Virus record (IMG/VR): IMGVR_UViG_3300044557_000281
Span: 26,156 to 90,155 of that record
DNA: 64,000 nucleotides
Reading direction: 5' to 3' (one strand)
Source: a virus
Taxonomy: Duplodnaviria; Caudoviricetes
Positions 1 through 64,000 of the stretch are shown here, piece after piece. A program made the translations under genes and the position numbers. Numbering within the stretch: position 1 is the first letter of the stretch; every line of letters begins with the position of its first letter. The notes under the pieces are model-generated. The model made no database searches, was not told where the DNA came from, and saw only the letters and a list, made by a program, of their open reading frames with translations.

Positions 1-77
1 CTATCCTAATGTTTTATGTGTAATTATGTATGATTGTTCTTACAACGCCTTAAACGGGCTTACAATGACAATAGGGG

Positions 78-332
78 CTATTTAAAGCTTGCGCTATCAT
101 CTTTATGGTACAAGTAGAAAAGTATGATAGCTAATAGTAGTAGTCCCGTGACCGTGGGAACGAACATATAATATAACAGCCAACTCACTAGAATGACTGG
201 TAAATATAGGCACACTACTAGTTTAAATAACTTTAGAAAATGACTGAAGGACTTAAAGCACCCTAGTACTGCCATGATTGCTAGGACTGCTGAAACTATT
301 GTTATATAAAAGCAGGTGACTGTTACTAGCAT
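78..332 (-). CDS. Putative small membrane protein
   Basis: 84-aa ORF with hydrophobic stretches; RBS weak. Confidence 0.45.
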   Translation of the reverse strand: MLVTVTCFYITIVSAVLAIMAVLGCFKSFSHFLKLFKLVVCLYLPVILVSWLLYYMFVPTVTGLLLLAIILFYLYHKDDSASFK

Positions 333-473
333 AATAACAACCAGCCCAATGAAATTTTCATGATAAACTACATCCCCTCTGTTAAGATCTCTAAGGCGTT
401 GTAAGCTACTCTAGTATAATTATTCCAATAGTGGCTTAGAATAGCTTACGTGACCGTTTAGAGGTACTGCAAG

Positions 474-668
474 CTATAATGCAATGATTGTGTATCCTTG
501 ACTGTCCAACTGAATATCTAATCCGTTATTTTCGTCCTTACTGCATAGGTAGCCTACTACTTGTCCCTTACTATTGATTACCTTACACGTTGAGTAGTTA
601 TTCTTCTTAATTGCCATGTTATTTTTCCACCTTTTACTAGTTTTTGTATAGGGGCGGTACTCGTTCAC
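474..668 (-). CDS. Hypothetical early protein
   Basis: Downstream of promoter 710-738 with GAGG-rich RBS. Confidence 0.6.
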   Translation of the reverse strand: MNEYRPYTKTSKRWKNNMAIKKNNYSTCKVINSKGQVVGYLCSKDENNGLDIQLDSQGYTIIAL

Positions 669-738
669 CGTTTAGGCTTAACCCTCACCCTCACCCCCTT
701 ACATTTATTATTATAGATCCTTTAACTTAGTAAGTCAA

Positions 739-1104
739 CTACTTATTTAAAAGAATTTGTTCTTCTAAAAACTTTTCTGTTTCGGTAACTTTAGCTTCAT
801 TATCTGTCATAGTAATTTCTAAGCCACTTGACCATTCGTTCAAATATGTTTCTTGAATGATAATGAACTTACGAGGTTTAGCTTTCCCGATCTTAATGCG
901 GTCAGTCCCATAAATAATGTAATTGTTTACTAATCTACCCTCATACGTTTCTACCCAACAGTTCAAGTTTTCAGCAAAGTCCTCCCAACATTTCAAGTTT
1001 TCAGCAAAGTCCACCAAACAGTTCAAGTTTTCAGCAAAGTCCACTAGTCTATTCACTGTTTCTAAGTCTGCATTGATTTTGTAATCTCTCATGATAAATT
1101 CCAC
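739..1104 (-). CDS. Hypothetical early protein with internal 10-aa repeats
   Basis: 121-aa ORF behind promoter 1147-1175; DFAENL repeated three times. Confidence 0.75.
   Translation of the reverse strand: MEFIMRDYKINADLETVNRLVDFAENLNCLVDFAENLKCWEDFAENLNCWVETYEGRLVNNYIIYGTDRIKIGKAKPRKFIIIQETYLNEWSSGLEITMTDNEAKVTETEKFLEEQILLNK
961..1045. repeat. In-frame 30-bp tandem repeat, about 3 copies
   Basis: Core TTCAAGTTTTCAGCAAAGTCC at 962, 992 and 1022. Confidence 0.95.
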
Positions 1105-1200
1105 CTTTAGTTTTATTTGTTGTTTCCTTATCTCTCTTACAAACCTAGTATAAGCTCTTTGAGCGAATAAGTCAACTACTATTTAAAAAGAATTTAAAAA

Positions 1201-1340
1201 TAATAAATAAATATTTATGGTTGTAATTGGTACCCTAGTATGGTATACTTAATTTATAAAGAGGTGGGAAACCAGATGGCACACCGAACCACGGCTATAA
1301 TGTAAGCGCTTACATTTAGGTGTTACTTCCTTGTTTGACC
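1201..1340 (+). other. Repeated counter-oriented cassette, copy 1 (promoter, RBS, short ORF, cre-like palindrome)
   Basis: TTGTAA 1221-1226, TG-n-TATACT 1244-1249, AGAGGTG, ATG 1276, TGTAAGCGCTTACA 1301-1314. Confidence 0.7.
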
Positions 1341-1504
1341 CGAACTGATTTAAAAAAAAGCCCGTGAATTTTATGAGAATTTTTTAATTTACTTCACCTT
1401 CCTTTCTAATTTTACTGACCTCACTATCCACCTTTCCCTTATAAGTTAAGTATAGCAAAGGTGGGCTAGTAAGTCAATAACTTTTATTAAGTTTTTTTAC
1501 TAAT

Positions 1505-1735
1505 TTATTTCATGTTTGCAATGTGGTTTATATTGCCTTTATACAAGAAACAATTTTCATCATTATAGGCGTTATATGGTAGCGTGTTAGGCGTCCCGCT
1601 TGCTGTTCCTTGTGCTGTTAGTGTTCCCGCTTCCTTGTTGTTACTGATAATAATTTCAATATAGCCAAACATTTCCGATTGAATGACGTCCCCAGCTGTC
1701 AGTATGTTAATGTTATTTTTATTTATTTTATACAT
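1505..1735 (-). CDS. Hypothetical early protein
   Basis: 76-aa ORF in the early gene run. Confidence 0.6.
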   Translation of the reverse strand: MYKINKNNINILTAGDVIQSEMFGYIEIIISNNKEAGTLTAQGTASGTPNTLPYNAYNDENCFLYKGNINHIANMK

Positions 1736-1796
1736 AGTATTTTCCCCCAGTAAGTCCTAGCTACCTCTCACGATAGCTAGGCTAGTTTATTAGTTG

Positions 1797-2366
1797 TTAT
1801 TGTAATGCACTTGCGGCAACTTCTTCATAGCCGGCAGATGGTTCACGGAAAGCGGTATATATAAGTTCTTCTTTGTCGTAGTCGTAATAGTAGCCAACAA
1901 CTTCCATTTCAGTGCCATCTTTTAATGTTATGTTAAACTCTTCCGCATTGTTTACCGCGTCCATAGCGCGATCTAATTCAGGAATACCTGTAATCACATG
2001 CTCAAAGTCAACGCTTGCCCAGTTATCAATAATTTCAGTTTCATTGTCTAACAGCTTTTGTTCATAGTCGTAATTGTTAATACTACAAATGTCCATGTTA
2101 TCACTAATGTAAAAATAGTCGTCTGACCATCTAAAGTCGCTGTCTAAATTGCTTACAATATCGCTAGGTGAGTAACTTTGTAAAGCACCGTTAAATGCTT
2201 CATTGTCTAAATCCATCACCGCATAATCTTCCAGTGACCTATTATGGCATGTTAAGTCACTGATAATAGCTTTAAATAGCGCAACTTTTTCGTCATTGCT
2301 TGCCCGTTTTACATAAGTAGTTACGGCTTCCGATAAACTGTCAAATCCAGTATTTAATGTTTTCAT
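1797..2366 (-). CDS. Acidic hypothetical early protein
   Basis: 189-aa ORF, AAGGAGAG RBS, promoter 2430-2458. Confidence 0.8.
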   Translation of the reverse strand: MKTLNTGFDSLSEAVTTYVKRASNDEKVALFKAIISDLTCHNRSLEDYAVMDLDNEAFNGALQSYSPSDIVSNLDSDFRWSDDYFYISDNMDICSINNYDYEQKLLDNETEIIDNWASVDFEHVITGIPELDRAMDAVNNAEEFNITLKDGTEMEVVGYYYDYDKEELIYTAFREPSAGYEEVAASALQ

Positions 2367-2470
2367 GATAATTTCTCTCCTTGTAGGGGTCGAACCTTAT
2401 TGCCCGTACCCCTTATCTCTTACAAACCTAGTATAAGCTCTTTGAGCGAATAAGTCAACTACTATTCTAA

Positions 2471-2665
2471 CTAATTTTTAAAATAATTATTTGCTTCATA
2501 ATCTGCTAAGGCTAACTCTAAACTGTCGTAGCTGTCAAAGTATTCCGTATGAAAGTCCCCATTGTCTGCATAGTCCTTAACTAACAAGTGGTAGTAAGTT
2601 TCTTCCGTCCCATCAGTTTGTACCACTTGAATGCTGTCGTTTTCCCAGATAGTTGTATTTGTCAT
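2471..2665 (-). CDS. Acidic hypothetical early protein
   Basis: 64-aa ORF, GGGAG RBS, promoter 2697-2725. Confidence 0.75.
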   Translation of the reverse strand: MTNTTIWENDSIQVVQTDGTEETYYHLLVKDYADNGDFHTEYFDSYDSLELALADYEANNYFKN

Positions 2666-2840
2666 TTTTATTACTCCCTTTCTTTCTTACAAGTTCATTG
2701 TACCATTGTTTAATCAGTATTGCAAGCACTAGTTTCAATTCTTTTAAAACTTTTTTATTGGCTGCCCCCTTTCCCTTACAAACCTACTATAGCATTATCT
2801 AATTAGTAACACAATCATTTATCTAAAAGAATTTAAAGAA

Positions 2841-2980
2841 AATAAATAAATATTTATGGTTGTAATTGGTACCCTAATATGGTATACTTAATTTATAAAG
2901 AGGTGAATACCAGATGAAACGCCAACCCAACGATATAATGAAAGCGCTTACATTTAAGTGTTACTCCCTTGTTTAGTGTC
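2841..2980 (+). other. Repeated counter-oriented cassette, copy 2
   Basis: TTGTAA 2860-2865, TATACT 2883-2888, AGAGGTG, ORF 2914-2976 (MKRQPNDIMKALTFKCYSLV), TGAAAGCGCTTACA 2939-2952. Confidence 0.7.
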
Positions 2981-3217
2981 TGGATTTTTAAAAAAGTCCC
3001 ACACACTTTTTGCAGCATTTTAATTATTTTCTCATTCCTTTCTAATTTTTATTTTTACCTGCCCTCCTTACAATTCTTATTATACACTTGTTAACTTAGT
3101 AAAGCAAGCACTATTTTAAAAGAATTTTGAAAGAGTGCTAACTTAATAACACTCTTTCATTCCTTTTAATCCGCTGTTACACTAGTAAAGACAACGCCAT
3201 TTTCTGTTAAGTAATCC

Positions 3218-3841
3218 TTAACGCTTTTTGCGGATAGGTGTAATCAAATAAGTGAAGTCAATGCTTGATACTACGAATGGCTTAGTAACCGTTGAGTAAT
3301 TAAATTCAATTGTTTCCCGTGTACAATCGGATAAGTAGTCACAAACAAAAGCAAAGCAATCTCTTAAATATTCACAATTACAAAGAATAGCGGTATGGTT
3401 AACAATCTCACTACTACTAACAGCTAACTCGATAGATACGGGACTAGTAATCACACTAGACTTATTTTCTTGGAACCCGATTGTCATTTTATCTTTGTCA
3501 ATCGTAAGTACCGCTATGCTTTTCTTAAAGCTAGTCAAAATTTTAACGTTATCTTTAGAAAAAGCGTTACGTATTAAATGCACTCTATTCGATTGATTTG
3601 TTTCGATAGCACCCTCTATAATTCTATCAGTTGCAGGATAACGCCCGTCAATTTCTTGCATAGTGTTAATATTAAGCACCATATCGTTTTTAATTTCCCC
3701 AATAAAATCAGTTTCTAGCATACGGTAACTGTCAGTAGCAACGAGCTTATTACGGTCGGCTTGGAAATGCACGCCACCTAAAATCGGGCGTGAGTCTGTT
3801 TTCTTAGTGATTGCAGTAAAGTGTTTGTTTAAATTTTTCAT
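3218..3841 (-). CDS. DNA polymerase III beta-clamp-like protein (partial DnaN fold)
   Basis: SRPILGGVHF...LVATDSYRM resembles the DnaN middle-domain motif; 207 aa. Confidence 0.6.
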   Translation of the reverse strand: MKNLNKHFTAITKKTDSRPILGGVHFQADRNKLVATDSYRMLETDFIGEIKNDMVLNINTMQEIDGRYPATDRIIEGAIETNQSNRVHLIRNAFSKDNVKILTSFKKSIAVLTIDKDKMTIGFQENKSSVITSPVSIELAVSSSEIVNHTAILCNCEYLRDCFAFVCDYLSDCTRETIEFNYSTVTKPFVVSSIDFTYLITPIRKKR

Positions 3842-4122
3842 GGTATTTTCTCCTTATGAGGTCAAGCCTTATTGCCAGTACCTCGTATCTCTTACAAGTT
3901 CATTGTAACAAAGTTAATTAAGTAAGTCAACTACTAATTTCAATTCTTTTAAAACTTTCTTACCAGTTAACTTCTTGCTTATCTCTCTTACAAAACCTAG
4001 TATACACGCACTCTATTCCTAAGTCAACAACTAAATACAGTATTTTTCAAATTAATTTAAACCTTCATTTTTCTATTTATATAGTAGAAACACGACTATT
4101 TTAATTAATTTAAATAAACCTA

Positions 4123-4151
4123 TTGCAATTTCATACCCAATCAACTATACT
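4123..4151 (+). promoter_or_regulatory. Sigma-A promoter for two plus-strand genes
   Basis: TTGCAA-17-TATACT, then AAAGGAAG RBS. Confidence 0.75.
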
Positions 4152-4181
4152 AAATCTATCAAAGAAAGGAAGTAACATACC

Positions 4182-4385
4182 ATGACAAAACAAAACATAT
4201 TTCGAACAAAAGTAGTAAGCACCCTATACACACTCTATCTAATCATAGACACGCTTTATAAGCTGTTTAATAAAGAATGCCACAATCAGTCCCCAACCTA
4301 TGTAAAGCGTCGTAAACGAGCTTATACAGCCTTATGGTTACTCTTAAGCCTAGTAGCTGCCCTAATCTTAAAAGCAATCTTATGA
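4182..4385 (+). CDS. Small membrane protein
   Basis: 67 aa with a C-terminal hydrophobic helix; own promoter and RBS. Confidence 0.7.
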   Translation: MTKQNIFRTKVVSTLYTLYLIIDTLYKLFNKECHNQSPTYVKRRKRAYTALWLLLSLVAALILKAIL

Positions 4386-4558
4386 AATTGTGGGGATTCC
4401 CTGATACAACTATCTATGATTCAATTGTACTGATTTCGTTATATTACAAAGGCTTAGAGTTAGTACAAATTAATCAATTAGATAAGAGTATTACCATTTA
4501 CGACAGTGCAGACTGTTATAAACCAATGATTAAAAAGTTCTTAGAATTATATCAATAG
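4382..4558 (+). CDS. Hypothetical protein
   Basis: ATGA overlap with the previous stop suggests a start at 4382 (58 aa). Confidence 0.6.
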   Translation: MKLWGFPDTTIYDSIVLISLYYKGLELVQINQLDKSITIYDSADCYKPMIKKFLELYQ

Positions 4559-4570
4559 ACTTGACAAAGG

Positions 4571-4597
4571 GAAAGAAGTGTGAAAGCTTCTTTTCTT
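4571..4597 (+). terminator. Putative intrinsic terminator
   Basis: GAAAGAAG...CTTCTTTTC hairpin after the plus-strand pair. Confidence 0.5.
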
Positions 4598-4634
4598 CAG
4601 TCCCTAGTTCATTCAGCCAGCAGTCCCACGGATT

Positions 4635-4725
4635 CATGACAGCTACTACTCCTAATCCATGACAGCTACTACTCCTAATCCATGACAGCTACTACCCCTA
4701 ATCCATGACAGCTACTACCTAAATC
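4635..4725. repeat. 23-bp tandem repeat x4
   Basis: CATGACAGCTACTACTCCTAATC at 4635, 4658, 4681, 4704 (last two degenerate). Confidence 0.95.
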
Positions 4726-5249
4726 AATTCATTCCTACCTGTAAGCTCATATAAGGCGTTCTAATGTTATCTAATGTAATTAACCCACACTATCCCCTAA
4801 ACCGCTTAGAACGCAAACTAGACCCCTTGTAGGTCATTCTAACGATAGTACATCCCTAAACTGTATACCCTGAATAGCCCATACTCTTATTACTTCATGA
4901 CACTTACTATATAGCCAATGCCACCAGTAAGCTAAACACCCTACAAGTACACTGTAAGCCCACACAATCCGTTCTAAGCTATTGTAACCCTATTCTAGCA
5001 TAATTACACCTCATAACTCTAAAACCTCTTAGAACGCAAATGAGAGCCTTATAAGCCTATACACAACATAATAGTATAATCATACTCTAGTTCACAATAC
5101 CTCTAGGAGGCTCTGTAAGCCGTTCTAAGCCATTGTAAGTATAGGAAGTAACAACTACACTAGTCAATCTAACCAATACACTCATCCCCCTGCATAGTCT
5201 AATAGGGATGTCCTCTAATAATTGTATAGGGGATAACTACTAACCTACA

Positions 5250-5395
5250 GTCTATCCTAACCTTATACCCTAAGCCTATCCTAATTCAATCTATCCTAAG
5301 CCTATCCTAATTCAATCTATCCTATCTTGAATGGACACACCCTTATCCTAAGTCTTATCCTATCTAGTAGTTTATCCTAACTATCCTATCCTAAT
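5250..5395. repeat. TATCCTA-rich degenerate repeat tract
   Basis: About ten TATCCTA words, including AAGCCTATCCTAATTCAATCTATCCTA twice. Confidence 0.85.
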
Positions 5396-5587
5396 TCCAC
5401 TGTAAATTAGAAAATGTATAAAATGTATAAAATAACATCCACATTTAGAAAAAGTCGTGAGTTTCCCCTAGGGAGAAAGTTCATTTCACCTCTTACAAAG
5501 CCCGGTAAATCAACATTCCTGTTTTTACCATATTTTTCATAAAAATGTATAAAATAACTAAAAACTTGCATAAAACACCCAAAACAC

Positions 5588-5640
5588 CCTAAATCTACCT
5601 AAATCTACCTAAATCTACCTAAATCTACCTAAATCTACCC
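5588..5640. repeat. 10-bp tandem repeat CCTAAATCTA x5
   Basis: Read directly from the sequence. Confidence 0.95.
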
Positions 5641-6061
5641 TAAAATAGCCCTCACCTCCCCCCTATGTAAAATGGACATTTTCCCTGTGGGTAAATCAGA
5701 ATAACACTAACTCACTCTGATTGGTGTACTATTGGTACAGTAATTCACGGGGAAACAGTAAGAGTAACCTGAATGGTTAAACCCTAATGCTTTAATCAAC
5801 TTGTACATACAAGTAAAGGGATGTCCTAAGACCATCCCCCTACTCTATGACATACCGTATAATAACCTTTACCTCATTCAATACCCCTACATAGTCTATC
5901 CCTACAATCCTACCCCCTGTAAAGTCATTGACTACCTTATTCAACTTCACACTAAGAGTAACCTCATTCATCCCACTTACATTAGGTATAGTAGTAACAT
6001 AATGATTGATATATTCCAAAACTAGCCACCTCCTTTCTCCTACAATTTTCAGGTACCCTTT

Positions 6062-6550
6062 TTATAAAAATACATTCTTCCCTACTTTATTAAATCCATC
6101 AAAGTGACGGACTATGGTAAAGTAATCATCTAAGTCCCAGTGTACCTGTGTAATTCCCTGCAATGCTTCTGTATACCTATGAATAGCCAGTACATACTCC
6201 CCTAAGTCCCTATACAAGTGTTCCATTGTGTCCCAGTGGTCAATACTGGCTACTGTATAGTCCCTCTCTAAGTGACCGTTAACAACCACTCGTTCTAACT
6301 CTAAATCAACCCTACTTATCTCAATCACCTTACGGTCATTGTCCACATACGTATAAGGGATAATAGCTAATAGACTACGTTCATTCATGAAAACATAGTT
6401 CATATCCATTACTAACAGTCCATCTATTACTTCCCCTGTACGGTCATAGGCAGGTTCTACGTCCTCATACCAAGGGAATTCAAAAGTAGCCTTAAATTGT
6501 TCCTTATTCATTGTCCAGTTATTCCTATATAATTCTAGTGATTGTGTCAT
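6062..6550 (-). CDS. Hypothetical early protein
   Basis: 162 aa, GGAGG RBS, promoter 6582-6610. Confidence 0.8.
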   Translation of the reverse strand: MTQSLELYRNNWTMNKEQFKATFEFPWYEDVEPAYDRTGEVIDGLLVMDMNYVFMNERSLLAIIPYTYVDNDRKVIEISRVDLELERVVVNGHLERDYTVASIDHWDTMEHLYRDLGEYVLAIHRYTEALQGITQVHWDLDDYFTIVRHFDGFNKVGKNVFL

Positions 6551-6649
6551 AGTAACTTCCTCCTTAACTTTCTATAAACCTAGTATACTATACACTGATT
6601 AGCCTGTCAACCATTATCACTTAATTAGTACATTAAACTTTGATTAGTA

Positions 6650-6960
6650 TAAGTAGTATAGGGATAGTAAGGTTGACTGCTGTGCTGGTAGGGGGTACTG
6701 GTTAAGAGTATAGGAAGCCGTATAAGAGGTTTGAATAGGTTAGAGGGATGATTAGTAGTATAGAGAGTAAGTTACCAGTAAGCCTTGTCAGGGACAGTAT
6801 AGGGGCATAGTAGGTTAAAGGATGAGTATAGGGGAACTAGTATCGGTTACTAGGTGGACTGGTAGTGAGAAGTATAGGGGATAGTTATGAGTATTTATTA
6901 TTGTTACAAATGCAACATAATTATGTAGGCTAGGGGGGATATATAGAGGGGATGTTGTGA
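6650..6960 (+). repeat. G-rich noncoding tract with GTATAGGG(G) words
   Basis: Motif near 6657, 6797, 6826, 6872; strong plus-strand G excess. Confidence 0.7.
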
Positions 6961-6989
6961 ATCTGGGGCTACAGTTTTTTTTTTTATTT

Positions 6990-7596
6990 GATTAAATTTT
7001 ATTTTGATGGTCATGGGTTGACTCATATTAATTATCCCTTTCTTTGATTTTCAACATATCGTTTAATTGTTTGACTAGATACGTTCCCAGCTGTTGATAC
7101 GAAATAACTACGTACCCATAAACTAGGCATTGCCTTTAGTTCTGAAAATTCATCACGTAACTGCCTTGATGTCCCTCCTTTAATTTTAGCCATTATATCA
7201 GCAGGACTATAAGTTGGTAGTGCATTTATGAAAAGATGACAGTGGTCTTTATCGGTTTCTAATGCCACTATGTTAAAGTCATATTTTTGAGCAATTTGAC
7301 CTACCAATTCTTTAAACCTAGCATCTAAATGTTTATTAAAAAATATTTTACGTCTGTATCTGGGGCAAAACACAAAATGATAGTTGATTAAACTTACGGT
7401 TGTTTTAGTTCTTCTGTACTCTTCCATGATTCAATGTTAACATGGAAATATATGTTAGTCAATAGCACATACATCAATTGTTGAAAAAAGGATAGTGAAA
7501 ATTTGGCTCTTCGATTTCTCTAAAAGAGAAACCTTGTCACCACTTCACTACCATCCCACGATTAAAACCGTGGGCTTTCCCGTTCAGGTAATTCTG
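6990..7596 (-). mobile_element. Truncated IS200/IS605 element (left end, tnpA, tnpB stub)
   Basis: Left-end hairpin CCCACGGTTTTAATCGTGGG (7555-7574); tnpA; MSQPMTIKIKF stub from 7026 runs into a homopolymer; no right end seen. Confidence 0.75.
7032..7427 (-). CDS. tnpA: IS200/IS605 Y1 HUH transposase
   Basis: [16 protein letters not shown] (HUH), WVRSYFVST and the C-terminal YVENQ helix. Confidence 0.95.
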   Translation of the reverse strand: MEEYRRTKTTVSLINYHFVFCPRYRRKIFFNKHLDARFKELVGQIAQKYDFNIVALETDKDHCHLFINALPTYSPADIMAKIKGGTSRQLRDEFSELKAMPSLWVRSYFVSTAGNVSSQTIKRYVENQRKG

Positions 7597-7705
7597 TAAC
7601 CTCTTTTTATTTTCTCTAAAATATTAACTACTTTCCGAATCTCGACTCTAATACCACAAAGGTTCAAGGATATAGAGATTAAAGCAATAAATATTAGAAA
7701 TTCCA

Positions 7706-7903
7706 TCACTCTTCCTCCCATTTCAACACAACGTCTCCTTCTTTTTCATACGTATCTAACCATCGCTGCTTACCATCGGAAAAGATACATAACCTTAACG
7801 GATAACCCATTTCATCAAATTGGATTACATTTGAACGTATTTTTATTCTTGGTATATCCTTCTTTTTGAAGAACATCACTCTTCCTCCTGTTCCATTCCG
7901 CAA
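7706..7903 (-). CDS. Hypothetical phage protein
   Basis: Coupled ORF; likely start at MFFKK. Confidence 0.6.
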   Translation of the reverse strand: MRNGTGGRVMFFKKKDIPRIKIRSNVIQFDEMGYPLRLCIFSDGKQRWLDTYEKEGDVVLKWEEE

Positions 7904-8171
7904 ATGCAGTGAGGACTTGGTATTGTTCTTTAGTCAGTATATCAGATATCTCCTCATTTTCCATTATGCGCCAAATTGTAAAAAATGGGTCCCAACCGTC
8001 TTGGTCTACTTTCAATACTTCCAAAACTGTCCGCTGGTTGTCGTTGAGAGAGACTACTGGCTTCAAAATTTCTCTAACCTTTTCTAATGTATTTTCTGCC
8101 GTATCAACTCCTGCACTATACATATCTAAAATAAATTTAATACCAATAAGTGTTTCTTCTGCTTTAGTCAT
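7815..8171 (-). CDS. DUF1642-like phage protein
   Basis: LNDNQRTVL...QVLTAFAEW motif shared with 11232-11639. Confidence 0.6.
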   Translation of the reverse strand: MTKAEETLIGIKFILDMYSAGVDTAENTLEKVREILKPVVSLNDNQRTVLEVLKVDQDGWDPFFTIWRIMENEEISDILTKEQYQVLTAFAEWNRRKSDVLQKEGYTKNKNTFKCNPI

Positions 8172-8848
8172 TCCGCTACCTCCTGATTTTCTATTCGTTC
8201 TTTTGCAATGTCAAAATACTTTTGATCCAACTCCATGCCTATAAAGTTACGGTTATCATTTAAACAAGCGATACCAGTTGTGCCACTACCCATGAATGGG
8301 TCTAAGACTAAGTCACCTTCGGCACTACTCGCAGATACTAAATACTCAAACAATGATAGACTTTTTTGTGTAGGGTGAATCTTCCCTCTCTCCGTAGGAA
8401 ATTCCCATACGGAAGATTTAGTTTTAGCATAAAATTTTGTTTTTCTACGCTTTGCAAAAATACAATTTTCCATTGACGACAACCACATGTGCTGACCATT
8501 CATCGGAGAAGGGTTAGTTTTCTTCCAAGCACATTGTCGTACCATGAAATCTTTATGCGCATTAAAATATGAGTAGATATGCGATACTTGTTCAATGCCA
8601 CAGAAGATATAAATTCCTCCGTTTGAAACTCTACTTAACTCAATTAATAACTCGTCTATATCAAAATTAATTTTATCAGCGTTTCCTTTGTCAATATTTC
8701 TTAGTTGACCAGCGTACCTAGCTCTCTCTGCTCCCATCTTATTTACCTCTCCATACGGGATGTCTGTTAAAATCATATCAATACTTTTATCAGGTACATT
8801 TTTCATCAGTTCCAAGCAATCACCTTGCAATAATTTCATTTCGCTCAT
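8168..8848 (-). CDS. DNA amino-methyltransferase (N6-A/N4-C, beta class)
   Basis: TDIPY precedes HPTQK and DPFMGSGTTG. Confidence 0.9.
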   Translation of the reverse strand: MSEMKLLQGDCLELMKNVPDKSIDMILTDIPYGEVNKMGAERARYAGQLRNIDKGNADKINFDIDELLIELSRVSNGGIYIFCGIEQVSHIYSYFNAHKDFMVRQCAWKKTNPSPMNGQHMWLSSMENCIFAKRRKTKFYAKTKSSVWEFPTERGKIHPTQKSLSLFEYLVSASSAEGDLVLDPFMGSGTTGIACLNDNRNFIGMELDQKYFDIAKERIENQEVAE

Positions 8849-8923
8849 TTAATTCACTAAGGAGTAAAGTATACTTTAATCGGTGGCCACCAAACCTCCA
8901 CTCCTTTCGCTTATTTAGTTATT

Positions 8924-9445
8924 TTAATTTAAAAGGTCACTATTTTCGTAAATGTTTCCAATTACTTTGATAGAATTACGAGGATCTTTTGTTAATTCAC
9001 TAAGTTGTACACATGACCCGAATTGCCTTGTCAGAAATCCTCTAGTGAACAAGCTTTCTACTTCTGAATGATGTTCTATCTCTTTTACTTCTATACATGT
9101 AAATCCGTGAAAAGCCCATTGCTCGTCTTCGTTGCTATAGCTAATCCAACTTACGGGCGCATTGTATGTTCCACCGTATCTACCGTATTCAAAAACTCTA
9201 ACAATATCACCCTCATAAATCTCCACGCCGTTCTTGTCCTTGAGTCCCGTGTATTGCATTAAGATACGTTCTCCGCCTTCTTCATGAGCAAAACGAAATA
9301 AAACGCTATCGTCGTAGTCTTCACGCTCTCCAATTACCAATGTTTTGCGTTCTGTATCCCATTCACGAAATTTAATCTCTCTCATTCCGCTACCTCCTCC
9401 TCTAAGTACTCCGTTAGTTGAATTTAAATCTCTTTGCGATTTCAT
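8924..9445 (-). CDS. YopX-family protein
   Basis: REIKFREWD, LMQYTGLKDKNG.EIYEGDI, VIGNIYEN. Confidence 0.9.
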   Translation of the reverse strand: MKSQRDLNSTNGVLRGGGSGMREIKFREWDTERKTLVIGEREDYDDSVLFRFAHEEGGERILMQYTGLKDKNGVEIYEGDIVRVFEYGRYGGTYNAPVSWISYSNEDEQWAFHGFTCIEVKEIEHHSEVESLFTRGFLTRQFGSCVQLSELTKDPRNSIKVIGNIYENSDLLN

Positions 9446-10676
9446 ATATCACAGGTACGGTCACACTATTGCCAGCTTGTTTATATAGTTGGCTGTTGCT
9501 ATTTACTTCTTGTGCTTTATCAAACGCCCAATCAGGAAAGCCTTGCAATCGCCAGCATTCCCTTGGGGTAAGTTTCCGTATCCGCAATCCGTCATAAATC
9601 CCGTGGCGGTCTTGGGTGTTTAATGTAAACGTTGGATCTCCATTCTCTTTAAATCTTCGCCCATTTTGTCGCTTGTTCATTCTATCTGGTGTAATCACTG
9701 GAACAACTACACCCTGATTCAGACCTGTTTCTAGTGTGTTTGCTCGCTGCTTTCCGACTCTTCCGCGCCTTGTTTTTGAATTAGGTTGGCTAATATTTAC
9801 TGAATCACCAACTTGTGCTTCGGAATATCCTTTTTTCGTAGCTTCACGAATGGTAATCTTAGGTTCACGTCCACCACCGCCCATCGTATTTAATGCAGGA
9901 CTAACGCCAGCTGGATAATAAACTCGACCAGTTTGTGGGTTACCACCAAAAGAATCACTGTCACTAATGTTTCCTACTTGTTTAATAGCAATTTGTTTTG
10001 GTCCTTTATAATCTCTGCTCATTAGAGTAGTTGAAAGACCAGTTGGGTCTAGCACATCCTGACTACCATACGAGCCATCCCTTCTACCGTTGAACAAGCG
10101 AACTATTTCATTTGTTTCACTAGTTGATCTGTTTTCTCTTTCGATAGGAAAAACTTTTCTGGTACGTTTCCCTCTAAGATGCCCAACAATGAAGACACGT
10201 TCTCTGTTTTGAGGCACGACTTCTTTTGAATTGAGAACGTCCCATTCACAGTCATACCCGATTTCATCCAGTTCAATTTGAAGCTTGGCAAAGTCCCATC
10301 CTCCGTTAATACTAAGTAAGTTTTTAACGTTCTCAATGAGTAAGAACTCGGGTCTATTTTCTTCTTCGAGGTCTCTAATAAGTCGCGTAACTGTGAAAAA
10401 CAAACTTGAACGATTACCTGTGAATCCTTTTTGTTTTCCTGCAACACTGATGTCTTGGCAAGGGAACCCGAAGCACCAAATATTGGCTCTTGGGATTTCA
10501 TTTGCTCTAACGTTTGTAATGTCATGTGCTGTCCATTCTCCTTCTGTGTTGTGAATCGCTTTGTAACTGGCTCTTGCGAATTTATCCCATTCAACATAAC
10601 CAACGCACTCGTGACCCGCTTGTTCCATCCCTAAACGGAATCCACCAATGCCGGCGAATAAATCTAAAAACTTCAA
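9414..10676 (-). CDS. DNA cytosine-5 methyltransferase
   Basis: DLFAGIGG, GFPCQ, ENV, QNRERVFIVG, RKLTPREC.RLQGF, AGNSV. Confidence 0.97.
   Translation of the reverse strand: MKFLDLFAGIGGFRLGMEQAGHECVGYVEWDKFARASYKAIHNTEGEWTAHDITNVRANEIPRANIWCFGFPCQDISVAGKQKGFTGNRSSLFFTVTRLIRDLEEENRPEFLLIENVKNLLSINGGWDFAKLQIELDEIGYDCEWDVLNSKEVVPQNRERVFIVGHLRGKRTRKVFPIERENRSTSETNEIVRLFNGRRDGSYGSQDVLDPTGLSTTLMSRDYKGPKQIAIKQVGNISDSDSFGGNPQTGRVYYPAGVSPALNTMGGGGREPKITIREATKKGYSEAQVGDSVNISQPNSKTRRGRVGKQRANTLETGLNQGVVVPVITPDRMNKRQNGRRFKENGDPTFTLNTQDRHGIYDGLRIRKLTPRECWRLQGFPDWAFDKAQEVNSNSQLYKQAGNSVTVPVIYEIAKRFKFN
10103..10603 (-). CDS. Possible out-of-frame ORF nested in the C5-MTase gene
   Basis: 166 open codons, same strand, different frame; ends LLGILEGNVPEKFFLS. 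Confidence 0.4.
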   Translation of the reverse strand: MVMLNGINSQEPVTKRFTTQKENGQHMTLQTLEQMKSQEPIFGASGSLAKTSVLQENKKDSQVIVQVCFSQLRDLLETSKKKIDPSSYSLRTLKTYLVLTEDGTLPSFKLNWMKSGMTVNGTFSIQKKSCLKTENVSSLLGILEGNVPEKFFLSKEKTDQLVKQMK

Positions 10677-10725
10677 TTTACCTTCTCCTTTTTCTACATA
10701 ATTGGCGTGGTTAGCGGACTATCCA

Positions 10726-11256
10726 CTAATTCTCGTAGATGTTACCTAAAATAGTTATATCGCTTGATGTTAAGTTGAAATTGTGCAAGAATATTTCTTC
10801 TAAATCTTCCGCATCAGGTAAACTCACGGAAACAGAAATCCCATCAATTTCACTAGGTATAGGTTTGGGAGTATCGAAGTCATACTTGGCATCTTTGATA
10901 ATCCATGCTGTTCCTGTTTCGTCTTTATCAACCACACCGATCATATGATTTTCTTGGTAATAGCCCATAGGCCACTCTTCCCAAAAGATATCAATGATGT
11001 CACCTCTATAAACGTCCTTTTCTTCATCGTCTTCGTGTGAATCTGACATATAACCTTTCAAGCCAGTTGATTGCATAAGCACCACATCGTTAAAATCCCG
11101 TGTCAATGTGTGTCTGTTTTCGTGGTCTCCATTGTCCGTCTCAAGCCAAACTGTGTTTTTCTCAAAGTCAATCTCATTGACGGTCATAATCATTTTGTAT
11201 TTTTTATCCCATGCCATAAATTTTGGTACCATCACTCTTCCCCCTTGTTTCCCCAT
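10726..11256 (-). CDS. YopX-family protein
   Basis: PKFMAWDK, LMQSTGLK, YRGDI, ILGNIYEN. Confidence 0.9.
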   Translation of the reverse strand: MGKQGGRVMVPKFMAWDKKYKMIMTVNEIDFEKNTVWLETDNGDHENRHTLTRDFNDVVLMQSTGLKGYMSDSHEDDEEKDVYRGDIIDIFWEEWPMGYYQENHMIGVVDKDETGTAWIIKDAKYDFDTPKPIPSEIDGISVSVSLPDAEDLEEIFLHNFNLTSSDITILGNIYEN

Positions 11257-11639
11257 TCCGCAAAGGCAGCGAGGACTTGATTAGACTCGTTCCTATCTAA
11301 CCTTAAAAATTCATCTGACATACATTTGTTAATAAAAATGTACACTGCTTGCATTTTTGATTTGTAGCTTTGTTTCATAAAAATCTGGCACAACTGGTTC
11401 AATACGACCTGCTGATCGTTGGTGAGCTTAGGCGGTAACATCAACCTAAACTCATTCGGATGTGTCTCAATCCACTTTCGGACGTCTGGGTCGTCGAGTG
11501 TGTTATGCCCGGAATTATAAATAACGCCAATCATGATGCTGTCAAAACTATCGGTAGTGAGGTTTTTATCCACAATCCACTCTTTGACTTGTCCTTTCAT
11601 TCTGCTACCTCTTTCTATTACTTTAATCATCATATCCAT
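11232..11639 (-). CDS. DUF1642-like phage protein
   Basis: LTNDQQVVL...QVLAAFAEW. Confidence 0.6.
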   Translation of the reverse strand: MDMMIKVIERGSRMKGQVKEWIVDKNLTTDSFDSIMIGVIYNSGHNTLDDPDVRKWIETHPNEFRLMLPPKLTNDQQVVLNQLCQIFMKQSYKSKMQAVYIFINKCMSDEFLRLDRNESNQVLAAFAEWGNKGEE

Positions 11640-12238
11640 CTAATAATAGGTTCTCCTTGATAGCCTTTTTCAAAAACAAACCAACCGAAAGCCATAGTGC
11701 TTGCCCATTTTTTACCGTCCTTGTCCGTTGATTGACCATTGCGCCAAGGATTAGCACGATAAGAATATACATAAACATATTTTAAAGGTACAGTGGGGAA
11801 CCATTCCTTTCTAGCAACCCCTTCTAAAAATTGAATCTTTAAAAACATCATTACGTATTTTTTTGATACTTCTAGCGACTTATCAATCATTTCCTTTGCG
11901 TATTTGAAAGGCGGGTTTGTGAGCGTTAAATCATACATATTTTCATCTGGATAACAATCTAAGTAATTCAACTGCTTTATATAAGAAGCTCTTGGGTTTA
12001 TGTCATAACTATCAACCCGTATACCAGAATGGTATTTTTCCACAGTTTCAGTGATATGCCCAGCCCCTGCACAAGGTTCTAACATGCTAGAACCGTCTAT
12101 CATTATCCCATCTCGCTCTAAAGCTTTTAAAAAATTAAGTGTATCGCGTGGATTGGTGGCATAGAAGTCACCATCTACGCGCCCTCTCTTTGGATTCCCG
12201 CCAGCTATGTTACTGCCTGTAACCACCGTTGTTCTCAT
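11630..12238 (-). CDS. Putative N6-adenine DNA methyltransferase
   Basis: DFYATNP, LEPCAGAG (SAM-binding), TNPPF. Confidence 0.85.
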   Translation of the reverse strand: MRTTVVTGSNIAGGNPKRGRVDGDFYATNPRDTLNFLKALERDGIMIDGSSMLEPCAGAGHITETVEKYHSGIRVDSYDINPRASYIKQLNYLDCYPDENMYDLTLTNPPFKYAKEMIDKSLEVSKKYVMMFLKIQFLEGVARKEWFPTVPLKYVYVYSYRANPWRNGQSTDKDGKKWASTMAFGWFVFEKGYQGEPIIRWI

Positions 12239-12450
12239 TCTGCTACCTCCTCTTTATTTCTAAGGTCATATACTATTACAGCACTAGGGAAGGTTGAACT
12301 ACCTCTAGGGATACCATCTACTTCAAACCTCAATCGACCTTTAATGAACCTAATATCGTCTGCTTTATTGAAGATGTAATCATGCCATCTTTTTGTATCT
12401 GTCCTAGCTGGTATAAGGAGAACTATAACCCCCCTCCAGTTAGAAGAAAT
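12235..12450 (-). pseudogene. C-terminal fragment of a phage N6-adenine MTase
   Basis: VLLIPARTDT..WHDYIF...IRFIKGRLRF...FPSAV present; N-terminal motifs and own start missing. Confidence 0.7.
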
Positions 12451-12457
12451 GGTATCA

Positions 12458-12991
12458 TTAATCTTTGATTTCTTTAATTGACACATTAACCACACAAGGG
12501 TCTGAATACAGTGCTTCCTTAGCTACTTGCATACGTTTAGGTAGTTTTAAGTTACTAGGCATTTGTTTCACTGCTTCTACATTATAATACACTGGAATAC
12601 TTTTATCAAACTTTTTACGACTTCTTAAAGCTGTAATTTCAATTTGATAAATCATAACGATTTGAGAAATGTAGGCGTCTGTCTTACCCATAATTTCTGC
12701 CATTTCTTTAATGTTCCACATCTTTTTATTTAACGAACGAATTTCTTCTGCAATTTCTCTTCGTGAGTTCCGAATATCTTTACGACCTAAATTTCCTAGT
12801 AGGTTTGAATAAGCAACTAGTTCTGGGTCATTCATGTTTTTCACACTTACTATAGAAGCGTCCTCCACTTGGTCATTTAAAATGTAACGGGCAATGACTT
12901 TGTTTTCCCCTAAGAACCGTTTCCGTTCATAGGTGACTGTTCCGTTTCCTAGTTTAAAAATATCTACTCCGTATTTTGTGTTTGCTTTCAT
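12458..12991 (-). CDS. Hypothetical protein with HTH-like segment
   Basis: G.GTV.YE.R.F motif and EMAEIMGKTDAYISQ helix; paralogue of 15073-15489. Confidence 0.75.
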   Translation of the reverse strand: MKANTKYGVDIFKLGNGTVTYERKRFLGENKVIARYILNDQVEDASIVSVKNMNDPELVAYSNLLGNLGRKDIRNSRREIAEEIRSLNKKMWNIKEMAEIMGKTDAYISQIVMIYQIEITALRSRKKFDKSIPVYYNVEAVKQMPSNLKLPKRMQVAKEALYSDPCVVNVSIKEIKD

Positions 12992-13085
12992 AATAAATCT
13001 CCCCCTTTACTTGATGAATTAAGTATAGCTTTTACTAATTAGTTTGTCAACTACTTTATTTAACTTTATTTCAAGGAACTAGAGA

Positions 13086-13310
13086 TTAATCTAGCTCCTT
13101 ATTAAACTCACTACCATTTAAAATCAGTTGGTTATTTAGTACCGTGTAACTTGCTACTGCTCGTGGTTTAGATTGAATGTTACGAGTACGGGCACGGAAT
13201 GATGAGGGAATATCTACAGCCACTTTAGCAGTAACCAGTACCTCTGTTTCGTCTGCAATCCCTAACTCCTCAACCTTATCCAGTAAGTTCTTCAGTTCTT
13301 TAATTGTCAT
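13086..13310 (-). CDS. Hypothetical protein
   Basis: GGAGGAG RBS; TTGACA promoter upstream. Confidence 0.75.
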   Translation of the reverse strand: MTIKELKNLLDKVEELGIADETEVLVTAKVAVDIPSSFRARTRNIQSKPRAVASYTVLNNQLILNGSEFNKELD

Positions 13311-13383
13311 GAGTAACTCCTCCTCTTGTTATCTTTGTTGAATTAAATATACCATGTGTTCACAATTCTGTCAACACTATTTT

Positions 13384-13674
13384 TTAAATATTTTTATTAA
13401 ATTCTGCAAAAGCAGAAGTCTCCTTTAACACCGGGTACAACCGATACGTGTTGTCCATTATAGTTAGCATAGTTTTATCCATCTTGTCTACTTGATTGCT
13501 CCACCAATCCAGCTCGGTATCTATATCCCTATCCGCCCCTTTGGTTCGGTTTATTTTCTTAATCATTAGTTTGTCCCTGTCATATCTAGGAAGTACAGCT
13601 ACAGATAGCCAAGCAAGGAATCCAATAACCCCTAGGGAAATTACTACTATAATTTTATAGGTTGTACTACTCAT
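13384..13674 (-). CDS. Membrane-anchored hypothetical protein
   Basis: N-terminal TM helix; overlaps 13671-13889. Confidence 0.7.
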   Translation of the reverse strand: MSSTTYKIIVVISLGVIGFLAWLSVAVLPRYDRDKLMIKKINRTKGADRDIDTELDWWSNQVDKMDKTMLTIMDNTYRLYPVLKETSAFAEFNKNI

Positions 13675-13889
13675 TTAACGAACCATATTAGTAAACAAGC
13701 TATTGCCACAAACATGATGGCTAAGCACTCTAAAATCACTAACATTCTTTCTTTTTTATTTTTGTACTCGGTATGTGTGAGAATCCATATACAGACTCCG
13801 ATAGTAACTAATGCTAACGCCACCTCCGCAAAGCCAATATAATCTCGCAAGTGAAACCACATCATAATAACACTCCTTATCTTTTTCAT
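13671..13889 (-). CDS. Two-TM membrane protein
   Basis: Two hydrophobic segments; AAGGAG RBS. Confidence 0.7.
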   Translation of the reverse strand: MKKIRSVIMMWFHLRDYIGFAEVALALVTIGVCIWILTHTEYKNKKERMLVILECLAIMFVAIACLLIWFVK

Positions 13890-13929
13890 AAAAAATCAGA
13901 ACTATAGTTGTGAGCTATAGTTCCGATAC

Positions 13930-14493
13930 TTAGACTAATTCCACGTCTAATTGTACTTCATTTAATTTAATCGCTTCCGCTTCTTGTACAGTACGAGTTC
14001 TCACTGCAATGTTGCCGGCACCTGTACTGGTGATATGCAACTCAATGATTAAGTCTTGTGGGGCATGAGTAGTAACCGCTGTAGGATTTAATACTACTGG
14101 TTTTTGTGCCACCTTTTTAGGCTTTTCATCTGGTAATAACTCTTGTTGTACTGGAATACGTGGAACCTTTTTCCCTTGTAATGGGGCTTGTGTTTGACGC
14201 ATAGCCGGTTCTGGGTCTAATCCAACAGAAACCATCCAATCAATATAAGTAGCTTGTTGTGGCTTATTCTTAGCCTTTACAGTTGTTTGTTTGATTGGGT
14301 TGGCTATGAAACCTCTTACGTAAAACACTTCTGTTTCTTGGTTTCTGCTTTGGTAAATATGGGCTAAAGAAACTTGGAAGAATTTTCGTAAGCCAGCAAT
14401 AGAAGTAAAGTCTAAGTAGTACGTTACCCCTTTACCGGTTGGAACAGTTACGCGATAGGCTTTTGCTAATGTGCTTCTCATAAGAAAAATCAC
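13930..14493 (-). CDS. Hypothetical protein
   Basis: 187 aa, AAGGAG RBS. Confidence 0.75.
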   Translation of the reverse strand: MIFLMRSTLAKAYRVTVPTGKGVTYYLDFTSIAGLRKFFQVSLAHIYQSRNQETEVFYVRGFIANPIKQTTVKAKNKPQQATYIDWMVSVGLDPEPAMRQTQAPLQGKKVPRIPVQQELLPDEKPKKVAQKPVVLNPTAVTTHAPQDLIIELHITSTGAGNIAVRTRTVQEAEAIKLNEVQLDVELV

Positions 14494-14507
14494 TCCTTTT
14501 AATTTTT

Positions 14508-15020
14508 TTAAGAGGCTGTTAAAGTAACAGTTACTCTATTTAATGTTTTAAATTGTACGTTTTGGTTAAACGTGGTGTGTCCTGCAACAGGTGAAAGAAT
14601 TAAAGGTTCTTTTGGTACGTTTGGCTTATTCCTTTTAGCTTTCCGTGTCACTGGGTGTTTTTTATGTTTAAGTAATTCACTGTCTTTTAGAATGTTTGGA
14701 TTCACTAGATAACGGTTTACTTTCCCTTCTAAGAGTACGGAAGGATAACGGTCTACCACTTCTTGGAACCATTTGTAAGTCCCTAGTACCCGTCCTTTAG
14801 GTAGGTTTAGCTCCCTTGTAATGGTTGCATAAGAAACCCAATCACCCTTAATGTAATTAATCAACGCTGTCCCTAACACGAAAGCACCCTTATTGGCTAC
14901 ATTAAATGTAGAAAGTTCCCCTTTAGTTACAAGGTTGAGTACGTCTGTGTAGTCCATATCTAGGATTTGTCCCACGGTCTGCAATGAATACTGTTCATTC
15001 TCCGAAATAATTGTTCGCAT
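14508..15020 (-). CDS. HTH (excisionase-like) domain protein
   Basis: YSLQTVGQIL...VLNLVTKGELST pattern. Confidence 0.65.
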   Translation of the reverse strand: MRTIISENEQYSLQTVGQILDMDYTDVLNLVTKGELSTFNVANKGAFVLGTALINYIKGDWVSYATITRELNLPKGRVLGTYKWFQEVVDRYPSVLLEGKVNRYLVNPNILKDSELLKHKKHPVTRKAKRNKPNVPKEPLILSPVAGHTTFNQNVQFKTLNRVTVTLTAS

Positions 15021-15072
15021 AAGTAATTCCTCCTTCAGTTAGTAGTGTAACAAGCTTTAAAGTTTAAAGCAA

Positions 15073-15438
15073 TTATTTTGACTTCTTATGTGGATTGGTA
15101 ATCTCATATAACATAGCGGTTTGAGAAATGTAAGCCGGTGACTTGTTCAGCAAGGTAGCAATCTCTACAAATGATTTATCTAAATTAGCTAGATTGCGAA
15201 TGGTCTGTGCTAAATCATCTCGTCCGCTTTGTTTAGCTGATAGGTTAATCAGTAGTGTGCCGTACGCTCTAAGCTCGTTGTCTGCACCATCTATAGCTTC
15301 CACAACTACTGCTCGTGTGACGTCTTTGTCTGGTGCTTCTCGGTACCGCCCTAGAATCTTCACACTTCCCGTGAACTTTCTTTTTTCATAACTTACTGTG
15401 CCATCACCAATCTTACTAGTATCTACTAGACTTGTCAT
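15073..15438 (-). CDS. Hypothetical protein with HTH-like segment
   Basis: Start probably MTSLV after GGAGG; paralogue of 12458-12991. Confidence 0.75.
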   Translation of the reverse strand: MTSLVDTSKIGDGTVSYEKRKFTGSVKILGRYREAPDKDVTRAVVVEAIDGADNELRAYGTLLINLSAKQSGRDDLAQTIRNLANLDKSFVEIATLLNKSPAYISQTAMLYEITNPHKKSK

Positions 15439-15566
15439 GTGTACACCTCCCTTTAATTTAATTCTACTACGTGTTCGTTGGCTTTGCAATAGGAAAGTAA
15501 CAATTAGTTTAAAAAGACTACCGTTTCTTTTATAGTTAAGGCTAGGAAGAACCTAGCCCACTACAA

Positions 15567-15854
15567 TTAAACCATTGCTAAATCAAAATATATTTCATAT
15601 TCTTCTGGTAGGGGGAATACAGACCCTAATTCCTTTAAATTAAATAATACTATAACACCTTGTTCCTCACACGGTTCTACTTCTTTGTTTTCTAAATCTA
15701 CAAAAGAAGTGTTCGATACCCAGATTTCATCTTTTGTTACGGCTGTTAGATACCCCAAAAACCCTTTTTTTAAGTCTGTAACTTGTTCTACTTGTTCATA
15801 ACCAAAAACATAAGGGGTGTTTAGTGCAACCTGTTCCAATTCTTTAAATAGCAT
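15567..15854 (-). CDS. Hypothetical protein
   Basis: 95 aa, GAGGAG RBS. Confidence 0.7.
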   Translation of the reverse strand: MLFKELEQVALNTPYVFGYEQVEQVTDLKKGFLGYLTAVTKDEIWVSNTSFVDLENKEVEPCEEQGVIVLFNLKELGSVFPLPEEYEIYFDLAMV

Positions 15855-15912
15855 TTTCTCATTCTCCTCATAAGCAAAAGTGTTGTTACTGTATTACAGG
15901 ATTATAATAACA

Positions 15913-16551
15913 TTAACTATTTGAATGGTCAATACTTTTCTTAGGAAAATCTTTCCCTGTTTCAAGGTCAATCTCATAAGGCTCAAAGCGGAATGTTCCT
16001 AATTTCTTTTCAGGTTTTAATAGGGTATTGTAGGTGTCTTGTACGTCCGTAGACTCCTTGTAACTTCTTGTTAAGTACAATTTCCCCGGCATATCTGCAT
16101 AGCGCTCACGGGCGTTTACAGCGTTTCTGGTGTAAGCCACTAATTGTCTGGTTTGTTTTAAGGCGTCCACAATAGCGTAGACCTCTGTTACAATAGAAGG
16201 GGACTTTTCCATGTACCCTTTGTTATAAATTTCTTCTTGTTCTTCTTTCGTTAACATTTTCGTTAATACGTCTTTAATCTGTCTACGTTCATGTAATAAG
16301 TTGGTGTAACAATTTCCTAAGAAAGCAAAGTCTCCTTGTGAGTACCCTTCCCCTAATTCAAACATATGTTGGTAGTCAATCTGTTTGTGTAAGTTTTGAT
16401 GAAATAGGGACACGGTATCTTTTACTAAGGAATGTACTTTAGTTTCCACTCCCCAAAGAACAGTGTTTGGTACATCAATAGTATCTAAAATTCCTTTTAA
16501 TTCATTCCAGTTCGATTCTGCTTGACTTCCTAGTGTATGTGTTTCTAGCAT
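15913..16551 (-). CDS. Hypothetical protein
   Basis: 212 aa, AAGGAG RBS. Confidence 0.8.
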   Translation of the reverse strand: MLETHTLGSQAESNWNELKGILDTIDVPNTVLWGVETKVHSLVKDTVSLFHQNLHKQIDYQHMFELGEGYSQGDFAFLGNCYTNLLHERRQIKDVLTKMLTKEEQEEIYNKGYMEKSPSIVTEVYAIVDALKQTRQLVAYTRNAVNARERYADMPGKLYLTRSYKESTDVQDTYNTLLKPEKKLGTFRFEPYEIDLETGKDFPKKSIDHSNS

Positions 16552-16600
16552 GATTCATTTCTCCTTAGTGGGGCTTTGCTCTTACACAAAGCCCGTAACT

Positions 16601-16921
16601 TTAATTATTAGATACAATCCGTAAACTTGCTTTCGTTTTAACCATCTTCGTATATTGTTTGGCAATGTTAGGGTAGTCTGCAATCATAGATTTCGTGTCT
16701 ACGCTTTCTTTTGCTTTAGACGGAAGTAGTGTTGCGGTAGCGTCTTCTGTTGCTAATTTCTTAATATTATTTTCTTCCATGTACTCCATGATACCGGCTT
16801 TAATGGTATCTTTACGAGCTTTTAATTCTTTTAATTGGCGGTCAATATCTGATAAATCTAGTAATTGGTATTCAAGTTCTTCCTTAGTTAATTTAACGTC
16901 TTCCATTTTAGTAATTTGCAT
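16601..16921 (-). CDS. Coiled-coil phage protein
   Basis: 106 aa, GGAGG RBS. Confidence 0.75.
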   Translation of the reverse strand: MQITKMEDVKLTKEELEYQLLDLSDIDRQLKELKARKDTIKAGIMEYMEENNIKKLATEDATATLLPSKAKESVDTKSMIADYPNIAKQYTKMVKTKASLRIVSNN

Positions 16922-16948
16922 GAGTGTTTCCTCCTTAGATGAGTACGT

Positions 16949-17074
16949 TTATTTTGTTTCTGGTTGTAACATTCCGTAAACGAAGCTTCCAGCAAATGTT
17001 AAAATTAATGCTGGGAAAAATCCTAATGTAAGCATGATAATGAAGAATGCAATAAAGGCTACGAAGTATTTCAT
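16949..17074 (-). CDS. 41-aa membrane peptide (not in the ORF track)
   Basis: MKYFVAFIAFFIIMLTLGFFPALILTFAGSFVYGMLQPETK; AAAGGAAG RBS; TTGACC promoter upstream. Confidence 0.65.
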   Translation of the reverse strand: MKYFVAFIAFFIIMLTLGFFPALILTFAGSFVYGMLQPETK

Positions 17075-17148
17075 GGTGTTCACTTCCTTTCGTTAAATTA
17101 ATAATACCATACCACTAATTAGTGGTCAAGCACTTTTTAAAATAATTT

Positions 17149-17814
17149 TTAATTTCTTTCTCGAATAGTTGGGAAATGTTCTTTAAACGTTAGGTTATCG
17201 AATAAATCAGTAATGAGATAAGAGTAATCTTTGTAACCGATAATACTGCCTTCATACTTAGTGGAACGTAATGTGTACAATCGTGTATACGTCATATTCA
17301 TTTCCATAGTTTGAATCTTACGACTGATTTCCTTTACTTCCCAATCAATTTTCTTTTGGAGTGCTTTTGTATTGCCACAATCGGGTGATAGTACCACATT
17401 CAAACTGGTTTCTAAAATCTTTAAACTATGGGCAAAGGCATAAATATGATTAGCTCCATTGATATACATAGTGCTGTAGAAGTTATCATACTCTTTATGG
17501 TCTAAGACTTCATATAAGAAAGATTTGTAGGCTTTTCTAAGTTTAAGTACGGTTTGTAATCGTTCTGTTAAAAGGTATGTTTCTGATTCAGGTGCTAATT
17601 CTAGTAGGTGCACTAGGTCTGTGTACACCAAGTTAATGCTACGTGCTTCATTCAATGCGTTTCTAATTAACAAATGGATTGGAATAACCAATTGGTAAGT
17701 TCTTGTTTTGTCACTCCAATTGTCTGTAATATTTTCCACATTCATTAGAATGTTTTCCTTAAAGTCATTTAGTAGTGTAATCGCTGTTTGTTCTTTCATT
17801 TTCATCATATTCAT
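17149..17814 (-). CDS. Hypothetical protein
   Basis: 221 aa with promoter and RBS. Confidence 0.8.
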   Translation of the reverse strand: MNMMKMKEQTAITLLNDFKENILMNVENITDNWSDKTRTYQLVIPIHLLIRNALNEARSINLVYTDLVHLLELAPESETYLLTERLQTVLKLRKAYKSFLYEVLDHKEYDNFYSTMYINGANHIYAFAHSLKILETSLNVVLSPDCGNTKALQKKIDWEVKEISRKIQTMEMNMTYTRLYTLRSTKYEGSIIGYKDYSYLITDLFDNLTFKEHFPTIRERN

Positions 17815-17938
17815 TCTCTCCCTTATTATTTGTTTTGTTCCCTCTCAACACATTAAGAATACCATGTATTATTTATTCCGTCAACACTAATTTATAAATT
17901 AATTTTAAAGGCTAGAAATAAATCTAGCCCTAAGTGGT

Positions 17939-18970
17939 TTAGTTTCTACGAGGGACGTTGTGTAGGTCTAAAATGTAGTACAAGCCATTCTTGTATAGGT
18001 CATACTTTAAGTACAACTCTCGTAAAGGCATTTTGGTATTCTTGTAATCATCAAGTAACTCTGCTAATGCGTCTTGGTCACCAGTAATGTGTGCCACTCT
18101 GTCTTTTAAGGCTTTACTTACATTTGCAATCCCATGACGGATTTTAATAGATTGTAATTGCCCAGCACTGATAGATTGACGTCTCATTATATCCTTAGCA
18201 GTCACTCCATGTTTAATGTCATAAACAATTTGTTGCTCTTCTCGCTCTTTTTCTGGGTCAGCGGTTACTTCATCTTCTGGTTCATCTTCAATTTCAATAG
18301 AAGTGGTAGGATTTAATGCCACCTCATTATCAAAGTATTGTAATTTAGTTGAGTCCCCTAAACCAATTGCTTCAGCTAATTCAGCTTCAGTTGCGATTTC
18401 ATCATCTTCAGATGGTTTCCACTCTGTTTGAATACATGTTCTAAAATCTGAATAGTCGAACCACTCTGCTTTTTCATCTAGCCCTTTAGGAAAAGTTTCT
18501 GGAATACAAACTGCAACACCATCTTCATGTCCGGCACCTCCGGAAAAATTGAACACTTGCATACGGCTGTACACATAACGTTTTACCTTTTCAGTGCAAT
18601 CAGCTAAATCTTCTTTTAGTGTGTCAGACACGAATTTAGCTGGTAGTGGGTAAGCGTCTATGAACTGTTGTTTAGTGAGCATGTAGAACACATTGTTACC
18701 CACTTCTCTTACGTTAGTCTCAAAGTCTCTCATTAGTTTTTCATAAGTTTCTGGTGTTGTATCTTCCTTTAATGACCACTCTTTTTGCCCAACAGGTACC
18801 ACTTTAAGGTCTTTACCGTCTATTACAGTTTCTTCTAGTGTACCATAAGGATTTTCTCGTGCATAATCTCTTACATTTTTCTCTAGTTCTTGTACAGCGG
18901 TAGCCATTGCAAAGTCTTTCACATTTTGTGATAAACGTTTTGACATAGGTTTACTTTTCACTTGTATCAC
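17939..18970 (-). CDS. Hypothetical protein with C-terminal HTH-like segments
   Basis: 343 aa; acidic linker then basic helical region. Confidence 0.8.
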   Translation of the reverse strand: MIQVKSKPMSKRLSQNVKDFAMATAVQELEKNVRDYARENPYGTLEETVIDGKDLKVVPVGQKEWSLKEDTTPETYEKLMRDFETNVREVGNNVFYMLTKQQFIDAYPLPAKFVSDTLKEDLADCTEKVKRYVYSRMQVFNFSGGAGHEDGVAVCIPETFPKGLDEKAEWFDYSDFRTCIQTEWKPSEDDEIATEAELAEAIGLGDSTKLQYFDNEVALNPTTSIEIEDEPEDEVTADPEKEREEQQIVYDIKHGVTAKDIMRRQSISAGQLQSIKIRHGIANVSKALKDRVAHITGDQDALAELLDDYKNTKMPLRELYLKYDLYKNGLYYILDLHNVPRRN

Positions 18971-19033
18971 TCCTTAACTTTATATTAGTAGTATATCAAC
19001 ATTAATAACCCTTGTCAACTACTTTTGTACAAA

Positions 19034-20429
19034 TTGAACTACCCCACCTTATTTTCAAAGAAAATTGAAGGTGGGGATTCCTAAGAACTAGACTGACTTA
19101 GAGCTATTTTTTATAGCTCCAGAGGTTATCTATATTGATTAGGCTATCCCCGTAGTCCCTACGGTTCTTTTTTTTTTATTTTAATTTAAGGCTTGATTCA
19201 GAATATTTTGTGCGGCATTGATATCTCTATCATGTGTTGTGTTACAAGAAGAGCAAGTCCATGTCCTTACGGACAATGGTTTTTTCCCGTCTATGACTCC
19301 ACAATTTGAACAGACTTGTGAACTTGGATAGAATCTATCTATCACGACAAGCTCTTTATCGTACCAATGACACTTATACTCAAGCATAGAACGAAAAGCA
19401 CCCCAAGATACATTCACAATAGCTTTTGCTAATTTATGGTTTCTCATAAGTCCTTTCACATTTAAGTCTTCAATAGCAATGAAATCATTCTCTTTCACTA
19501 TTTTTGTGCTTAACTTATGAAGAAAGTCCACTCGTTGATTGCGTACCTTTTCATGTAACTTTGCTACTTTTAGTTTTTGTTTTTGATAGTTTTTTGCCTC
19601 TGAAAGAGCTTTACCATCTCTTTTTGCTTGTTCGTATCTACGAGAAAGGATTCTTTGTTCTTTCTTTAACTGTTCTTCGGCTTTTTTGATGAAGTTAGGA
19701 TTATCTATTTTTTGCATATTCTTGTCTGTCGTAATAGCAAAATGAGTTAATCCTAAATCAATACCAATACTTTTGTTAGTCTTTTCCATTGGTTGAATGT
19801 CTTCTTCTGTTAACAACGAGATAAAGAACTTACCACTAGGATTTCTTCTTATGGTTGCAGAGATAATTCTCCCCTTAACTTCACGAGAAAGTGCAACACG
19901 AACAAGCCCTAATTTTGGAAGTTTGACCTTATTCCCCTTTATGGCAATGTTGTTGTTAACAGATTTAGTTGTGTATGATTGTCTTGAATCATGTTTTTTC
20001 TTGAATCGTGGATAATGATTCACTTTTTTGAAAAACATTTGAAATGCCTTATGTAAGTCAAAAACAGCAGTTTGAAGGGCGATTGAATCAACTTCTTTAA
20101 GAAAATCCGTCCCTTTTTTCTCGTTTGTTAAGTTCTTACTCAAGGTTTTCTTACTAGTTTTTACACCCTTTTCATAATCAGCATTCCATTGAGCTAGTGC
20201 TTTGTTATAGACAAAACGAGTGCAACCGAAAGTCTTATTGATTAAGACAGACTGTTCTTTTGTTGGATAGATTCTAAAACTGTAAGCCTTGTATGTCATT
20301 GGACTTTCGACCCCTTTCTTTACTTGTATTATACCACAAAAAGACTAAAAAGTCAACATTGTAGGGGAATTCATCTCCTCCTTAAAATCATTCTGATTTT
20401 TGAAGAAGGAGTCTTCTTCCCTTTTTTAG
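19034..20429 (-). mobile_element. IS1341-like TnpB-only IS200/IS605 element
   Basis: Right end ...GGTGGGGTAGTTCAA ends at 19034 after a hairpin; left-end hairpin near 20365-20410; left boundary approximate (after TTAT). Confidence 0.85.
19181..20299 (-). CDS. tnpB: RNA-guided endonuclease TnpB
   Basis: IGIDLG, IAIEDL, C-x2-C zinc finger, HDRDINAA. Confidence 0.97.
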   Translation of the reverse strand: MTYKAYSFRIYPTKEQSVLINKTFGCTRFVYNKALAQWNADYEKGVKTSKKTLSKNLTNEKKGTDFLKEVDSIALQTAVFDLHKAFQMFFKKVNHYPRFKKKHDSRQSYTTKSVNNNIAIKGNKVKLPKLGLVRVALSREVKGRIISATIRRNPSGKFFISLLTEEDIQPMEKTNKSIGIDLGLTHFAITTDKNMQKIDNPNFIKKAEEQLKKEQRILSRRYEQAKRDGKALSEAKNYQKQKLKVAKLHEKVRNQRVDFLHKLSTKIVKENDFIAIEDLNVKGLMRNHKLAKAIVNVSWGAFRSMLEYKCHWYDKELVVIDRFYPSSQVCSNCGVIDGKKPLSVRTWTCSSCNTTHDRDINAAQNILNQALN

Positions 20430-20450
20430 ATAAAAAAGCTAAGATTTCTC

Positions 20451-20900
20451 TTAGCTCATTTTGGTAAAACTGATTTTATCTACTGGTACTGGTTCTGTTA
20501 CCGCACTCAATTGAACAGACAATGTATCATCATCTGCTTTTAATAGGTCTTCTATAAGAGCAGAATCCTCTTTACCAGTTGTTTCATTAGTGTAGTAAAC
20601 CGTAGCTCCTACTGGATAGAGTGACGCTTCTGTGTAGTTTTCGTTCATTAAATACACAGGATATAAAGACAATGTGTTTAATGATACATCATGTAATGCC
20701 CAATACGTGCCACTCCAATTAGCAATTGTAATATCTGTATTGTAACTAATAACTGTTAAGGGCACTCGTGTTTGGTCTAACTTCACCAATACATTTGCGT
20801 CATATGTCTTTTCGTACCCCTTAATAATAATAATATCTCCATTAAACAAAGCGTCTAATGCCCCTTTAGCGGTTAGCTTCTTTAAACTGATTGATTTCAT
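20451..20900 (-). CDS. Hypothetical protein
   Basis: 149 aa, followed by a hairpin-U terminator. Confidence 0.75.
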   Translation of the reverse strand: MKSISLKKLTAKGALDALFNGDIIIIKGYEKTYDANVLVKLDQTRVPLTVISYNTDITIANWSGTYWALHDVSLNTLSLYPVYLMNENYTEASLYPVGATVYYTNETTGKEDSALIEDLLKADDDTLSVQLSAVTEPVPVDKISFTKMS

Positions 20901-20903
20901 TTA

Positions 20904-21596
20904 TTATAACTCCAATCCGGCTGATTTAAGTGCCGTAGTTATTTTTCTATCTTCTTCTGTTAAATCTAAAGTATCGTAAAACTCTTTTTCTTTCTCGTCC
21001 ATAGCTTGTAACACTTCTTCGTGTTGGTCTGCCGGCACGTACTGTAAAAGAACTTCTGTCATAGCAGACTCTTTGGCTATCCGTCTTAGATTAAGTTCAC
21101 GTAAACCTGCCATAGACAATCCTTGTAACTGATTCCCTGTAATTTTATTCTTAATTTCGATTGCTTTCATAGCAAGCGGTAGTTCCACAATATCCACGTA
21201 CTGTAATCCGGCAAAGCCTTTAGCTACAATATCATCTAATAGTTCTAAGTCATTGTAAAGCTTGCCTACACTGTCTAATGGTGCATTATACTCCTCGATA
21301 ATCTCACCATCTTTAGTAGTAGCTTTCTCCCGTTTAGGAACTAAATCAATTACATTCCCAGTCTTTCTCCGCTTATCAATTAAATCCTTTAAAGGAACAC
21401 CAGTCTCCATAGCTTCCTTACGTTTTGAATTGTAACGTGAGATAGCAGACTTACTGATTTCAAAGTCATACTCCCTACATAAATCAATAATTTCATCATA
21501 CGTCATACCATTGTCTAACGCATAGTTTACTTTAGTAGCTAATTTCTTATTGTTGTATAACTGTACTAGAATTGGTTCTTCTGTTTTTCTTGTCAT
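20904..21596 (-). CDS. Hypothetical protein with N-terminal HTH-like region
   Basis: 230 aa; MTYDEII...ISKSAISRY. Confidence 0.8.
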   Translation of the reverse strand: MTRKTEEPILVQLYNNKKLATKVNYALDNGMTYDEIIDLCREYDFEISKSAISRYNSKRKEAMETGVPLKDLIDKRRKTGNVIDLVPKREKATTKDGEIIEEYNAPLDSVGKLYNDLELLDDIVAKGFAGLQYVDIVELPLAMKAIEIKNKITGNQLQGLSMAGLRELNLRRIAKESAMTEVLLQYVPADQHEEVLQAMDEKEKEFYDTLDLTEEDRKITTALKSAGLEL

Positions 21597-21863
21597 TTTA
21601 GGTGTAACTCCTTATGCCTTAGTGTATTATCTGAAAGTCTTATGAGCCTTGCTCTATCAGCCTTCTGAAATAATATAGCAAAGTAAGCCGTGATTACTGG
21701 GTTCTAAGTAAAACACTGGCTTTCCTTTACTCTATTGTACCATAAAATGGCATTATGTGATTGTGAGTAACATGAAATAATTTCAATAACTACTACATCT
21801 AGTATTCAAAACTAGGTGTAATAGTAATGAAAACTAACACTCTTTAGTAACAAAATGAGGTAT

Positions 21864-22160
21864 CTAGTTTGCTTTCCGTAAAGCCACTCGTCCTTCTTTT
21901 AATCGAGCTAAACGAGCTTCTTGCTCGGCTACATTAGCTTTTACTGTGGCTAATCTATCGTTATTTGGTGTCACTAGCTTAGCTGAATTACGGCTCTTAC
22001 CAACCAATGTAAGGTACTTGTCAATGACTTCATGCTGTTCAGCACTTGGGGCGGCATTGAATCGGCAACGGGCTTGGACAGTACGATAGCCACCAATCTG
22101 TTCTTGTAATTCTAAGGTAATCCATGAGCGTTCTGGGCTATCTGCTTCACGTAAGAACAC
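21864..22160 (-). CDS. Hypothetical protein
   Basis: 98 aa; start uncertain. Confidence 0.55.
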   Translation of the reverse strand: MFLREADSPERSWITLELQEQIGGYRTVQARCRFNAAPSAEQHEVIDKYLTLVGKSRNSAKLVTPNNDRLATVKANVAEQEARLARLKEGRVALRKAN

Positions 22161-22201
22161 AATGACACTCGTACCATTGGCTACTTTATTGGCATAAGAA
22201 G

Positions 22202-22477
22202 CTACACATTAAATGAAAGACCCTCATCTGTTCCCAGTCCTTCGGCAATACATTCCACAGCTTTTTCATTTAAACCATTTAAAGCGGTATTAATATTTAC
22301 TTCGTTCCCTACACGAGCTTTTCCATCCATTGTGCAAGAAATTGTTCGGTCTCTGAAGTTTAAAGTAGTCGCCCATTCTGTCATTGATTCATCTTCTTCA
22401 GGTACGTTACTTCCAATAACCACAATTCCTTTTGCTCCACTAATTAAATGTATGTTGCTTGCTTTCCCATATCTCAT
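22202..22477 (-). CDS. Hypothetical protein
   Basis: Likely start MRYGK after a GG-rich RBS and a TTGACA promoter. Confidence 0.65.
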   Translation of the reverse strand: MRYGKASNIHLISGAKGIVVIGSNVPEEDESMTEWATTLNFRDRTISCTMDGKARVGNEVNINTALNGLNEKAVECIAEGLGTDEGLSFNV

Positions 22478-22580
22478 TGAACTACCCCACCTTAATTTGT
22501 ATGAGCTTATTATAACGAACAATTGTTATTCTGTCAACACTAATAAACAAAAAAAGCTAGAAATTAATCTAGCTTTCAAA

Positions 22581-22967
22581 TTAAGGCTTATGTGTTCCTA
22601 CTTTTAGAGAACCATCTTCTTGTAAAGTGGTTCGTATATCTAAAGCGGAATCTAATAATAATGTGCTGAATGAGTTATCAGCATAAATGATTTCGATAGC
22701 CGTAATGTCCCCTAAACTTAATCGGTCAAACAATTTCTCACCAGATGGTATCGTATCATATTTCTTGTTTACCCCCGGTGCTAAATAAAATTCAAAGGTG
22801 CTTAACTCTTTAGCCAGAATGGTTTTATCATGAATCGGTAATAAGCTTTCTGTAAGGGTACCGGTAATGAGGTTGTAATACTCACCGGCTAGTAAAGGGA
22901 CACCCTCCCCTGTTTCAAAGAATAATGAAATACTTCTTACTACTTTTTCTGCTCTTAGTGCTAACAT
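22581..22967 (-). CDS. Hypothetical protein
   Basis: 128 aa in an operon run. Confidence 0.75.
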   Translation of the reverse strand: MLALRAEKVVRSISLFFETGEGVPLLAGEYYNLITGTLTESLLPIHDKTILAKELSTFEFYLAPGVNKKYDTIPSGEKLFDRLSLGDITAIEIIYADNSFSTLLLDSALDIRTTLQEDGSLKVGTHKP

Positions 22968-22977
22968 AGCTTCTCTC

Positions 22978-23853
22978 CTATCGGTTCATTAATAGTACAA
23001 TGTCTTGTTCTTTTAAGTGAATGGTTACTTCTCGTGTACCGTTTTCTGCCGGACTAATCGTGATTGATTTCAACTCGTCACAATTGAATACTGTATACCC
23101 ACCTAATTGTTTAATAATGTAATTTCCGTCCATTTCCTGAAAGATTACATTGGAAGTTTCTGGTAATAGTACACTCACCACGTTACGAACATAAAGACTA
23201 GTCTGTAAAATGATGTTATTGGTCATTACAGGCTTGCACAAGGCTTCTATTATCTTCTTGGAGTCTCTTAGGTTATGATGTCCCTCCAAGCCCCCTAAGA
23301 ACGTCTCACCGTCATATTCACGCTCTTTAAACAAAAGGATTAAATCATGACTGAACGGTAACTCGGTTGCTTCTATGCTCACACCAGACCCCTGTAAGCG
23401 GACTTCATAATAGGTCTTGCCTGCTATGGTGATAGTAGCTCGTTCGATTGTATCGGTGTCATATACAGTAGTGAAAACATAATCCTGTACATTACTAAAT
23501 GAGCTTTTCATAAGCAACATATCTGTTCCTAAATCAGATTCCACCTCTGGTGCTTTAAAGTCTGTCACGGCTGTTCCTAGACTATAATACTCCATTAGGA
23601 ATTTTAAACGTGACAGTTCGTTGTCTGTTGTTTCACCGGGTGTAGGGGTGAATGTAATGTTCACGTCTACTGTTTTGCCATTGAAGTGAATCTCATCTAT
23701 AAATGGTTTGATTGGTAATGGGTCTTGGGCGTTACTTGGAATATAAGTAGCCCCTACTAGGGTTAAGTAACTCCCTAAGTACGGTTCCTTTTCTCCATTT
23801 AACATTTTCTTTAATGTATTGGCTTGGATATGCTTTCCAGTTGCATTAATCAA
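22978..23853 (-). CDS. Hypothetical protein
   Basis: 291 aa, coupled to the upstream gene. Confidence 0.8.
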   Translation of the reverse strand: MINATGKHIQANTLKKMLNGEKEPYLGSYLTLVGATYIPSNAQDPLPIKPFIDEIHFNGKTVDVNITFTPTPGETTDNELSRLKFLMEYYSLGTAVTDFKAPEVESDLGTDMLLMKSSFSNVQDYVFTTVYDTDTIERATITIAGKTYYEVRLQGSGVSIEATELPFSHDLILLFKEREYDGETFLGGLEGHHNLRDSKKIIEALCKPVMTNNIILQTSLYVRNVVSVLLPETSNVIFQEMDGNYIIKQLGGYTVFNCDELKSITISPAENGTREVTIHLKEQDIVLLMNR

Positions 23854-24332
23854 TAGAAGTTCCTCCCTTTTCTTGCGGTATTATTTGGTTTAAGTGGTTT
23901 GCCTTTAATCCCTTTTCCAGCTAAATGCTTATCACGGAACACAAAAATAAGCTGAATGGCCTTATAAGTACGTAAGACCTGAATGGATAGTTTCCCTATC
24001 GAGTGCGCTCCTAAACTCACATAGTATACTGTAGAAACAGAAGCTAATGTTTGGGTAGTTTTTCTGGTCTTGTACTTCAAGTGCTCTTTAGGTACTTTAG
24101 CATAATCAGCTACCATGTCAAGTCCATAATCTAATTTTAATTCCACGTCACGTTCTGTCACATTTGCAAAAGATTCTACAAAAGCTAAGTCATAATTCCC
24201 TTTAAATGAGGCTTTTCTCGTCTTAGCAATCTTTCGTTTGTCTACATTAGGAACAAGGTTTAGGGCTTGGTTACGAGTGGTTTTAGACCGTCCGAACTTA
24301 TTCCCTTTAAATTTATTCTTGTCTACCATCAC
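23850..24332 (-). CDS. Basic hypothetical protein
   Basis: 160 aa, coupled ORFs. Confidence 0.8.
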   Translation of the reverse strand: MMVDKNKFKGNKFGRSKTTRNQALNLVPNVDKRKIAKTRKASFKGNYDLAFVESFANVTERDVELKLDYGLDMVADYAKVPKEHLKYKTRKTTQTLASVSTVYYVSLGAHSIGKLSIQVLRTYKAIQLIFVFRDKHLAGKGIKGKPLKPNNTARKGRNFY

Positions 24333-25054
24333 TTAATCCCTCCTTTTTTAAAGTGTTGAATTTTAATCACTTTATTCGAGAACCGTCTATGGTAAATGAA
24401 GTTATCACAAAATAGTTTATTGGCTCCCTCTTCCCCTACACGTTTAATGAGGGATTTTATAACCAATGTTTTACTCATGTCACGACCAATTACTTTCCTT
24501 TCATAGGAAGGCATTGACGTTTGACTTTTAAAACTCCGGTAAGTTAAGTCATTGGCTTTTGCTATAGCATGGGCTGGCTTCCTAAACATGCCATAAGTGG
24601 CTACTAGTTCTGCTTTCCATAAAATATCTAATGTGTTGAACACATTCTTGTACGGGCTTAGTCGAGTAGGTCTGTAAATTCCTAACATAGGCTTCCCTTT
24701 GAACTCAATGTACGAGATAATACCTACGTGCGTGTGTTGGTAGCGTTTTAGTATCTGTTCTACCTTTTCTACATGGTCGTCATGACAAAGTACATACACG
24801 TAGTCACACACCTTTTCATAGTTGTGCAACTGTTTGTTTAACCGATTCGTAGTATCACGTTCGGTCTTGATTTCTACCCCTATGACCCCCTTTTTCTCGG
24901 TACAGATTAAAGCGTCCATAATGGTTTTTCCACGCATAATTGCCTTTTCAAACACAATAGCAGACTTCCCAATATCCCCAAAAATATCTTCATTCACTAA
25001 TAGGGAATCTTTAATATCTTGCTCTAAAAACTTAGTCAAATTTAATCCCACCAA
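24329..25054 (-). CDS. PD-(D/E)xK nuclease-like protein (sce7726-like)
   Basis: MDAL...GVEIKTERD...RL.KQL.NY. Confidence 0.65.
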   Translation of the reverse strand: MVGLNLTKFLEQDIKDSLLVNEDIFGDIGKSAIVFEKAIMRGKTIMDALICTEKKGVIGVEIKTERDTTNRLNKQLHNYEKVCDYVYVLCHDDHVEKVEQILKRYQHTHVGIISYIEFKGKPMLGIYRPTRLSPYKNVFNTLDILWKAELVATYGMFRKPAHAIAKANDLTYRSFKSQTSMPSYERKVIGRDMSKTLVIKSLIKRVGEEGANKLFCDNFIYHRRFSNKVIKIQHFKKGGIK

Positions 25055-25601
25055 ACCAGATTTGTTTATTCACTAGATATTTCTCAATAGCGTCTGATAA
25101 ATCTACTACGGCAGTGAACCATTCAATGGAGTCAAATGAGATAAAGACCCCTGTACGATTGCCTTGTTCTAAGGTTTTACCATCCGCTAAAATTCTGTCT
25201 TGGGTACGTTCATAAAACCCTTTTCCTAAGTGTCCGGTGAAAGTGTCTTGTCCGAAATACACCATATCCATGAACAAAGGTGGGTAATCATGATTACGGT
25301 ATTGCTTCTTAACCCCTTTAAGGGTATTAGCAAGTTGCCCTAGTAGTGTGTCTTGCCGATAAGCTAATTTATATTCTTTTTGTACAAAAGCTTTGATTGG
25401 TGGCATTGCATTTGGCTGTGCTTTAAACACAGAAATCATTTCTATATCTTGAGCTTCTCCTACTACTTCCACTATATATAACGGGCGTTCTTTATTGGTG
25501 ACACAGGTTTTTCCTTGTAAGCGCATTTCATAAATAACGCCCCTACGGATTAATTTAGGGGCGTTGGTTAGGTCTACAAGGGCTTTGTTGTTTTCTTCCA
25601 A
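25032..25601 (-). CDS. Hypothetical protein
   Basis: 189 aa in an operon run. Confidence 0.75.
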   Translation of the reverse strand: MEENNKALVDLTNAPKLIRRGVIYEMRLQGKTCVTNKERPLYIVEVVGEAQDIEMISVFKAQPNAMPPIKAFVQKEYKLAYRQDTLLGQLANTLKGVKKQYRNHDYPPLFMDMVYFGQDTFTGHLGKGFYERTQDRILADGKTLEQGNRTGVFISFDSIEWFTAVVDLSDAIEKYLVNKQIWFGGIKFD

Positions 25602-25607
25602 CTAACA

Positions 25608-25976
25608 TCAGTCCTTCATGTTTTTTGCTGTACGTTGTACAATATATCGTATCATAAGTGTTTTAATAACAGTGAGTAAGAAGCGTGTCACCAAGTCCTG
25701 AATGATTAATAACAGTACAACTACTAAAATAATAATCATAGATGGTGCATGACTTACTGCACTATCTAAGATAAAGTGGGTCATAATCGGTTTTAAAATA
25801 GTAGAAGTTAAAATAACTTTAATAATGAACTCTAAGACTAGGAACACATAAGAACTAGTCGGCAACGGGCTTCCACCCTCTGCTACCACTTCTCGTTCTC
25901 TATGCACGGTAACAGAATAGCCACGCAACATATTAAAGATTAATACGGCATAGACCACATTGAATATATTTTGCAA
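25608..25976 (-). CDS. Membrane protein
   Basis: Three hydrophobic segments. Confidence 0.75.
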   Translation of the reverse strand: MQNIFNVVYAVLIFNMLRGYSVTVHREREVVAEGGSPLPTSSYVFLVLEFIIKVILTSTILKPIMTHFILDSAVSHAPSMIIILVVVLLLIIQDLVTRFLLTVIKTLMIRYIVQRTAKNMKD

Positions 25977-25979
25977 AAT

Positions 25980-26342
25980 TTAGTCTTCCTCCTTATCTCG
26001 TTGAGTAATCGTCCACTCGTGTTTATAAGGAATAGGGATTGTAAACATTGGTCTAAATATTGGTTTAGTTGACAACATTTGAATGAAGTCCTCGAAAGTA
26101 TCTACATACACAGTGCCATTAGCCCCTATAGAGATAATATCTCCAATGTAAGCAGTTCTGGTTACACCATCTACTGGTTGTAACTTAATCATAGTAGAGA
26201 ACACTCCTAGCCCCAATAAGCGCCAATTAGAATGACTTAAATCAAGTAAAATGTCTGCATTATCTATCAGCTCACTGGTCACTAAGTAGGTGGTTACTCT
26301 TTCCCCTAAACGGGTACACGTTGTGGTTAGCTCTTGTCTCAT
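25980..26342 (-). CDS. Hypothetical protein
   Basis: 120 aa, AAGGAG RBS. Confidence 0.75.
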   Translation of the reverse strand: MRQELTTTCTRLGERVTTYLVTSELIDNADILLDLSHSNWRLLGLGVFSTMIKLQPVDGVTRTAYIGDIISIGANGTVYVDTFEDFIQMLSTKPIFRPMFTIPIPYKHEWTITQRDKEED

Positions 26343-26354
26343 AAGTTTTCTCCT

Positions 26355-27608
26355 TTATTTAAGAAATACGGTATGTTGTACAATGCCATCTAAATCTTTT
26401 CCTAAGACAAACATAGTCTGGCTAGGTGTTGTTTCTGGTAGTTTTAACTCTTTCGAGTAGTTGTTGGCTCCCATTGTGCTTGAGCAGACAATTTGTAACC
26501 GTTCATAATCTTCTTGTTGTACAGAATAATTATGCACGTGACCAGTAAGTAGAATATCTATTGGGTGGTCTTTCATTACTTTTGTAATGTTATCTCCTTT
26601 TCCTTTTAAATGGTCTCCGTGGTCTACGGCTATTGTTTTTCCACACGAGGTATACTCGGCGTAGTAAACATCTTTTCTATTATCATAAATCGTGACGTTT
26701 TGTAATGACCCAAGTTCTTGTGCTAATAACAAGCTATCTAAGATTAAGTAGCCGGCATTGTCATTGTAAACTGCGTCTTTCTTATTGCCTTGAAAACGGT
26801 CGTGATTGCCACCTACCATATAATAATTCGTGGTTGTGAGTTGTGACACGTCTGTTAGAAAATCTAAAAGAAGTCTGGTGGCTTTGGCTATCTGCTCTGT
26901 TGCCGGAAACTCTGCTTCAAATGCTTGGTTCACATTCCGCATATTAATATGTTCGATAGTGTCCCCTAAGTTTACTACATTTATCTTAGTGACTTGATAA
27001 AGTTTTGCTATCTTCACAATCTGTTCTTGGTATTGATTAAGGCGGTCTCTTAGCTTAGTGAAGTTATAACCGCCTGTTCTGGTGTTGTAAACTAACGCTC
27101 CTACGTGCCAATCAGATAACATAACTGTCAGTTCACGTTCAGCGCCCTTAGCTTGCGTTCTAAGCGGTTTTAATGGTTTAGATGGAAGAATACACAGACC
27201 ATCCTTAAAAGCGCTTAGAAGCTGTTTTCTGGACTCCTCAACGAGTAATTGTAAATAAGTTCCTTCACGTTGTAGTTTATTAAACTCTCGTTTATCTGCT
27301 AAGACTTTTTCATGTGTAATAGCATAAGGGGAAATAAGACTATCCACTTGTTCTTCTAACCCTATTTTAAGGTCGTCTAGTGTATAAGTACCTTGCATAA
27401 AGTCCATGAATACTTCACTATAAAGTGGTTTAGTATTCACTAACGCCATCAGGTCTTGGGCTTCTTCTTTATTAATCTTATCCAGATTAAATTCCTCACC
27501 TATTTTATTAATTTTAGGTAGGTTAGCTTTCCCAAATGTTTTTACACAGTAACCAATGATAGCTACTGTTGTGTAGTCTTCATTGGCTTTAATTGCTTTA
27601 ATGTCCAA
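26355..27608 (-). CDS. Calcineurin-like metallophosphoesterase
   Basis: SDWHVG, LGDTIE, GNHDR, HGD, TGHVH. Confidence 0.9.
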   Translation of the reverse strand: MDIKAIKANEDYTTVAIIGYCVKTFGKANLPKINKIGEEFNLDKINKEEAQDLMALVNTKPLYSEVFMDFMQGTYTLDDLKIGLEEQVDSLISPYAITHEKVLADKREFNKLQREGTYLQLLVEESRKQLLSAFKDGLCILPSKPLKPLRTQAKGAERELTVMLSDWHVGALVYNTRTGGYNFTKLRDRLNQYQEQIVKIAKLYQVTKINVVNLGDTIEHINMRNVNQAFEAEFPATEQIAKATRLLLDFLTDVSQLTTTNYYMVGGNHDRFQGNKKDAVYNDNAGYLILDSLLLAQELGSLQNVTIYDNRKDVYYAEYTSCGKTIAVDHGDHLKGKGDNITKVMKDHPIDILLTGHVHNYSVQQEDYERLQIVCSSTMGANNYSKELKLPETTPSQTMFVLGKDLDGIVQHTVFLK

Positions 27609-27677
27609 GTTAAATCCTCCAGTTGTATGTTATAAACTAAGTATAGCACACTCCCGTTTGTTTCCTTTATCTATAGT

Positions 27678-28565
27678 TTAGAATAGTTGTAAAGTATTGT
27701 TAATAGCAGAAGCCATCATATCTACTGTATTGTCTAACCAACACACAGCCGTATGCTGTTTTCCTTTAGCACTAGGCGTAAGTAATTTGCCATATGCCAC
27801 AGCACTCACTTCACCGTAGGCGCGAATAGTGAACATATCCTGTTTTCCCGAATGACTTCCAAGGAATACAACACCGCTCTCATTATCAGCTTGCTTCATA
27901 GAGGTCATTAACAGATGAGCCAACTCATTGTTGTACCGTTCATTGTACGTCACACCCACTAAGACTTTTGAATTAGTGTGGAAATAGCTTACACGGTTAG
28001 GTTTATTAGCTAAGTCCATACAATAGTCATAGACTTGTTTCCCCCGTGAGTGTATTAAGTAGTTTAATGTACTGAATGGTGAGGCTTCATTGTTTGCTAA
28101 AACACTCCACCAATGAACACTGTTTTCTTCTAATGAGTAGTGTAGCCCTACAGCAGAAACAAATAATGGGTCTTCTGTCTTGTACGCATGGTACATTTGA
28201 ATAAGGTTAAGAAATAACTCCATCCTTTTCTGGCTGTTATAATCAAAGTGAAAGAAGTTTCTTTGGTTTAACCACTCATATAGTAAGACTGTTGGGGATA
28301 GTCTTTCATGGTAGAGGTCTTGGTAATTAGTTGGTGGTCTGGTTTTAGATTCCTCACCATATGACCCTACCCGTAATATTTGCTTGGCGTACTCTACTTG
28401 GTTCCATTCCGTTTTGTCAAAATAAGAGTTCCCAGTAATGACTATATCTTCTGTCCCTATTAAGCTAGTGCTCTCTAGTGGTAACACAGGAACTTCGGTA
28501 TAGTTTGCAATAATAGTTAGCTCTTTTGTTAGCGTGGCTTTTGTTTGTTTAATATAGATGGTCAT
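27678..28565 (-). CDS. Hypothetical protein (possible DHH/DHHA1-like)
   Basis: Start moved to the ATG after AAAGGAGG; family call is tentative. Confidence 0.7.
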   Translation of the reverse strand: MTIYIKQTKATLTKELTIIANYTEVPVLPLESTSLIGTEDIVITGNSYFDKTEWNQVEYAKQILRVGSYGEESKTRPPTNYQDLYHERLSPTVLLYEWLNQRNFFHFDYNSQKRMELFLNLIQMYHAYKTEDPLFVSAVGLHYSLEENSVHWWSVLANNEASPFSTLNYLIHSRGKQVYDYCMDLANKPNRVSYFHTNSKVLVGVTYNERYNNELAHLLMTSMKQADNESGVVFLGSHSGKQDMFTIRAYGEVSAVAYGKLLTPSAKGKQHTAVCWLDNTVDMMASAINNTLQLF

Positions 28566-28899
28566 TATAATTTGCCCTCCTTTGGTCTTATTATAACTCT
28601 TGTTTTGATTAAAGTAAAGCCATAATCTTATTATTTTCATTTGTTTCGGTGGACTGTAAGAGATGTCCGTATACTCGTTGTACCATAGAGGTGTCTGTAT
28701 GTCCTAAACGCTTAGCTACCACCTGTAATGAAATTCCTTTGGGTGAACTACTCACCACTTAGCTAAACCTAACGGTTTCTTACGCTTGAAGTGGGAGCTT
28801 CTTGGGAATAGAGCGTACTTGCAAGCGTATTTCTTTGCTCACAGCGGTGTCTCTTATTTACCAAGCTATCCCCGTAGTTCCTACGGTTCTTGATTGTAC

Positions 28900-30051
28900 C
28901 TAAGCTAATGATTGTATTCTTAGACCTTCGGTCAAGATATTGATACTAGCGTTGATGTCTCGGTCGTGTTGAGTATGACAAATAGGGCAAGTCCATTCTC
29001 GAATATCAAGAGATTTCTTACCATCTTTGTGTCCACAATTCGAACAGATTTGGCTAGATGGAAACCACTTATCTACTTTGATGATTTTCCGACCGTACCA
29101 GTCAGCTTTGTATTGTAATTTAGTCACAAAACTAGACCAAGAAACATCCGAAATACTTTTTGCTAGTTTATGATTACGCAACATACCTTTTGTGTTTAAG
29201 TCTTCAATACAGATGATATCGTGATTTTTGATAATTTCTGTACTCAACTTATTCAGAAAATCAGTACGTTGATTCATTACTTTTTCATGCAATCGTGCTA
29301 CTTTTCGTTTTTGCTTTTGGTAGTTTTTAGCTTCGAATAGATTGATACCTTTCTTTTTAGCTAAAAGACCGCGTCTTGACAACTTACATTGTTCACGTTT
29401 TAGTTTCTTTTCCATTTTGGATGTGAATTTATTATTATCAATTTTTTGTCCGTCAGAAAGAATTGCAAAGTCAGTAATACCTAAGTCAATACCAATCGCA
29501 GACTTCATCTTAGGTAATTCGTTAACTTCTTCTTTGCATAACAGAGAAACATAGTATTTACCGCTAGAATGACGTGAGATTGTAGCGGACTTGATAATCC
29601 CTTTAGGCTGTCTATGAAGTTTAATTTTGATTAATGATTTTAATTTAGGAACTTTGATAAGTCTATTATCAATCAAAGAAATTGTTCCATTTTGATTATT
29701 CGTTGTATAACTCTGAACAGGATTTTTCTTACTCTTGAAACGAGGAAATCCAATGGATTTATCCCGAAAGAAATTCTTGTATGCTTTATCTAAATTAAGT
29801 TGTGCATTGGCTAAAGCAAGGCTATCAACTTCCTTCAAAAACGGAAATTCTTTCTTGTATTTAGCAGGTGTCGGAAAAGTCATTGTTTTAGAAGAATCAT
29901 TTTTTACTTCTTCATACGCCTTTATTCGGTCATTAAGCATTAGATTGTAGACCTTACGGATGCAACCAAAAGACTTAGCAAAGAAAATTTCTTGTTCTTC
30001 TGTTGGATATAATCTAAACTTATATGCTTTTAGTCGTTCCATAAGGCTCAC
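28900..30051 (-). CDS. tnpB: RNA-guided endonuclease TnpB
   Basis: IGIDLG, ICIEDL, zinc finger, HDRDINAS. Confidence 0.97.
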   Translation of the reverse strand: MSLMERLKAYKFRLYPTEEQEIFFAKSFGCIRKVYNLMLNDRIKAYEEVKNDSSKTMTFPTPAKYKKEFPFLKEVDSLALANAQLNLDKAYKNFFRDKSIGFPRFKSKKNPVQSYTTNNQNGTISLIDNRLIKVPKLKSLIKIKLHRQPKGIIKSATISRHSSGKYYVSLLCKEEVNELPKMKSAIGIDLGITDFAILSDGQKIDNNKFTSKMEKKLKREQCKLSRRGLLAKKKGINLFEAKNYQKQKRKVARLHEKVMNQRTDFLNKLSTEIIKNHDIICIEDLNTKGMLRNHKLAKSISDVSWSSFVTKLQYKADWYGRKIIKVDKWFPSSQICSNCGHKDGKKSLDIREWTCPICHTQHDRDINASINILTEGLRIQSLA

Positions 30052-30058
30052 CTACTTT

Positions 30059-30463
30059 CTATTTATGATTATTCCCTTGATTCTGAATATATTTCTTTAT
30101 AACGTCAATCGGTGCACCACCAGTAGTCAAAAGACAGAAGCTTTTAGACCAGAACATTTCCTTCCAGAGAAATTGTTTTACTCTTGGAAAGTCACGTTTT
30201 ATCAAACGAGAACTAGCACTTTTATAGGCATTGATGAATTTTGTTAATTCCGTTTTTGGTTGAGCTTTGAACATGATGTGAATATGGTCTTTATCATGAT
30301 TCCACTCAACTAAAGTAATGTGATACGATTTTGAAATTCTTTCAAAAGTATCTTTAGCATAATCAGATATTTCATCATCAATCACTTGTCTACGATACTT
30401 CGTTACTAAAACAAGGTGGTAATAAAGAAGGAATACTGAATGATTATTTGTGTCTAATTCCAT
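30059..30463 (-). CDS. tnpA: IS200/IS605 Y1 transposase
   Basis: YHLVLVTKYRR, DHIH, FWSKSF, YIQNQ. Confidence 0.97.
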   Translation of the reverse strand: MELDTNNHSVFLLYYHLVLVTKYRRQVIDDEISDYAKDTFERISKSYHITLVEWNHDKDHIHIMFKAQPKTELTKFINAYKSASSRLIKRDFPRVKQFLWKEMFWSKSFCLLTTGGAPIDVIKKYIQNQGNNHK

Positions 30464-30732
30464 GTTATATCAACTCATTTCTTATATAGACTGATTATAA
30501 CATAAGATAAAATAAAAAGTCAATATTGCCTTAACTGTCGGTTTTCGAGTTACCAACGGTAACCCTTATACTGAACGGCATTCATCACCCACCTATAGAG
30601 GATGGGCGACTTCTGCCTAATTCTGTTAAAAGGTAGGAAGCATGTGTATGGCGTAATTTATGGAACGCTGACACTCCACACGACTAAAGTCGTGGGGTTC
30701 TTAGGTAGTACACCCTAACAGGTGCAAATTTA

Positions 30733-30945
30733 CTAAGCTATCCCCGAAAGTCCTTCGGTTTTAATATTTACGCTTGTCCAAGATAATATAACGGGGTATA
30801 GAACCCTATATGTGGGTGCTACTACGATAAAAGATTCGTTTATATATAAGAAAGGGTTTGTAGGGTCTATCTCCACACTAGGTAGAGATAGCTTTTCTAC
30901 AAACCTCTTAACATTGCCTGTTAAACTTAAGTAGGCAACTAACAT
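30733..30945 (-). pseudogene. nrdI: Truncated flavodoxin-like NrdI fused to the tnpB 3' end
   Basis: YLSLTGNVKRF...IVVAPTY, then [11 protein letters not shown], identical to the C-terminus of tnpB 52773-53891. Confidence 0.8.
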
Positions 30946-30947
30946 AT

Positions 30948-31178
30948 TTAAACTGCCAACTTAGCAATCAAGTCAGGTCTAAACCCTGAGAATGGCTCTC
31001 CTACAGGAGGGACTACGAAAGGTGCCTCCATAGCACCTTGGTTGACCGCCTCTTCTCTATACTCGTCATTAAGGTCAATATGTCTCTCTTCATACTCTAA
31101 CCCTAATTTTTCTAACTCTTTCTTAGTAAAGGTACATTGTCCGCACCCTGCCTTAGAATATACAATAACTTTACTCAT
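30948..31178 (-). CDS. nrdH: Glutaredoxin-like NrdH
   Basis: YSKAGCGQC, APFV, FSGFRPD. Confidence 0.9.
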   Translation of the reverse strand: MSKVIVYSKAGCGQCTFTKKELEKLGLEYEERHIDLNDEYREEAVNQGAMEAPFVVPPVGEPFSGFRPDLIAKLAV

Positions 31179-31194
31179 TCAAAACCACCCTTAT

Positions 31195-31914
31195 TTAATG
31201 TATTACTTTATATAATCTTTCTGTCCTACCTCTATTTGAATTGTTTATGGATGATACCCCTATAGTCACCTCTTTGCACCAAAACTCCTCAAAAATGTCC
31301 TCAGGCATATCATACTCACTAATAAGCACTGTGTTATTCTCTGCCATTTGTACACACCACTCATAAAATTCATTATGAGAAAATGTGTCCCGATAACCTA
31401 AGGTACTTTTATAGGGAGGGTCACAATAAATAACGGCACCCGATACTGTTTTAGGGTCATAGTCCTTATACGAGCCTAACCCAAATTTTATACCCTTTAA
31501 GTTAGGAGCTTGGTTAATAATATTACGTATACCTTCACTAGACATGTCACGTTTACCCTTTCTGTCTCTAGCAAACCCGCCAAAGTATTTAGCCCCAAAT
31601 GTAGCACAAAAACCTACTAAGCCAACGTACCAATCAGGGTAGCTATTCTTATTATCCCTAACATTGATATACTCGTCCTCAGTTATCGTACTAGGTAAGT
31701 TACTAATATTGTCCTCGTCTTGGACATAAACAAGTAGTGCAATAAGTTTCTCATGAACATCCGTCCCTATCTTAACTGGACTCTTAATCTTATCAATCAT
31801 ATTAGCCCCTCCAACGAAGGGCTCTATGTACATTGTAGTATCCTCCGTTATATATGATTGAATTATTGGTGCTATTTGTTTACTCAGCCTGTTTTTACTT
31901 CCTACGTATTTCAT
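31195..31914 (-). CDS. Dam-like (D12 class) adenine methyltransferase
   Basis: KYVGSK, IEPFVGG, YCDPPY, LISEY. Confidence 0.9.
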   Translation of the reverse strand: MKYVGSKNRLSKQIAPIIQSYITEDTTMYIEPFVGGANMIDKIKSPVKIGTDVHEKLIALLVYVQDEDNISNLPSTITEDEYINVRDNKNSYPDWYVGLVGFCATFGAKYFGGFARDRKGKRDMSSEGIRNIINQAPNLKGIKFGLGSYKDYDPKTVSGAVIYCDPPYKSTLGYRDTFSHNEFYEWCVQMAENNTVLISEYDMPEDIFEEFWCKEVTIGVSSINNSNRGRTERLYKVIH

Positions 31915-31924
31915 GTTAAACCTC

Positions 31925-32890
31925 CTAGATAAAGTCGTCTGAAAATACTTTGTCCACTAACTCTGTTAAGTAGTTTAAAGTTATTTCACCGTCATTTTCT
32001 TCTAACCACTCATTATAAGCGGAAAGGAACCACAGCATGTAGGTTGTGTCCACTCCGATTAATTGCTCCCTTAAAACGTCAGGGTTTTTCAAATCTAACT
32101 CTTGTAGCTGAAATACCATTTTAAGAATCTGACCTGCGTTAACAGAGAACCCTCTTTGAATAAACTTACGCATACGGAATAGAGAACATAGTGGAAACTT
32201 AGAACCTGTGTATACTAGCTCATGAGTCATCATAGACACAAGGGCTTCCTTAGGTAAACCTAATTCTTTTTCTTTAGGGTCATACCAACAAGTACAATGA
32301 ACGAAATCAAAGTTCTCATGTATTTGTTCAGGAGAACCAACAAACCTCAATATAAGCTGTACTTTACCTGTTAAACTAATTGCGTTGTCTGTAAAATACA
32401 CTGGTTTGTGTCTAGTTTCCTCAGTGTCCTCCACATTAGTATCTTCATCAGTTGTAGGTTTCAAGTCCTCATTTTTAAGTAACTCAGTATCTTGTGCCAC
32501 ACCTGACGATTTTATAAATACTTTTATCGGGTCAGTTGCTCCTTTAAATTTATGTGCGTCTGCCACATCAATATCTACACTCTCGCCTTCTCCTCCATAT
32601 CCCTCTACGGAGGACGTTGTAATATCAGCATACTGTAGTTTAACTGATTCTTTGTTTTTCTTTTTATTAAACATTTTAGCATAGTAATCTGCGACTATAA
32701 TAGCTGAGTACGTGTCCCTAAAGTATATATCTAGGTCGTTCAAATCACCTACCATAAGTAAGCTAGCAACAGCACCTCCTGTTACGAATGTGCCGTCTTT
32801 AGCTACTTTTCTTACTTCTTCGTCTGTTATAGATTCTAGCCATGCTTTGTGTTTTCTACCTATAATGCTTTTTACAGTTTTAGTTTTCAT
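31925..32890 (-). CDS. Nucleotidyltransferase-superfamily protein
   Basis: TGGAVAS...DLDIYF motif; own TTGACA promoter. Confidence 0.65.
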   Translation of the reverse strand: MKTKTVKSIIGRKHKAWLESITDEEVRKVAKDGTFVTGGAVASLLMVGDLNDLDIYFRDTYSAIIVADYYAKMFNKKKNKESVKLQYADITTSSVEGYGGEGESVDIDVADAHKFKGATDPIKVFIKSSGVAQDTELLKNEDLKPTTDEDTNVEDTEETRHKPVYFTDNAISLTGKVQLILRFVGSPEQIHENFDFVHCTCWYDPKEKELGLPKEALVSMMTHELVYTGSKFPLCSLFRMRKFIQRGFSVNAGQILKMVFQLQELDLKNPDVLREQLIGVDTTYMLWFLSAYNEWLEENDGEITLNYLTELVDKVFSDDFI

Positions 32891-32952
32891 AATTATCTCC
32901 TTTTATCATATTTTAATTAATAATACCATAAAAGAGATAATTTGTCAACTAA

Positions 32953-33032
32953 TTACTTTATATGTTTAACTCTAGCGTCAATCTCTTTTTTACGACCATA
33001 CGCATTAGGTCTAGCTTGTGGTTGTCCTAAAT
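32953..33032 (-). pseudogene. nrdD: Orphan 3' exon of anaerobic ribonucleotide reductase
   Basis: (Y)LGQPQARPNAYGRKKEIDARVKHIK matches the NrdD C-terminus at the glycyl-radical CGYLG motif; no 5' exon in the window. Confidence 0.75.
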
Positions 33033-34271
33033 CCTTTATACCCTCGGTTTCCCGATATTTATTAGGGGCATAGACTATACAATCACCTAAACGGTGGCTA
33101 TATTATAGTCGTTGAACGTTATCTATGGTTAACTTTTTATATTTTTCATATTTACGGTCTAGATACACAGTAGCATTCCTGTACAGTATAGTTAACGCCA
33201 TTCTAGCGTTGTTACCTCCTAGAGAGATATAGAAAATACCTTTAGCCCTGTATAACTGACTTTTAGACTTTGGTGCAATTATCGGCTTAACCACTGACAA
33301 GAGTTGTTCAGTACCTAGCATAGAAAACCTAACTCCTGATTTGCTGTTGTATACTGAACCATCTCCATCGAAGTAACCTCTAATAAAGTGGTTAACTAGA
33401 TTATCGTCTAGTTTAGGAAACTTTAGTGTTTTACTTTTGTTGGGTGTTAGCCCCTTGTCTAGTAAGTCATTATACATTTTTCTACTAGTAATGTTTAGTA
33501 CACAATACTTGTAGTCTTCACCGCTGTATGAGCTACTATTGCTAGTATACACATGAATAGGGATGTTACTGCTTAAACTTGAGTTTAATTTGTGTAAGTG
33601 GTCTATATCCTTTACAGATAACTTCACGCCTATAACTTTCCCGTTAGTAACGTACCCATCAGCCATGAGAAAACCTAACCAGTAAGCTTTATGCTCTGTG
33701 TTTATAACCTCAAAGTAGTCGTCATCCCAAGTATAAACCTTACCATTAGACTCTACCCCTCTAATAGAAATGTTATTCTCTAGTAGCACTCTCTTTATTA
33801 CAGATGTGCTTACTGAAAACTTACTGGCTATTGCTTGTTGACTACTTCCTGCATTGTAACTTGTTAGTATAATTTCTATATCTTTATCCGTAAATATTTT
33901 CTTTTTTACCACATGTGTACCTCCTATAAGTTAGTTATACTTATAATATAGCACAATGGAGTTTAACTGAGCCATAAATCTTCGATGCGGATTTCCCATT
34001 TATCCACCCTTAGCACCTTTGTGACAAGGCTTTTATTTCAGCTTAGGTAATCTAACTAATTTTTTCTGCTTTCGCAACGTTCACGCTCACCGTTTCCAGT
34101 CACGTTGTAATTTAGTTAGCTTTACGTATTTCCAGCAATTCAGTTTCTTCATTGGGCAATATGAGTTTTTGTATTGCCTCTAAATGCAAGTTTCCCTACA
34201 TTCTTACAGTACGTCTACGGGCTATCATCCACACGGTTTTAACCGTGTGGGTTTTCTCGCCCGCAAATTCT
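33033..34271 (-). ncRNA. Chimeric group I intron containing a homing endonuclease
   Basis: Core P 34129-34140, Q 33985-33994, R 33106-33117, S 33072-33083. Confidence 0.85.
33103..33912 (-). CDS. Double-motif LAGLIDADG homing endonuclease
   Basis: YWLGFLMADGYV and FIRGYFDGDGSV; ORF runs into intron P7; GGAGG RBS. Confidence 0.93.
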   Translation of the reverse strand: MVKKKIFTDKDIEIILTSYNAGSSQQAIASKFSVSTSVIKRVLLENNISIRGVESNGKVYTWDDDYFEVINTEHKAYWLGFLMADGYVTNGKVIGVKLSVKDIDHLHKLNSSLSSNIPIHVYTSNSSSYSGEDYKYCVLNITSRKMYNDLLDKGLTPNKSKTLKFPKLDDNLVNHFIRGYFDGDGSVYNSKSGVRFSMLGTEQLLSVVKPIIAPKSKSQLYRAKGIFYISLGGNNARMALTILYRNATVYLDRKYEKYKKLTIDNVQRL

Positions 34272-35196
34272 ATAAGTGGTCTGGTACACCGCAAGCGGTT
34301 AAGACTCTTCTTAAAGTTTCGTTCACTGTAGAATTAACTGGGTTACGGTCTGTGGCTACAAAGTAAGGGGCATGTGGTTGAATTGTGTCATAGATGCTTC
34401 GCCACTGCTCAAATTTAGCTAAGAGAGTTAACCAATCTTGGTCAATTACAATCGTTCGTACACTAGATAAGTTCTTGGTTGGGGCATAATCTTTGGTATA
34501 TTTATAATCCCAAGTCTTATCAATTCGGATTGTATTATTGTTGATTGAATCCTGATTTAGTCCTAGAATTTCAGATAAACGAGCACCAGTCTTTAGGGCT
34601 GTGTAAATAGGGAACATATAATACTGGATAGCGGTTTCTCTAGCCCTCGGTTTCCCTTGGGTATTAAAAGAAACTGGTTCCTTGGTTAAGAATGTGTTTA
34701 ACCATGCTTCTGTATAAGAGACCACTCTAGTGTACTCATCTACCTCTAACTATTTCTTGGCATTTCGCTCATTAGACAGTTCTAAGATAGTCATTTGGTC
34801 GTCCTTACTGGTTAGAGTGATACGTTTATAAGGGCTTACTGGGATATAATTATCAATTACTGCGTCCGATAAGCATGATTTTATGTAGTTACTTTCTGTT
34901 TTTACTGTTCGTTTACGGTGGGTTAGCCCGTAGTCTTGCATATACTGCTGAATATCTTTACGAGTAATTTTAGTGAGTTGTAGTTGCCCTAGATTAGATT
35001 TAGCTAATCGGTCTCCTGTAATCGTGTATTTTTCTAAGGTTGCTAATCCTACATTAGGTTTCTTGTATAAGTTTACCCACTCGTTATACCACTCTGTCAT
35101 TTTCATGTTATTTATTCTCTCCTTCTTTGTTTTAAGTACAAGCGTAGTATAACAGTATTTATTAGTGTTGTCAATACTAATGTTAGAGTAAAATAA

Positions 35197-35222
35197 AATG
35201 ATTAGTTGTGTGAACTAATCAT
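35197..35222 (-). terminator. Intrinsic terminator just outside the invertible cassette
   Basis: ATGATTAGTT-loop-AACTAATCAT followed by a T-rich tail on the minus strand. Confidence 0.7.
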
Positions 35223-35258
35223 TCTATTCTTCATGCTATTTAAACAACAAATTTCGTT

Positions 35259-35723
35259 GTTGTAAAACGAGAGGAACTAACGGGAACTGATGTACAGCAA
35301 CGTGTGGAAACGACTATTTACGTAAGAAATAGAATCATTGCTAAATCAATTGTTAAAAACACTTATATTAATCCGGCAAACGGAAATGAAGATTACCAAG
35401 AGGGGAATGCTGTATTCACTACAGCACCCATCGCAATTGCCGTCAAAGAAGTTTCGATAGCAAAATATGAAAAAACTACATATGGAAACATTGCTATGAG
35501 TTTTTATAAAGCTATTCCACCGTCTGGTTTTGTGAATACTCTTGTTGTTACCACAGATGGAGAAACCAAGGAATCTATGTCGTTTACAATTGATGAGAGT
35601 ATTAATTATATCCGCTTTAGTCCTGATGCAAATAACGGCGACTATAATTTTAAATTCAAACTAGTATCTGGAACTGAAATAGGCGGAAGAACACTAGCTC
35701 CAGAGGACATCTTAGCTAGCTAG
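35259..35723 (+). CDS. Silent alternative C-terminus (variant B) of the 35712-36317 protein
   Basis: Open from the repeat (VVKREELTG...YVRNR...TLAPEDILAS); no RBS before the GTG at 35304. Confidence 0.75.
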   Translation, partial: VVKREELTGTDVQQRVETTIYVRNRIIAKSIVKNTYINPANGNEDYQEGNAVFTTAPIAIAVKEVSIAKYEKTTYGNIAMSFYKAIPPSGFVNTLVVTTDGETKESMSFTIDESINYIRFSPDANNGDYNFKFKLVSGTEIGGRTLAPEDILAS

Positions 35724-36200
35724 TATACTTTCAGCTGGAATGGTCCAAATGTATGAATCTTCCGAACTACCTTTTCTTAAAGAAAGCTTGCGTGCCTGAC
35801 AGATAACTGGTAGATTGCCATCATTTTGGGTAATCATGACCAGACCGAGGGTCGTAGAATTTTCGGTTGTCAGTACTGTCGCGGTTGTGATACCCTTGCT
35901 TCCATTTTTCACTTCTTGATTGCTTCCCCAATCTGCAACTGTGCCATCAGAAAGATGGGACTGTAATTGTACACTTAAAGGCAATGTGTTAGAAGGCGCG
36001 GTATTATCAATTTCTATGCTTGCCGTATAATTTTCGTTAGATTGAACATTGAGTAGTTCAATCTCCCCATTGTTCCAACCAGTAAATTTATATTCAACCC
36101 ATTTTGAGGTACTAAGTAAACTAGTTAAATTGCGACTATACACCACTACCCCCTCACGCTCAACGGCACCACTAGTAGCTACAACATCTCGTTTTACAAC
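35259..36200. other. Putative invertible cassette bounded by 14-bp inverted repeats
   Basis: GTTGTAAAACGAGA at 35259-35272 (+) and its reverse complement at 36187-36200. Confidence 0.8.
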
Positions 36201-36317
36201 GTCTAACGGTTTCACTGTTAACGCGCCTGTATCGTCCTTCACACATTGGAACCACACATAGTCAGAGGCGGTGTCTGTTGGTTGCACTTTATATAAATGT
36301 CCTTCGATTAATTTCAT
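35712..36317 (-). CDS. Putative virion protein with carbohydrate-binding-module-like domain (variant A)
   Basis: YSRNL...KLSLRKG...WTIPAE resembles the RNL...KLExG..W.PAPED pattern of Firmicutes phage tail CBMs. Confidence 0.7.
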   Translation of the reverse strand: MKLIEGHLYKVQPTDTASDYVWFQCVKDDTGALTVKPLDVVKRDVVATSGAVEREGVVVYSRNLTSLLSTSKWVEYKFTGWNNGEIELLNVQSNENYTASIEIDNTAPSNTLPLSVQLQSHLSDGTVADWGSNQEVKNGSKGITTATVLTTENSTTLGLVMITQNDGNLPVICQARKLSLRKGSSEDSYIWTIPAESILAS

Positions 36318-37243
36318 GCGGTTACTCCTTTTACCATAGTAAGAAAGTCAGTTTGAGATAACGAGTGAACAACACTATCCGTATCACTTGCCACACCGTC
36401 CACTGTTATATTAAGACTTTGTTTACTAATGATTTCTGTATTTTCATAAATGTCTTTTGGTGCATAAGTAAAAGTAATTAAGTCTGTAGTAGCCCCTTTA
36501 ATCACTTTGTGTTTGTTGCTATATTTTCCACTATCTGCGTCCATAGTCACAATAAGACTAGCTGTTCTATCGGGGGCAGTGAAGCTGAAGTTCCCTCCGG
36601 CTACTGTGGTTGTATTTTTATCTTGTTTTAACATGGTGCCACCGTCACCATACCATGTGAAGCTCACATTGCCCGTCCCAGCCGGTAGAATGCAACTATA
36701 GACCATCCCACTACTGGCTTTAATAGAACCGGTTACAAAGGAAGCTGTGGCGTCTACGATAGCGCCTGTAGCGTCCACACTCTTTAACGGTGTCACACCA
36801 CCGGTCACAATTAAGTTTTTACTGTACACGGTTTTACCGTCACTGGATTGGATTAAATCTACTGGTGTCACTTGTCCGTACACACTTACATAATACACAA
36901 ACTTACTAACGGTATCTGCCGGTTGTACAGCATACAATAAACCGTCTGTAGCAAAGAAGCTATCGGCATTGTTTATGTGGGTCATAAAGTCGGTCTGACT
37001 AATGGAAATAGTCTCATACTTCCCATTGCTTACTACACCGTCTACTGTAATGAAATAATCAGTCAGTATAGGTAAAGCAGTAAATCCCGGTACGTATTGT
37101 TTTAAGCCGTCACTCGTTCGTTTAACATAGTAACTATTAGGTGGTACAACTTGCCTACTCAATAAACCAGAAATTACTAGTGAAGTTTTATCCCCACTAG
37201 TAATTAGTTTATTGGCAGAATCGTATAATTCGTATTTAGCCAA
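36314..37243 (-). CDS. Putative virion accessory protein
   Basis: 309 aa, beta-rich; two ITVDG..SQTDF motifs. Confidence 0.75.
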   Translation of the reverse strand: MAKYELYDSANKLITSGDKTSLVISGLLSRQVVPPNSYYVKRTSDGLKQYVPGFTALPILTDYFITVDGVVSNGKYETISISQTDFMTHINNADSFFATDGLLYAVQPADTVSKFVYYVSVYGQVTPVDLIQSSDGKTVYSKNLIVTGGVTPLKSVDATGAIVDATASFVTGSIKASSGMVYSCILPAGTGNVSFTWYGDGGTMLKQDKNTTTVAGGNFSFTAPDRTASLIVTMDADSGKYSNKHKVIKGATTDLITFTYAPKDIYENTEIISKQSLNITVDGVASDTDSVVHSLSQTDFLTMVKGVTA

Positions 37244-37261
37244 TTGTTATTGTCCTTTCTA

Positions 37262-37729
37262 TCATTCTATTGGAAATATATCGTTATAAGCCGGTGTCCA
37301 TACTATAGTGGCTGAATCATCACCAGTAGTTGGGATATACAGCTTATAACCTGATTGTGGGTCTAATTCTGGTAAGGTAATCTTGCCGTTAGTGTCAGTC
37401 ATAATTGTTCCGATTAACTCTTGTCGTTGCTCATACTGCCCATATGAATCCTCATCAGTCGGTGCCACTACTTCATAAGAGTAATAACGGACTAAATCAT
37501 AATTCGTATCAGCCAGTAGAACATCTGGCGTACCTGATTTAGGTAGCCAGTTTCTACGATAGTTGTTAACCTCCCCTGTCTCTAATACAAGATTTATCTT
37601 TTTAATGGGTTTATCGTCCACAAGCAATAAATCGTCTACGTCATAAATGTAAGGGAGTGAGTGCAAACCTTGCGCTTTATATATGTTATAGTTGGTTAGA
37701 TTGCATGGCTGAATTGTGTATTTTGTCAT
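37262..37729 (-). CDS. Putative virion accessory protein
   Basis: 155 aa in the Ig-protein operon. Confidence 0.7.
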   Translation of the reverse strand: MTKYTIQPCNLTNYNIYKAQGLHSLPYIYDVDDLLLVDDKPIKKINLVLETGEVNNYRRNWLPKSGTPDVLLADTNYDLVRYYSYEVVAPTDEDSYGQYEQRQELIGTIMTDTNGKITLPELDPQSGYKLYIPTTGDDSATIVWTPAYNDIFPIE

Positions 37730-37864
37730 ACTTCTAAACCGTTCCCTTCACTTGCTACTGTCGTATCAACCATTGCTAAAAAGTCTGCTTGTGAAACTGT
37801 CTCTACGTCATAGTCCCCTGTTTCTACTACACCATCTCTAGTAATTGTAAGGGGTTGCTTAGGG
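37726..37864 (-). other. Candidate +1 frameshift site CCC-TAA and 44-aa extension
   Basis: The +1 frame is open from 37860 to the TGA at 37728-37726. Confidence 0.7.
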
Positions 37865-38515
37865 TGCTGTAACTGTTACTGCACATACGGCTGTTTTAGC
37901 TCCGTCAGTTGTAGTTACCGTTACATTAGCTGTACCAGCCGCTACCCCTGTGATAGTTCCATCAGTACCTACTGTTGCAATTTTTTCATCACTAGACTTG
38001 AATGTCATAGCTTTATTGGTTGCATTCGTTGGTGCGATTGTTGCTGTTGCTTTTACTTTAGCGCCTACGTTTACAGAAGCAGTGGCTTTGTCTAAGGTTA
38101 CACCTGTTACCGTAATGACTACAGCTACTTTATCACCATCTACTAAAATTTCTTGTACACATACGTTATAAGCCGGGAAGCTGAACTCGTCATAAGCAAA
38201 TTCTTTAAAGGCACGTAACGCTACATTTGTTGCGTCACTGTCTGCCGTTGGTGTGAATGTTTCAATTTTAGCTGGATTGTAACGGTCAATGTTCGTATTG
38301 AAAATAGCGTGAACTTTATCTGCTTCAATCAAAATGACTGGTGAACCGTCCGCCCCATCTTCTACAATTTGTTTTACTCCGTCTACGTCTTTCACGCTAA
38401 ACGTGTGTTGATTAAAGATACCAGAATAACCGTCTCGTATCGTTTTTACTACAATGTTACCGGCAATGCCAAAGCCGGCTGTGTTAATTGCCTTATCAAT
38501 TTCTGTATATCCCAT
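37859..38515 (-). CDS. Ig-like (Big_2) domain virion protein
   Basis: VTGVTLDK..ASVNVG...ATIAPTNATNK...SSDEKIATV. Confidence 0.9.
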   Translation of the reverse strand: MGYTEIDKAINTAGFGIAGNIVVKTIRDGYSGIFNQHTFSVKDVDGVKQIVEDGADGSPVILIEADKVHAIFNTNIDRYNPAKIETFTPTADSDATNVALRAFKEFAYDEFSFPAYNVCVQEILVDGDKVAVVITVTGVTLDKATASVNVGAKVKATATIAPTNATNKAMTFKSSDEKIATVGTDGTITGVAAGTANVTVTTTDGAKTAVCAVTVTAP

Positions 38516-38518
38516 TAT

Positions 38519-38884
38519 TTATTTCTCCTTTTGGTCAACTGGTGTGTCTAGTGTAGGAAGTGTTTCCGGTACTTTATCAATAACAGCGTTCATGACTTCT
38601 GCCGTAGCATTTGCCAACTGTTGATTAAAGACCTTTTTCGTTCCTACAGCTTTTGTACCAGCTGTATTTTTACTTTTACCATATTTCGTAACTGGTGAAT
38701 CTTTATACCATGCCCATAGTGCTGATACTCCAAGTACAGCATATGACACATAAGTATAGATGTCGGTGTCTGAAAATGGTAAAGGATTGTGTCCTGTAGC
38801 TGTGATTGCCGAGTTTATAAAGGTTACAGCTGTTACCCCTAAACGTACATAAGCTATCTGTGTATCAGTCAACTTAGTTGTCAA
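38519..38884 (-). CDS. Holin-like membrane protein
   Basis: Two TM helices; NPLPFS..., ALWAWYKDSP.TK. Confidence 0.7.
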   Translation of the reverse strand: MTTKLTDTQIAYVRLGVTAVTFINSAITATGHNPLPFSDTDIYTYVSYAVLGVSALWAWYKDSPVTKYGKSKNTAGTKAVGTKKVFNQQLANATAEVMNAVIDKVPETLPTLDTPVDQKEK

Positions 38885-38961
38885 GTAAAAGACCTCCTAG
38901 CGGTTTTTGTTTACAATGATAATATATTAGGTACACTTATTAAGACACAGAAAAGACTGAT

Positions 38962-39576
38962 TTATTTTAAAAAATCAGCCACTTGGTCTCTTATTTTTTT
39001 AATTAATCTGCGAGTGGTACGGTAAGGTAAATCGTATTTATCACTTGCATAGACTACTAACTCCTTATTTGAGAAGTTTCCACTAGCCATTAAGGTGAGT
39101 AAATCCATTTCAGTAGAGTTTAGCTTCACATGAGTTTGAATATCACAGAACAAGTCTTCAGCTTCCACCGTGTTATCTACATAAATGTGTTCCCCCACTA
39201 AGAGTTCTTCCACCTCATTATCCGTACCGCCTAATGTCTCACGGTGCATATCACGGAAGTAGTTTTTAATGAACACATGTTTCACTCGTAGGTTTAATAC
39301 TTTCTTCACATAACCGGCAAAGTCTACTTCACCATTAATCTCATACTCTTTACACAATCGGATAAATTGCTCATTAATGTATGCCATTAAATCATCTTTT
39401 GCAATGTCGGAATTAAACTTGCTTTCATGGTCACGGAAGATACGCCATCTTAGATTTCTGTATTGGTAGAACAAGCGGTCAGCGTCTCTCATAAAAACAC
39501 CGTTTCCACCCTCTTCTGTCACAAACCGATTCCCATTACGAATAATAGCTTGCTCCTTTGAAATATCTCTAGGCAA
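38962..39576 (-). CDS. Phage RNA polymerase sigma factor
   Basis: DDLMAYINEQFIRLCKEY...DFAGYV region-2-like segment plus C-terminal HTH; syntenic after recA. Confidence 0.8.
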   Translation of the reverse strand: MPRDISKEQAIIRNGNRFVTEEGGNGVFMRDADRLFYQYRNLRWRIFRDHESKFNSDIAKDDLMAYINEQFIRLCKEYEINGEVDFAGYVKKVLNLRVKHVFIKNYFRDMHRETLGGTDNEVEELLVGEHIYVDNTVEAEDLFCDIQTHVKLNSTEMDLLTLMASGNFSNKELVVYASDKYDLPYRTTRRLIKKIRDQVADFLK

Positions 39577-39931
39577 AGGCTTTCTCTCCCTTAAACACTA
39601 TTTTAGGTATCTTAGCTAATCGTGACCCTTTTTCCGGTTTAATTAAATCGGTGTAATGAACCGTATAAGGAACTTCTACCCACTCATCATGATACAATCT
39701 TCTTTCATGGCATAAGCACCAACGGTCATATACGCTCGTTACAGCCACTTTAACCGAGCAAGCATTACTTATATCATTAAGTTCAATCAACACCTCTGTG
39801 TGGTCGTCTAAGGCTTTCTGGAAGCGTTCCTTAATTGTTTGTAGTGAACTTGGTAGAATAACCTCATTTACTTTAGCGTCAATCATCAGTAATTCTGATA
39901 TAGTGGCACCTATTGTATTGTCTTGCTTCAT
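39569..39931 (-). CDS. Hypothetical protein
   Basis: 120 aa between recA and sigma. Confidence 0.75.
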   Translation of the reverse strand: MKQDNTIGATISELLMIDAKVNEVILPSSLQTIKERFQKALDDHTEVLIELNDISNACSVKVAVTSVYDRWCLCHERRLYHDEWVEVPYTVHYTDLIKPEKGSRLAKIPKIVFKGEKAFA

Positions 39932-39990
39932 TTATGTTCCTCCCAATATACTAGAAAAAGGCAAGCATTACGCTCACCTTAGCCTAGAAA

Positions 39991-42758
39991 TTACTCTGCC
40001 GGTTCTTCAGCAAGTTCAAGTTTATGTTTTTCTTCGTACTTTTCTCGTAATCCGCTAAACCATGGAATACTATCTATAATTAAATTCTCGTTATCTAGTG
40101 GGGCATACCAGTGAGGGAAACTAATCATAATCTCTCTTTGGTAAATCTCTTTCGCTAACTCGAAGTTTTCTTTAAGGAAGGGTACTACATCTTTTCCATA
40201 TAACTTGAATTTTTCTTCACCATCTTCGTTCACATATACTTTCCATGACCCACTTGATTTAATCAAGTTGTATTGGTTGGTATTGTTAGCAGAACGGTAA
40301 ATGTTTTGTTCAAAATCTAAACCAGATTCAGCCATTAGATAAGCTTCTGCTTTCTGGTTTGGTGTAGATACTTTTGATTTCTTCGTAATAAATCGTGCAA
40401 TGTGCCCTACATATGATTCTTCTGTTTTACCAAAAGCATTTTCAATAGACTCTTTAATTTGTGAAGCCTTTTTAACTTCTAACCTTACGGTTGCTACATG
40501 GTGAAAAGCATGACCACCCGGCGAATCCACAGACCCGAACATAGAACCCATTTCATCTCGTGCTTGGTTGATTGCAATCATGCAAACATTTGTTGCATTA
40601 ATAAGCGGTGCTATCTGTGTAGTAAAAGCAGATAACGCCTTGCTCTTTATCCCGTATGTTACGATACAATTCGTTAGATTGTACCTTCTATATGTCACCA
40701 TATAGGGCAGACTATATCATATTCTGTATCGTTACTTACAGAACCTCCCTTTTTCCAATTCACTTGAATTGTACTCTACTCACTTCTCCACCAATACCTG
40801 TAATATTAGTTTCTGTTTTCGATAGTCGTTGCACATTACAACTCGCATTGTCTTTGCTCATGATTATCTATTTTTGATAGACTTTCCATGAATTAAAGGA
40901 GTTTTCTGCAATTATTACTAACTGCAGGGGCTAATCAATAACCCGGTTGTTTATTCGCTAGTTCTTTTTCTAATTCATTTACACTAGGTGTTTGTGCTAC
41001 TGAATCCCATATCAATAAGATAGGGGTTTGTGCTAAAGCAAACTTAGGTAAAATTTCTTTTAAGGTTTCCCCTACAAATTCTACTGTAAGTGCTTCTTTA
41101 GGTTGCCCTGTTACTTTGTCTCGTTCAGGTTCTAATAAAAACACCCTATCATGTTCTGGGTCAGTACCAATAGATACCCCCAGTTCTCTAGCACGGTCAG
41201 GGTCAGCAGTCCCCTCTACGTCTACTAGAATTGTAATACCATTTAGGTATTGCATCATTCTGATTAGCTGTAATGCAAATGTACTATTATGGTTTACGAT
41301 AGACTCTGCAATGAAGCTATGTGTTTCTGGCATCTCTACATCATAGGTTGGCTCTGGGTCTACATCATCAATAGAAATGACTTCGTCATAATAGTAATGT
41401 TCATCAAGCATAGCATCAATATGAGCGGCTAATGCTGTGCTACCAGTAAACTCTGTATACTCTGCTACTAGTTCTTTAGCTTTTTTACGTGAAAGGTGAT
41501 GTTTAGTTACTTGGTCTAAGTTAACTGATTTAGCAGTACGACTTTTTGGTGAAGTGCCTTTAATTAGTGCAACACCTAAAGAGCCTAATGGTACTGTATC
41601 ATGATTGGTACTGTTCACACTAGCATACTCACGAGTCTCTAAAACAGCTAAGCAGTCTTCAGAAACATAAGGAACAACGTCTAAGAATTTTAAAATGTCA
41701 AACCCTGTAATGGATAGCCGGTAATACTTATTGTCTGGGTAAGCCTTAACTACTTTTTCACTAAAGAAAGAGATAACCCCCAAGTTTTTCAACATCAATT
41801 GTACTGAATGGAGTAGGTCTCTTGACGCAGAAGAGACTTCAATAGTACCTTTATCAATGCTTGACTCACACTCAAAGTATCCTTGTAAGAATCCAATTTG
41901 TGCTTCCATATCACCTAATTGGATACAGTTAGGTACAACTTTATCTTTAGCTACACCAACACTCAATCCGTATCTAGTGTAAAAACGTTCTAGTCTTTCC
42001 TTACCATTAACATGTAAGCTAATACTTCCGGGTGAACTATCTTTTGTATACTCTTTTACAATAAAGCCATATTCCATTAAGAATGAAGCGACTTTTCCTA
42101 ACAAATATTTGTTATTATTTGTAAATGTAAGTTTAGTCTTACCAAACGAACCGTCAGCTACCAGACAACCTAATGCAAACGCATCAGTAGAAGAGAAATT
42201 AGTGTGACCCTCAATGCGGTCACCTCGTCTTGTTACTAAGAAATCTCCTACTTTTAGGTCTTGCGCTTTACGCCAAACATGAACTCCATCTTCCATAACC
42301 AATAATGGATGGTTAAGTGTAATCTTTTGAGATAACCCTGTACGTGTAGTTACTTGTTTTAAAGCACGAACACCATTAAATGTTAGTTTAGATGTATGTT
42401 CAACTTTACCATACCGATTAATTAGTGGAACTTGGGCTTCAATTACTTTAGTTGTATTTACTAAAGGATACCCGGCTTCTTCAAATATAGTCCCAAGTGG
42501 TTTGTATCCACTTGGTGTTAGAATTACTGTATCTTTTGAAAGACATTTACCACTGGCATTAATACCGAAAACCTCATTAATTCTACCGAATGGTAGTCCT
42601 CCACCTAAGATATAATCTAATTGTGGAATACCAGTTGGTAATCTATCGTGAATAGCAGATTGTTCTGTATCTTGGTATAAAGTCACTCCAAGTTTTTTGC
42701 TTAAATCTACTACAGAATCGCCATCATTAAATGACGCTTTACTTGCTCTTGTTGCCAT
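39991..42758 (-). CDS. recA: RecA-like recombinase; exons 42758-40941 and 40650-39991; contains an intein
   Basis: PTGIPQLD, Walker A GINASGK|ST, IWDSVA, KQPG|IKSKAL, AINQARD, GGHA; about 405 aa mature. Confidence 0.95.
40651..40940 (-). ncRNA. ORF-less group I intron in recA (290 nt)
   Basis: P 40883-40894, Q 40857-40865, R 40823-40834, S 40709-40720; exon 1 ends in U, intron ends in G, join is in frame. Confidence 0.9.
41286..42545 (-). mobile_element. LAGLIDADG intein (420 aa) in the RecA P-loop
   Basis: Starts CLSKDT, ends VNHN before Ser; LGCLVADGS and FLQGYFECE motifs. Confidence 0.95.
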
Positions 42759-42842
42759 ATCTTATAACCTCCTAAAAATTAGTGCTTGCAAAACTACTAA
42801 AGCTATCGTATAAGAAAAGGGGAAAGCTCCCCTTAATCTCCT

Positions 42843-43952
42843 TTACATTACACCCATATTAGCTAGTAAGTCACTAACACTAGGTACATTGTTATCCGCT
42901 ACCGGTGCTTGTTGTACGGGTTGTTGTACAGGTACTTGTTGTTGTTGCACTGGTTGTTGATTCACCACTTGTTGTACCGGTGCTTGTTGTACAGGTTGTG
43001 CCGGAATTACAGGGTCTTTTGCAAATGGTAATTCATCATCTGTAATAGGTGTGTTATTGTAATTACGGTTAGGTTCTGGCGCAAAGTTAGGTACTACATT
43101 CTGTGGTTGTGTGAAGTTTGGTGCTTGTGCTGTTTGAGTTTGAGCACTAGCTTGATTGTTATGAGGGACACCGTTAATAGCGTCAATCATATAATCTAAG
43201 AAATCACCATTGAAATCTTGTGTAGGTTTCGCTTGATTTGTTAGATTTTCTAAGCTATTTTCCCAACCATCAGGTAAAGCCCCTAAAGGATAGCCAGAAT
43301 GTACTTGTACACTGTAGCTCATTGTTCCGGGTGCTGGACGTGAAATAGAGACAGGGTATGCCGCCAAAGCACTAATGAAACTATATTCAGCAACAGAAGG
43401 GTCAATCCCTTGTTGGTTTAATGCGGCTGGACGATTAAACGTATTGCTTAATTGTTCATTTAAAGCCGAACAAGCGGAAAATGGTAGTTCCATCACATGG
43501 ACTTCTAAATTGCCTTGTGCGTCACGTTTTTCCATCATAGCGCCGGTACCAGCGTCTTGTATGACTGGGACAACATTTACTAAGAATAATTGTTTAGGTT
43601 TCGTGTTAGGGTATGACGAGTAAGCCGTACCATTGGCTTGCCATTTCGCTAACTCTACATCTACTTTAGAATCTGTAGTAGGTAATTCTGGTAATACAAC
43701 ATTGGCACTTAATGTTTCTTGTGGGTTGCTTGGTTTACGAGTGTTTAACCAAATAGACCGGATAGGTACGTTATAGTTATCACCGGCAACAACTGGTGGT
43801 AAGATACGTACAGTATAAACAGGTGTTTTCTTAGAGAAACGTAACATTGGATTCTTCAAGTCTTGTGAAGGGTAATGTACGTCATTACGGGTATTGCTAA
43901 ATTTTGCTTCTTGCTCTTGGCGTTGTTTGTTTAATTCGTCTAAAAAACTCAT
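42843..43952 (-). CDS. Single-stranded DNA-binding protein
   Basis: VRILPP motif, Q-rich tail, syntenic before recA. Confidence 0.8.
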   Translation of the reverse strand: MSFLDELNKQRQEQEAKFSNTRNDVHYPSQDLKNPMLRFSKKTPVYTVRILPPVVAGDNYNVPIRSIWLNTRKPSNPQETLSANVVLPELPTTDSKVDVELAKWQANGTAYSSYPNTKPKQLFLVNVVPVIQDAGTGAMMEKRDAQGNLEVHVMELPFSACSALNEQLSNTFNRPAALNQQGIDPSVAEYSFISALAAYPVSISRPAPGTMSYSVQVHSGYPLGALPDGWENSLENLTNQAKPTQDFNGDFLDYMIDAINGVPHNNQASAQTQTAQAPNFTQPQNVVPNFAPEPNRNYNNTPITDDELPFAKDPVIPAQPVQQAPVQQVVNQQPVQQQQVPVQQPVQQAPVADNNVPSVSDLLANMGVM

Positions 43953-43984
43953 GGTTAATGTGATTTCCTTTCGGTAGGGTTAAC

Positions 43985-44500
43985 CTACACTGTTAATTTA
44001 GTTGGGTCTAGTTGAGTTGTGTTGATTGGGTTTACTTTCTTAGAGAAGTCATTTTCTCTCCGTAGTTCTGCACCTATTTGAATAAGCATATCTCTACGGT
44101 GTTCAAATGCTTTCACTGTATATTGTAGTTTTCCTACGATATACTTTGTTTTAAGCAATACCTCTGACAATTGTTGATAAGTTGGGTCTAATTGAATACC
44201 GGCTTCTATCTGGTCTTTCGTTGGTTTAGTGACTCCGGCATTCACATATTGGACTCTTGTTGGTTCGTACAAAGAAGCTCTGCAACGTTCTAAGGCTAAT
44301 GCGTCAGATTCTTGTTGTAGCTTCATACGCTCTAGTAGACTAGTCCAATACACGTACTTTGCCGGGTGACTATAAAATTCTTCTTTAACATTAAATCCAT
44401 TAATGTTTAGTTCTTGCTTCAAAGAGTAGGTTTGCAACTCTCCATTAGCGTCTATCACTTTAATTTCATCAAAGTCTAAAGAAGGCACTCGTATTTCCAT
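43985..44500 (-). CDS. Conserved hypothetical protein (possible recombination mediator)
   Basis: 171-aa helical protein between polA and SSB; function inferred. Confidence 0.7.
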   Translation of the reverse strand: MEIRVPSLDFDEIKVIDANGELQTYSLKQELNINGFNVKEEFYSHPAKYVYWTSLLERMKLQQESDALALERCRASLYEPTRVQYVNAGVTKPTKDQIEAGIQLDPTYQQLSEVLLKTKYIVGKLQYTVKAFEHRRDMLIQIGAELRRENDFSKKVNPINTTQLDPTKLTV

Positions 44501-44569
44501 AACAACACCACCTTTCCTACATATTATAACATACGTTTGCTAATAATGGAACAGGTAAACGAAAGTTTT

Positions 44570-47500
44570 TTAACTTATTTTCATAGCTTCATAACTTGGT
44601 TTCGCTTGTTCTATTTGTTGAATGGCTTGGTTATATTGCTCGTCTGTAATCTTACTACAATCTCGGTAATCACGTAGAGTGTTTAGTGCTCGTTGGTATT
44701 CACAATACCCTTTTAATGACGTGAACTTATGGATTTCATCTAAATCAAAATCCACCATATCATTGTACGTTAACCCAATTTCTGCGTCTGCTTTGATTGG
44801 GTAACGGATTGTTTTTCCTTCCCACTCTACAAATAAGAATGGAATAGGTAGTTGTTCCATAATAGTTTTACAAGCTGGGATTACTTCATCTACTTCATCT
44901 GGTGGACAATCTATCAGAATACTATCGTGAACGGTGATAACTACTTTAGCTCGTCTATTGGTTAATCGTAAGTAATCGTCTATTAATACCAATGAGTAGT
45001 TAGTTAAGTAGGCACCAGTTCCTTGGACTTGGGTATTTACTACTTTACGGATAGCTCCATTATAAACTTTACGGTCTTTAGAGAAAATATCTTGGATTAG
45101 TCTACGGTGTCCTTGTAAGGTTTCTACATAACCATCTTTCATAGCTTTCTGTTGTGTTCGTTCAATGTAATCCTTAACAGCCGGTTTACTAGCAAAATAT
45201 TTATCAAAAATATCACTAGCTTCTTCTACGGTCATATTATTCTTAGCAGAAAAGCTTTGTGGGGTTTCTCCATAAATCAAACCGAATGCTACTTTCTTGG
45301 CATGGCTTCGCATATCTGGTGTTACTTCGTCTAGTGACACACCGAACGCTAAGGAAGCAGTCTCCTTGTGCATATCTCGTGTAGCGTCTAAGAACGCTTC
45401 CGTCATAGCTTTATCCATACTAACTAATCCTGTTATATGCATTTCTAGTGCGGAATAGTCTAAGTTAAATAATGCCCCACCCTCTTCTGCAAATTCAGAA
45501 ATGAAGTTTCGTTTAATAGGGTGTAAATAATCAAATCGGTCTACATCACCGACATGGCTAGGCAATTGTTGTAAATTCGGGTTGGTGCTATTCAATCGAC
45601 TAGTTTCTGTCCCTGTTTCACTGTAACCCCCATGAATCCGGTCTTTCCCACTTCTTATTAAAAGTAGTTTAGTGGTAAAACCATTACGTAAGGTGACTAC
45701 TTTTGAGATATTGAGTAATCGCTGTGACAGTTCCTTAATCTCTTTTGTTGCCCCCTCATCTACTAGATAACCTAATACGTGCTTATCGGTCTTATAATCT
45801 TCCCACGTAAGGTCGTCTTCCTTAATACCGGCTTCAAATGATTTTTCCTTTAAGTTATTCTTATCATAAGGAACTTGGGCTTTTAATACAGAAAACATTA
45901 ATCGCCCTTTATCTTCTGGACTGGTTGGGTTGAATTGGGTCTTATCTTTGTATTTAGAACGTAGTTTCACTATATCCGTATCACGTTCTTTTACTGGTTT
46001 AGCGAACTCGGTTACACCTATCTCATACAATTGTTCTTTTATACTCTCTACTTGTTTAACGGCTGGAAATTCTCTAATCTCTGCAGTTAACCTATCGGCT
46101 TCTGCAAAATAATCTTTTTCCAGTTGCTTGGTGTACTCTACGTCTAGTCTAATGCCATTAGCTTCGATTCTGGCTAATGCTCGTGCCAGTTTAGGATAAA
46201 ATTCAGTAGCTAGTTTGTACATGCTAGTGGTTATCTTTACACGTTCAATCAGGTTATTATAAATTCTTAAACAACAGTCTACGTCCCCTGAAGCATACGG
46301 GTGCAACACCTTTAATGGAATCCATTCATAGTTAAAGTCTTCTGCTGGATTCACTTCATTGTGTAATTTAAAGGAAGCTTTAGTAGGGAACTTCGGCATA
46401 GCACCCTTCTTAGGTTTTACTGGTTTCGGGGTACGTTTCTTCTGGTCTTTATCCAATGACTTGTACTCTGCCACCTGTAATTTATAATCTTCACTGGCTA
46501 ATTTGTATTCCTCATTAATTTTAAGTGTTGCTTCCTTTTTTGCTTTGTCCCGTTCTGCTAGAAATTCATCTAATTTATCTTTCTTATACTGTTTCTTGTA
46601 ATCATCTAACGGTTGGTCATAACCGCCCATATCAGTAAATTCATAAGCTAAATCAGATAATTTAAATGAAGCTTCTAACTTTTGTACAACAGCTAAGTAA
46701 TACATGGTTTTCGTATCACGACAATTGTTAAACACTTGGACTGGGGAAGTTAACATCAACCATTTCATATCGAACTTAGTATTGTGCCCCACTTTTACTT
46801 GTAGCTCATCTTCCATGAATCGTTGGATAAGTTTCCAAATAGCGTCTTGCTCCATCACGTTCCATTGGCGCCATTCCTTATGAAATAGTGGAAGAGTATA
46901 ACCAGTACCCTCTTTATATGAGAAAGTGAACACTAGTATCTTAGCCCCTTCTACTTCTGCTCGTAGGGAATTGGTTTCTAAATCCCAAGCGGTAGCTGGT
47001 CTATTAGCATAGAGATAATCAAACTGCTCTTTCACTTTTTCATAGTTGTTCAAGAAAGTGTACTCTACTAATTTAGGGTTGAATAGTGATTCACCCTCAC
47101 GGATAAATTTCCCAATTACTCGAAAATCTGCAATGGATAAATTCACCACATTAGGAGACATTTTAAGGAACTCTTGCGAAAAGGTAGGAAGACACCAGAC
47201 TTGATAAACTTCACCGTCACTGGCTTGCAAATCTAGTTGTACTGGTTTCCCTCGTAAGGCAGATATTTTTGCCTGTCCTAGTAGCATTTTACACCCAATG
47301 TTCCCAGTAGGTAGTAGTAAGCTAGGTTTAGCCTTTACAATCTTATCAATCAATTCTTGTGTGTAAGCGTCTATTTCTTTTTTGGTAGGGTCTTTATACG
47401 ACAATACTTTTCCGTTCCGGTCATTAATCTTCTTGGCTGGTGGGATTTTAGGGTAAGCGTAGGTGACTGCAAAGTCCTTTTTTCCTACCCCAATTTTACC

Positions 47501-47614
47501 TAAATGACTGACTAATACTTTCCCTAATTGGGAACCGGTATAATCTACTTTTACGCCATCTGGTGTTTTCTTTATGTGTTCTTGTCTAACATAATCTTGA
47601 ATAAACAGAAGCAT
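44570..47614 (-). CDS. polA: Family A DNA polymerase with N-terminal UDG-like domain
   Basis: WDLETN, GHNTKFD, YASGD, NLDYSALE, HAKKVAFGLIYG, TVHDS. Confidence 0.97.
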   Translation of the reverse strand: MLLFIQDYVRQEHIKKTPDGVKVDYTGSQLGKVLVSHLGKIGVGKKDFAVTYAYPKIPPAKKINDRNGKVLSYKDPTKKEIDAYTQELIDKIVKAKPSLLLPTGNIGCKMLLGQAKISALRGKPVQLDLQASDGEVYQVWCLPTFSQEFLKMSPNVVNLSIADFRVIGKFIREGESLFNPKLVEYTFLNNYEKVKEQFDYLYANRPATAWDLETNSLRAEVEGAKILVFTFSYKEGTGYTLPLFHKEWRQWNVMEQDAIWKLIQRFMEDELQVKVGHNTKFDMKWLMLTSPVQVFNNCRDTKTMYYLAVVQKLEASFKLSDLAYEFTDMGGYDQPLDDYKKQYKKDKLDEFLAERDKAKKEATLKINEEYKLASEDYKLQVAEYKSLDKDQKKRTPKPVKPKKGAMPKFPTKASFKLHNEVNPAEDFNYEWIPLKVLHPYASGDVDCCLRIYNNLIERVKITTSMYKLATEFYPKLARALARIEANGIRLDVEYTKQLEKDYFAEADRLTAEIREFPAVKQVESIKEQLYEIGVTEFAKPVKERDTDIVKLRSKYKDKTQFNPTSPEDKGRLMFSVLKAQVPYDKNNLKEKSFEAGIKEDDLTWEDYKTDKHVLGYLVDEGATKEIKELSQRLLNISKVVTLRNGFTTKLLLIRSGKDRIHGGYSETGTETSRLNSTNPNLQQLPSHVGDVDRFDYLHPIKRNFISEFAEEGGALFNLDYSALEMHITGLVSMDKAMTEAFLDATRDMHKETASLAFGVSLDEVTPDMRSHAKKVAFGLIYGETPQSFSAKNNMTVEEASDIFDKYFASKPAVKDYIERTQQKAMKDGYVETLQGHRRLIQDIFSKDRKVYNGAIRKVVNTQVQGTGAYLTNYSLVLIDDYLRLTNRRAKVVITVHDSILIDCPPDEVDEVIPACKTIMEQLPIPFLFVEWEGKTIRYPIKADAEIGLTYNDMVDFDLDEIHKFTSLKGYCEYQRALNTLRDYRDCSKITDEQYNQAIQQIEQAKPSYEAMKIS

Positions 47615-47705
47615 TCTGGTAACTCCTCCTTCATAGTTTCCTATCTATTATAACACTTGTTTCAGTCCGCGTCTATTGTTACTACAAAAAAGAGTTAGCA
47701 AAATG

Positions 47706-48008
47706 CTAACCCTCGGTGTTTAATCGTTCTAATGTCTTTTCAAATAGTGATAGGTGTTGCATTTTCACTACTTTCTTTTCTGGAATATTGTAATACTCTT
47801 TCTTTATCCCATCCCATGCTCGTTTAGGGGGTTTAGTTTCTACATTAAGTTTATAGAACTTATGACGCTTAATGGATATTCCTTGGGATAGTAGTTCACT
47901 CATTACATAGTCTTCTAGGTCTAACAGATGGTCTACGTCTTTTATAGTGAACTTACTTTGGCTTGCTATGATTCTAGCAATATCGTTTCTGTTTACGGTT
48001 TTTGGCAT
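47706..48008 (-). CDS. HU/IHF-like DNA-binding protein
   Basis: 100 aa, basic; IARIIA...PPKRAWD..K..Y.IP. Confidence 0.75.
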   Translation of the reverse strand: MPKTVNRNDIARIIASQSKFTIKDVDHLLDLEDYVMSELLSQGISIKRHKFYKLNVETKPPKRAWDGIKKEYYNIPEKKVVKMQHLSLFEKTLERLNTEG

Positions 48009-48766
48009 TATTTACCCGCCTTTTTTACTCTATGGTATTTATCATCACTGGCTAATCGAGTGAGTTCTACTTTTTCTTTCTCGGTGTCCGCTACTAAATA
48101 AATGTTCATTCCCCAGATAGATAATGAGACTTGGACTATTTTAAACCATTCAAACTTAAATTTCGTTTTCAAGGCATAATACTCTCCCACTTTATGGTAA
48201 TACTTATAGTTTTCGTCTCTCATTTCTGATTTATGCAACATTGGGAAGCTGAATTGTACTTTATCGACAGAAGCTTTTAGGTCATGCAGACTGAATAATA
48301 TATCATATGGGTTCACGTCTGGTAGTACGACTGGTACGTCTACTACTGTAGGGCAAGCCGTAAAGGTTAATTCTACATTTTTAAGCATTTCTTCTGGGTA
48401 CGTTGGTTGTAACCCATAAATGACTTGGCTATTCAATCGTTTCCCTACGTGTTTCACAATATAATACGGAACTGGTGTATTAGTATAGAACGATACTTTT
48501 CCTCCATAACGGTACAACTTATTGATTAAAGTATCGTTATTGTACACTTCGTTAAATAACATATAGTGTGTTTTATTACGTGCTAGTAAAGTGAGTTTAG
48601 CTTGTTCTGCTAACTCGTCCATTTCTGCTTCTATCTCTTTCTCATTCAACCGTGTCACTTTCACAAAGTTATTTATGTCAGCTAAGGTTGTGACTTTAAA
48701 GTTATAATAGCGGTCTGAATTGTATAAGTTTAACCGCTTTTGTCTTGTTTGTTTAGGCAATGCCAT
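48008..48766 (-). CDS. Conserved hypothetical protein
   Basis: 252 aa, coupled to the HU-like gene. Confidence 0.8.
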   Translation of the reverse strand: MALPKQTRQKRLNLYNSDRYYNFKVTTLADINNFVKVTRLNEKEIEAEMDELAEQAKLTLLARNKTHYMLFNEVYNNDTLINKLYRYGGKVSFYTNTPVPYYIVKHVGKRLNSQVIYGLQPTYPEEMLKNVELTFTACPTVVDVPVVLPDVNPYDILFSLHDLKASVDKVQFSFPMLHKSEMRDENYKYYHKVGEYYALKTKFKFEWFKIVQVSLSIWGMNIYLVADTEKEKVELTRLASDDKYHRVKKAGK

Positions 48767-48863
48767 AATGTTGTTTCCTCTCGTGTCATGTATTAGTCTT
48801 ATACTCTAATTATAACACATAAGTAAAAAAGACCGCACTAGGTAGTGAGGTCTCGATTACTGG

Positions 48864-49403
48864 CTATTCAGCTTGTGTTACTTCATAAGAAGCAATTGCT
48901 TTTACTAACATAGCATATGCCCAGCCTAATTGCTCATATTGGGTTAGCACTGGGCTGTTCATAGTTAAGATATAATACGTGTCTACCATATGGCAGAAAC
49001 AAGTATGTGGAAGTTCCCCTACTGTATCTTGCTCAAAGGATAAATCCTCTAGGTCACTGAATACCTGCAAGGCTAACCCTTTTTCAGTGTAAATACCACC
49101 CCAAAGGTGCCCGTTGTCTTCTACCATAGTTTCAGCCACCACATCACCAATGAATCCGGCAAAGTTTGGGTCTGGTAAATCAATCACACGTTTTAAATAA
49201 AACTGTGCTTTCTTCAAATCTTCTAATCCATTTTTGAATGGGCTTCTCAACAAATACTTAATCACGTTTCCCAAGAAGAAACATTGTCCTTCACTTAACT
49301 CGTAAGCTTCACCTTTTGCGTGTAAAACATCTTCGATAGCGTCAATCACTTCTACACTATAAGAATTATAATGTTTTGGGCGCGTTACTGCATTGTATTC
49401 CAA
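48864..49403 (-). CDS. DUF3310-like protein
   Basis: V..P.HY...EVID, GNVIKYL.R...KNG.EDL.KA.FYL. Confidence 0.85.
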   Translation of the reverse strand: MEYNAVTRPKHYNSYSVEVIDAIEDVLHAKGEAYELSEGQCFFLGNVIKYLLRSPFKNGLEDLKKAQFYLKRVIDLPDPNFAGFIGDVVAETMVEDNGHLWGGIYTEKGLALQVFSDLEDLSFEQDTVGELPHTCFCHMVDTYYILTMNSPVLTQYEQLGWAYAMLVKAIASYEVTQAE

Positions 49404-49426
49404 ATTAAAAAACTCCTTTATTTCTA

Positions 49427-50080
49427 TTATAACCCACTTAGTAGATTGTCAATACTGTGTGAGTAATCCTCTTCTGCGATATGGTCTTCTTCTACATAAT
49501 CAGCACTAATACGGGAATCTTTTACCCAATCTTTCCAATCCTTATGAACACTAATACTTACAAAAGTTTCTTTTGGTGTTTCTACCATAGCCTCCTGTGT
49601 AAGGATAAGCACTAGGTACCGGTTTAAACGTCCCAGATTATCCTTGTACTCAATTTGAGTGGTCATGTAAGGGATTAGCTTCGTATTGCTCTTAGACACG
49701 TAACGCTCCAATTTAGAGCTATAAGGTAATGCTACAAATGTTTTAGACCGGTTACGCTTAAAGATAAGCATTGGTACCTTATCGACCGATAGGGCGTCAC
49801 TCACACACTGTGACCACCAATGCTTAATATCTCCAGTATTCATCATAGCGTTTTCCAATGTCCATTCTGAATTGTGGTGCTTACATTCGATAGAATAAGG
49901 ACAATTGGCTTCTGGTGGTGTTACAATATCACCGGCTACGTTATTGGACTTACTCCAATGTAATGAGCCACTACCGGGGGTTCTATGGAAAGGAAATCCC
50001 CACCATGCCCCTAGTATTTTAGCTGTATCTCGCTCAAACTTAGCCCCAGCATTTTTAGCCCCTGAACCTTGTCCAGCCAT
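49427..50080 (-). CDS. Holliday junction resolvase-like nuclease
   Basis: KGA.FER..AK.L, RTPGSG, GDI, SIECK. Confidence 0.85.
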   Translation of the reverse strand: MAGQGSGAKNAGAKFERDTAKILGAWWGFPFHRTPGSGSLHWSKSNNVAGDIVTPPEANCPYSIECKHHNSEWTLENAMMNTGDIKHWWSQCVSDALSVDKVPMLIFKRNRSKTFVALPYSSKLERYVSKSNTKLIPYMTTQIEYKDNLGRLNRYLVLILTQEAMVETPKETFVSISVHKDWKDWVKDSRISADYVEEDHIAEEDYSHSIDNLLSGL

Positions 50081-50092
50081 TACTACACTTCC

Positions 50093-50605
50093 TTAATCAA
50101 AGTTTACTTGTTCATATTCATTAATAGCAGACTTTGCATTTTTAAGATAATCATCTGCTTTTGCTCGTTCCGCTAACTCATGAGTGTACATACGTAAGAT
50201 AGTGTCGATTTCGTTTTCATCTACTGGTGTAATAGAATCTTTTTCAATGCCTTTACAAGCAATTGAAATAACACTCATATCGTCATAGGTTACTGGTAGA
50301 ATAGTGAAATCATCTTTCTCAATGTCTAAGACAATATCTTGTCCCACGTTTCCTTTTTCAATATTTAATACAGGAAGGTCTACGCCTGTATCAATTAAGA
50401 TATTGCCATCAGCTGTTAGAGTTGCTTTATTCCAGTAAAACAAGCTCCCGTCATTAGAAATAACGATTGAATCGGCAAACATTTCATTGTAAGCGTCAAT
50501 CAGTTTAGTTACGATAGTTTGTGTTGTAATTGGTTTACGGTTAGAGACTAAATCACGTACTTTATCATTTGCTTTACTCATGGTTGTTTTCCTCCTGTAC
50601 AGCAC
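50093..50605 (-). CDS. Hypothetical protein
   Basis: ORF in an operon run; start may be MSKAN. Confidence 0.75.
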   Translation of the reverse strand: MLYRRKTTMSKANDKVRDLVSNRKPITTQTIVTKLIDAYNEMFADSIVISNDGSLFYWNKATLTADGNILIDTGVDLPVLNIEKGNVGQDIVLDIEKDDFTILPVTYDDMSVISIACKGIEKDSITPVDENEIDTILRMYTHELAERAKADDYLKNAKSAINEYEQVNFD

Positions 50606-50924
50606 CTAAGATAGTATTATATTTTTCCATAGCATTTGTTAAGTCTTCATTGGTTAACAAGTCTGCGTCTGTTAATGCTAATTGGGTAGCGGTAATTTGC
50701 TCAATCAATTTGCCAACCATTGCTAAATATTCTTTGGTTTTTAATTCCATCATCTTATCGGCAATGGCGGTCGCTGTCCCTAAGTCAATCGTGCGTTTAG
50801 ACAATTCAGCTAAAATTGCACGGTCACTTTCTTTTTCTACTGTACCTTTTACTACATATGTTACCCATAAAGCTAATTCTTCTGTGCTTAACAATTCTTT
50901 ACTTAGTTTCTTCGTCATTTGCAT
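50574..50924 (-). CDS. Hypothetical protein
   Basis: 116 aa, coupled. Confidence 0.7.
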   Translation of the reverse strand: MQMTKKLSKELLSTEELALWVTYVVKGTVEKESDRAILAELSKRTIDLGTATAIADKMMELKTKEYLAMVGKLIEQITATQLALTDADLLTNEDLTNAMEKYNTILGAVQEENNHE

Positions 50925-51189
50925 TCACTCCATTAATTAAATTATCCATATATTCTAAAGTTTGGTTCACTTGGAACACAAAATCTAGCATAAATAAGGC
51001 TAGTTCTTTATAAGTTACTACTTGGTCGCCTTGTTTAGCTAGAAGTGCGTTTAAACGCTCTGTAAGCTCGTCTAAGGGCTTTTCATCATCAGTGGTTAAC
51101 AGCATAGCTTCTGCTATAAAATCGCTTAGAGATAGCTTTTTATCGTCCTGCGCACTATTCTCTATGTTATACCAGTCTTTGATATTCAT
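50899..51189 (-). CDS. Hypothetical protein
   Basis: 96 aa, coupled to dUTPase. Confidence 0.7.
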   Translation of the reverse strand: MNIKDWYNIENSAQDDKKLSLSDFIAEAMLLTTDDEKPLDELTERLNALLAKQGDQVVTYKELALFMLDFVFQVNQTLEYMDNLINGVNANDEETK

Positions 51190-51854
51190 TATGCTACACC
51201 ACTACTACCAAATCCGCCAGTTCCACGATTAGAGTCTGACAGCTCGTCTACTTGATTAAAGGAAATGTTTTCTTTTGGTAGAATGTACATTTGCATTAAG
51301 CGTGTACCTTTAGGAATTAAGATAGACCCTTCAAGGAAGAAACCACGTTTTAATCCAGCCAACTGGTTGCTCACTGCTTTTGTACCCATCATTTCATCTG
51401 TCATACGAGTAGTCCAGTCTTTTTCAATGTTCGTGTAGTAGTCAACACAAGCGTCTGGGTATTGGTCACTCAATTGTTTTTTGCCAATCTTAGTGATATT
51501 TCCATCTACACCAATTTTAAGAATGTAGCCGGCTAGTAGGCTTGTAATAGGGGTTAAGGTATTCTTTAAAGGAATTCCAAGCACTCCACGGTAGTTTCCT
51601 TCGATAATGCCTGTGCTATTAGCTAAGGCTAGTGGGTATTTATAAATACTAGACCGTGGGCTGATAAACAAGCCATGTGTGGTAGAATCAAACTCCGTAT
51701 GAATATTAGTAGGAACAATAATCCCTTTCAACATGTTAGGGGCAATGATAACGTCCTTTGCTGTGTATAGGTCGACTGCTACGTCCCCTTCGTGTGCTTG
51801 TTTAGGTAGCACGCCACCCTCATCTAATTTTACTTTTACTTCAAATGTTTGCAT
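51189..51854 (-). CDS. dut: Trimeric dUTPase
   Basis: AVDL, PRSS, GIIEGNYRG, RGTGGFGSSG. Confidence 0.93.
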   Translation of the reverse strand: MQTFEVKVKLDEGGVLPKQAHEGDVAVDLYTAKDVIIAPNMLKGIIVPTNIHTEFDSTTHGLFISPRSSIYKYPLALANSTGIIEGNYRGVLGIPLKNTLTPITSLLAGYILKIGVDGNITKIGKKQLSDQYPDACVDYYTNIEKDWTTRMTDEMMGTKAVSNQLAGLKRGFFLEGSILIPKGTRLMQMYILPKENISFNQVDELSDSNRGTGGFGSSGVA

Positions 51855-51918
51855 GATAAACTCCTTACTTTTACTAATTCTACTGTATTATATCATAGCA
51901 TACAAAAATACACAAGAA

Positions 51919-54900
51919 CTAATTTAACAATCTAATTAGTTCTCCTGTACCATCTGCTTTCACGGAATGTTCATGAATGACTTTCCATGCTAATTCTTTC
52001 CCTAAGTCGTTAGCGTCCTTCTTATAAGGGTTAATGACCATATAGGTATTTTTATGATAGGGCTTAATCCGTTCAGCTAACCAGTAAATTTTATCTTTAG
52101 CGTCTTCATCTAGCATAATATAAATCTTCTGGTCTTCTGTTAGGTCTTCTGTAATGAGTTGTATCTGTTCATCTGTAATCTGCTTCCCAAATGTTCCTAC
52201 ACCCGATATACCTAATGTAAGTGCGTCTGGTACGCCTTCTGTAATCACAAGTTCTTTACAACGCTTTGCACGATTTAGATTAAACACCGCTGTGCCTTTT
52301 GAATACTCATGGTCTTTGGCTGGTGCATTTACCGATTTTACAAAGGAATCTCCAATTGCTCGTGTGTTCCAATAAATCACTTGCCCTAAATCATTATGAG
52401 TTAGAAACACCACATGGTTTTTTAGAGTGAGTGTTTTATGGCTAGGGGTTTCTATCTTAGAATAGGTAATGTACCCAATGTTATGGACTATGATGTCTTC
52501 TGTGGTAAACCCTCGTTTATTTAAGTATTGCAGGAACGGGATAATTTCTGGGTTCGTCCAGTTATCTGCAATCCTTTTAAATCCCGGTGGAAGTAACGGA
52601 CAAGTGAGTTGCTCGTGTACTGCTTCAGTGACTTTCTTTATATCGTTCATATGAGAAATCAGCATGAGTAGCTGTTCTTCTGGACTTAATGACGTATCGA
52701 CTTTATCCTGACACTCCACACGACTAAAGTCGTGGGGTTCTTAGGTAATACATCCTAACGGACGTAAATTTACTAAGCTATCCCCGAAAGTCCTTCGGTT
52801 TTAATATTTATGCTTGCATTAATATCTCTATCATGAGTTGTTCCACAATTTGAACATATCCATTCACGAATATTTAGTTCTTTTTTACCGTCATTATGAC
52901 CGCAAACAGAACAGATTTGTGAACTAGGATAGAATCGGTCTACTTTAACTAAAGTGCGACCTTTCCATGCACATTTATAGCCCAGTTGTCGAACGAATTC
53001 ACTCCAAGATACATCTGCTATTGACTTCGCTAATTTATGATTTTTAACCAACCCTTTTACATTCAAATCTTCAATACAAATGATTTGGTTCTCATCAGTA
53101 AGTCGTGAAGATAGTTTATGTAAAAAATCAGTACGTTGGTTTGAAATTTTCTCATGGATACGCGCAACTTTAACTTTCTGTTTTTGATAGTTGCGACACT
53201 CATCTAATTTTCGATTGTGTTTTTTCGCAACTTCCAAACGCTTGGAAAGTTTTCGTTGTTCGCGTATTAACCGTTGTTCAAGAGAGCGATAGAATCGGTT
53301 ATTATCGATCTTTTCTCCTGCGGATGTGATACAGAAATGAGTTAAGCCTAAATCTAATCCAATGTTATTTGCTACGGGTTCTTCTATGAAATTTTCAGTA
53401 TCAACTAAAAACGTTGCAAAATATTTCCCTGATTTGCTTTGACTAATCGTTACGTTCATTAGTTTTCCTTTAAAACGCAATTCTTCTGCCATTTTGACCC
53501 AACCGACTTTCGAAACATAGAAGTATCGACCATTGACTTTCATGCCTACGGCAGTTCGATAGGATTTCTTCGAGTGTTTTTTACTCTTAAATTTAGGAAA
53601 GCCAAAATTAGATTTGAATGTATTCTTATATGCCTTGTTTAAATCCATATTCACTTGACTAAGAGGTTGTGCTTCAACTTCTTTTAGCCAAGAAAACTCT
53701 TCTTGCTTCTTAAGTCCAGCATAGGTTAGTTTATTTTCAATATATTCAGGATTTTCTTTTTTCATCTTATAATTCGTAATTCTCTGGTCTAGTAAAAAAT
53801 TCCAGTAGAATCGAACGCAACCAAAGGTTTTTTGAAATTGAATTTCCTGTCTTGAATTCGGATAGATTCTAATTTTATGAGCTTTTTTCATTTCTGTACA
53901 CCTCCTTAACGTAAACTCAGTATCTTGTTCTTTGATTTTCTACATATTGTTTTATAGTTTCGCTAGAAACGTTTCCTGCTGTTGAAACAAAGTAAGACCG
54001 TGTCCAAACACTTGGCATTTTGCTCAAGTGCTCAAACGATTGTCGTAACTCTCTTGATGTTTTTCCTTTAATCACCTTCATGACATCTGCCGGCGAATAG
54101 ATTGGTTGAACATTTACAAAAAGATGACAATGGTCTTTATCTGTTTCTATTGCAATGATTTCCCATTCATTTTCTTTACAGATTGAATGGACAAGAGTCT
54201 TAAAACTAGCGTCTACTTCGGAATTGACAAATATTTTCCGACGATATCTAGGACAAAAAACAAAATGATAGTTGAGTAACGATACAGTTGTCTTAGTATG
54301 TCTGTACTCGTTATCCATGAGTTAATTATACATTAATTAGTGTACGAAGTAAATATTTTTATACACAAATAGTAAAACTTTTTTGACTTTATCGTGTGGA
54401 GTTTGTTCACATAGGTTCGCTATTTCCTATGCAGTTCTCTTATGAACTTCTTACGCTTTCACGCAAGCACAGACTATATCTTATCCGTTGGCTTTACCCA
54501 GTACGGCGAAACCACTTCGAGTCGCTTGACCCTACTTCCCTCAAGAGGAATAGTCGTTGAACCTTCCTATTTCTAAGCTTGGCTGCTGATTTCCGATTGT
54601 GTAACACTTAGGATTTAACCTTATGCCATCTGATTGATTTATTCTGCTTTCGCCACCGTCACGCTTGAGTTTGGTTATCTCTACGTTGTGGTTCAACCAG
54701 CTTTACGGATTTCCAGCAATTCAGTTTCTTCATTGGGCAATATGAGTTTTTGTATTGCCTCTAAATGCAAGTTTCCCTACATTCTTACAGTACGTCTACG
54801 GGCTATCATCCACACGGTTAAAACCGTGGGTTTTCTCGCCCGCAAATTCTATAAATGGAATCATCTATGGAATAATCGTAAACGGCTAAAATGTCTTTAG

Positions 54901-55120
54901 CTTGGTTAAAACCTACTCCTAAGAATTTCATTACAAAGGAAATAGGGTTGCCTTTCATACCACACTTAAAGCATATCCACAAGCCATCTTTATCACTGCC
55001 GTTATTTTTTACATAAAATTTATAATCGGTATTAGAGCCGCAGAAAGGGCAACAGTATCTCAACTCGTGCCCTATATCTTTTGGCATACCTAAATGTTCT
55101 GTTAAGTAATCACTAAACAA
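51919..55120 (-). CDS. DNA primase; exons 55120-54851 and 52707-51919 (352 aa spliced)
   Basis: CPFC...CFKC zinc finger; [14 protein letters not shown] and LDED; in-frame join DSIY|DKVD. Confidence 0.93.
52773..53891 (-). CDS. tnpB: RNA-guided endonuclease TnpB
   Basis: IGLDLG, ICIEDL, zinc finger, HDRDINAS. Confidence 0.97.
53917..54318 (-). CDS. tnpA: IS200/IS605 Y1 transposase
   Basis: [30 protein letters not shown]. Confidence 0.97.
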
Positions 55121-55126
55121 GTGAAC

Positions 55127-55735
55127 TCACCCTTCCAAAAACAATTTACGTTTAATGCTAAGGAATGTATATAGCTCCCCGATTGCTCGGTACATATTGT
55201 CTTCCCCTTCTGTACACTGGGCGTAAGCTCGGTGTAATTGTGAATCTTTTGTTAAGGAACCGAACCAACCTAACTCCCTTAGTTTTAAGCTTTTCATGTA
55301 ACGGTCTACTACAATCGAATTTAAGCCGTCTAGTTGCTCACCTAAGAGCTTGTAGTTATTGGCAATCTCATTAGCTGTAATCGTTCCTAAAACGCTGTGT
55401 AGCCCCAAATCATTAGCTAATTTAAGTATTCCTCTGTTTTGAGTGGCTACTTCTTTAATGTACATGACTTTTGTAGTGGTGCTTGCGTGGTGAGAGATAG
55501 CACGGTCTGTGGCATTATCTATGCCATAAGAAGGTTTCTCCTTAATCGTTACTGTACAAGGGGCAATGTAGACCCGTTCTCTTGATTTATTGTAGTTCAC
55601 TTTATAACGTCCATCTAGTGGGTACCAATTGTATATGTTGTCCTTTACAAAAACCAATTCATTTGCTACTTCTTGTTTTGTAAAGAATTGTATTAGACCT
55701 CTGCCGCCTAATACTTTTAATTTTGTGTTACTCAT
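55127..55735 (-). CDS. Conserved hypothetical protein
   Basis: 202 aa between SbcC and primase. Confidence 0.75.
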   Translation of the reverse strand: MSNTKLKVLGGRGLIQFFTKQEVANELVFVKDNIYNWYPLDGRYKVNYNKSRERVYIAPCTVTIKEKPSYGIDNATDRAISHHASTTTKVMYIKEVATQNRGILKLANDLGLHSVLGTITANEIANNYKLLGEQLDGLNSIVVDRYMKSLKLRELGWFGSLTKDSQLHRAYAQCTEGEDNMYRAIGELYTFLSIKRKLFLEG

Positions 55736-57680
55736 TTATTCCACCTATCACTTTAGAGATACCATCTGTCTTTTCAACCGTAATCACATTTTCAAACAAT
55801 GATTTTAAATGCTCATTATGGGTAATTACAAAGATAGTTCCTATTTCTTTTTGTTTTTCTTTTAATAATGCAATAACATTCTCACAGCCTACTGCGTCCA
55901 ATCCATCAAAACACTCATCATACAATGCAATGTTTGTTTTCAAATCTGATTTACTCATAACTAAATCCTGAATGGCTAAGGCAATGGCTAGGTCAATCCG
56001 TTTCTTCTCTCCTGCGGAATTGGTACTGTAATCAGAACCACCACTAGCATTCGTTACACTTACATCAAACTTATCAGAATAAATACCATCTGCTTTTTTA
56101 GTTTGTGTTGAGAATGTTAAACTAATGTCGGAACCGGCTAACGAAGCTAAGTATTTATTGGCTTGTTCATTTAAGAATGGGGTCACAAGGTCTAAGACTA
56201 CCGAACGGATTCCTTTATTAGAAAACACGTCATTGGCTAGTTTACGATATGCTTCTGCGTTATAGTTAGCAGTAGTTTTTTCTACAATTAACTCTTCTTG
56301 TTCTTTATCCAGTTTAGCTAGTTCTTTTTCATAAGTAACCACCTCTGGTAATTGGGTTTCAGCAATTGTATCGGTAAGCGTTTTAATCTCTGCATTAATA
56401 GAAGCTAAACTACTATTGCTTTCACGTAAAGCTAAATCATTTTTAGCTTGATTGACTTGATTAAACACGTTACTTACTTCTCGTTCCTTTGCCCGATACT
56501 CTTTAGCCGATTCATTTAATTGGGCTTGCTTTAGTGTCACTTCTTTTTTAATTTCAGTAACTTTATCTTCTAAATCAGCAACTACACCTCGTACCGGTGA
56601 GATGGCAGTATTAATTGAATTGATTAATCCAGTTAAGCGTTCGGCTTCTTTTACTTTATGGGTGTTATCAATTGGTGCCCCACAGTAAGAACAAGTAGAA
56701 GCAGTATCTAAATCACTCATTTGTTTTTGGTACGATTGCACCTCTGCTACTTTTACATTATAAGCAGTAGTTAAGCTTTGAATATCCCCTTGTAACTTAT
56801 CAATTTCAGCGTCTTCTTTGCTGGTGTCTAGTAAAGTATCTGGTTCAGCCATAACAGTAAACACCTCTTCTAAGGCATTAAACGTGTTAGTAACCGTTTC
56901 TAATACTTGTGTGGATTCTGCTATACCTTCTTCTTGCTCTGCGGCTATTTTATTCGCTTGCTCTTTAGCTTGTTGTAATCGCACTTCTTGTTTTTCCTTA
57001 TTGGCTTTTGCTTGTTCATAGAAGCCCTTACTCTGTTCCGCTAAGTTCACATAATTTGTGCGGTCATTTGTTAACTCAACTTCTTTTCTAGCAAGGTCTG
57101 CCACTACGTTTTCAGAAGCTACCGCCTTTTCTTTTGCCACGTCTTGGGCTTTTTGGTAGATTGCAATATTGGTTACATTTTCCAATATCTCTTTCTTGCC
57201 TTTGTCGGTAGCTTGTGAGAATATTTCTACATCACCTTGTCCGTACATAACAGAATTAAGATAAGTTTTAAAATCAATCCCGAATAGCTTCCCAATTTTA
57301 GTATTGGTGTCTCCTACAGACTTTTGTGTTAAATCAATGTCTGCTTGGTGTAACTTCACTGTGTTTTTAAACTTACTATGTTTCCGGTATCGGTCAATTG
57401 TATAAGGGGTACCATCAACTTCAAAGTCCAATTGTACGTGTGTATTTTTACCGATTTTATTGTTTACTAATTTATCGCCTTTAGCTCCTGTAGCAGTTGT
57501 ATCATACAGTGCCCAAGTAATAGCGTCTAATAACGTGCTTTTAGCCGAACCATTACTAGCAAAACTGGCATTGGTATGATTAATACCCTCAATCAAGACT
57601 AACCCTCTATTATCTAAATCTAAAGTAGCTTCTCCGATTGCTTTAAAGTTTGTAATGGTTACTTTTTTAAATAGAAACAT
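55728..57680 (-). CDS. sbcC: SbcC/Rad50-like ATPase
   Basis: NGSAKST, CSYC hook, SAGEKKR, LYDECFDGLD, ITH. Confidence 0.93.
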   Translation of the reverse strand: MFLFKKVTITNFKAIGEATLDLDNRGLVLIEGINHTNASFASNGSAKSTLLDAITWALYDTTATGAKGDKLVNNKIGKNTHVQLDFEVDGTPYTIDRYRKHSKFKNTVKLHQADIDLTQKSVGDTNTKIGKLFGIDFKTYLNSVMYGQGDVEIFSQATDKGKKEILENVTNIAIYQKAQDVAKEKAVASENVVADLARKEVELTNDRTNYVNLAEQSKGFYEQAKANKEKQEVRLQQAKEQANKIAAEQEEGIAESTQVLETVTNTFNALEEVFTVMAEPDTLLDTSKEDAEIDKLQGDIQSLTTAYNVKVAEVQSYQKQMSDLDTASTCSYCGAPIDNTHKVKEAERLTGLINSINTAISPVRGVVADLEDKVTEIKKEVTLKQAQLNESAKEYRAKEREVSNVFNQVNQAKNDLALRESNSSLASINAEIKTLTDTIAETQLPEVVTYEKELAKLDKEQEELIVEKTTANYNAEAYRKLANDVFSNKGIRSVVLDLVTPFLNEQANKYLASLAGSDISLTFSTQTKKADGIYSDKFDVSVTNASGGSDYSTNSAGEKKRIDLAIALAIQDLVMSKSDLKTNIALYDECFDGLDAVGCENVIALLKEKQKEIGTIFVITHNEHLKSLFENVITVEKTDGISKVIGGINE

Positions 57681-57759
57681 CTTGCACCTTCTTTACTTAA
57701 TTTATACATTTAGTTTAACATTTTTTCAACTATTTGTCAATAACACAAAAAGCTATAGA

Positions 57760-58830
57760 TTACTCTATAGCTAAGGCTTCTTGTAGGCATTCTAACGCTT
57801 TATCTGTGAGATAGGGGCATTCTTCTTCTGTATACTTTTTAACAACGGTATGAGGGGAAGAACTAGCGTCTATATCTATTCTAGTATCGACTTCATAAGA
57901 CTTCTGAACAACTAATCTGATATTATCTAATTGGTTTGCTTCTTTTAGCTCTGCTACCACGCTTAGTTCTTCTGGTGTTCCTTGGAAGCGAATATAGTTA
58001 TTTTTTAGTACCTCATCTTCTGGTACATGGTTTACATCCACTGTAATAAATTGCTTTTGTGGGATTGCTTCAAAAGAAATATTTCCTTTTTTATCAATCA
58101 ATGAATAACCTTTTTCCATGCCCTCATCATTAAAGGTTGTGGCAATCGCAGACCCCACATAATGTACATGAGCCAGTCCACCAAGAGTTTGTCTATTGTG
58201 GTAATGACCTAAAATGACGGCTTTATATGCGTCTGGTTGTAAGTCCCCTACAGAAAACTCTCCACCTAATGAGTGAGAATATCGTCCAGTCTGTGAACCA
58301 TCTACACCAATATGAGCAATTAGATATTTAGTAGTGCCTTTTACTTTACTGGCTTTGACTAAAAACTCTTTCATGGTGTCAATTTCTTCCCCGTAAGGTA
58401 AGCAAACAAATGTTCCTAAATCTGATTGCAATACTTCTGGCTTCGTCACTACATAACAGTTTGGTAACTCACTAAATGGGTCTAGTGTGGACACCGTGTC
58501 TAATGAATTTGTAACCGAATCATGGTTTCCTCGTACCAATAGTGTAGGGACATCTTCATACTGTGCTATAACAGAAAAGATATGCGTAAACACTCGTGTG
58601 TCTAATAATGACCGTTTATGAAATAAATCACCGGCAAAAGTCACCATGTAATTTAATTCTCTTGCTTTATCATACATTAATTTTAAAGCGTCTACTTGGG
58701 CTTTAAATCGGTCTGTGGTGTACACTGGGTCTGGTTTAGCAAAGTCTTGGTATACATGGGCGTGGAAGTCAGCAAATGCCAGCTGTCCGTCCTTATGGTT
58801 AAAAACCTCTGGTAACTTTTGTACTTTCAT
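57760..58830 (-). CDS. sbcD: SbcD/Mre11-like nuclease
   Basis: ADFH, GDLFH, GNHD, LGHYH, YVGS. Confidence 0.93.
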   Translation of the reverse strand: MKVQKLPEVFNHKDGQLAFADFHAHVYQDFAKPDPVYTTDRFKAQVDALKLMYDKARELNYMVTFAGDLFHKRSLLDTRVFTHIFSVIAQYEDVPTLLVRGNHDSVTNSLDTVSTLDPFSELPNCYVVTKPEVLQSDLGTFVCLPYGEEIDTMKEFLVKASKVKGTTKYLIAHIGVDGSQTGRYSHSLGGEFSVGDLQPDAYKAVILGHYHNRQTLGGLAHVHYVGSAIATTFNDEGMEKGYSLIDKKGNISFEAIPQKQFITVDVNHVPEDEVLKNNYIRFQGTPEELSVVAELKEANQLDNIRLVVQKSYEVDTRIDIDASSSPHTVVKKYTEEECPYLTDKALECLQEALAIE

Positions 58831-60302
58831 TAAAACCCTCCTACGTTAAAACTATCATTTATATTATTAATACCCTCATTGGTATCATCAATATCTACTT
58901 TATTCTTCTTGTTATGGTCTTGGTTCCTATCTGCTGTGCGTTCATTCACAACAGCCATGTGCATATCGGTTTCTTCCTCTGTCTCATCACGAATAGTCAT
59001 TGTGCTTGGAATAACCTTTAAATAACGCATACGGTCAAAAGCACTTCCACTATTGTTACGAACCTTATCCAAGTAGAATCGAATAAATCCGGCTTCAAAT
59101 TCTGCTGGTGTTTGATTGACTGCTACTACTAATTCACAAGCATTTACCTTTTGTTTAGACCCTTCAATAGCTTCACTGGTTAATACTTCTTGCGAATAAC
59201 CAGTACGGTTTACTTGGGAAAGCGTCCACACTACTACATCATAAGTTTGTGCAATTCTACGCAAGTCTTCAAACAATCGACCACCAGAACGAGATTCATT
59301 TTCAGAACCAGATAAATGAGGGTTCTTCATTAAATCAGGATAATCGACTACTACTGCGTCAATACGAACACCATCACGAATCATAATATTGGAAATCACT
59401 TGCTCCATGTCGAACGGTGTTAATACTCCGGGCATATGCTTAGAAACATACAAGTCTCCCCAGTTATGCTCTTCTATGGCACTGTCAAAAGCTTGGTGTA
59501 CAATATCAAGGTAATCTGTGTTTAACTTACCATCTGGAATAATGGCACTCTTAGTTTGTTGACCAATGACCTGAATGAATCGAGTTAGCATTCTATCCAT
59601 TTTTTCTTCTAAAGAGAAGTACAGTACGTTAAAGCCTTGTCTAATTAATAGATTGGTTAAGTTGGTGGCTACCATTGTTTTACCACCACCAGACTTAGCA
59701 ATAACTAGTGCAAGTTCCCCGGTAGCTAATCCACCGTCTGCTACGGAATCAATTGCTCTCAACCCAGTAGGAACTCGTTTATCATCCATCTTAGCTAAAT
59801 AATCTTTCACTAAATCGTAATCCTTAAAGAATCGGATTAGAGTAGAATCTTTCCCTTTAGTATTCAACGTTGTTATTTTGAGCAAGTCTTCGCTTAGTTT
59901 GGTTATGGTTTCTTCATCTTCCAAGTTTCCATTAAGAATTGCTTTACTAATGACATCTTTAGACAATACTTGTCGTACATACTTTTCTACGTAATCATCA
60001 ATGACTTCATCATTCTGCATTTCTTCATCTAGTATGAAAAGGTCTTCTACAATCTCATAATACCGGTATCGTTTATCTAAACCCATGTTAGAAGCTTCCA
60101 GATTATGCTCGGTAAGTTGTCCTAATGTATTCTTGTCTAATGGTTCTTGGTGTAACCGGTAGTAGCTGTTTATCCACTGTGTAATATTTTTTGCTTCTTT
60201 ATCTTCATCAAACTCTTTTAAGGGAATACGTCTTAGTATATCTCTTGCAAAGTCTGGTTCCTTAATTGCCTTGTAAAGCAACTGCCGTTGTACCTGTTTC
60301 AA
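58830..60302 (-). CDS. dnaB: DnaB-like replicative helicase
   Basis: VPTG, AKSGGGKT, FSLEE, VVVDYPD, SQVNR, KVRN. Confidence 0.93.
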   Translation of the reverse strand: MKQVQRQLLYKAIKEPDFARDILRRIPLKEFDEDKEAKNITQWINSYYRLHQEPLDKNTLGQLTEHNLEASNMGLDKRYRYYEIVEDLFILDEEMQNDEVIDDYVEKYVRQVLSKDVISKAILNGNLEDEETITKLSEDLLKITTLNTKGKDSTLIRFFKDYDLVKDYLAKMDDKRVPTGLRAIDSVADGGLATGELALVIAKSGGGKTMVATNLTNLLIRQGFNVLYFSLEEKMDRMLTRFIQVIGQQTKSAIIPDGKLNTDYLDIVHQAFDSAIEEHNWGDLYVSKHMPGVLTPFDMEQVISNIMIRDGVRIDAVVVDYPDLMKNPHLSGSENESRSGGRLFEDLRRIAQTYDVVVWTLSQVNRTGYSQEVLTSEAIEGSKQKVNACELVVAVNQTPAEFEAGFIRFYLDKVRNNSGSAFDRMRYLKVIPSTMTIRDETEEETDMHMAVVNERTADRNQDHNKKNKVDIDDTNEGINNINDSFNVGGF

Positions 60303-60325
60303 TTAAAGCCCTCCCAATAGTTTCT

Positions 60326-61885
60326 CTAACTTATTTTAGCATAAATTTCTTTAAAGTCAAGGACTCCTCGAGGAACAACAGGTAAAACATCTTTTAATTT
60401 ATATAAGGCGTCACGTAAAGCAACTAAATCGGTCTTGTAGCCTAAATGACGACCAAACTTATTGAACATTACGTTAAAGTATTTATTACTCGTTAAGGAA
60501 GTTTTCACAGCTTTACCATGCTTTTTATATCTATCTATGGTGCCTTTAATATTTGTCTGTCTGACAAACATATTTCCTAAAACCCATCTTAAATCCTCTT
60601 CTTCTTTTCTGAATAGAATACCAGTGGATATGGTGTATTCAAAAGAAAGTTTAGCAAGCATAATTTGACTGAATGAAGAAGTCGCATTGATATGGCTGTA
60701 CATATTTGTGATTAGAAATTTAATGGCTTCGTCTTTTTCAACCTCTGTTAGGTCTTCACGTTCCTCAATCTCTTTTTTAGTCACGATAGTATAGGCAGAA
60801 AGATTGGCTTCTACCGAACTAGCACAAGGTGCCATAGCAATGTCTAATAGTTCTTTTTCCCATGTCTTTGTAAGTTTTTGCTCATCTGGTTCTTCTGCGT
60901 TCATGTTCCAAGCTTTAGTTAACATAGCAATAATAGGGTATTCAACCCCAAGTGTTATCGCTTTTTCTGATTTAGCTAGGGTGATTAAGTTATAATCACG
61001 TTGTTTACGTACACTAGCACAGGCACGGTCATAGGCGGCAATAGCTCCACTAGAAATAAGCATGTTAGGCATAGGGATATAAGTATTAGGGGTTGATTTA
61101 TTTTTCAACCAAATCCAAAATACACGGTTAAATTGCACACTCAAATAAGCGGCTGGATTAATATCATTATTCAGTAAGAAAGTGACAGCTTTCTTTAAGC
61201 AAGTCCATCTAGCAGAACCGAATGGACGGTGTGGTAAATAATTGTATGAATAGTATTTTCCTTTTAATGTCCCTAGTGCTTTATAAAGAGAACTACCTTC
61301 ATGATATTCTCTTTGTTTTACTTCAGGGAACACTACTGAATAAGCTGTTACTAATTCAGAAAAGATATAAGTTTGCCAATTCAAATAAGGTTCGTCAGTC
61401 TTAGCAAAGAACTCCTTATCAATTGCATTTTTACTACGTAATTCTTCAATCTCGTCATTCCACTCTACATATTTTTCATTTTGTAAGCGTTCAGCTAAAC
61501 GAGCTTCTGCAATTTGTGTTTTATTGCGGTAATGTTTTTTAGGTTCTTCTTGCGGATTCTTAGGAAATACTTTTTCCCGAATCGCTTCAAGCTCTTTGTT
61601 TTCTCCGTGCAAAGGATTCACTGCATTAAAAATAACAGCAGTTCCTCCATTCTTTCCACTACGGCTAACGGTAGTGATACATTTAAGGTCTTCTAATTGT
61701 TTTACATAACGCGCAATGGTTCTAGGCGTCTTTTGTAAACAATTAGCTAATTCTGTTTTAGCTAATATGGCTACTAATTGACCTTTCACTTCTTTTGCTT
61801 GGGCTTTCAGTTGTTCCATTAGTTCCGTGTGAGCTTCTGGTAATTTGATTGTGGTGTAAGTTAAAGTTAAAGTTGTACTTGTCAT
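60326..61885 (-). CDS. Rep-like protein with N-terminal HTH
   Basis: KTELANCLQKTPRTIARYVKQLE winged-HTH pattern; synteny. Confidence 0.7.
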   Translation of the reverse strand: MTSTTLTLTYTTIKLPEAHTELMEQLKAQAKEVKGQLVAILAKTELANCLQKTPRTIARYVKQLEDLKCITTVSRSGKNGGTAVIFNAVNPLHGENKELEAIREKVFPKNPQEEPKKHYRNKTQIAEARLAERLQNEKYVEWNDEIEELRSKNAIDKEFFAKTDEPYLNWQTYIFSELVTAYSVVFPEVKQREYHEGSSLYKALGTLKGKYYSYNYLPHRPFGSARWTCLKKAVTFLLNNDINPAAYLSVQFNRVFWIWLKNKSTPNTYIPMPNMLISSGAIAAYDRACASVRKQRDYNLITLAKSEKAITLGVEYPIIAMLTKAWNMNAEEPDEQKLTKTWEKELLDIAMAPCASSVEANLSAYTIVTKKEIEEREDLTEVEKDEAIKFLITNMYSHINATSSFSQIMLAKLSFEYTISTGILFRKEEEDLRWVLGNMFVRQTNIKGTIDRYKKHGKAVKTSLTSNKYFNVMFNKFGRHLGYKTDLVALRDALYKLKDVLPVVPRGVLDFKEIYAKIS

Positions 61886-61949
61886 TCTTTATTCTCCTTG
61901 TAGTGAATCTATAACTCTATTATACCACAAAAATCCTTTAACGCAAGTC

Positions 61950-63704
61950 TCACGTTAAAGGAACTTCTTTTATTTCAAATCCTTCTTCTAAATAAATCTT
62001 TCTACGCTCTTTGGAATGCTTATGCGTATGCTTATTAAACAAGTCCATAAAGTCATAAACAGTGGCTACATTCTCTCCGGTCTGTTTCTTACGCAACACA
62101 CGCCCTACACGTTGTAAGACCTGTCTCATAGACTTCCCACCAGCGCCTAAGATTAAGGTATTAATCCCTGCAATGTCGACCCCTTCATCAATCAAGGAAG
62201 TAGCAATCAATACTTTTAATTTACCAGAACGCATATCAGAAAGTTGTCGTTTTCGACTACCATCATCTACTGTCCCATGTAAGAACTCAAATACAATGTT
62301 CTCTGCTTTCAGTAATTCTGATAAAGCTTCTCCGTGCTCTACTCGGTTCACAATGATTAGAATGCCTTTGCCTTGGTCATACTCACGTTTTGTAAGTTTT
62401 GCTATGACCATGTTACGGTATAGGTTTTTAGCAATCCCTTCGTCATACACTTTCATGTAATTTTCTTCAGATTGTAAAGAACTAGGGGACATAATAGGGA
62501 TAATGGTTACAGTAGGCTTAGCAGAAATCCCTCTAGCAATCATTTCCTGATTGGTAGTCTTAACGGTTATACCACGGAATAAACCTTGCATACGTTGCCA
62601 TAGCACCTTATTACGCTTATCAATAGAACCAGTTAAGGCTATCCGGTATTGGGCGTTAGTACAAGTCAGTAACGAGTTGTACCATGAATCAGAAGAAGTA
62701 TGGTGCGCTTCGTCCACAATCATGACCGTAACTGTTTTCATAAACTCTTGTATATCTTTACGCTTCTGGTATACTTTACCATTCTTAGCCTGTAAGAGTT
62801 TCGTATACTCCGCTACGTACCCTCTCATAGTTAATTTTACTTCCTTATCTGTCCCACAAGAATAAAGAATATCTTCCAAGTCCCCTTTTAGTTCTTGTTC
62901 AGTTTTCTTTTTCGTACTCATGTTTTTTATAAAAGCTTGTAAAATCATTTTTTGGTTAAAACCATCAACCATTTTAGGGGCTACGTCTTTTGCTAACCGT
63001 TTCAATTTACGTTGCTTAGCGGACAATTTCAACCCAGCTTCTGGGTCAGTAGTTAGTGCTTTATTGATTGTAGGTATCATGACTACATTCACTTGGCGTA
63101 TATCCTTTTTCCCATCACCAATTTTCCCAACTTTTATCCCTAATCGTTCAGAAATACGGTCAGCAGATTGGTTAAAGATTTCTTTCGAGTGAGTAAAGAA
63201 TGCAATGGTCTCTCCACGCTCTAAGTACGATTGCAGTTGTTGAATGATACCGGAAGCAATTTCCGTCTTACCACCATTCGTAGCTACATTGATTATTCCT
63301 ACTTCGTCTTGTACAATCGACTTCACAGCGTCATATTGGTAGTCACGTAGTGTGATACTGGAATCTTTATCTTTTAATTTGATTTCTTTATCCATGTCGT
63401 CAACATCAATAAATTTATCAGGTTTGTCATAAATAACATTGTACTGAAAAGTTAGAGAGTTTTGTAAGCCGCCTAAAGCAACTTCTACTTGTTCGAGTAA
63501 CCCAGTAGGAAATTCTTCTTTTTCCTTGTCATAGAAATAGACTTTCCCGTCCCAGTACCCTCTCTTGTATGCCGGACTGAATTGATAACCTTCTTCAAAT
63601 ACTGCAAGTTCGTTATCCATTACTCTATGTACAGCATTCTTGACTGACCATTCTTCTGGTTCAAACTCTATATGTGCCATCATGGAATTTACAATTATTT
63701 TCAC
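61950..63704 (-). CDS. SF2 DNA helicase
   Basis: LRDYQ, ATNGGKT, DEAH, TGS, QRVGRVLR. Confidence 0.95.
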   Translation of the reverse strand: MKIIVNSMMAHIEFEPEEWSVKNAVHRVMDNELAVFEEGYQFSPAYKRGYWDGKVYFYDKEKEEFPTGLLEQVEVALGGLQNSLTFQYNVIYDKPDKFIDVDDMDKEIKLKDKDSSITLRDYQYDAVKSIVQDEVGIINVATNGGKTEIASGIIQQLQSYLERGETIAFFTHSKEIFNQSADRISERLGIKVGKIGDGKKDIRQVNVVMIPTINKALTTDPEAGLKLSAKQRKLKRLAKDVAPKMVDGFNQKMILQAFIKNMSTKKKTEQELKGDLEDILYSCGTDKEVKLTMRGYVAEYTKLLQAKNGKVYQKRKDIQEFMKTVTVMIVDEAHHTSSDSWYNSLLTCTNAQYRIALTGSIDKRNKVLWQRMQGLFRGITVKTTNQEMIARGISAKPTVTIIPIMSPSSLQSEENYMKVYDEGIAKNLYRNMVIAKLTKREYDQGKGILIIVNRVEHGEALSELLKAENIVFEFLHGTVDDGSRKRQLSDMRSGKLKVLIATSLIDEGVDIAGINTLILGAGGKSMRQVLQRVGRVLRKKQTGENVATVYDFMDLFNKHTHKHSKERRKIYLEEGFEIKEVPLT

Positions 63705-63841
63705 TGAATGAATCTTCCTCTCTCATAGTTCAATTATACCTTTAATTCTGAATCATTACAACAATTATTTTCACTGAATGAATCTTCCTCTCTCATAGTT
63801 CAATTATACCTTTAATTCTGAATCATTACAACAATTATTTT
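63691..63841. repeat. 70-bp exact tandem duplication of the helicase promoter/RBS/start
   Basis: 63691-63760 equals 63761-63830, plus an 11-bp partial copy. Confidence 0.95.
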
Positions 63842-63870
63842 ATTCTTGAGTTAAGATTATTTGTTTGTCT

Positions 63871-64000
63871 TAGTTTGTCATGAATAGATTTTTCTGTCTT
63901 ACCATTATTATTATATATAATATATACTAGTATTATTATAATTAGTAATATAGAGTAAATAGTAATGGTAGAGTAAGAAATTGTATTCATGACAAAACTA
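63871..64000. repeat. Imperfect ~130-bp AT-rich inverted repeat
   Basis: TAGTTTGTCATGAATA (63871-63886) versus TATTCATGACAAAACTA (63984-64000). Confidence 0.7.

Follow-up and report, generated by a model that had tools for sequence, protein, structure and literature searches.

What silenced the tyrosine recombinase gene whose remains are spread over 6.5 kb of this phage genome, and in how many steps? The window, meaning the whole stretch of 64,000 nt that was analysed, belongs to a 90 kb phage contig that is ~60% complete. The first-pass annotation had proposed that one recombinase gene was killed by three hits: an IStron, an IS605 element and a nonsense mutation. The locus is indeed one tyrosine site-specific recombinase gene, now dead, a pseudogene of the PF00589 family. 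The count of hits did not stand, since the tnpA/tnpB interior of the first interruption was replaced and this is no plain IStron; at least four events are needed. We suggest, with high confidence, that this gene of an uncultivated Herelleviridae-like phage was recently inactivated through a four-event history involving a hybrid between an IStron and a homing intron.

One recombinase gene in three pieces

All three pieces lie on the minus strand. Piece 1 (34272-35106) comprises codons 1-278 and the first base of codon 279, and contains the N-terminal SAM-like domain and the catalytic Arg and Lys. Piece 2 (30626-30667) completes codon 279 with its last two bases, runs through codons 280-292 and breaks off after the first base of codon 293; it includes the catalytic H-x-x-R (HKLRH). 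The remaining two bases of codon 293, codons 294-336 and the stop are found in piece 3 (28609-28742), which provides the catalytic His in LGH and the nucleophilic Tyr in VYGH. Together they add up to 1011 nt (835 + 42 + 134), an ORF of 336 codons in frame at both joins (...CACTTAT/CGTTCCAT... and ...CTTTTAA/CCAAAGG...), whose product includes ...VPDHLSFHKLRHTHASYLLTKGISLQVVAKRLGHTDTSMVQRVYGHLL... In the genome, this frame is broken by insertions of 3604 and 1883 nt and by a TAG codon.

The coordinates, length and frame proposed earlier were confirmed by the sequence and by the alignment with homologues. Intact homologues that failed to align across the joins would speak against a single gene, and those available do align: 18 full-length homologues (326-468 residues, 38-45% identity, carrying PF00589) match the rebuilt protein end to end, with no gaps at either join, and 53 of the 54 invariant family positions are kept. 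The full R-K-H-R-H-Y set that had been claimed is present against the homologue profile. Its six residues (R, K, H-x-x-R, H, Y) are distributed over all three pieces, and the motifs GARLSE, PTKN, HKLRH, LGH and VYGH all fall in invariant columns. With the Pfam Phage_integrase profile (PF00589), piece 1 covers positions 27-122 and piece 3 positions 143-169, each under the gathering score when taken singly; this supports a real gap between them, the ~20 missing positions being supplied by the 14-codon piece 2. The profile of the closest homologues matches solved integrases, namely 3nkh, 6emy (Tn1549 Int) and XerD, with E values from 2e-20 to 7e-9.

An in-frame TAG at codon 119 (34750-34752, minus strand) replaces the conserved Trp of the KKWLEVDEY family motif, a TGG to TAG change that bears out the proposed nonsense mutation and is also present in an independent Logan contig of run X1. 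Recoding or suppression of this codon was rejected, since TAG terminates 21 of the 86 long ORFs on the contig, whose tRNAs (Thr, Ile and Arg only) include no suppressor. Upstream, a predicted sigma-70-type promoter (35146-35174, minus strand; TTGACA-17-TGnTATACT, a consensus match only, at 11/12 positions) and a ribosome-binding site (GAAGGAGAG, 35125-35117) ahead of the ATG at 35106 appear intact, in agreement with the consensus promoter noted earlier.

The two insertions

The interruption at codon 293 is a plain IS200/IS605 family insertion sequence of 1883 nt (28743-30625, minus strand), as the first-pass annotation had it. It carries tnpA (30463-30059) and tnpB (30051-28900), with the domains PF01797 (E 2e-42), PF01385, PF07282 and PF12323, and no intron part. 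Its ends were set by comparison with copies in the Enterococcus phages EF1 and EFP01. The element lies 3' of TTTTAA, the sequence that precedes its left end both here and in phage EF1, and the join shows no target duplication.

The interruption at codon 279 is a composite element of 3604 nt (30668-34271, minus strand). It has the true left and right ends of an IStron, so this part of the earlier reading stood, and an interior made instead of a homing intron, an nrdD exon and four further genes. The 5' part (34138-34271, minus strand) is IStron-derived and contains the left-end hairpin, retained with compensatory changes, the P3 5' strand GAAACU and the internal guide GUAAG (34207-34203), which by its sequence would pair with the exon end CUUAU. 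The right end (30668-30783, minus strand) consists of the last 13 tnpB codons, the only remains of tnpA and tnpB in the composite, and the omega-RNA/right-end region, terminating in the G of the IStron 3' splice site.

A complete IStron is found in the primase gene of the same contig; its removal in silico gives an open 352-codon primase, and an intact tnpA is present at 54318-53917. Between the composite and this sister copy, the identity is 85% over 34279-34035 and 94% over 30776-30668 (aligned to 52708-52816). The first and last 20 nt are the same in both, and they are inserted at similar sequences, CTTAT in the recombinase gene and TTTAT in the primase gene. Since the terminal 20 nt are identical to those of an IStron with a restorable frame, we take the ends of the composite to be splice sites. 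The sequence GCCCA at 34156-34152 was considered as a retained nrdD guide and rejected, as the primase IStron has the same bases, which makes it IStron-derived.

From P4 on, the ribozyme is that of a homing-endonuclease group I intron (33033-34137, minus strand). This part comprises P4-P6, P7, P3', P8, P7' and P9, has an ORF inserted in the loop of P6 and ends at 33033 with the G of the 3' splice site. Over 33036-34137, a contig from another sample (run X3) matches it at 98% identity and has unrelated sequence on either side. The intron core (34140-33981) reaches 90% identity with introns of Enterococcus and Staphylococcus Herelleviridae, and the 3' part has 85% identity with the nrdD intron of phage iF6. 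The ORF encodes a LAGLIDADG homing endonuclease of 269 aa (33103-33912, minus strand; PF14528, PF13936) with an N-terminal helix-turn-helix. The intron is followed by the orphan last exon of a foreign second nrdD allele (32953-33032, minus strand), reading (Y)LGQPQARPNAYGRKKEIDARVKHIK and a stop, which shares 81% identity with Schiekvirus nrdD at its 3' end; matches to this exon and to the 3' part of the intron were found in phages iF6 and EFDG1. The resident nrdD (G000 13735-18040, plus strand) has a different last exon and an ORF-less intron at the same codon as the foreign one.

The remaining interior, all on the minus strand, comprises a nucleotidyltransferase-like protein of 321 aa (31925-32890; phrog_4400), a D12-class DNA adenine methyltransferase (dam) of 239 aa (31195-31914; PF02086), an NrdH-like glutaredoxin of 76 aa (30948-31178; PF00462) and an nrdI stump of 47 codons (30805-30945), where the NrdI homology ends at residue 47. 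A relative in run X3 has the stretch 32973-30809, which starts ahead of the nucleotidyltransferase-like gene and reaches into nrdI, at about 85-97% identity, and its contig over nrdI continues beyond 30809 with sequence that does not align. About 21 nt (30804-30784) separate the stump from the tnpB tail, and no source for these ~21-31 nt was found in phage records.

Splicing, history and alternatives

The IStron part of the composite stops at the P3 5' strand, so that it lacks a complete group I ribozyme of its own. In three natural introns the P3 strands covary (GAAACU/GGUUUC, CUGUA/UACGG and GCUAU/AUAGC), the natural P3 5' strand being taken from one loose end of 30 nt on a single X3 contig of low depth (7.9). 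In the hybrid, GAAACU stands opposite AUAGC and the best duplex has +0.1 kcal/mol. On its sequence, the hybrid ribozyme has lost helix P3, which cannot form, and we infer that splicing of the recombinase message was probably lost with it. A cognate 3' splice site also lies nearer, at 33033, and its use would fuse the nrdD tail in frame to exon 1. If P3 complementarity were restored, splicing should return. The Rfam Intron_gpI model did not detect the composite, even with lax filters, which we attribute to the 810-nt ORF in the loop; its fold was deduced by homology only. The resident nrdD intron, which lacks an ORF, scores 34 bits and the primase IStron 65 bits (threshold 50). None of the sequencing runs listed for this stretch is an RNA run.

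The history that we prefer has four steps. A group-A (IS200/IS605-type) IStron would have entered after CTTAT at codon 279, an insertion probably harmless to the recombinase as it presumably spliced like the sister copy in the primase gene. Next, foreign phage DNA would have taken the place of its interior. On the left, the crossover lies in the conserved P4 strand UGCUGGAAAU (34137-34128), common to a LAGLIDADG homing intron of an nrdD gene, and the right junction joins nrdI codon 47 to the last 13 tnpB codons. This exchange would have removed tnpA and tnpB and brought in ~3.3 kb with the homing endonuclease, the nrdD last exon, the nucleotidyltransferase-like gene, dam, nrdH and the nrdI stump; with mismatched P3 strands, the hybrid should have stopped splicing the recombinase message. 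As the third and fourth steps, an ordinary IS605-type element entered after TTTTAA at codon 293 and TGG at codon 119 became TAG. Part of this order is a matter of inference, as is the original function of the recombinase. Our searches turned up no close relative whose recombinase allele is intact or carries just the IStron. In IMG/VR, searches with the nucleotidyltransferase-like protein, the homing endonuclease and two exact DNA patterns gave 41% protein identity at best, and no contig of four runs joins 34272 to 30667 or 30626 to 28742, as an empty site would; since contigs drop rare variants, this does not speak for the absence of such alleles.

It is possible, though rather unlikely, that the 3.6 kb composite arose at another site and reached the recombinase gene whole by transposition, moved as a cargo-carrying non-autonomous IStron by TnpA acting in trans, for example from the primase IStron; the gene would then have died at once, and there would have been no silent spliced stage. 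The complete ends, with terminal 20 nt identical to those of the active-looking primase copy, the compensated left-end hairpin, the intact tnpA and the similarity of the two insertion sites would all suit such a transposition. Against it, no second copy was found in the contig or in viral collections. The IStron/IS200-IS605 family is also not known to move 3.6 kb of cargo. Improbable in our view is the further idea that the composite is a working non-autonomous IStron, with TnpA in trans and TnpB-homing defence, that carries genes between phage genomes; it seems similarly improbable that the homing endonuclease, the Dam methylase, the nucleotidyltransferase-like gene and NrdH are the cargo of such a vehicle. 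If this were true, phages would have a general means of capturing and moving genes in the recombination of IA2 introns carried by transposons with those carried by homing endonucleases.

An assembly artefact, in which the assembler switched between IStron copies or a third intron at repeats and the real gene has a normal IStron or none, is very unlikely. The contig comes from a metagenome, and the composite and the primase IStron have in common perfect repeats of 115 nt (about 34216-34102) and 45 nt, at which Logan contigs break; the 115-nt repeat is crossed by no Logan contig shown, its link coming from exclusion and from the original assembler. Nevertheless, the Logan contigs of X1, a second and independent assembly of the run in which the locus is best represented, bridge every unique junction with 0 differences: that of exon 1, TAG included, with the element, the one inside the hybrid and the one between nrdI and the tnpB tail. 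The last two lie off the repeat borders, and the exon 1/element junction is bridged in run X2 of another study too. Separate contigs (loose ends 30668, 30776, 34118 and 34279) already connect both primase exons with genuine IStron interior, which leaves the hybrid to the recombinase gene; a swap would place the cargo inside the essential primase gene, and the recombinase-side copy is distinguished by differences of its own within the first 60 nt. That the gene works conditionally, with the composite spliced out, the IS605 element excised precisely from DNA, as IS200/IS605 elements are (PMC10055086), and the TAG read through, is scarcely credible: although 53 of 54 invariant positions and the promoter are kept and the guide GUAAG remains complementary to the exon end, one and the same molecule would have to be rescued in three independent ways, P3 is broken, the nearer splice site at 33033 leads exon 1 into the nrdD tail, and TAG is a normal stop on a contig with no suppressor tRNA.

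Relation to known systems

The four-event history joins two kinds of mobile intron. Group A IStrons combine an IS200/IS605-type element and a group I intron of class IA2, as in CdISt1 of Clostridioides difficile (Tourasse et al. 2014, PMC4227781; Zedaveinyte et al., bioRxiv 10.1101/2023.11.20.567912). Like them, the composite is inserted 3' of a T-rich pentanucleotide, with the ribozyme at the left end, the 3' splice site at the last G and a right end with the tnpB tail/omega-RNA region; the primase copy is a complete example of such an IStron. Unlike them, it is devoid of tnpA and tnpB, takes its ribozyme from P4 on from a homing-endonuclease intron and bears ~3.3 kb of unrelated phage genes; IStron derivatives without ORFs are known (PMC4227781), none of them described in that paper with foreign cargo. 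The nrdD homing introns of phages, such as T4 nrdD/sunY and that of Enterococcus phage iF6 (MT909815), which has an endonuclease, share with it the codon (RxCG/YLG, in the glycyl-radical motif), the 3' intron sequence, the last exon and a peripheral loop that houses a free-standing endonuclease ORF. The composite differs from these introns by having no nrdD upstream exon, its 5' end being an IStron left end on a recombinase exon. Bryk and Belfort reportedly described, in Nature in 1990, domain shuffling of the T4 td and sunY introns through recombination in conserved core sequences. Here too, short conserved core elements of two introns would have recombined into a hybrid intron with genome rearrangement; in contrast to that case, one partner is a transposon-borne IStron, cargo genes are present and the second junction lies outside intron sequence.

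The recombinase itself has the R-K-H-R-H-Y pattern of 3nkh (S. aureus integrase), 6emy (Tn1549 Int) and XerD (1a0p). Unlike these, its nearest sequences (38-45% identity) form a metagenomic clade, and cultured-phage integrases have only 28-30% identity to it. In six contigs, homologues occur in the early/replication regions of phage-like contigs, and a PF02384 methyltransferase gene adjoins the recombinase in 5 of them; the one contig with a lysogeny module in view has a separate integrase. At 38-45% identity, the homologues are not orthologues. The first-pass annotation had proposed checking whether relatives lie beside a cassette like the one at 35.3-36.3 kb, and in none of the six contigs does the homologue do so. 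Next to our gene, a candidate invertible segment (35259-36200) is bordered by a perfect 14-nt inverted repeat, which alone is not significant (59 of 300 shuffles contain one), and from this repeat a silent reading frame extends over 154 open codons. The segment is a possible substrate of the recombinase. As in the R64 shufflon with Rci, Mu Gin and P1 Cin, a recombinase gene lies directly beside an inverted-repeat-bounded segment with two convergent, putatively alternative C-terminal coding cassettes; however, Gin and Cin are serine recombinases, and unlike in invertase switches, the repeat is not significant, the two cassettes have no mutual similarity by BLASTP and the homologues do not lie beside such cassettes.

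The locus draws attention to a clade of tyrosine recombinases that has gone unstudied, whose genes lie in the early regions of phage-like contigs, next to a small gene for an N6-methyltransferase. Genes wrecked by mobile elements are ordinary; here, one genome holds both an intact primase IStron and a P4-swapped derivative. Together they document, in nature, that these two types of mobile IA2 intron are able to recombine in phages, taking neighbouring genes with them and breaking splicing.

Pieces of a tyrosine recombinase gene

On the minus strand, three separated pieces (35106-34272, 30667-30626 and 28742-28609) were confirmed to belong to a single tyrosine recombinase gene, as the first-pass annotation had proposed. 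Joined, they form 1011 nt in frame and give a 336-residue product. The first piece contributes 278 residues, with a single TAG at codon 119, and ends in VPDHL plus one base; when used as query in a database search, it recovered 19 relatives, of which 18 are full-length (326-468 residues), with a top identity of 38% across the piece. In the joint alignment, the rebuilt protein runs gap-free across both joins (LSFHKLRHTHASYLL and TKGISLQVVAKRLGHTDTSMVQRVYGHLL), has 38-45% full-length identity with the homologues and retains 53 of the 54 columns invariant among those 18. Among tyrosine recombinases of known structure, 3nkh, Tn1549 Int and XerD are matched by a profile built from the homologues, and by this comparison the first piece carries the catalytic Arg and Lys, the second His-x-x-Arg, and the third His together with the Tyr nucleophile.

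The consensus promoter attributed to the gene is indeed retained, agreeing with the consensus at 11 of 12 positions and having the TG of an extended -10, and so is a ribosome-binding site. The TAG at codon 119 is a nonsense mutation, falling on the conserved Trp of KKWLEVDEY, one base off TGG; the phage uses TAG as an ordinary stop codon, which terminates 21 of 86 long ORFs. With regard to the outcome, a dead gene, the suggested history of three hits stands, but one more event is needed and the first insertion calls for another description.

The second interruption (30625-28743, minus strand, 1883 nt) is a plain IS200/IS605-family insertion, as previously read, encoding a Y1 transposase (PF01797, E 2e-42) and TnpB (PF01385, PF07282, PF12323). 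No ribozyme part was found in 30625-28743, and just 162 nt precede tnpA. The ends were set by two phage copies, a tnpB-only one in Enterococcus phage EFP01 and a 469-nt ORF-less one in EF1, with the left end 3' of TTTTAA and the right end at ...GTAGTTCAC in the window and EF1 alike. The element circulates well outside the phage. In sludge and chicken-gut metagenomes (public runs X1, X2 and X4), the contigs that carry diverged variants of 28743-30625 add up to a high depth, and in X4 we observed an internally deleted variant joining 28888 to 30538. There is also a weak Rfam match (31 bits) of the right end, 28743-28892, to the Enterococcus sRNA Ref70. This end and that of the first interruption (30668-30783) both bear predicted omega-RNA-like scaffolds. 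The guides downstream of them would correspond to the recombinase allele without insertions, and TnpB might thereby cleave intact copies carried by co-infecting genomes.

The hybrid interior of the first interruption

The first interruption (34271-30668, 3604 nt) had been described as an IStron, which is correct for its ends but not for its interior. Its first and last 20 nt are the same as those of a complete group A IStron of 2143 nt (52708-54850, minus strand) with ribozyme, tnpA and tnpB, inserted in the DNA primase gene. The 5' part of the primase copy matches Rfam Intron_gpI with 65 bits at 54788-54450 (threshold, 50 bits), and its precise deletion gives an open primase frame of 352 codons. 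A T-rich motif precedes both copies (CTTAT in the recombinase gene, TTTAT in the primase gene) and, about 65 nt inside each, the sequence reads GUAAG, which can pair with the preceding exon end, forming U-G at the splice site. The features of both copies agree with published group A IStrons (PMC4227781); introns of that group are Twort-like and of the IA2 type (bioRxiv 10.1101/2023.11.20.567912). Likeness between the copies covers 34279-34035 at the 5' side (85%, near-perfect only as far as 34102) and 30776-30668 at the 3' side (94%).

Between these ends, on the minus strand, we found a LAGLIDADG endonuclease (33912-33103), the 3' half of a group I intron (33102-33033) and the last 26 codons of nrdD (33032-32953), the latter 81% identical to the Schiekvirus nrdD 3' end; the nrdD of phage iF6 has the same intron-plus-endonuclease arrangement. 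They are followed by a nucleotidyltransferase-like gene, a D12 Dam methylase, nrdH and 47 codons of nrdI. NrdI homology ends at residue 47, and about 21 nt beyond this stump the frame enters the last 13 codons of tnpB. No nrdE was found on the contig. The resident nrdD lies beyond the window (G000:C1:13735-18040 in whole-contig coordinates, + strand, loci L005-L008), and its last intron (~17680-17950) is ORF-less and occupies the same codon as the homing intron of the hybrid (RLCG/YLG). Since its last exon also differs from the one in the recombinase gene, the latter is a second, foreign allele. The resident gene is split by introns into several pieces, at least one intron having an endonuclease-like ORF (15959-16594), and nrdG lies downstream (18410-19006).

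Contigs of the public run X3, a third sample, match 34137-33036 with 98% identity (20 differences in 1102 nt) and have unrelated flanks on either side; the stretch is therefore a mobile intron unit that also occupies a different gene elsewhere. As the window departs from the primase IStron from 34127 onward, the crossover lies within UGCUGGAAAU (34137-34128), the conserved P4 strand. X3 also covers the cargo over 32973-30809, beginning ahead of the nucleotidyltransferase-like gene and reaching into nrdI, at ~85-97% identity; the X3 contig over nrdI continues beyond 30809 with sequence no longer alignable.

The 5' strand of P3 is just upstream of the crossover and its 3' strand comes after P7. 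The strands pair as GAAACU/GGUUUC in the primase IStron, CUGUA/UACGG in the resident nrdD intron and GCUAU/AUAGC in the X3 intron, while the hybrid is left with GAAACU and AUAGC, for which the best duplex has 3 pairs (+0.1 kcal/mol, versus -4.8 for the natural combination). This improper pairing suggests a crippled hybrid ribozyme. Any splicing would use the cognate 3' splice site, which is closer (G at 33033), and would not reach piece 2. Each of the two upstream exons stops in phase 1 on a T, and joining 34272 to 33032 would put recombinase codons 1-278 in frame with the 26-codon nrdD tail.

It is highly improbable that the hybrid arrangement is an assembly artefact. X1, a bioreactor sludge metagenome, is the public run best covering the stretch, and its Logan contigs were assembled separately from the IMG/VR contig. 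They break off at repeats that the primase IStron also has; they cover 30741-33068, 33039-34157 and 34209-35300 with 0 differences, bridging the nrdI/tnpB, hybrid and exon 1/element junctions. The 34271/34272 junction is bridged in X2 too, a run of a different study. Other X1 contigs lead from primase exon 1 into the true IStron interior and from the true tnpB into primase exon 2, with loose ends at 34279, 34118, 30776 and 30668. With both primase exons tied to the true interior, the hybrid belongs by exclusion to the recombinase gene.

The phage and the lost recombinase

Gene content and DNA matches place this phage, whose IMG/VR contig of 90,155 bp is rated ~60% complete and includes the window as its bases 26156-90155, among Herelleviridae-like phages of Enterococcus-type hosts. 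It encodes a helicase, SbcCD, a G1 gp67-like protein and the primase, and shares short high-identity DNA matches with Enterococcus, Staphylococcus, Listeria and Brochothrix phages; its tRNAs are only three (Thr, Ile and Arg). The phage is heavily colonised by the IS200/IS605 family. Further genes of this type are seen at 7032-7427 and 19181-20299 of the window and at G000:C1:21775-23031 (one tnpA and two tnpB-like ORFs), the additional tnpA being ~75% identical to that of the primase IStron. A 70-nt unit is perfectly duplicated in tandem at 63691-63830, and a 40-80-nt intergenic repeat (TCTCTTACAAACCTAGTATA...AAAAGAATTT) occurs in five to six copies at 689-3959, where it probably represents promoter or terminator regions repeated across an early gene array.

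A role of the recombinase linked to replication or to a methylase is a tentative possibility. In the six phage-like contigs read, the closest homologues all lie in early/replication regions, with ParAB, RecU, SSB, DnaB/DnaC-like and Rep genes, and in five (among L010-L013, L096 and L097) a PF02384 N6-methyltransferase gene abuts the recombinase, often overlapping it. The L096 contig additionally encodes a distinct canonical integrase, together with an S24 repressor. An invertase is a somewhat less likely reading. Beside the gene, a perfect 14-nt inverted repeat (35259-35272 and 36187-36200) bounds a segment with the layout of an inversion switch, both arms being in the same V-V-K-R phase, one in an expressed 201-codon gene and the other in a silent convergent frame, open for 154 codons. 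Such a repeat arises by chance in 59 of 300 shuffles, no similarity was found between the two cassettes, and the proposed check of whether intact relatives sit beside such a cassette gave a negative result, none of the six contigs having an invertible one.

The pseudogene itself is ordinary. The recombinase-methylase gene pair looks like one so far unstudied, and the hybrid of IStron and homing intron, with its captured genes, is a variant of known elements, though an unusual one.

Follow-up and report, generated by a model that had tools for sequence, protein, structure and literature searches.

A 3.6 kb element with IStron-type ends lies in the tyrosine-recombinase gene of an uncultured phage (positions 30668-34271, minus strand, of the window, that is, the whole 64,000-nt stretch IMGVR_UViG_3300044557_000281:26156-90155). 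Its interior is a four-piece mosaic: a left end with the 5′ strands of P3 to P5, an intron core, a tract of phage cargo genes, and a filler that leads into a tnpB tail and the right end. Formally this is a non-autonomous, cargo-bearing IS200/IS605 shell that has kept both cis-acting ends. It was probably produced when an IStron shell was refilled by recombination with the DNA of a related phage, with dispersed introns providing the homology, and we take it for a recombination product that arose once, within an IStron already in place; it may be mobile, but nothing supports this. As a rule, IS200/IS605 elements and IStrons are regarded as minimal, with passenger genes absent. A natural IStron or IS605 element that carries cargo did not turn up in full-text literature searches, a survey of IStrons lists only ORF loss and sizes of up to 2.6 kb (PMC4227781), and the preliminary description of this DNA likewise knew of no example. 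The coordinates of all features are collected in Table 1.

Table 1. Features of the recombinase locus and of the reference IStron (window coordinates)
Feature	Position	Strand	Remarks
Recombinase exon 1	34273..35106	-	Tyrosine recombinase; in-frame TAG at 34750-34752
TTAT target and 5′ splice-site tetranucleotide	34272..34275	-	Closes recombinase exon 1; TTAT also precedes primase IStron
IStron-type left end	34120..34271	-	92% identity to primase IStron
LAGLIDADG group I intron core	33033..34119	-	3′ strands of P5 and P4; P6, P7, P3 3′ strand, P8, P9; ends AGG
LAGLIDADG homing endonuclease	33103..33912	-	269 aa, intact; Pfam LAGLIDADG_3 and HTH_38; phrog_4645
nrdD 3′ exon	32953..33032	-	Last 26 codons, from Y of the glycyl-radical motif CG/YLG to stop
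Sigma-70-like promoter (predicted by reading)	32920..32948	-	TTGACA, 17 nt, TATTAT; upstream of nucleotidyltransferase gene
Nucleotidyltransferase	31925..32890	-	321 aa, phrog_4400; 311/321 aa identical to L015 protein
D12-class (Dam-like) N6-adenine DNA methyltransferase	31195..31914	-	239 aa; 192/239 aa identical to L015
NrdH-like glutaredoxin	30948..31178	-	76 aa
nrdI codons 1-47	30808..30945	-	Ends ...APTY; native gene 119 codons; Pfam NrdI at residues 3-47
Filler, illegitimate joint	30777..30807	-	31 nt, in frame with both sides
IStron right end	30668..30776	-	Last 14 tnpB codons, two stem-loops, subterminal hairpin, TCAG
Recombinase middle piece	30618..30667	-	50 nt (FHKLRHTHASYLLTEL)
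Second, unrelated IS200/IS605 element in recombinase	28738..30617	-	Ends known to within 1-2 nt
Recombinase last piece	28609..28737	-	LGH...Y (catalytic Tyr)
Reference plain IStron in primase gene	52708..54850	-	Ribozyme 54788-54450, tnpA 54318-53917, tnpB 53891-52773

Group A IStrons (CdISt1-like) are fusions of a group I intron with an IS200/IS605 element that follow a T-rich site (TTGAT, ATTAT or TTTAT) and end in TCAG (Tourasse et al. 2014, PMC4227781). The pentamer preceding our element, CTTAT (34276-34272), is outside this set, with TTAT in common, and site and terminus are of the group A kind. When the recombinase and primase copies are aligned, both begin directly after TTAT and finish in TCAG, which lies at 30671-30668 and doubles as the 3′ splice site. 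The element is flanked by TTAT on one side and CGTT on the other, with a hairpin at each end and with neither inverted repeats nor a target duplication, as is typical of the IS200/IS605 family. The near match of both ends to those of the primase IStron, already recognized in the preliminary description, is borne out: 34102-34256 matches 54683-54837 at 92% by repeat search and BLAST, including an exact run of 111 nt at 34238-34128, with weaker homology (85%) out to 34035/54613, and 30668-30776 matches 52708-52816 at 94% (90% to the copy in a second phage, G001). The left end is not a fresh copy of that of the primase IStron; from 34100 to 34040 the left side is closer to the G001 copy.

The left end comprises a TnpA-site spacer, a subterminal hairpin, the P1 guide (GTAAG, at about 34207-34203), helix P2 and, for each of P3, P4 and P5, the 5′ strand; these P-element positions follow the primase copy as aligned by Rfam. 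Its 10-bp hairpin (34250-34229, 20 nt from TTAT) is intact, and so is the subterminal hairpin of the right end (30697-30676, 8 nt from TCAG). The loss of a bulged T in the left-end hairpin was considered as a TnpA-binding defect and rejected, since the G001 copy is also free of the bulge. In the right end, one internal stem has changed in a compensatory manner among three copies, so this end was under selection at least until recently.

Precise removal of the element, that is, joining 34272 to 30667, restores the recombinase frame at the DNA level, in line with the earlier claim; the product reads ...GVPDHL-S-FHKLRHTHASYLL..., which is the tyrosine-recombinase box II motif. The gene is nevertheless a pseudogene three times over, being broken by this element, by the TAG codon and by a second IS element with its own tnpA (30463-30059) and tnpB (30051-28900); the latter two had been overlooked in the preliminary description. 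With the host gene thus broken three times, decay and recombination in situ account for the structure no less well than capture with later transposition. A search for close recombinase relatives, in which the site might be seen empty or occupied by a plain IStron, returned only homologues of 29-39% amino acid identity from the collections searched.

Between the ends, the IS200/IS605 coding part of a group A IStron is missing; tnpA is absent and tnpB is reduced to its last codons. In their place stand, as had been described, an nrdD 3′ exon, a nucleotidyltransferase, a Dam-like methyltransferase, nrdH and a fragment of nrdI fused to tnpB, and all interior ORFs are intact. The exon encodes (Y)LGQPQ...VKHIK-stop and is about 97% identical in nucleotides to the nrdD end of the related contig L015. 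The uninterrupted order nrdD-NTase-MTase-nrdH-nrdI-...-nrdE-nrdF, whose presence in relatives had been suggested as a check, was found in L015 and in a second related contig, L016. The nucleotidyltransferase and all of its homologues carry the precomputed Pfam label PF26128 "Gad2"; Gad2 has been described as an anti-Gabija protein (bioRxiv 10.1101/2023.05.01.538930). A tblastn search with this protein reached at most 38% identity, and a search for related loci with it in IMG/VR found nothing. The -35 part of the predicted promoter is conserved in L015, and because the cargo genes are intact and have a predicted promoter of their own, the phage probably expresses them like any other accessory genes. 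No RNA run is among the sequencing runs listed as containing this sequence. At the far end, a single ORF (30945-30733) joins the NrdI N-terminus to the tnpB tail.

The intron core proved to be of a different origin from that first proposed. It had been called nrdD-type, but this applies solely to the final 3 nt and to the exon that follows; the remainder is of DUF2828/DUF7788 type. Positions 34140-33036 are 98.1-98.5% identical to introns of contigs L018-L021 that split a DUF2828/DUF7788 gene, and in about 30 related contigs such an intron interrupts this gene, not nrdD. DUF2828/DUF7788, the home of the intron, is a split gene in L018-L021 and L026-L031, and endonuclease relatives at 69-76% amino acid identity are all located in it. 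Relatives of the endonuclease (69-100% identity) equal its ORF in length; tblastn with the endonuclease gave a best identity of at most 38%. In our element the first ~55 nt of the DUF2828-type intron are replaced and nrdD is the 3′ exon, so the intron does not occupy its homing site.

The crossover from IStron-type to LAGLIDADG-intron sequence falls at about 34122-34116. The second joint lies inside a 45-nt 3′ module common to the DUF2828-type intron and the last nrdD intron; the last 65 nt of the core match the final nrdD intron of G000 itself at 94%, and the shared module is present both there and at a further site (G000 6309-6360). From here the cargo tract is homologous to L015 from the exact nrdD intron site (33032) to nrdI codon 47 (30808), with the nrdD homology to L015 and L016 beginning exactly past the terminal G of the intron, while in a relative from run X4 the native nrdI carries on beyond 30809. 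No sequence that could have supplied the 31-nt filler turned up in G000, G001 or L015-L021. The first two joints thus lie in intron-shared sequence and the last is illegitimate. We also considered whether the nrdI break after ACATAT (ACTTAT in L015) could be a TnpA cut; the chemistry of the family would put a left end at such a site, whereas a right end lies here, and we take the resemblance to be coincidence.

A consequence of the first crossover is that the strands of several helices come from different introns. In the chimera, two of five P3 pairs, five of six P4 pairs and two of four P5 pairs can form, whereas three native introns show complete pairing (5/5, 6/6 and 4/4) with covariation. 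Because the P3 and P5 strands are mispaired, splicing has probably been lost, and a foldable P1-P9 ribozyme as in a group A IStron was not recovered. Rfam searches at the gathering threshold and at E<=10 found no group I intron (RF00028) in 29000-36000 or 32980-34300, a weakly informative null given that the native intron, split by the same kind of 0.8-kb ORF, scores just 11 bits. On the native L018 intron RF00028 matched weakly, in P4-P6; on the chimera it did not match. The earlier reading of the element as a non-autonomous IStron derivative with a captured nucleotide-metabolism locus stands for its ends, its lack of a transposase and its partial locus; with mismatched P3, P4 and P5 strands, the element no longer looks like a working IStron.

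The element probably arose as follows. A group A (IS200/IS605-type) IStron would have been resident at TTAT in the phage tyrosine-recombinase gene, and 3.3 kb of related-phage DNA would later have replaced two thirds of the ribozyme, tnpA and nearly all of tnpB, with dispersed group I intron modules acting as portable homology. One crossover (about 34122-34116) would have paired the IStron intron with the homologous endonuclease intron, whose home is the DUF2828/DUF7788 gene; another, in the 45-nt 3′ module, would have led into the nrdD 3′ exon and the nucleotidyltransferase, Dam methylase, nrdH and nrdI genes; and an illegitimate joint would have connected nrdI codon 47, through the filler, to the tnpB tail. 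This explanation is drawn from one genome, whose closest recombinase relative in the collections searched is at most 39% identical in amino acids.

Whether the present ends could still be moved depends on a transposase from elsewhere. TnpA of the primase IStron (53917-54318) appears intact, with a Y1_Tnp match at 4e-39 and with the HUH motif and catalytic Tyr kept, and its TnpB is intact as well, so that a cognate Y1 transposase is available and the primase IStron is a putative trans source of both proteins. In IS608 and ISDra2 the ends suffice for TnpA, which works in trans, and IS608 excision drops as element length grows. By analogy with this family, it is possible that TnpA mobilizes the element in trans. 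Two intact-looking ends and a cognate TnpA make past or present movement with the cargo possible.

The search for the same cargo at other TTAT sites, which the preliminary description had proposed, found no second copy of either internal junction among IMG/VR or JGI metagenome contigs in exact-match scans, which detect near-identical copies only and skipped the window's own record. An empty-site joint was likewise not seen in the sequencing-run contigs examined. With neither multiple copies nor paired empty and filled sites among what such scans can detect, nothing shows movement as a unit. The left-end pattern had no exact match in IMG/VR, the right-end pattern matched one other phage (G001, with a plain IStron), and megablast of 28000-36000 against cultured phages retrieved transposase DNA only.

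For these reasons we consider it unlikely that the element is a functional cargo transposon, built as a mosaic elsewhere and then moved as a unit, or still movable, by the primase-IStron TnpA. The intact hairpins, the precise insertion and the apparently intact TnpA and TnpB are what such a transposon should have; TnpB and its guide RNA may even help to maintain it, and IS608 and ISDra2 show that ends alone can serve a TnpA supplied in trans. However, besides the missing second copy, the length-sensitive excision of IS608 disfavors so long an element, and the mispaired ribozyme would make an insertion into a needed gene lethal, so the main advantage of an IStron is gone; the gene occupied here is dispensable anyway. 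The published survey bears on both sides, in that IStrons without ORF A are reported to have spread and ORF loss is common, but their lengths are 482-2582 nt (PMC4227781), below the 3.6 kb found here.

An assembly artefact, with molecules joined through the primase-IStron repeats or interiors swapped between the two host genes, is highly improbable. The sequence is a metagenome contig (IMG/VR, linear, about 60% complete), the two copies have exact runs of 111, 45 and 40 nt in common, and Logan k=31 contigs stop within these runs, so that none spans the whole stretch and the link between flank and interior is unbridged there. Nevertheless, both odd internal junctions are found inside single contigs of the source run (30741-33068 and 33039-34157) at 93-98x, a depth that matches the flanks, ordinary 150-nt reads span repeats of up to 111 nt, and beside the repeats an indel and several substitutions tell the copies apart. 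A second run, X2, has identical recombinase/left-end and cargo pieces, and a swapped order would place a dead ribozyme in the essential primase gene. A one-sided homing accident is a specific mechanism for the refilling of the shell rather than a true alternative to it, and a conceivable though doubtful one: a break in the IStron intron, by the LAGLIDADG enzyme or otherwise, would have been repaired off the endonuclease intron of a co-infecting phage, copying would have run on through the flanking genes, and end joining would have closed the tract in tnpB. Phage introns are established cases of flank co-conversion during homing, the endonuclease ORF here is intact, and a left joint in intron homology, a continuous donor tract and a non-homologous right joint with filler fit this course. 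The donor tract itself, however, requires an earlier joint between the DUF2828 intron and nrdD, and nothing sets this route apart from ordinary ectopic recombination. Flank co-conversion during phage intron homing is discussed in PMC4227781.

Refilling of a resident IStron gives a concrete route by which IS200/IS605-type ends can acquire cargo between them. The phage is very rich in introns, and its similar group I cores would provide scattered stretches of homology through which an IStron, a homing intron and a neighbouring block of genes are stitched into one. Should the ends still function, phages would have in this locus a natural prototype of a cargo transposon of the single-strand "peel and paste" kind; should they not, the locus clearly illustrates how introns can mediate the shuffling of genes, here bringing a candidate anti-defence module (Gad2-like nucleotidyltransferase and Dam methylase) into a new genome. 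A fully working shell, in which TnpA would lift the 3.6 kb as ssDNA to other TTAT sites, TnpB might defend the element and the candidate pair would be ferried along, strikes us as distinctly unlikely. In such a shell TnpB, guided by RNA from the retained right end, might defend the filled site, and the passengers carried between phages would be the Gad2-like nucleotidyltransferase and an orphan Dam methylase.

Compared with known systems, the element resembles group A IStrons in its TTAT site, its TCAG end and an intron at the 5′ end. It differs from them in that the interior is a foreign endonuclease intron with four and a half phage genes instead of a simple deletion, in its size (3.6 kb vs 0.48-2.58 kb) and in its mispaired P3 and P5. 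With PATE-like elements and the C. difficile IStrons that lack a full TnpA (bioRxiv 10.1101/2023.11.20.567912) it has in common that only cis-acting ends are present and any movement would require TnpA in trans, whereas those elements are short and multi-copy and ours is long, single-copy and loaded with unrelated protein genes. Finally, its core and ORF are those of a phage LAGLIDADG group I intron, 98% identical to the intron of the DUF2828/DUF7788 gene; unlike such homing introns, however, it lacks its own P1-P5 5′ strands and its home exon, and is flanked by an nrdD exon.

The element in the tyrosine-recombinase gene (window 30668-34271, minus strand) is, judged from its sequence, a cargo-bearing IS200/IS605 shell, and most likely functions as a fixed accessory-gene island. 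Its ends closely resemble those of the primase IStron (52708-54850), a complete group-A copy with ribozyme, tnpA and tnpB: positions 34102-34256 match 54683-54837 at 92%, with 85% homology onward to 34035, and 30668-30776 match 52708-52816 at 94%. Both insertions follow TTAT and end in TCAG, hallmarks reported for CdISt1-like IStrons (PMC4227781). Once 30668-34271 is deleted, ...GVPDHL is joined to S-FHKLRHTHASYLL, with recovery of the recombinase frame and of box II. The preliminary description of a cargo-carrying IStron derivative is borne out for the ends, target, terminus, host frame and captured nrd-locus genes, but not for its "nrdD-type" intron core. Within the right end (30708-30731, minus strand), a 6-bp stem is paired through differing sequences in the element, the primase copy and the plain IStron of phage G001; by their pairing these changes are compensatory, and the stem may be part of the TnpB guide-RNA scaffold.

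The interior is a mosaic, beginning with IStron-type sequence in which an Rfam alignment of the primase IStron served to place the P elements. Four related contigs (L018-L021) have a DUF2828/DUF7788 gene split by an intron with the same 269-aa LAGLIDADG ORF, and positions 34140-33036 are 98.1-98.5% identical to this intron; remoter versions of the ORF (69-76% amino acid identity, ~30 contigs) lie in the same gene, so the core is not of nrdD type. The last ~45 nt of the element's intron form a 3' module also present, at 94% identity, in the last nrdD intron of the source record (G000) and at one more site, G000 6309-6360. The switch to nrdD type occurs within this module, 3 nt ahead of the splice site. 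The phage's own nrdD (G000:C1:13735-18040, plus strand; L007) contains several group I introns; the final one (17690-17942) lacks an ORF and splits the glycyl-radical motif between CG and YLG.

The first crossover splits P3, P4 and P5, leaving 5' strands of IStron type opposite 3' partners of endonuclease-intron type. In the three native introns (primase IStron, L018 intron, G000 nrdD intron), pairing is complete (P3 5/5, P4 6/6, P5 4/4) and is achieved by differing sequences in the same register; this covariation confirms the helix assignment. The chimera in the recombinase pairs at 2/5, 5/6 and 2/4 positions, respectively, with positive computed duplex energies for P3 and P5. With the Rfam model RF00028, the native L018 intron is matched weakly at P4-P6 and the chimera not at all. 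Given the mispaired P3 and P5 and this outcome, splicing has probably been lost; any use of the proximal 3' splice site would give an in-frame fusion of recombinase exon 1 to the 25-residue nrdD tail.

From 33032 to 30808 the element aligns collinearly with the nrd loci in two related contigs (L015 and L016), which supply the uninterrupted arrangement anticipated earlier: nrdD, nucleotidyltransferase (NTase), methylase (239 aa), nrdH and nrdI, with a further methylase, nrdE and nrdF after them. Relative to L015, the nrdD tail and NTase are 91-99% identical in nucleotides; nrdH and nrdI are less conserved, at ~60% amino acid identity. All cargo ORFs are full length, with a predicted promoter (TTGACA-17-TATTAT) upstream of the NTase. 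In a relative from sequencing run X4, whose contig aligns at 33065-32962 and 31039-30982, 201 other letters stand between the nrdD tail and nrdH in place of the 1.9-kb NTase-methylase pair, so the pair is itself a variably present insert of this locus. As the NTase bears the precomputed Pfam label "Gad2", the name of an anti-Gabija protein (bioRxiv 10.1101/2023.05.01.538930), the cargo may be a candidate anti-defence pair. At the right joint nrdI ends at codon 47, followed by a 31-nt filler, the last 14 tnpB codons and the right end; native nrdI in the X4 relative runs on beyond this position, and no source for the filler was traced in G000, G001 or L015-L021. The nrdI breakpoint is preceded by ACATAT (30808-30813, minus strand), where L015 12078-12084 has ACTTAT, resembling the IStron TTAT target. 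The likeness is probably a coincidence, since IStron-family chemistry would place a left end there.

Features of the element, its host gene and other mobile elements in the window
Feature	Position	Strand	Remarks
IStron-type sequence	34271 to ~34120		10-bp subterminal hairpin, P1 guide, P2, 5' strands of P3/P4/P5
In-frame TAG	34750-34752	-	KK*LEVDEY, between SAM-like and catalytic domains of recombinase
Second IS200/IS605 element	~28738-30617	-	Complete, unrelated to IStron; tnpA 134 aa, tnpB 383 aa
Last recombinase piece	28737-28609	-	Catalytic Tyr
Third Y1 tnpA	7032-7427	-	68% aa identity to primase IStron tnpA
Solo tnpB	19181-20299	-	372 aa
recA	39991-42758	-	LAGLIDADG intein (in 40935-42758), group I intron (40688-40950)
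Group I introns	40688-40950 and 54450-54788

As its reading frame stands, the recombinase gene is dead regardless of the element. Its frame is interrupted by a TAG, probably a Trp codon that has mutated, and a second IS200/IS605 element lies downstream of the IStron right end at a distance of only 50 nt; the tnpB region of this second element is 88% identical to a transposase region of Enterococcus phage EFP01. Mobile elements are abundant in the source contig (90 kb, linear, IMG/VR viral, completeness rating ~60%), of which the window covers bases 26156-90155: there are three Y1 transposase genes, at least four IS200/IS605-type units and, upstream of the window, more nrdD introns. The phage looks like a Herelleviridae-type one, since it encodes a G1 gp67-like protein, SbcC, DnaG, PolA and RecA. 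About 170 nt short of the contig end lies a perfect 70-nt tandem duplication (63691-63830), which is either genuine or an artefact of that end.

We consider it likely that the element is a one-off recombination product formed inside a resident IStron: crossovers between dispersed intron modules, the first joining the IStron intron to the endonuclease-bearing intron, would have built the interior, and the right joint would be illegitimate. It is very improbable that contigs were instead misjoined through repeats shared with the primase copy. Logan contigs of the probable source run do break there, and only there, within exact repeats of 111, 45 and 40 nt. However, ordinary reads would span these lengths, the copies can be told apart by variants next to the repeats, and a swapped arrangement would place the apparently dead ribozyme in the primase gene; moreover, contigs at 93-98x cover 30741-33068 and 33039-34157, so that each unusual internal joint is contained in one contig, and depth there equals that of the flanks.

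A cargo transposon still mobilisable by TnpA, as first proposed, appears unlikely, although both ends look intact, the right-end stem has changed in a compensatory manner, and a cognate TnpA with HUH motif and Tyr (53917-54318) and an intact TnpB are present. The family has also inserted elsewhere as a plain 2.1-kb copy, after TTTAT in G001 (IMGVR_UViG_3300012078_000128; L014 6848-8993, G001 36848-38993; 80% identity over 2.15 kb), a 118-kb phage with terminal repeats and otherwise unrelated to the source phage, where it splits the DNA polymerase III alpha gene between the PHP domain and pol3 alpha. Against mobility, neither internal junction was found elsewhere in exact-match scans of IMG/VR and JGI metagenome contigs, and no close recombinase relative was found to show an earlier state. 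The ribozyme that renders IStron insertions harmless has probably been lost as well. Its size also speaks against mobility, as the element is larger than the size range of known IStrons (PMC4227781).

Follow-up and report, generated by a model that had tools for sequence, protein, structure and literature searches.

At the locus, a 201-aa gene on the minus strand (gene A) stands tail to tail with a startless coding cassette on the plus strand (cassette B), and a 14-nt sequence occurs as an inverted repeat, once at the 5′ end of cassette B and once inside gene A. Both lie in a 64-kb stretch of phage DNA that was analyzed as a whole (hereafter the window; positions 26156-90155 of an IMG/VR virus record of 90 kb with a completeness of about 60%). 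Each of the 51 ORFs in the window that reach 150 aa lies on the minus strand, and cassette B is the sole plus-strand coding region. Gene A belongs to a cluster of co-oriented genes located 3′ of the holin gene, which encode a Big_2 protein, a 155-aa protein, a 309-aa protein, and the 201-aa product of gene A. The 309-aa gene and gene A overlap at an ATGA and are translationally coupled, and the 309-aa protein is a paralogue that carries a module similar to the N-domain of gene A, followed by a YSKNL start. The features of the locus are as follows.

37859-38515, co-oriented with gene A: Big_2 protein
36314-37243, minus strand: 309-aa paralogue upstream of gene A, sharing a phrog_37836 match with it
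35712-36317, minus strand: gene A, 201 aa
36201-36317, minus strand: constant N-terminal part of gene A, 39 codons, predicted three-stranded β domain with P-L-D at its end
36187-36200, minus strand: right repeat copy, codons 40-44 of gene A (VVKRD), starting at the first base of codon 40
35712-36186, minus strand: variant A C-terminal cassette, in the expression site, predicted CBM-like β-sandwich
35259-35723, plus strand: variant B silent cassette, 154 codons and a stop, without start codon, RBS, or promoter
35259-35272, plus strand: left repeat copy, first codons of cassette B (VVKRE)
35712-35723, both strands: tail-to-tail overlap of the two stop regions, a 12-nt near-palindrome (TTAGCTAGCTAG) that is identical in the second phage described below
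35192-35228, minus strand: intrinsic-terminator-like hairpin outside the repeat, 18-bp stem and U-tract (z = -5.5)
35146-35174, minus strand: sigma-70-type promoter of the recombinase gene, TTGACA-17-TATACT, 11/12 consensus, extended -10 TG

The DNA polymerase of the phage was 49% identical to that of Enterococcus Herelleviridae. This match, together with a phage sigma factor, a UvsX-like recombinase, and several group I introns, makes a Herelleviridae-like assignment reasonable, and the term SPO1-like, which the initial annotation had applied to the phage, is supported at the family level.

The repeat GTTGTAAAACGAGA is a perfect 14-nt inverted repeat (100% complementary between 35259-35272 on the plus strand and 36187-36200 on the minus strand). 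No further copies were found in the window when up to 2 mismatches were allowed, or in the whole 90-kb record when 1 mismatch was allowed. The left copy lies 5 codons past a TAA in a plus-strand frame that is open over 35244-35723. This frame contains no ATG, GTG, or TTG before 35304 and is preceded by neither an RBS nor a plus-strand promoter; the first possible start is a GTG at 35304 without a Shine-Dalgarno sequence. An exchange between the two copies would join the 39 constant codons in frame to the 154 codons of B, giving a product of 193 aa. The terminator-like hairpin was not called by a pattern scan for terminators because its stem is AT-rich.

The cassettes A and B aligned colinearly with 25% amino-acid and 38% nucleotide identity. 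Their homology begins abruptly at the repeat. Three perfect 14-nt inverted repeats with copies within 2 kb of each other were counted in the window, against about 0.95 expected. The 14-mer is therefore not significant as a bare inverted repeat, and its position is the unusual part: the probability of at least 14 identical bases in a row at homologous positions of A and B was approximately 3.5e-4. The left copy is surrounded by a weak 7-7-7 dyad and the right copy by none, and a dyad-symmetric core site around the 14-mer was dropped from consideration.

The initial annotation had described this geometry, and its elements were recovered: a 14-nt repeat at these two positions, a right copy at codon 40 of 35712-36317 (exact to the first base), a left copy opening an RBS-less frame, a 193-aa in-frame fusion against the present 201 aa, divergent and colinear variants that meet tail to tail at a palindrome (here a near-palindrome), and a terminator outside the repeat. 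The anatomy matches that of an inversion cassette with a constant N-terminus and a variable C-terminus. The segment is enclosed by inverted repeats, one of which falls within the expressed gene. Its silent partner, a startless partial paralogue, reads from the other strand in the frame set by the repeat. Next to the segment is a gene for a site-specific recombinase, although that gene is disrupted.

To characterize the proteins, we compared A, B, and their relatives. No Pfam match was found for A or B. The gene A product and the upstream 309-aa protein both matched phrog_37836, and the constant 39-codon N-domain was similar to residues 100-130 of the 309-aa protein (E 6e-7) and to the N-region of the protein P0005 (hhalign E 2.3e-5). 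P0005 consists of an N-domain and a B-type domain, and its gene lies between those of a BppU_N baseplate protein and a GDPD enzyme; on another contig, BppU_N and a P0005-like gene are fused into one 451-aa protein (P0027). These two proteins show that an N-domain joined to a B-type domain can constitute a natural full-length protein. B is homologous to the C-terminal domain of P0005, which in turn matches a "tail fiber protein" of Streptococcus phage Javan220, and P0002 is encoded behind a phrog_1330 tail protein. Relatives are located in tail modules or fused to baseplate domains, a context that supports the gene A product as a probable virion tail or baseplate protein with a glycan-binding-type head. 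The tail association implied by the earlier designation of a virion protein was thereby upheld. In the hhalign comparisons, similarity within the A/B family was confined to the N-domain and the RNL region, and C-terminal similarity between A and B was below detection. Near and protein searches of INPHARED phages with A, B, and the 309-aa neighbour gave no match, and no related loci were found for A, B, or the B-family alignment in IMG/VR, GTDB genomes, or JGI metagenomes.

Structure prediction of both variants had been proposed as a check. The AF2 single-sequence model of A (pLDDT 48) was a low-confidence β-sandwich, with strands at residues 5-38, a linker, and the sandwich at residues 85-200, which would place the repeat just past the N-domain. 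The nearest neighbours of the ESM Atlas model of A (pLDDT 0.65) were viral proteins bearing CBM_4_9 (TM 0.53-0.63), and comparison with the PDB returned generic lectin/CBM/TNF-like β-sandwiches alone (Z up to 6.3). The AF2 model of B (pLDDT 35) was unusable for fold comparison. These models weakly suggest a lectin/CBM-like β-sandwich character for A. The carbohydrate-binding modules mentioned in the initial annotation may have a counterpart in A. The A and B domains may bind cell-wall glycans.

Next to the cassettes, a tyrosine recombinase gene starts at 35106, about 150 bp from the left repeat, and has its own promoter. The gene lies in three pieces, separated by two insertions.

34272-35106, minus strand: recombinase piece 1, SAM-like domain and most of the catalytic domain
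30668-34271, minus strand: IStron-derived insertion, 3.6 kb, with group-I-intron-like 5′ and 3′ ends
30626-30667, minus strand: recombinase piece 2, HKLRHT motif (tblastn)
28743-30625, minus strand: IS200/IS605-family insertion, 1.9 kb (Pfam OrfB_IS605, Cas12f1-like_TNB, and HTH_OrfB_IS605)
30059-30463, minus strand: tnpA of the IS200/IS605 insertion
28900-30051, minus strand: tnpB of the IS200/IS605 insertion
28609-28742, minus strand: recombinase piece 3, LGH and the catalytic Tyr (YGH), then a stop (E down to 9e-16 against homologues)

An in-frame TAG at 34750-34752 (codon 119, TGG to TAG) replaces the invariant Trp of the K-K-W-L-E motif, and an independent Logan contig (L013) carries the same TAG. 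When the TAG was read through, the product of 278 aa was 38% identical to tyrosine recombinases of about 340 aa. The missing C-terminus was located by tblastn 3.6 and 5.5 kb downstream, and alignment to the 340-aa homologues indicated that all catalytic residues are kept across the three pieces, with the R and K regions in piece 1. On the recombinase fragments, PF14659 was above and PF00589 below the cut-off. The gene retains the catalytic residues and an N-terminal SAM-like core-binding domain and is not translatable without interruption, being broken by the TAG and the two insertions. Judged by its sequence, the recombinase is non-functional as encoded, and its inactivation looks recent because all the catalytic residues are retained. 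The recombinase had been described as broken; the damage proved more extensive, comprising the TAG, the IStron-derived insertion, and the IS200/IS605 insertion. Recoding or suppression of the TAG was rejected: other genes are intact under translation table 11, and no suppressor tRNA was found in the 90-kb record.

Both insertions have the features of their element classes. The ends of the 3.6-kb insertion were 85% and 94% identical to those of an IStron in the primase gene (approximately 52.7-54.9 kb), and both elements sit at a TTAT target and end in ...TCAG. Its cargo comprises a LAGLIDADG gene (33103-33912), ORF321, a Dam-type methylase, an NrdH-like gene, and a truncated NrdI-like ORF. Rfam called a group I intron in the primase IStron copy, and a scan of 32800-34500 detected no intact intron in the 3.6-kb insertion; the left end of the insertion is regarded as intron-like because it is 85% identical to the Rfam-called primase intron. 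Two other assignments in this region were discarded. Neither the 49 codons after the LAGLIDADG gene (33102-32956), as a degenerate 3′ exon of the recombinase, nor "CGV" at 30680, as an exon start, was upheld by tblastn and the end alignment, which placed the joints (TTAT|...|TCAG) at 34271/30668.

Neither a serine invertase nor a second tyrosine recombinase was found in the 90-kb record, in which the neighbouring gene is the sole site-specific recombinase. In the contigs inspected, its homologues are located in early/replication modules beside methylases and never beside tail cassettes, and its nearest relatives in phage databases are integrases (about 33% identity). The adjacency of this gene to the cassettes could therefore be coincidental. 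A tyrosine recombinase is indeed adjacent, as in the earlier proposal that the neighbour is the likely invertase; the invertase role itself is assigned by adjacency and analogy, and is weakened by relatives that are integrase-like and not beside tail cassettes.

A different phage (L003, a Logan contig from SRR8925771) also proved to carry cassettes A and B in a tail-to-tail arrangement. The N-domain of L003 has about 50% protein and 55% nucleotide identity to that of the window, and the upstream genes differ. An 820-nt core of A and B (window 36168-35349) was about 99% identical between the two phages, and its flanks about 55%. The paired-cassette architecture is conserved in a second phage, and the A/B core has clearly moved between the two diverged phages. 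L003 lacks the 14-mer and has its own 18-nt inverted repeat, TGCCGTTGATCGTGAGGG, which is common to A and B, is read in one and the same frame in the two cassettes, and begins immediately past the P-I-D that closes the N-domain. The window contains a single, unpaired copy of this 18-mer. The crossover-repeat sequences of the two phages are thus unrelated despite the 99%-identical cassettes, and the designation of the 14-mer as a recombinase site was not confirmed, since a phage with nearly the same cassettes uses a different repeat. No similarity between A and B was found upstream of the 18-nt repeat in L003, and neither phage has a trace of a second N-domain upstream of the repeat.

The 20-30 codons of B nearest to the repeat have diverged between the two phages and are still open, with the I-Y-V-R-N motif kept. 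The B frame is thus maintained in two lineages, which argues that B is translated in some configuration; such translation would require an N-terminal fusion.

We looked for the opposite orientation in related genomes, as had been suggested. L013 (SRR16378546) was 100% identical to the window over 35100-36330 in the same orientation, and this contig is unbranched through both repeats. No inverted allele was present in three assemblies, a very small sample (the IMG/VR record, L013, and L003), all of which have A in the expression site. A search of 5.8 billion clusters for proteins of 84-270 aa gave no fusion of the N-domain to the B cassette, and a search for B-type proteins in this size range returned only the cluster of the window's own ORF. 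An exact probe for the inversion junction had 0 matches in three collections. An integrase encoded near a family member (L014) has no meaningful inverted repeats nearby.

We propose the following mechanism. Gene 35712-36317 would encode a small tail- or baseplate-associated protein in which a constant 39-aa N-terminal anchoring domain is joined to a replaceable lectin/CBM-like β-sandwich as the C-terminal domain. Its alternative, the very different domain B, would be kept silent, tail to tail, on the opposite strand. Recombination between the 14-nt repeats would flip the 942-bp segment 35259-36200 and join B in frame to the constant part, with the promoter and the terminator unchanged. The most likely invertase would be the adjacent XerD-like tyrosine recombinase, expressed from its own promoter. 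The nonsense codon and the IStron-derived and IS200/IS605 insertions in its gene would have frozen the switch with A expressed.

Several observations favor such a switch. The repeat is in frame, B has neither a start codon nor an RBS, the terminator lies outside the repeat, and a recombinase gene is adjacent. The 14-nt identical run stands out against a background of 38% identity (P ~3.5e-4). The A/B pair recurs in L003, where a different 18-nt repeat marks the corresponding domain boundary, again in frame, and B is the only plus-strand coding region in the 64-kb window. A precedent exists in the Rin shufflon, which has the same order of constant part (Rc), variable part (Rv), and tyrosine invertase, with 11-bp sites (PMC6109161). 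The neighbouring gene is favored as the invertase because it is the only site-specific recombinase in 90 kb and has kept all its catalytic residues. Against the switch count the lack of an inverted allele in the three assemblies and of an N-domain + B fusion protein. Furthermore, for a dedicated site-specific enzyme it is odd that the repeats are unrelated between phages with 99%-identical cassettes. The ordinary frequency of bare 14-nt inverted repeats and a C-terminal similarity between A and B too low for hhalign also weigh against it. Both the inversion itself, past or present, and the enzyme responsible for it are inferred. On balance, we give an even chance to a present or recent inversion switch driven by a recombinase, with the neighbouring gene as the invertase.

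The explanations without programmed inversion, in which B is either a relic or a donor cassette, are together somewhat unlikely. In the first of them, B is what remains of the 3′ end of a formerly convergent paralogue, or a module that illegitimate recombination left behind, and the repeats are residues of ancestry or gene conversion at a domain boundary. This explanation agrees with the failure to find a flipped allele in three assemblies and in the protein-cluster search, with the commonness of 14-nt inverted repeats, with the nature of module boundaries in phage tail genes as recombination hotspots, and with the evident persistence of a phage whose recombinase is dead. However, the identity run is improbable by descent (P ~3.5e-4), and in L003 a repeat arises independently, in frame, at the same boundary. 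In addition, the B frame (154 codons) and the family motifs are intact in two lineages despite the diverged repeat-proximal parts, and a second N-domain has left no trace upstream of the repeat in either phage. We consider a relic unlikely.

A further explanation accepts the inversion and assigns it to another enzyme, supplied in trans by the host or encoded in the unsequenced part of the phage genome, with the neighbour as a decaying integrase or Xer-like gene. The absence of its homologues from the vicinity of tail cassettes in the contigs inspected, the integrases as its nearest database relatives, and the difference in crossover repeats between two phages with near-identical cassettes are all compatible with this explanation; the record is only about 60% complete, and bifidophages have a second inversion locus without a recombinase (PMC6109161). 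The position of the recombinase gene 150 bp from the left repeat, its strong promoter, the Rin-like gene order, and the absence of another recombinase from the 90 kb point to the neighbour instead, and we regard a different enzyme as quite unlikely. The explanation that B is a silent donor, drawn on by homologous recombination or by gene conversion inside one genome or among phages infecting the same cell, and without reversible inversion, is very unlikely. It would account for the 820-nt A/B core, which has passed between two diverged phages at breakpoints that fall within conserved motifs, and the phage encodes a UvsX-like recombinase. However, 14-18 nt is very short for RecA/UvsX-type exchange. 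Simple conversion could put an inverted donor in the place of A only if homology flanked it on either side, and the sole stretches that A and B share are the 5′ repeat and the 12-nt overlap at their 3′ ends.

Returning to the recombinase-driven switch, we tentatively extend it to a more general proposal, to which we give somewhat less than an even chance. Virulent-type, Herelleviridae-like phages of Firmicutes would possess a Rin-like tyrosine-recombinase switch of a glycan-binding tail domain; the cassette pair would travel as a unit between unrelated phages and be re-anchored through different crossover sequences; and in the present phage the switch would have been frozen by the IStron and IS605 elements in the invertase gene. 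If validated, the locus would indicate that lytic-type phages under consideration for therapy can harbour alternative receptor-binding domains in hidden form. It would also be the second tyrosine-invertase system of a phage, found in a large SPO1-like phage of Firmicutes, and a natural case in which mobile introns and IS elements lock a phase-variable trait. The sharing of a 99%-identical cassette pair by two phages that have otherwise diverged documents a very recent horizontal exchange of receptor-binding modules.

Host-range switching by programmed inversion is textbook knowledge for Mu and P1, which use serine invertases. As at the present locus, the Mu G segment (Gin), the P1 C segment (Cin), and p15B Min join a constant 5′ part of a tail-fibre gene to alternative 3′ parts by inversion, with inverted repeats inside the coding sequence and the invertase gene beside the segment; Mu G and P1 C are two-state systems, whereas p15B Min is multi-state. 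These systems differ in having serine invertases, a Fis-dependent enhancer, 26-34-bp sites, and a second gene (U/U′) per segment, whereas the locus described here has a tyrosine recombinase, a 14-nt repeat, and single-domain cassettes. In the R64 shufflon, the tyrosine recombinase Rci likewise swaps C-terminal segments, those of the adhesin-like PilV, at short asymmetric sites; however, the R64 system serves the conjugation pilus of a plasmid and comprises seven sfx sites, and its proteins are unrelated to those studied here. To our knowledge, host-range inversion by a tyrosine recombinase in phages has been reported in a single case, that of bifidobacterial prophages.

In the Rin shufflon of Bifidobacterium breve and Bifidobacterium longum prophages, Mavrich et al. 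(2018, PMC6109161) reported the first tyrosine invertase to be encoded by a phage. This shufflon resembles the present locus in the order of a constant N-terminal part of a receptor-binding protein, variable C-terminal cassettes, and a tyrosine recombinase without an arm-binding domain, in very short crossover repeats (11 bp in Rin and 14 bp here), and in targeting a tail receptor-binding module in a phage of Gram-positive hosts (PMC6109161). The sequence of the 14-mer has no relation to that of rix, the 11-bp site published for Rin (PMC6109161). Rin has several cassettes and belongs to temperate siphophages of Actinobacteria (PMC6109161), whereas the present locus has two cassettes and belongs to a large Herelleviridae-like phage of Firmicutes. 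Alternative orientations of Rin were observed between genomes and in virion DNA (PMC6109161), in contrast to the single orientation and disrupted recombinase described here.

Among the targets found in surveys of gene-altering inversions, tail fibre proteins are enriched (Milman et al. 2023, PMC9881135). The gene-altering inversions and intragenic invertons described (PMC9881135; Chanin et al., bioRxiv 10.1101/2023.03.11.532203) share the genomic signature of the present locus: beside a full-length gene is a shorter, inverted partial paralogue that lacks a start, accompanied by inverted repeats, and a recombinase gene is close by. The loci in those surveys came from chromosomes of bacteria and from prophages and were validated with long reads, whereas the present candidate lies on a free-phage metagenomic contig. 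The novelty implied by the initial annotation is reduced, as the Rin shufflon, a tyrosine-invertase system acting on the receptor-binding protein of a phage, was described in 2018 (PMC6109161). By analogy with these systems, the locus would be a two-cassette case, in a Herelleviridae-like phage of Firmicutes, of a known type of inversion switch and would not represent a new type.

The tyrosine recombinase gene beside the A/B cassettes is split by an IStron-derived insertion and an IS200/IS605 insertion, and the IStron-derived insertion has ends that are matched most closely by those of a complete IStron in the primase gene. Two features are relevant here.

51919-55735: primase gene split by a complete IStron, with a group I intron (54450-54788, called by Rfam) and tnpA/tnpB
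30733-30945: truncated NrdI-like ORF

The NrdI-like ORF is cut off after approximately 45 conserved residues, at the start of the IStron right end in the recombinase insertion. The IStron ends of this insertion enclose 3.6 kb of "cargo", which looks like a rearranged piece of the phage genome. Furthermore, positions 19116-19169 are 82% identical to the right end of the IS200/IS605 element (an omega-RNA-like region), which suggests that another TnpB-family element lies near 17.9-20.3 kb. Besides the pair of the candidate switch, the window contains two other perfect 14-nt inverted repeats whose copies lie within 2 kb of each other (53115/55004 and 39/392); the copies of the former bracket the left-hand part of the IStron in the primase gene.

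Genes for three tRNAs are present in the phage at bases 9772-10094 of the record (L017): Thr-tgt, Ile-tat, and Arg-tct.

In two Logan contigs of the same phage type (L004, 2272-3626, versus L014, 2272-3627), the BppU_N gene and the gene resembling P0005, a relative with the N-domain and a B-type domain, are separate in one contig (216 and 221 aa), whereas they are joined as a single 451-aa ORF in the other. Repeats were also observed across the gene cluster.

36372-36409, 37014-37051, 37808-37845: direct repeat family, approximately 38 nt
37726-37875, minus strand: 3' extension region of the Big_2 gene

The direct repeats encode a small module, located in the Big_2 extension and in the middle and at the end of the 309-aa protein, that forms the C-terminus of one protein just ahead of the N-terminus of the next. 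The cluster resembles a series of units duplicated in tandem, with the gene borders inside the unit.

The Big_2 gene ends in ...GCA CCC TAA, and past this stop 44 further codons are open in the +1 frame. This extension lacks its own start codon, overlaps the following gene at its end by ATGA, and contains the "I-T-x-D-G-V ... S-Q-x-D-F" module that is present twice in the 309-aa protein. Sites of +1 frameshifting are known in Listeria phage structural genes, and the CCC_UAA at the Big_2 end resembles them.
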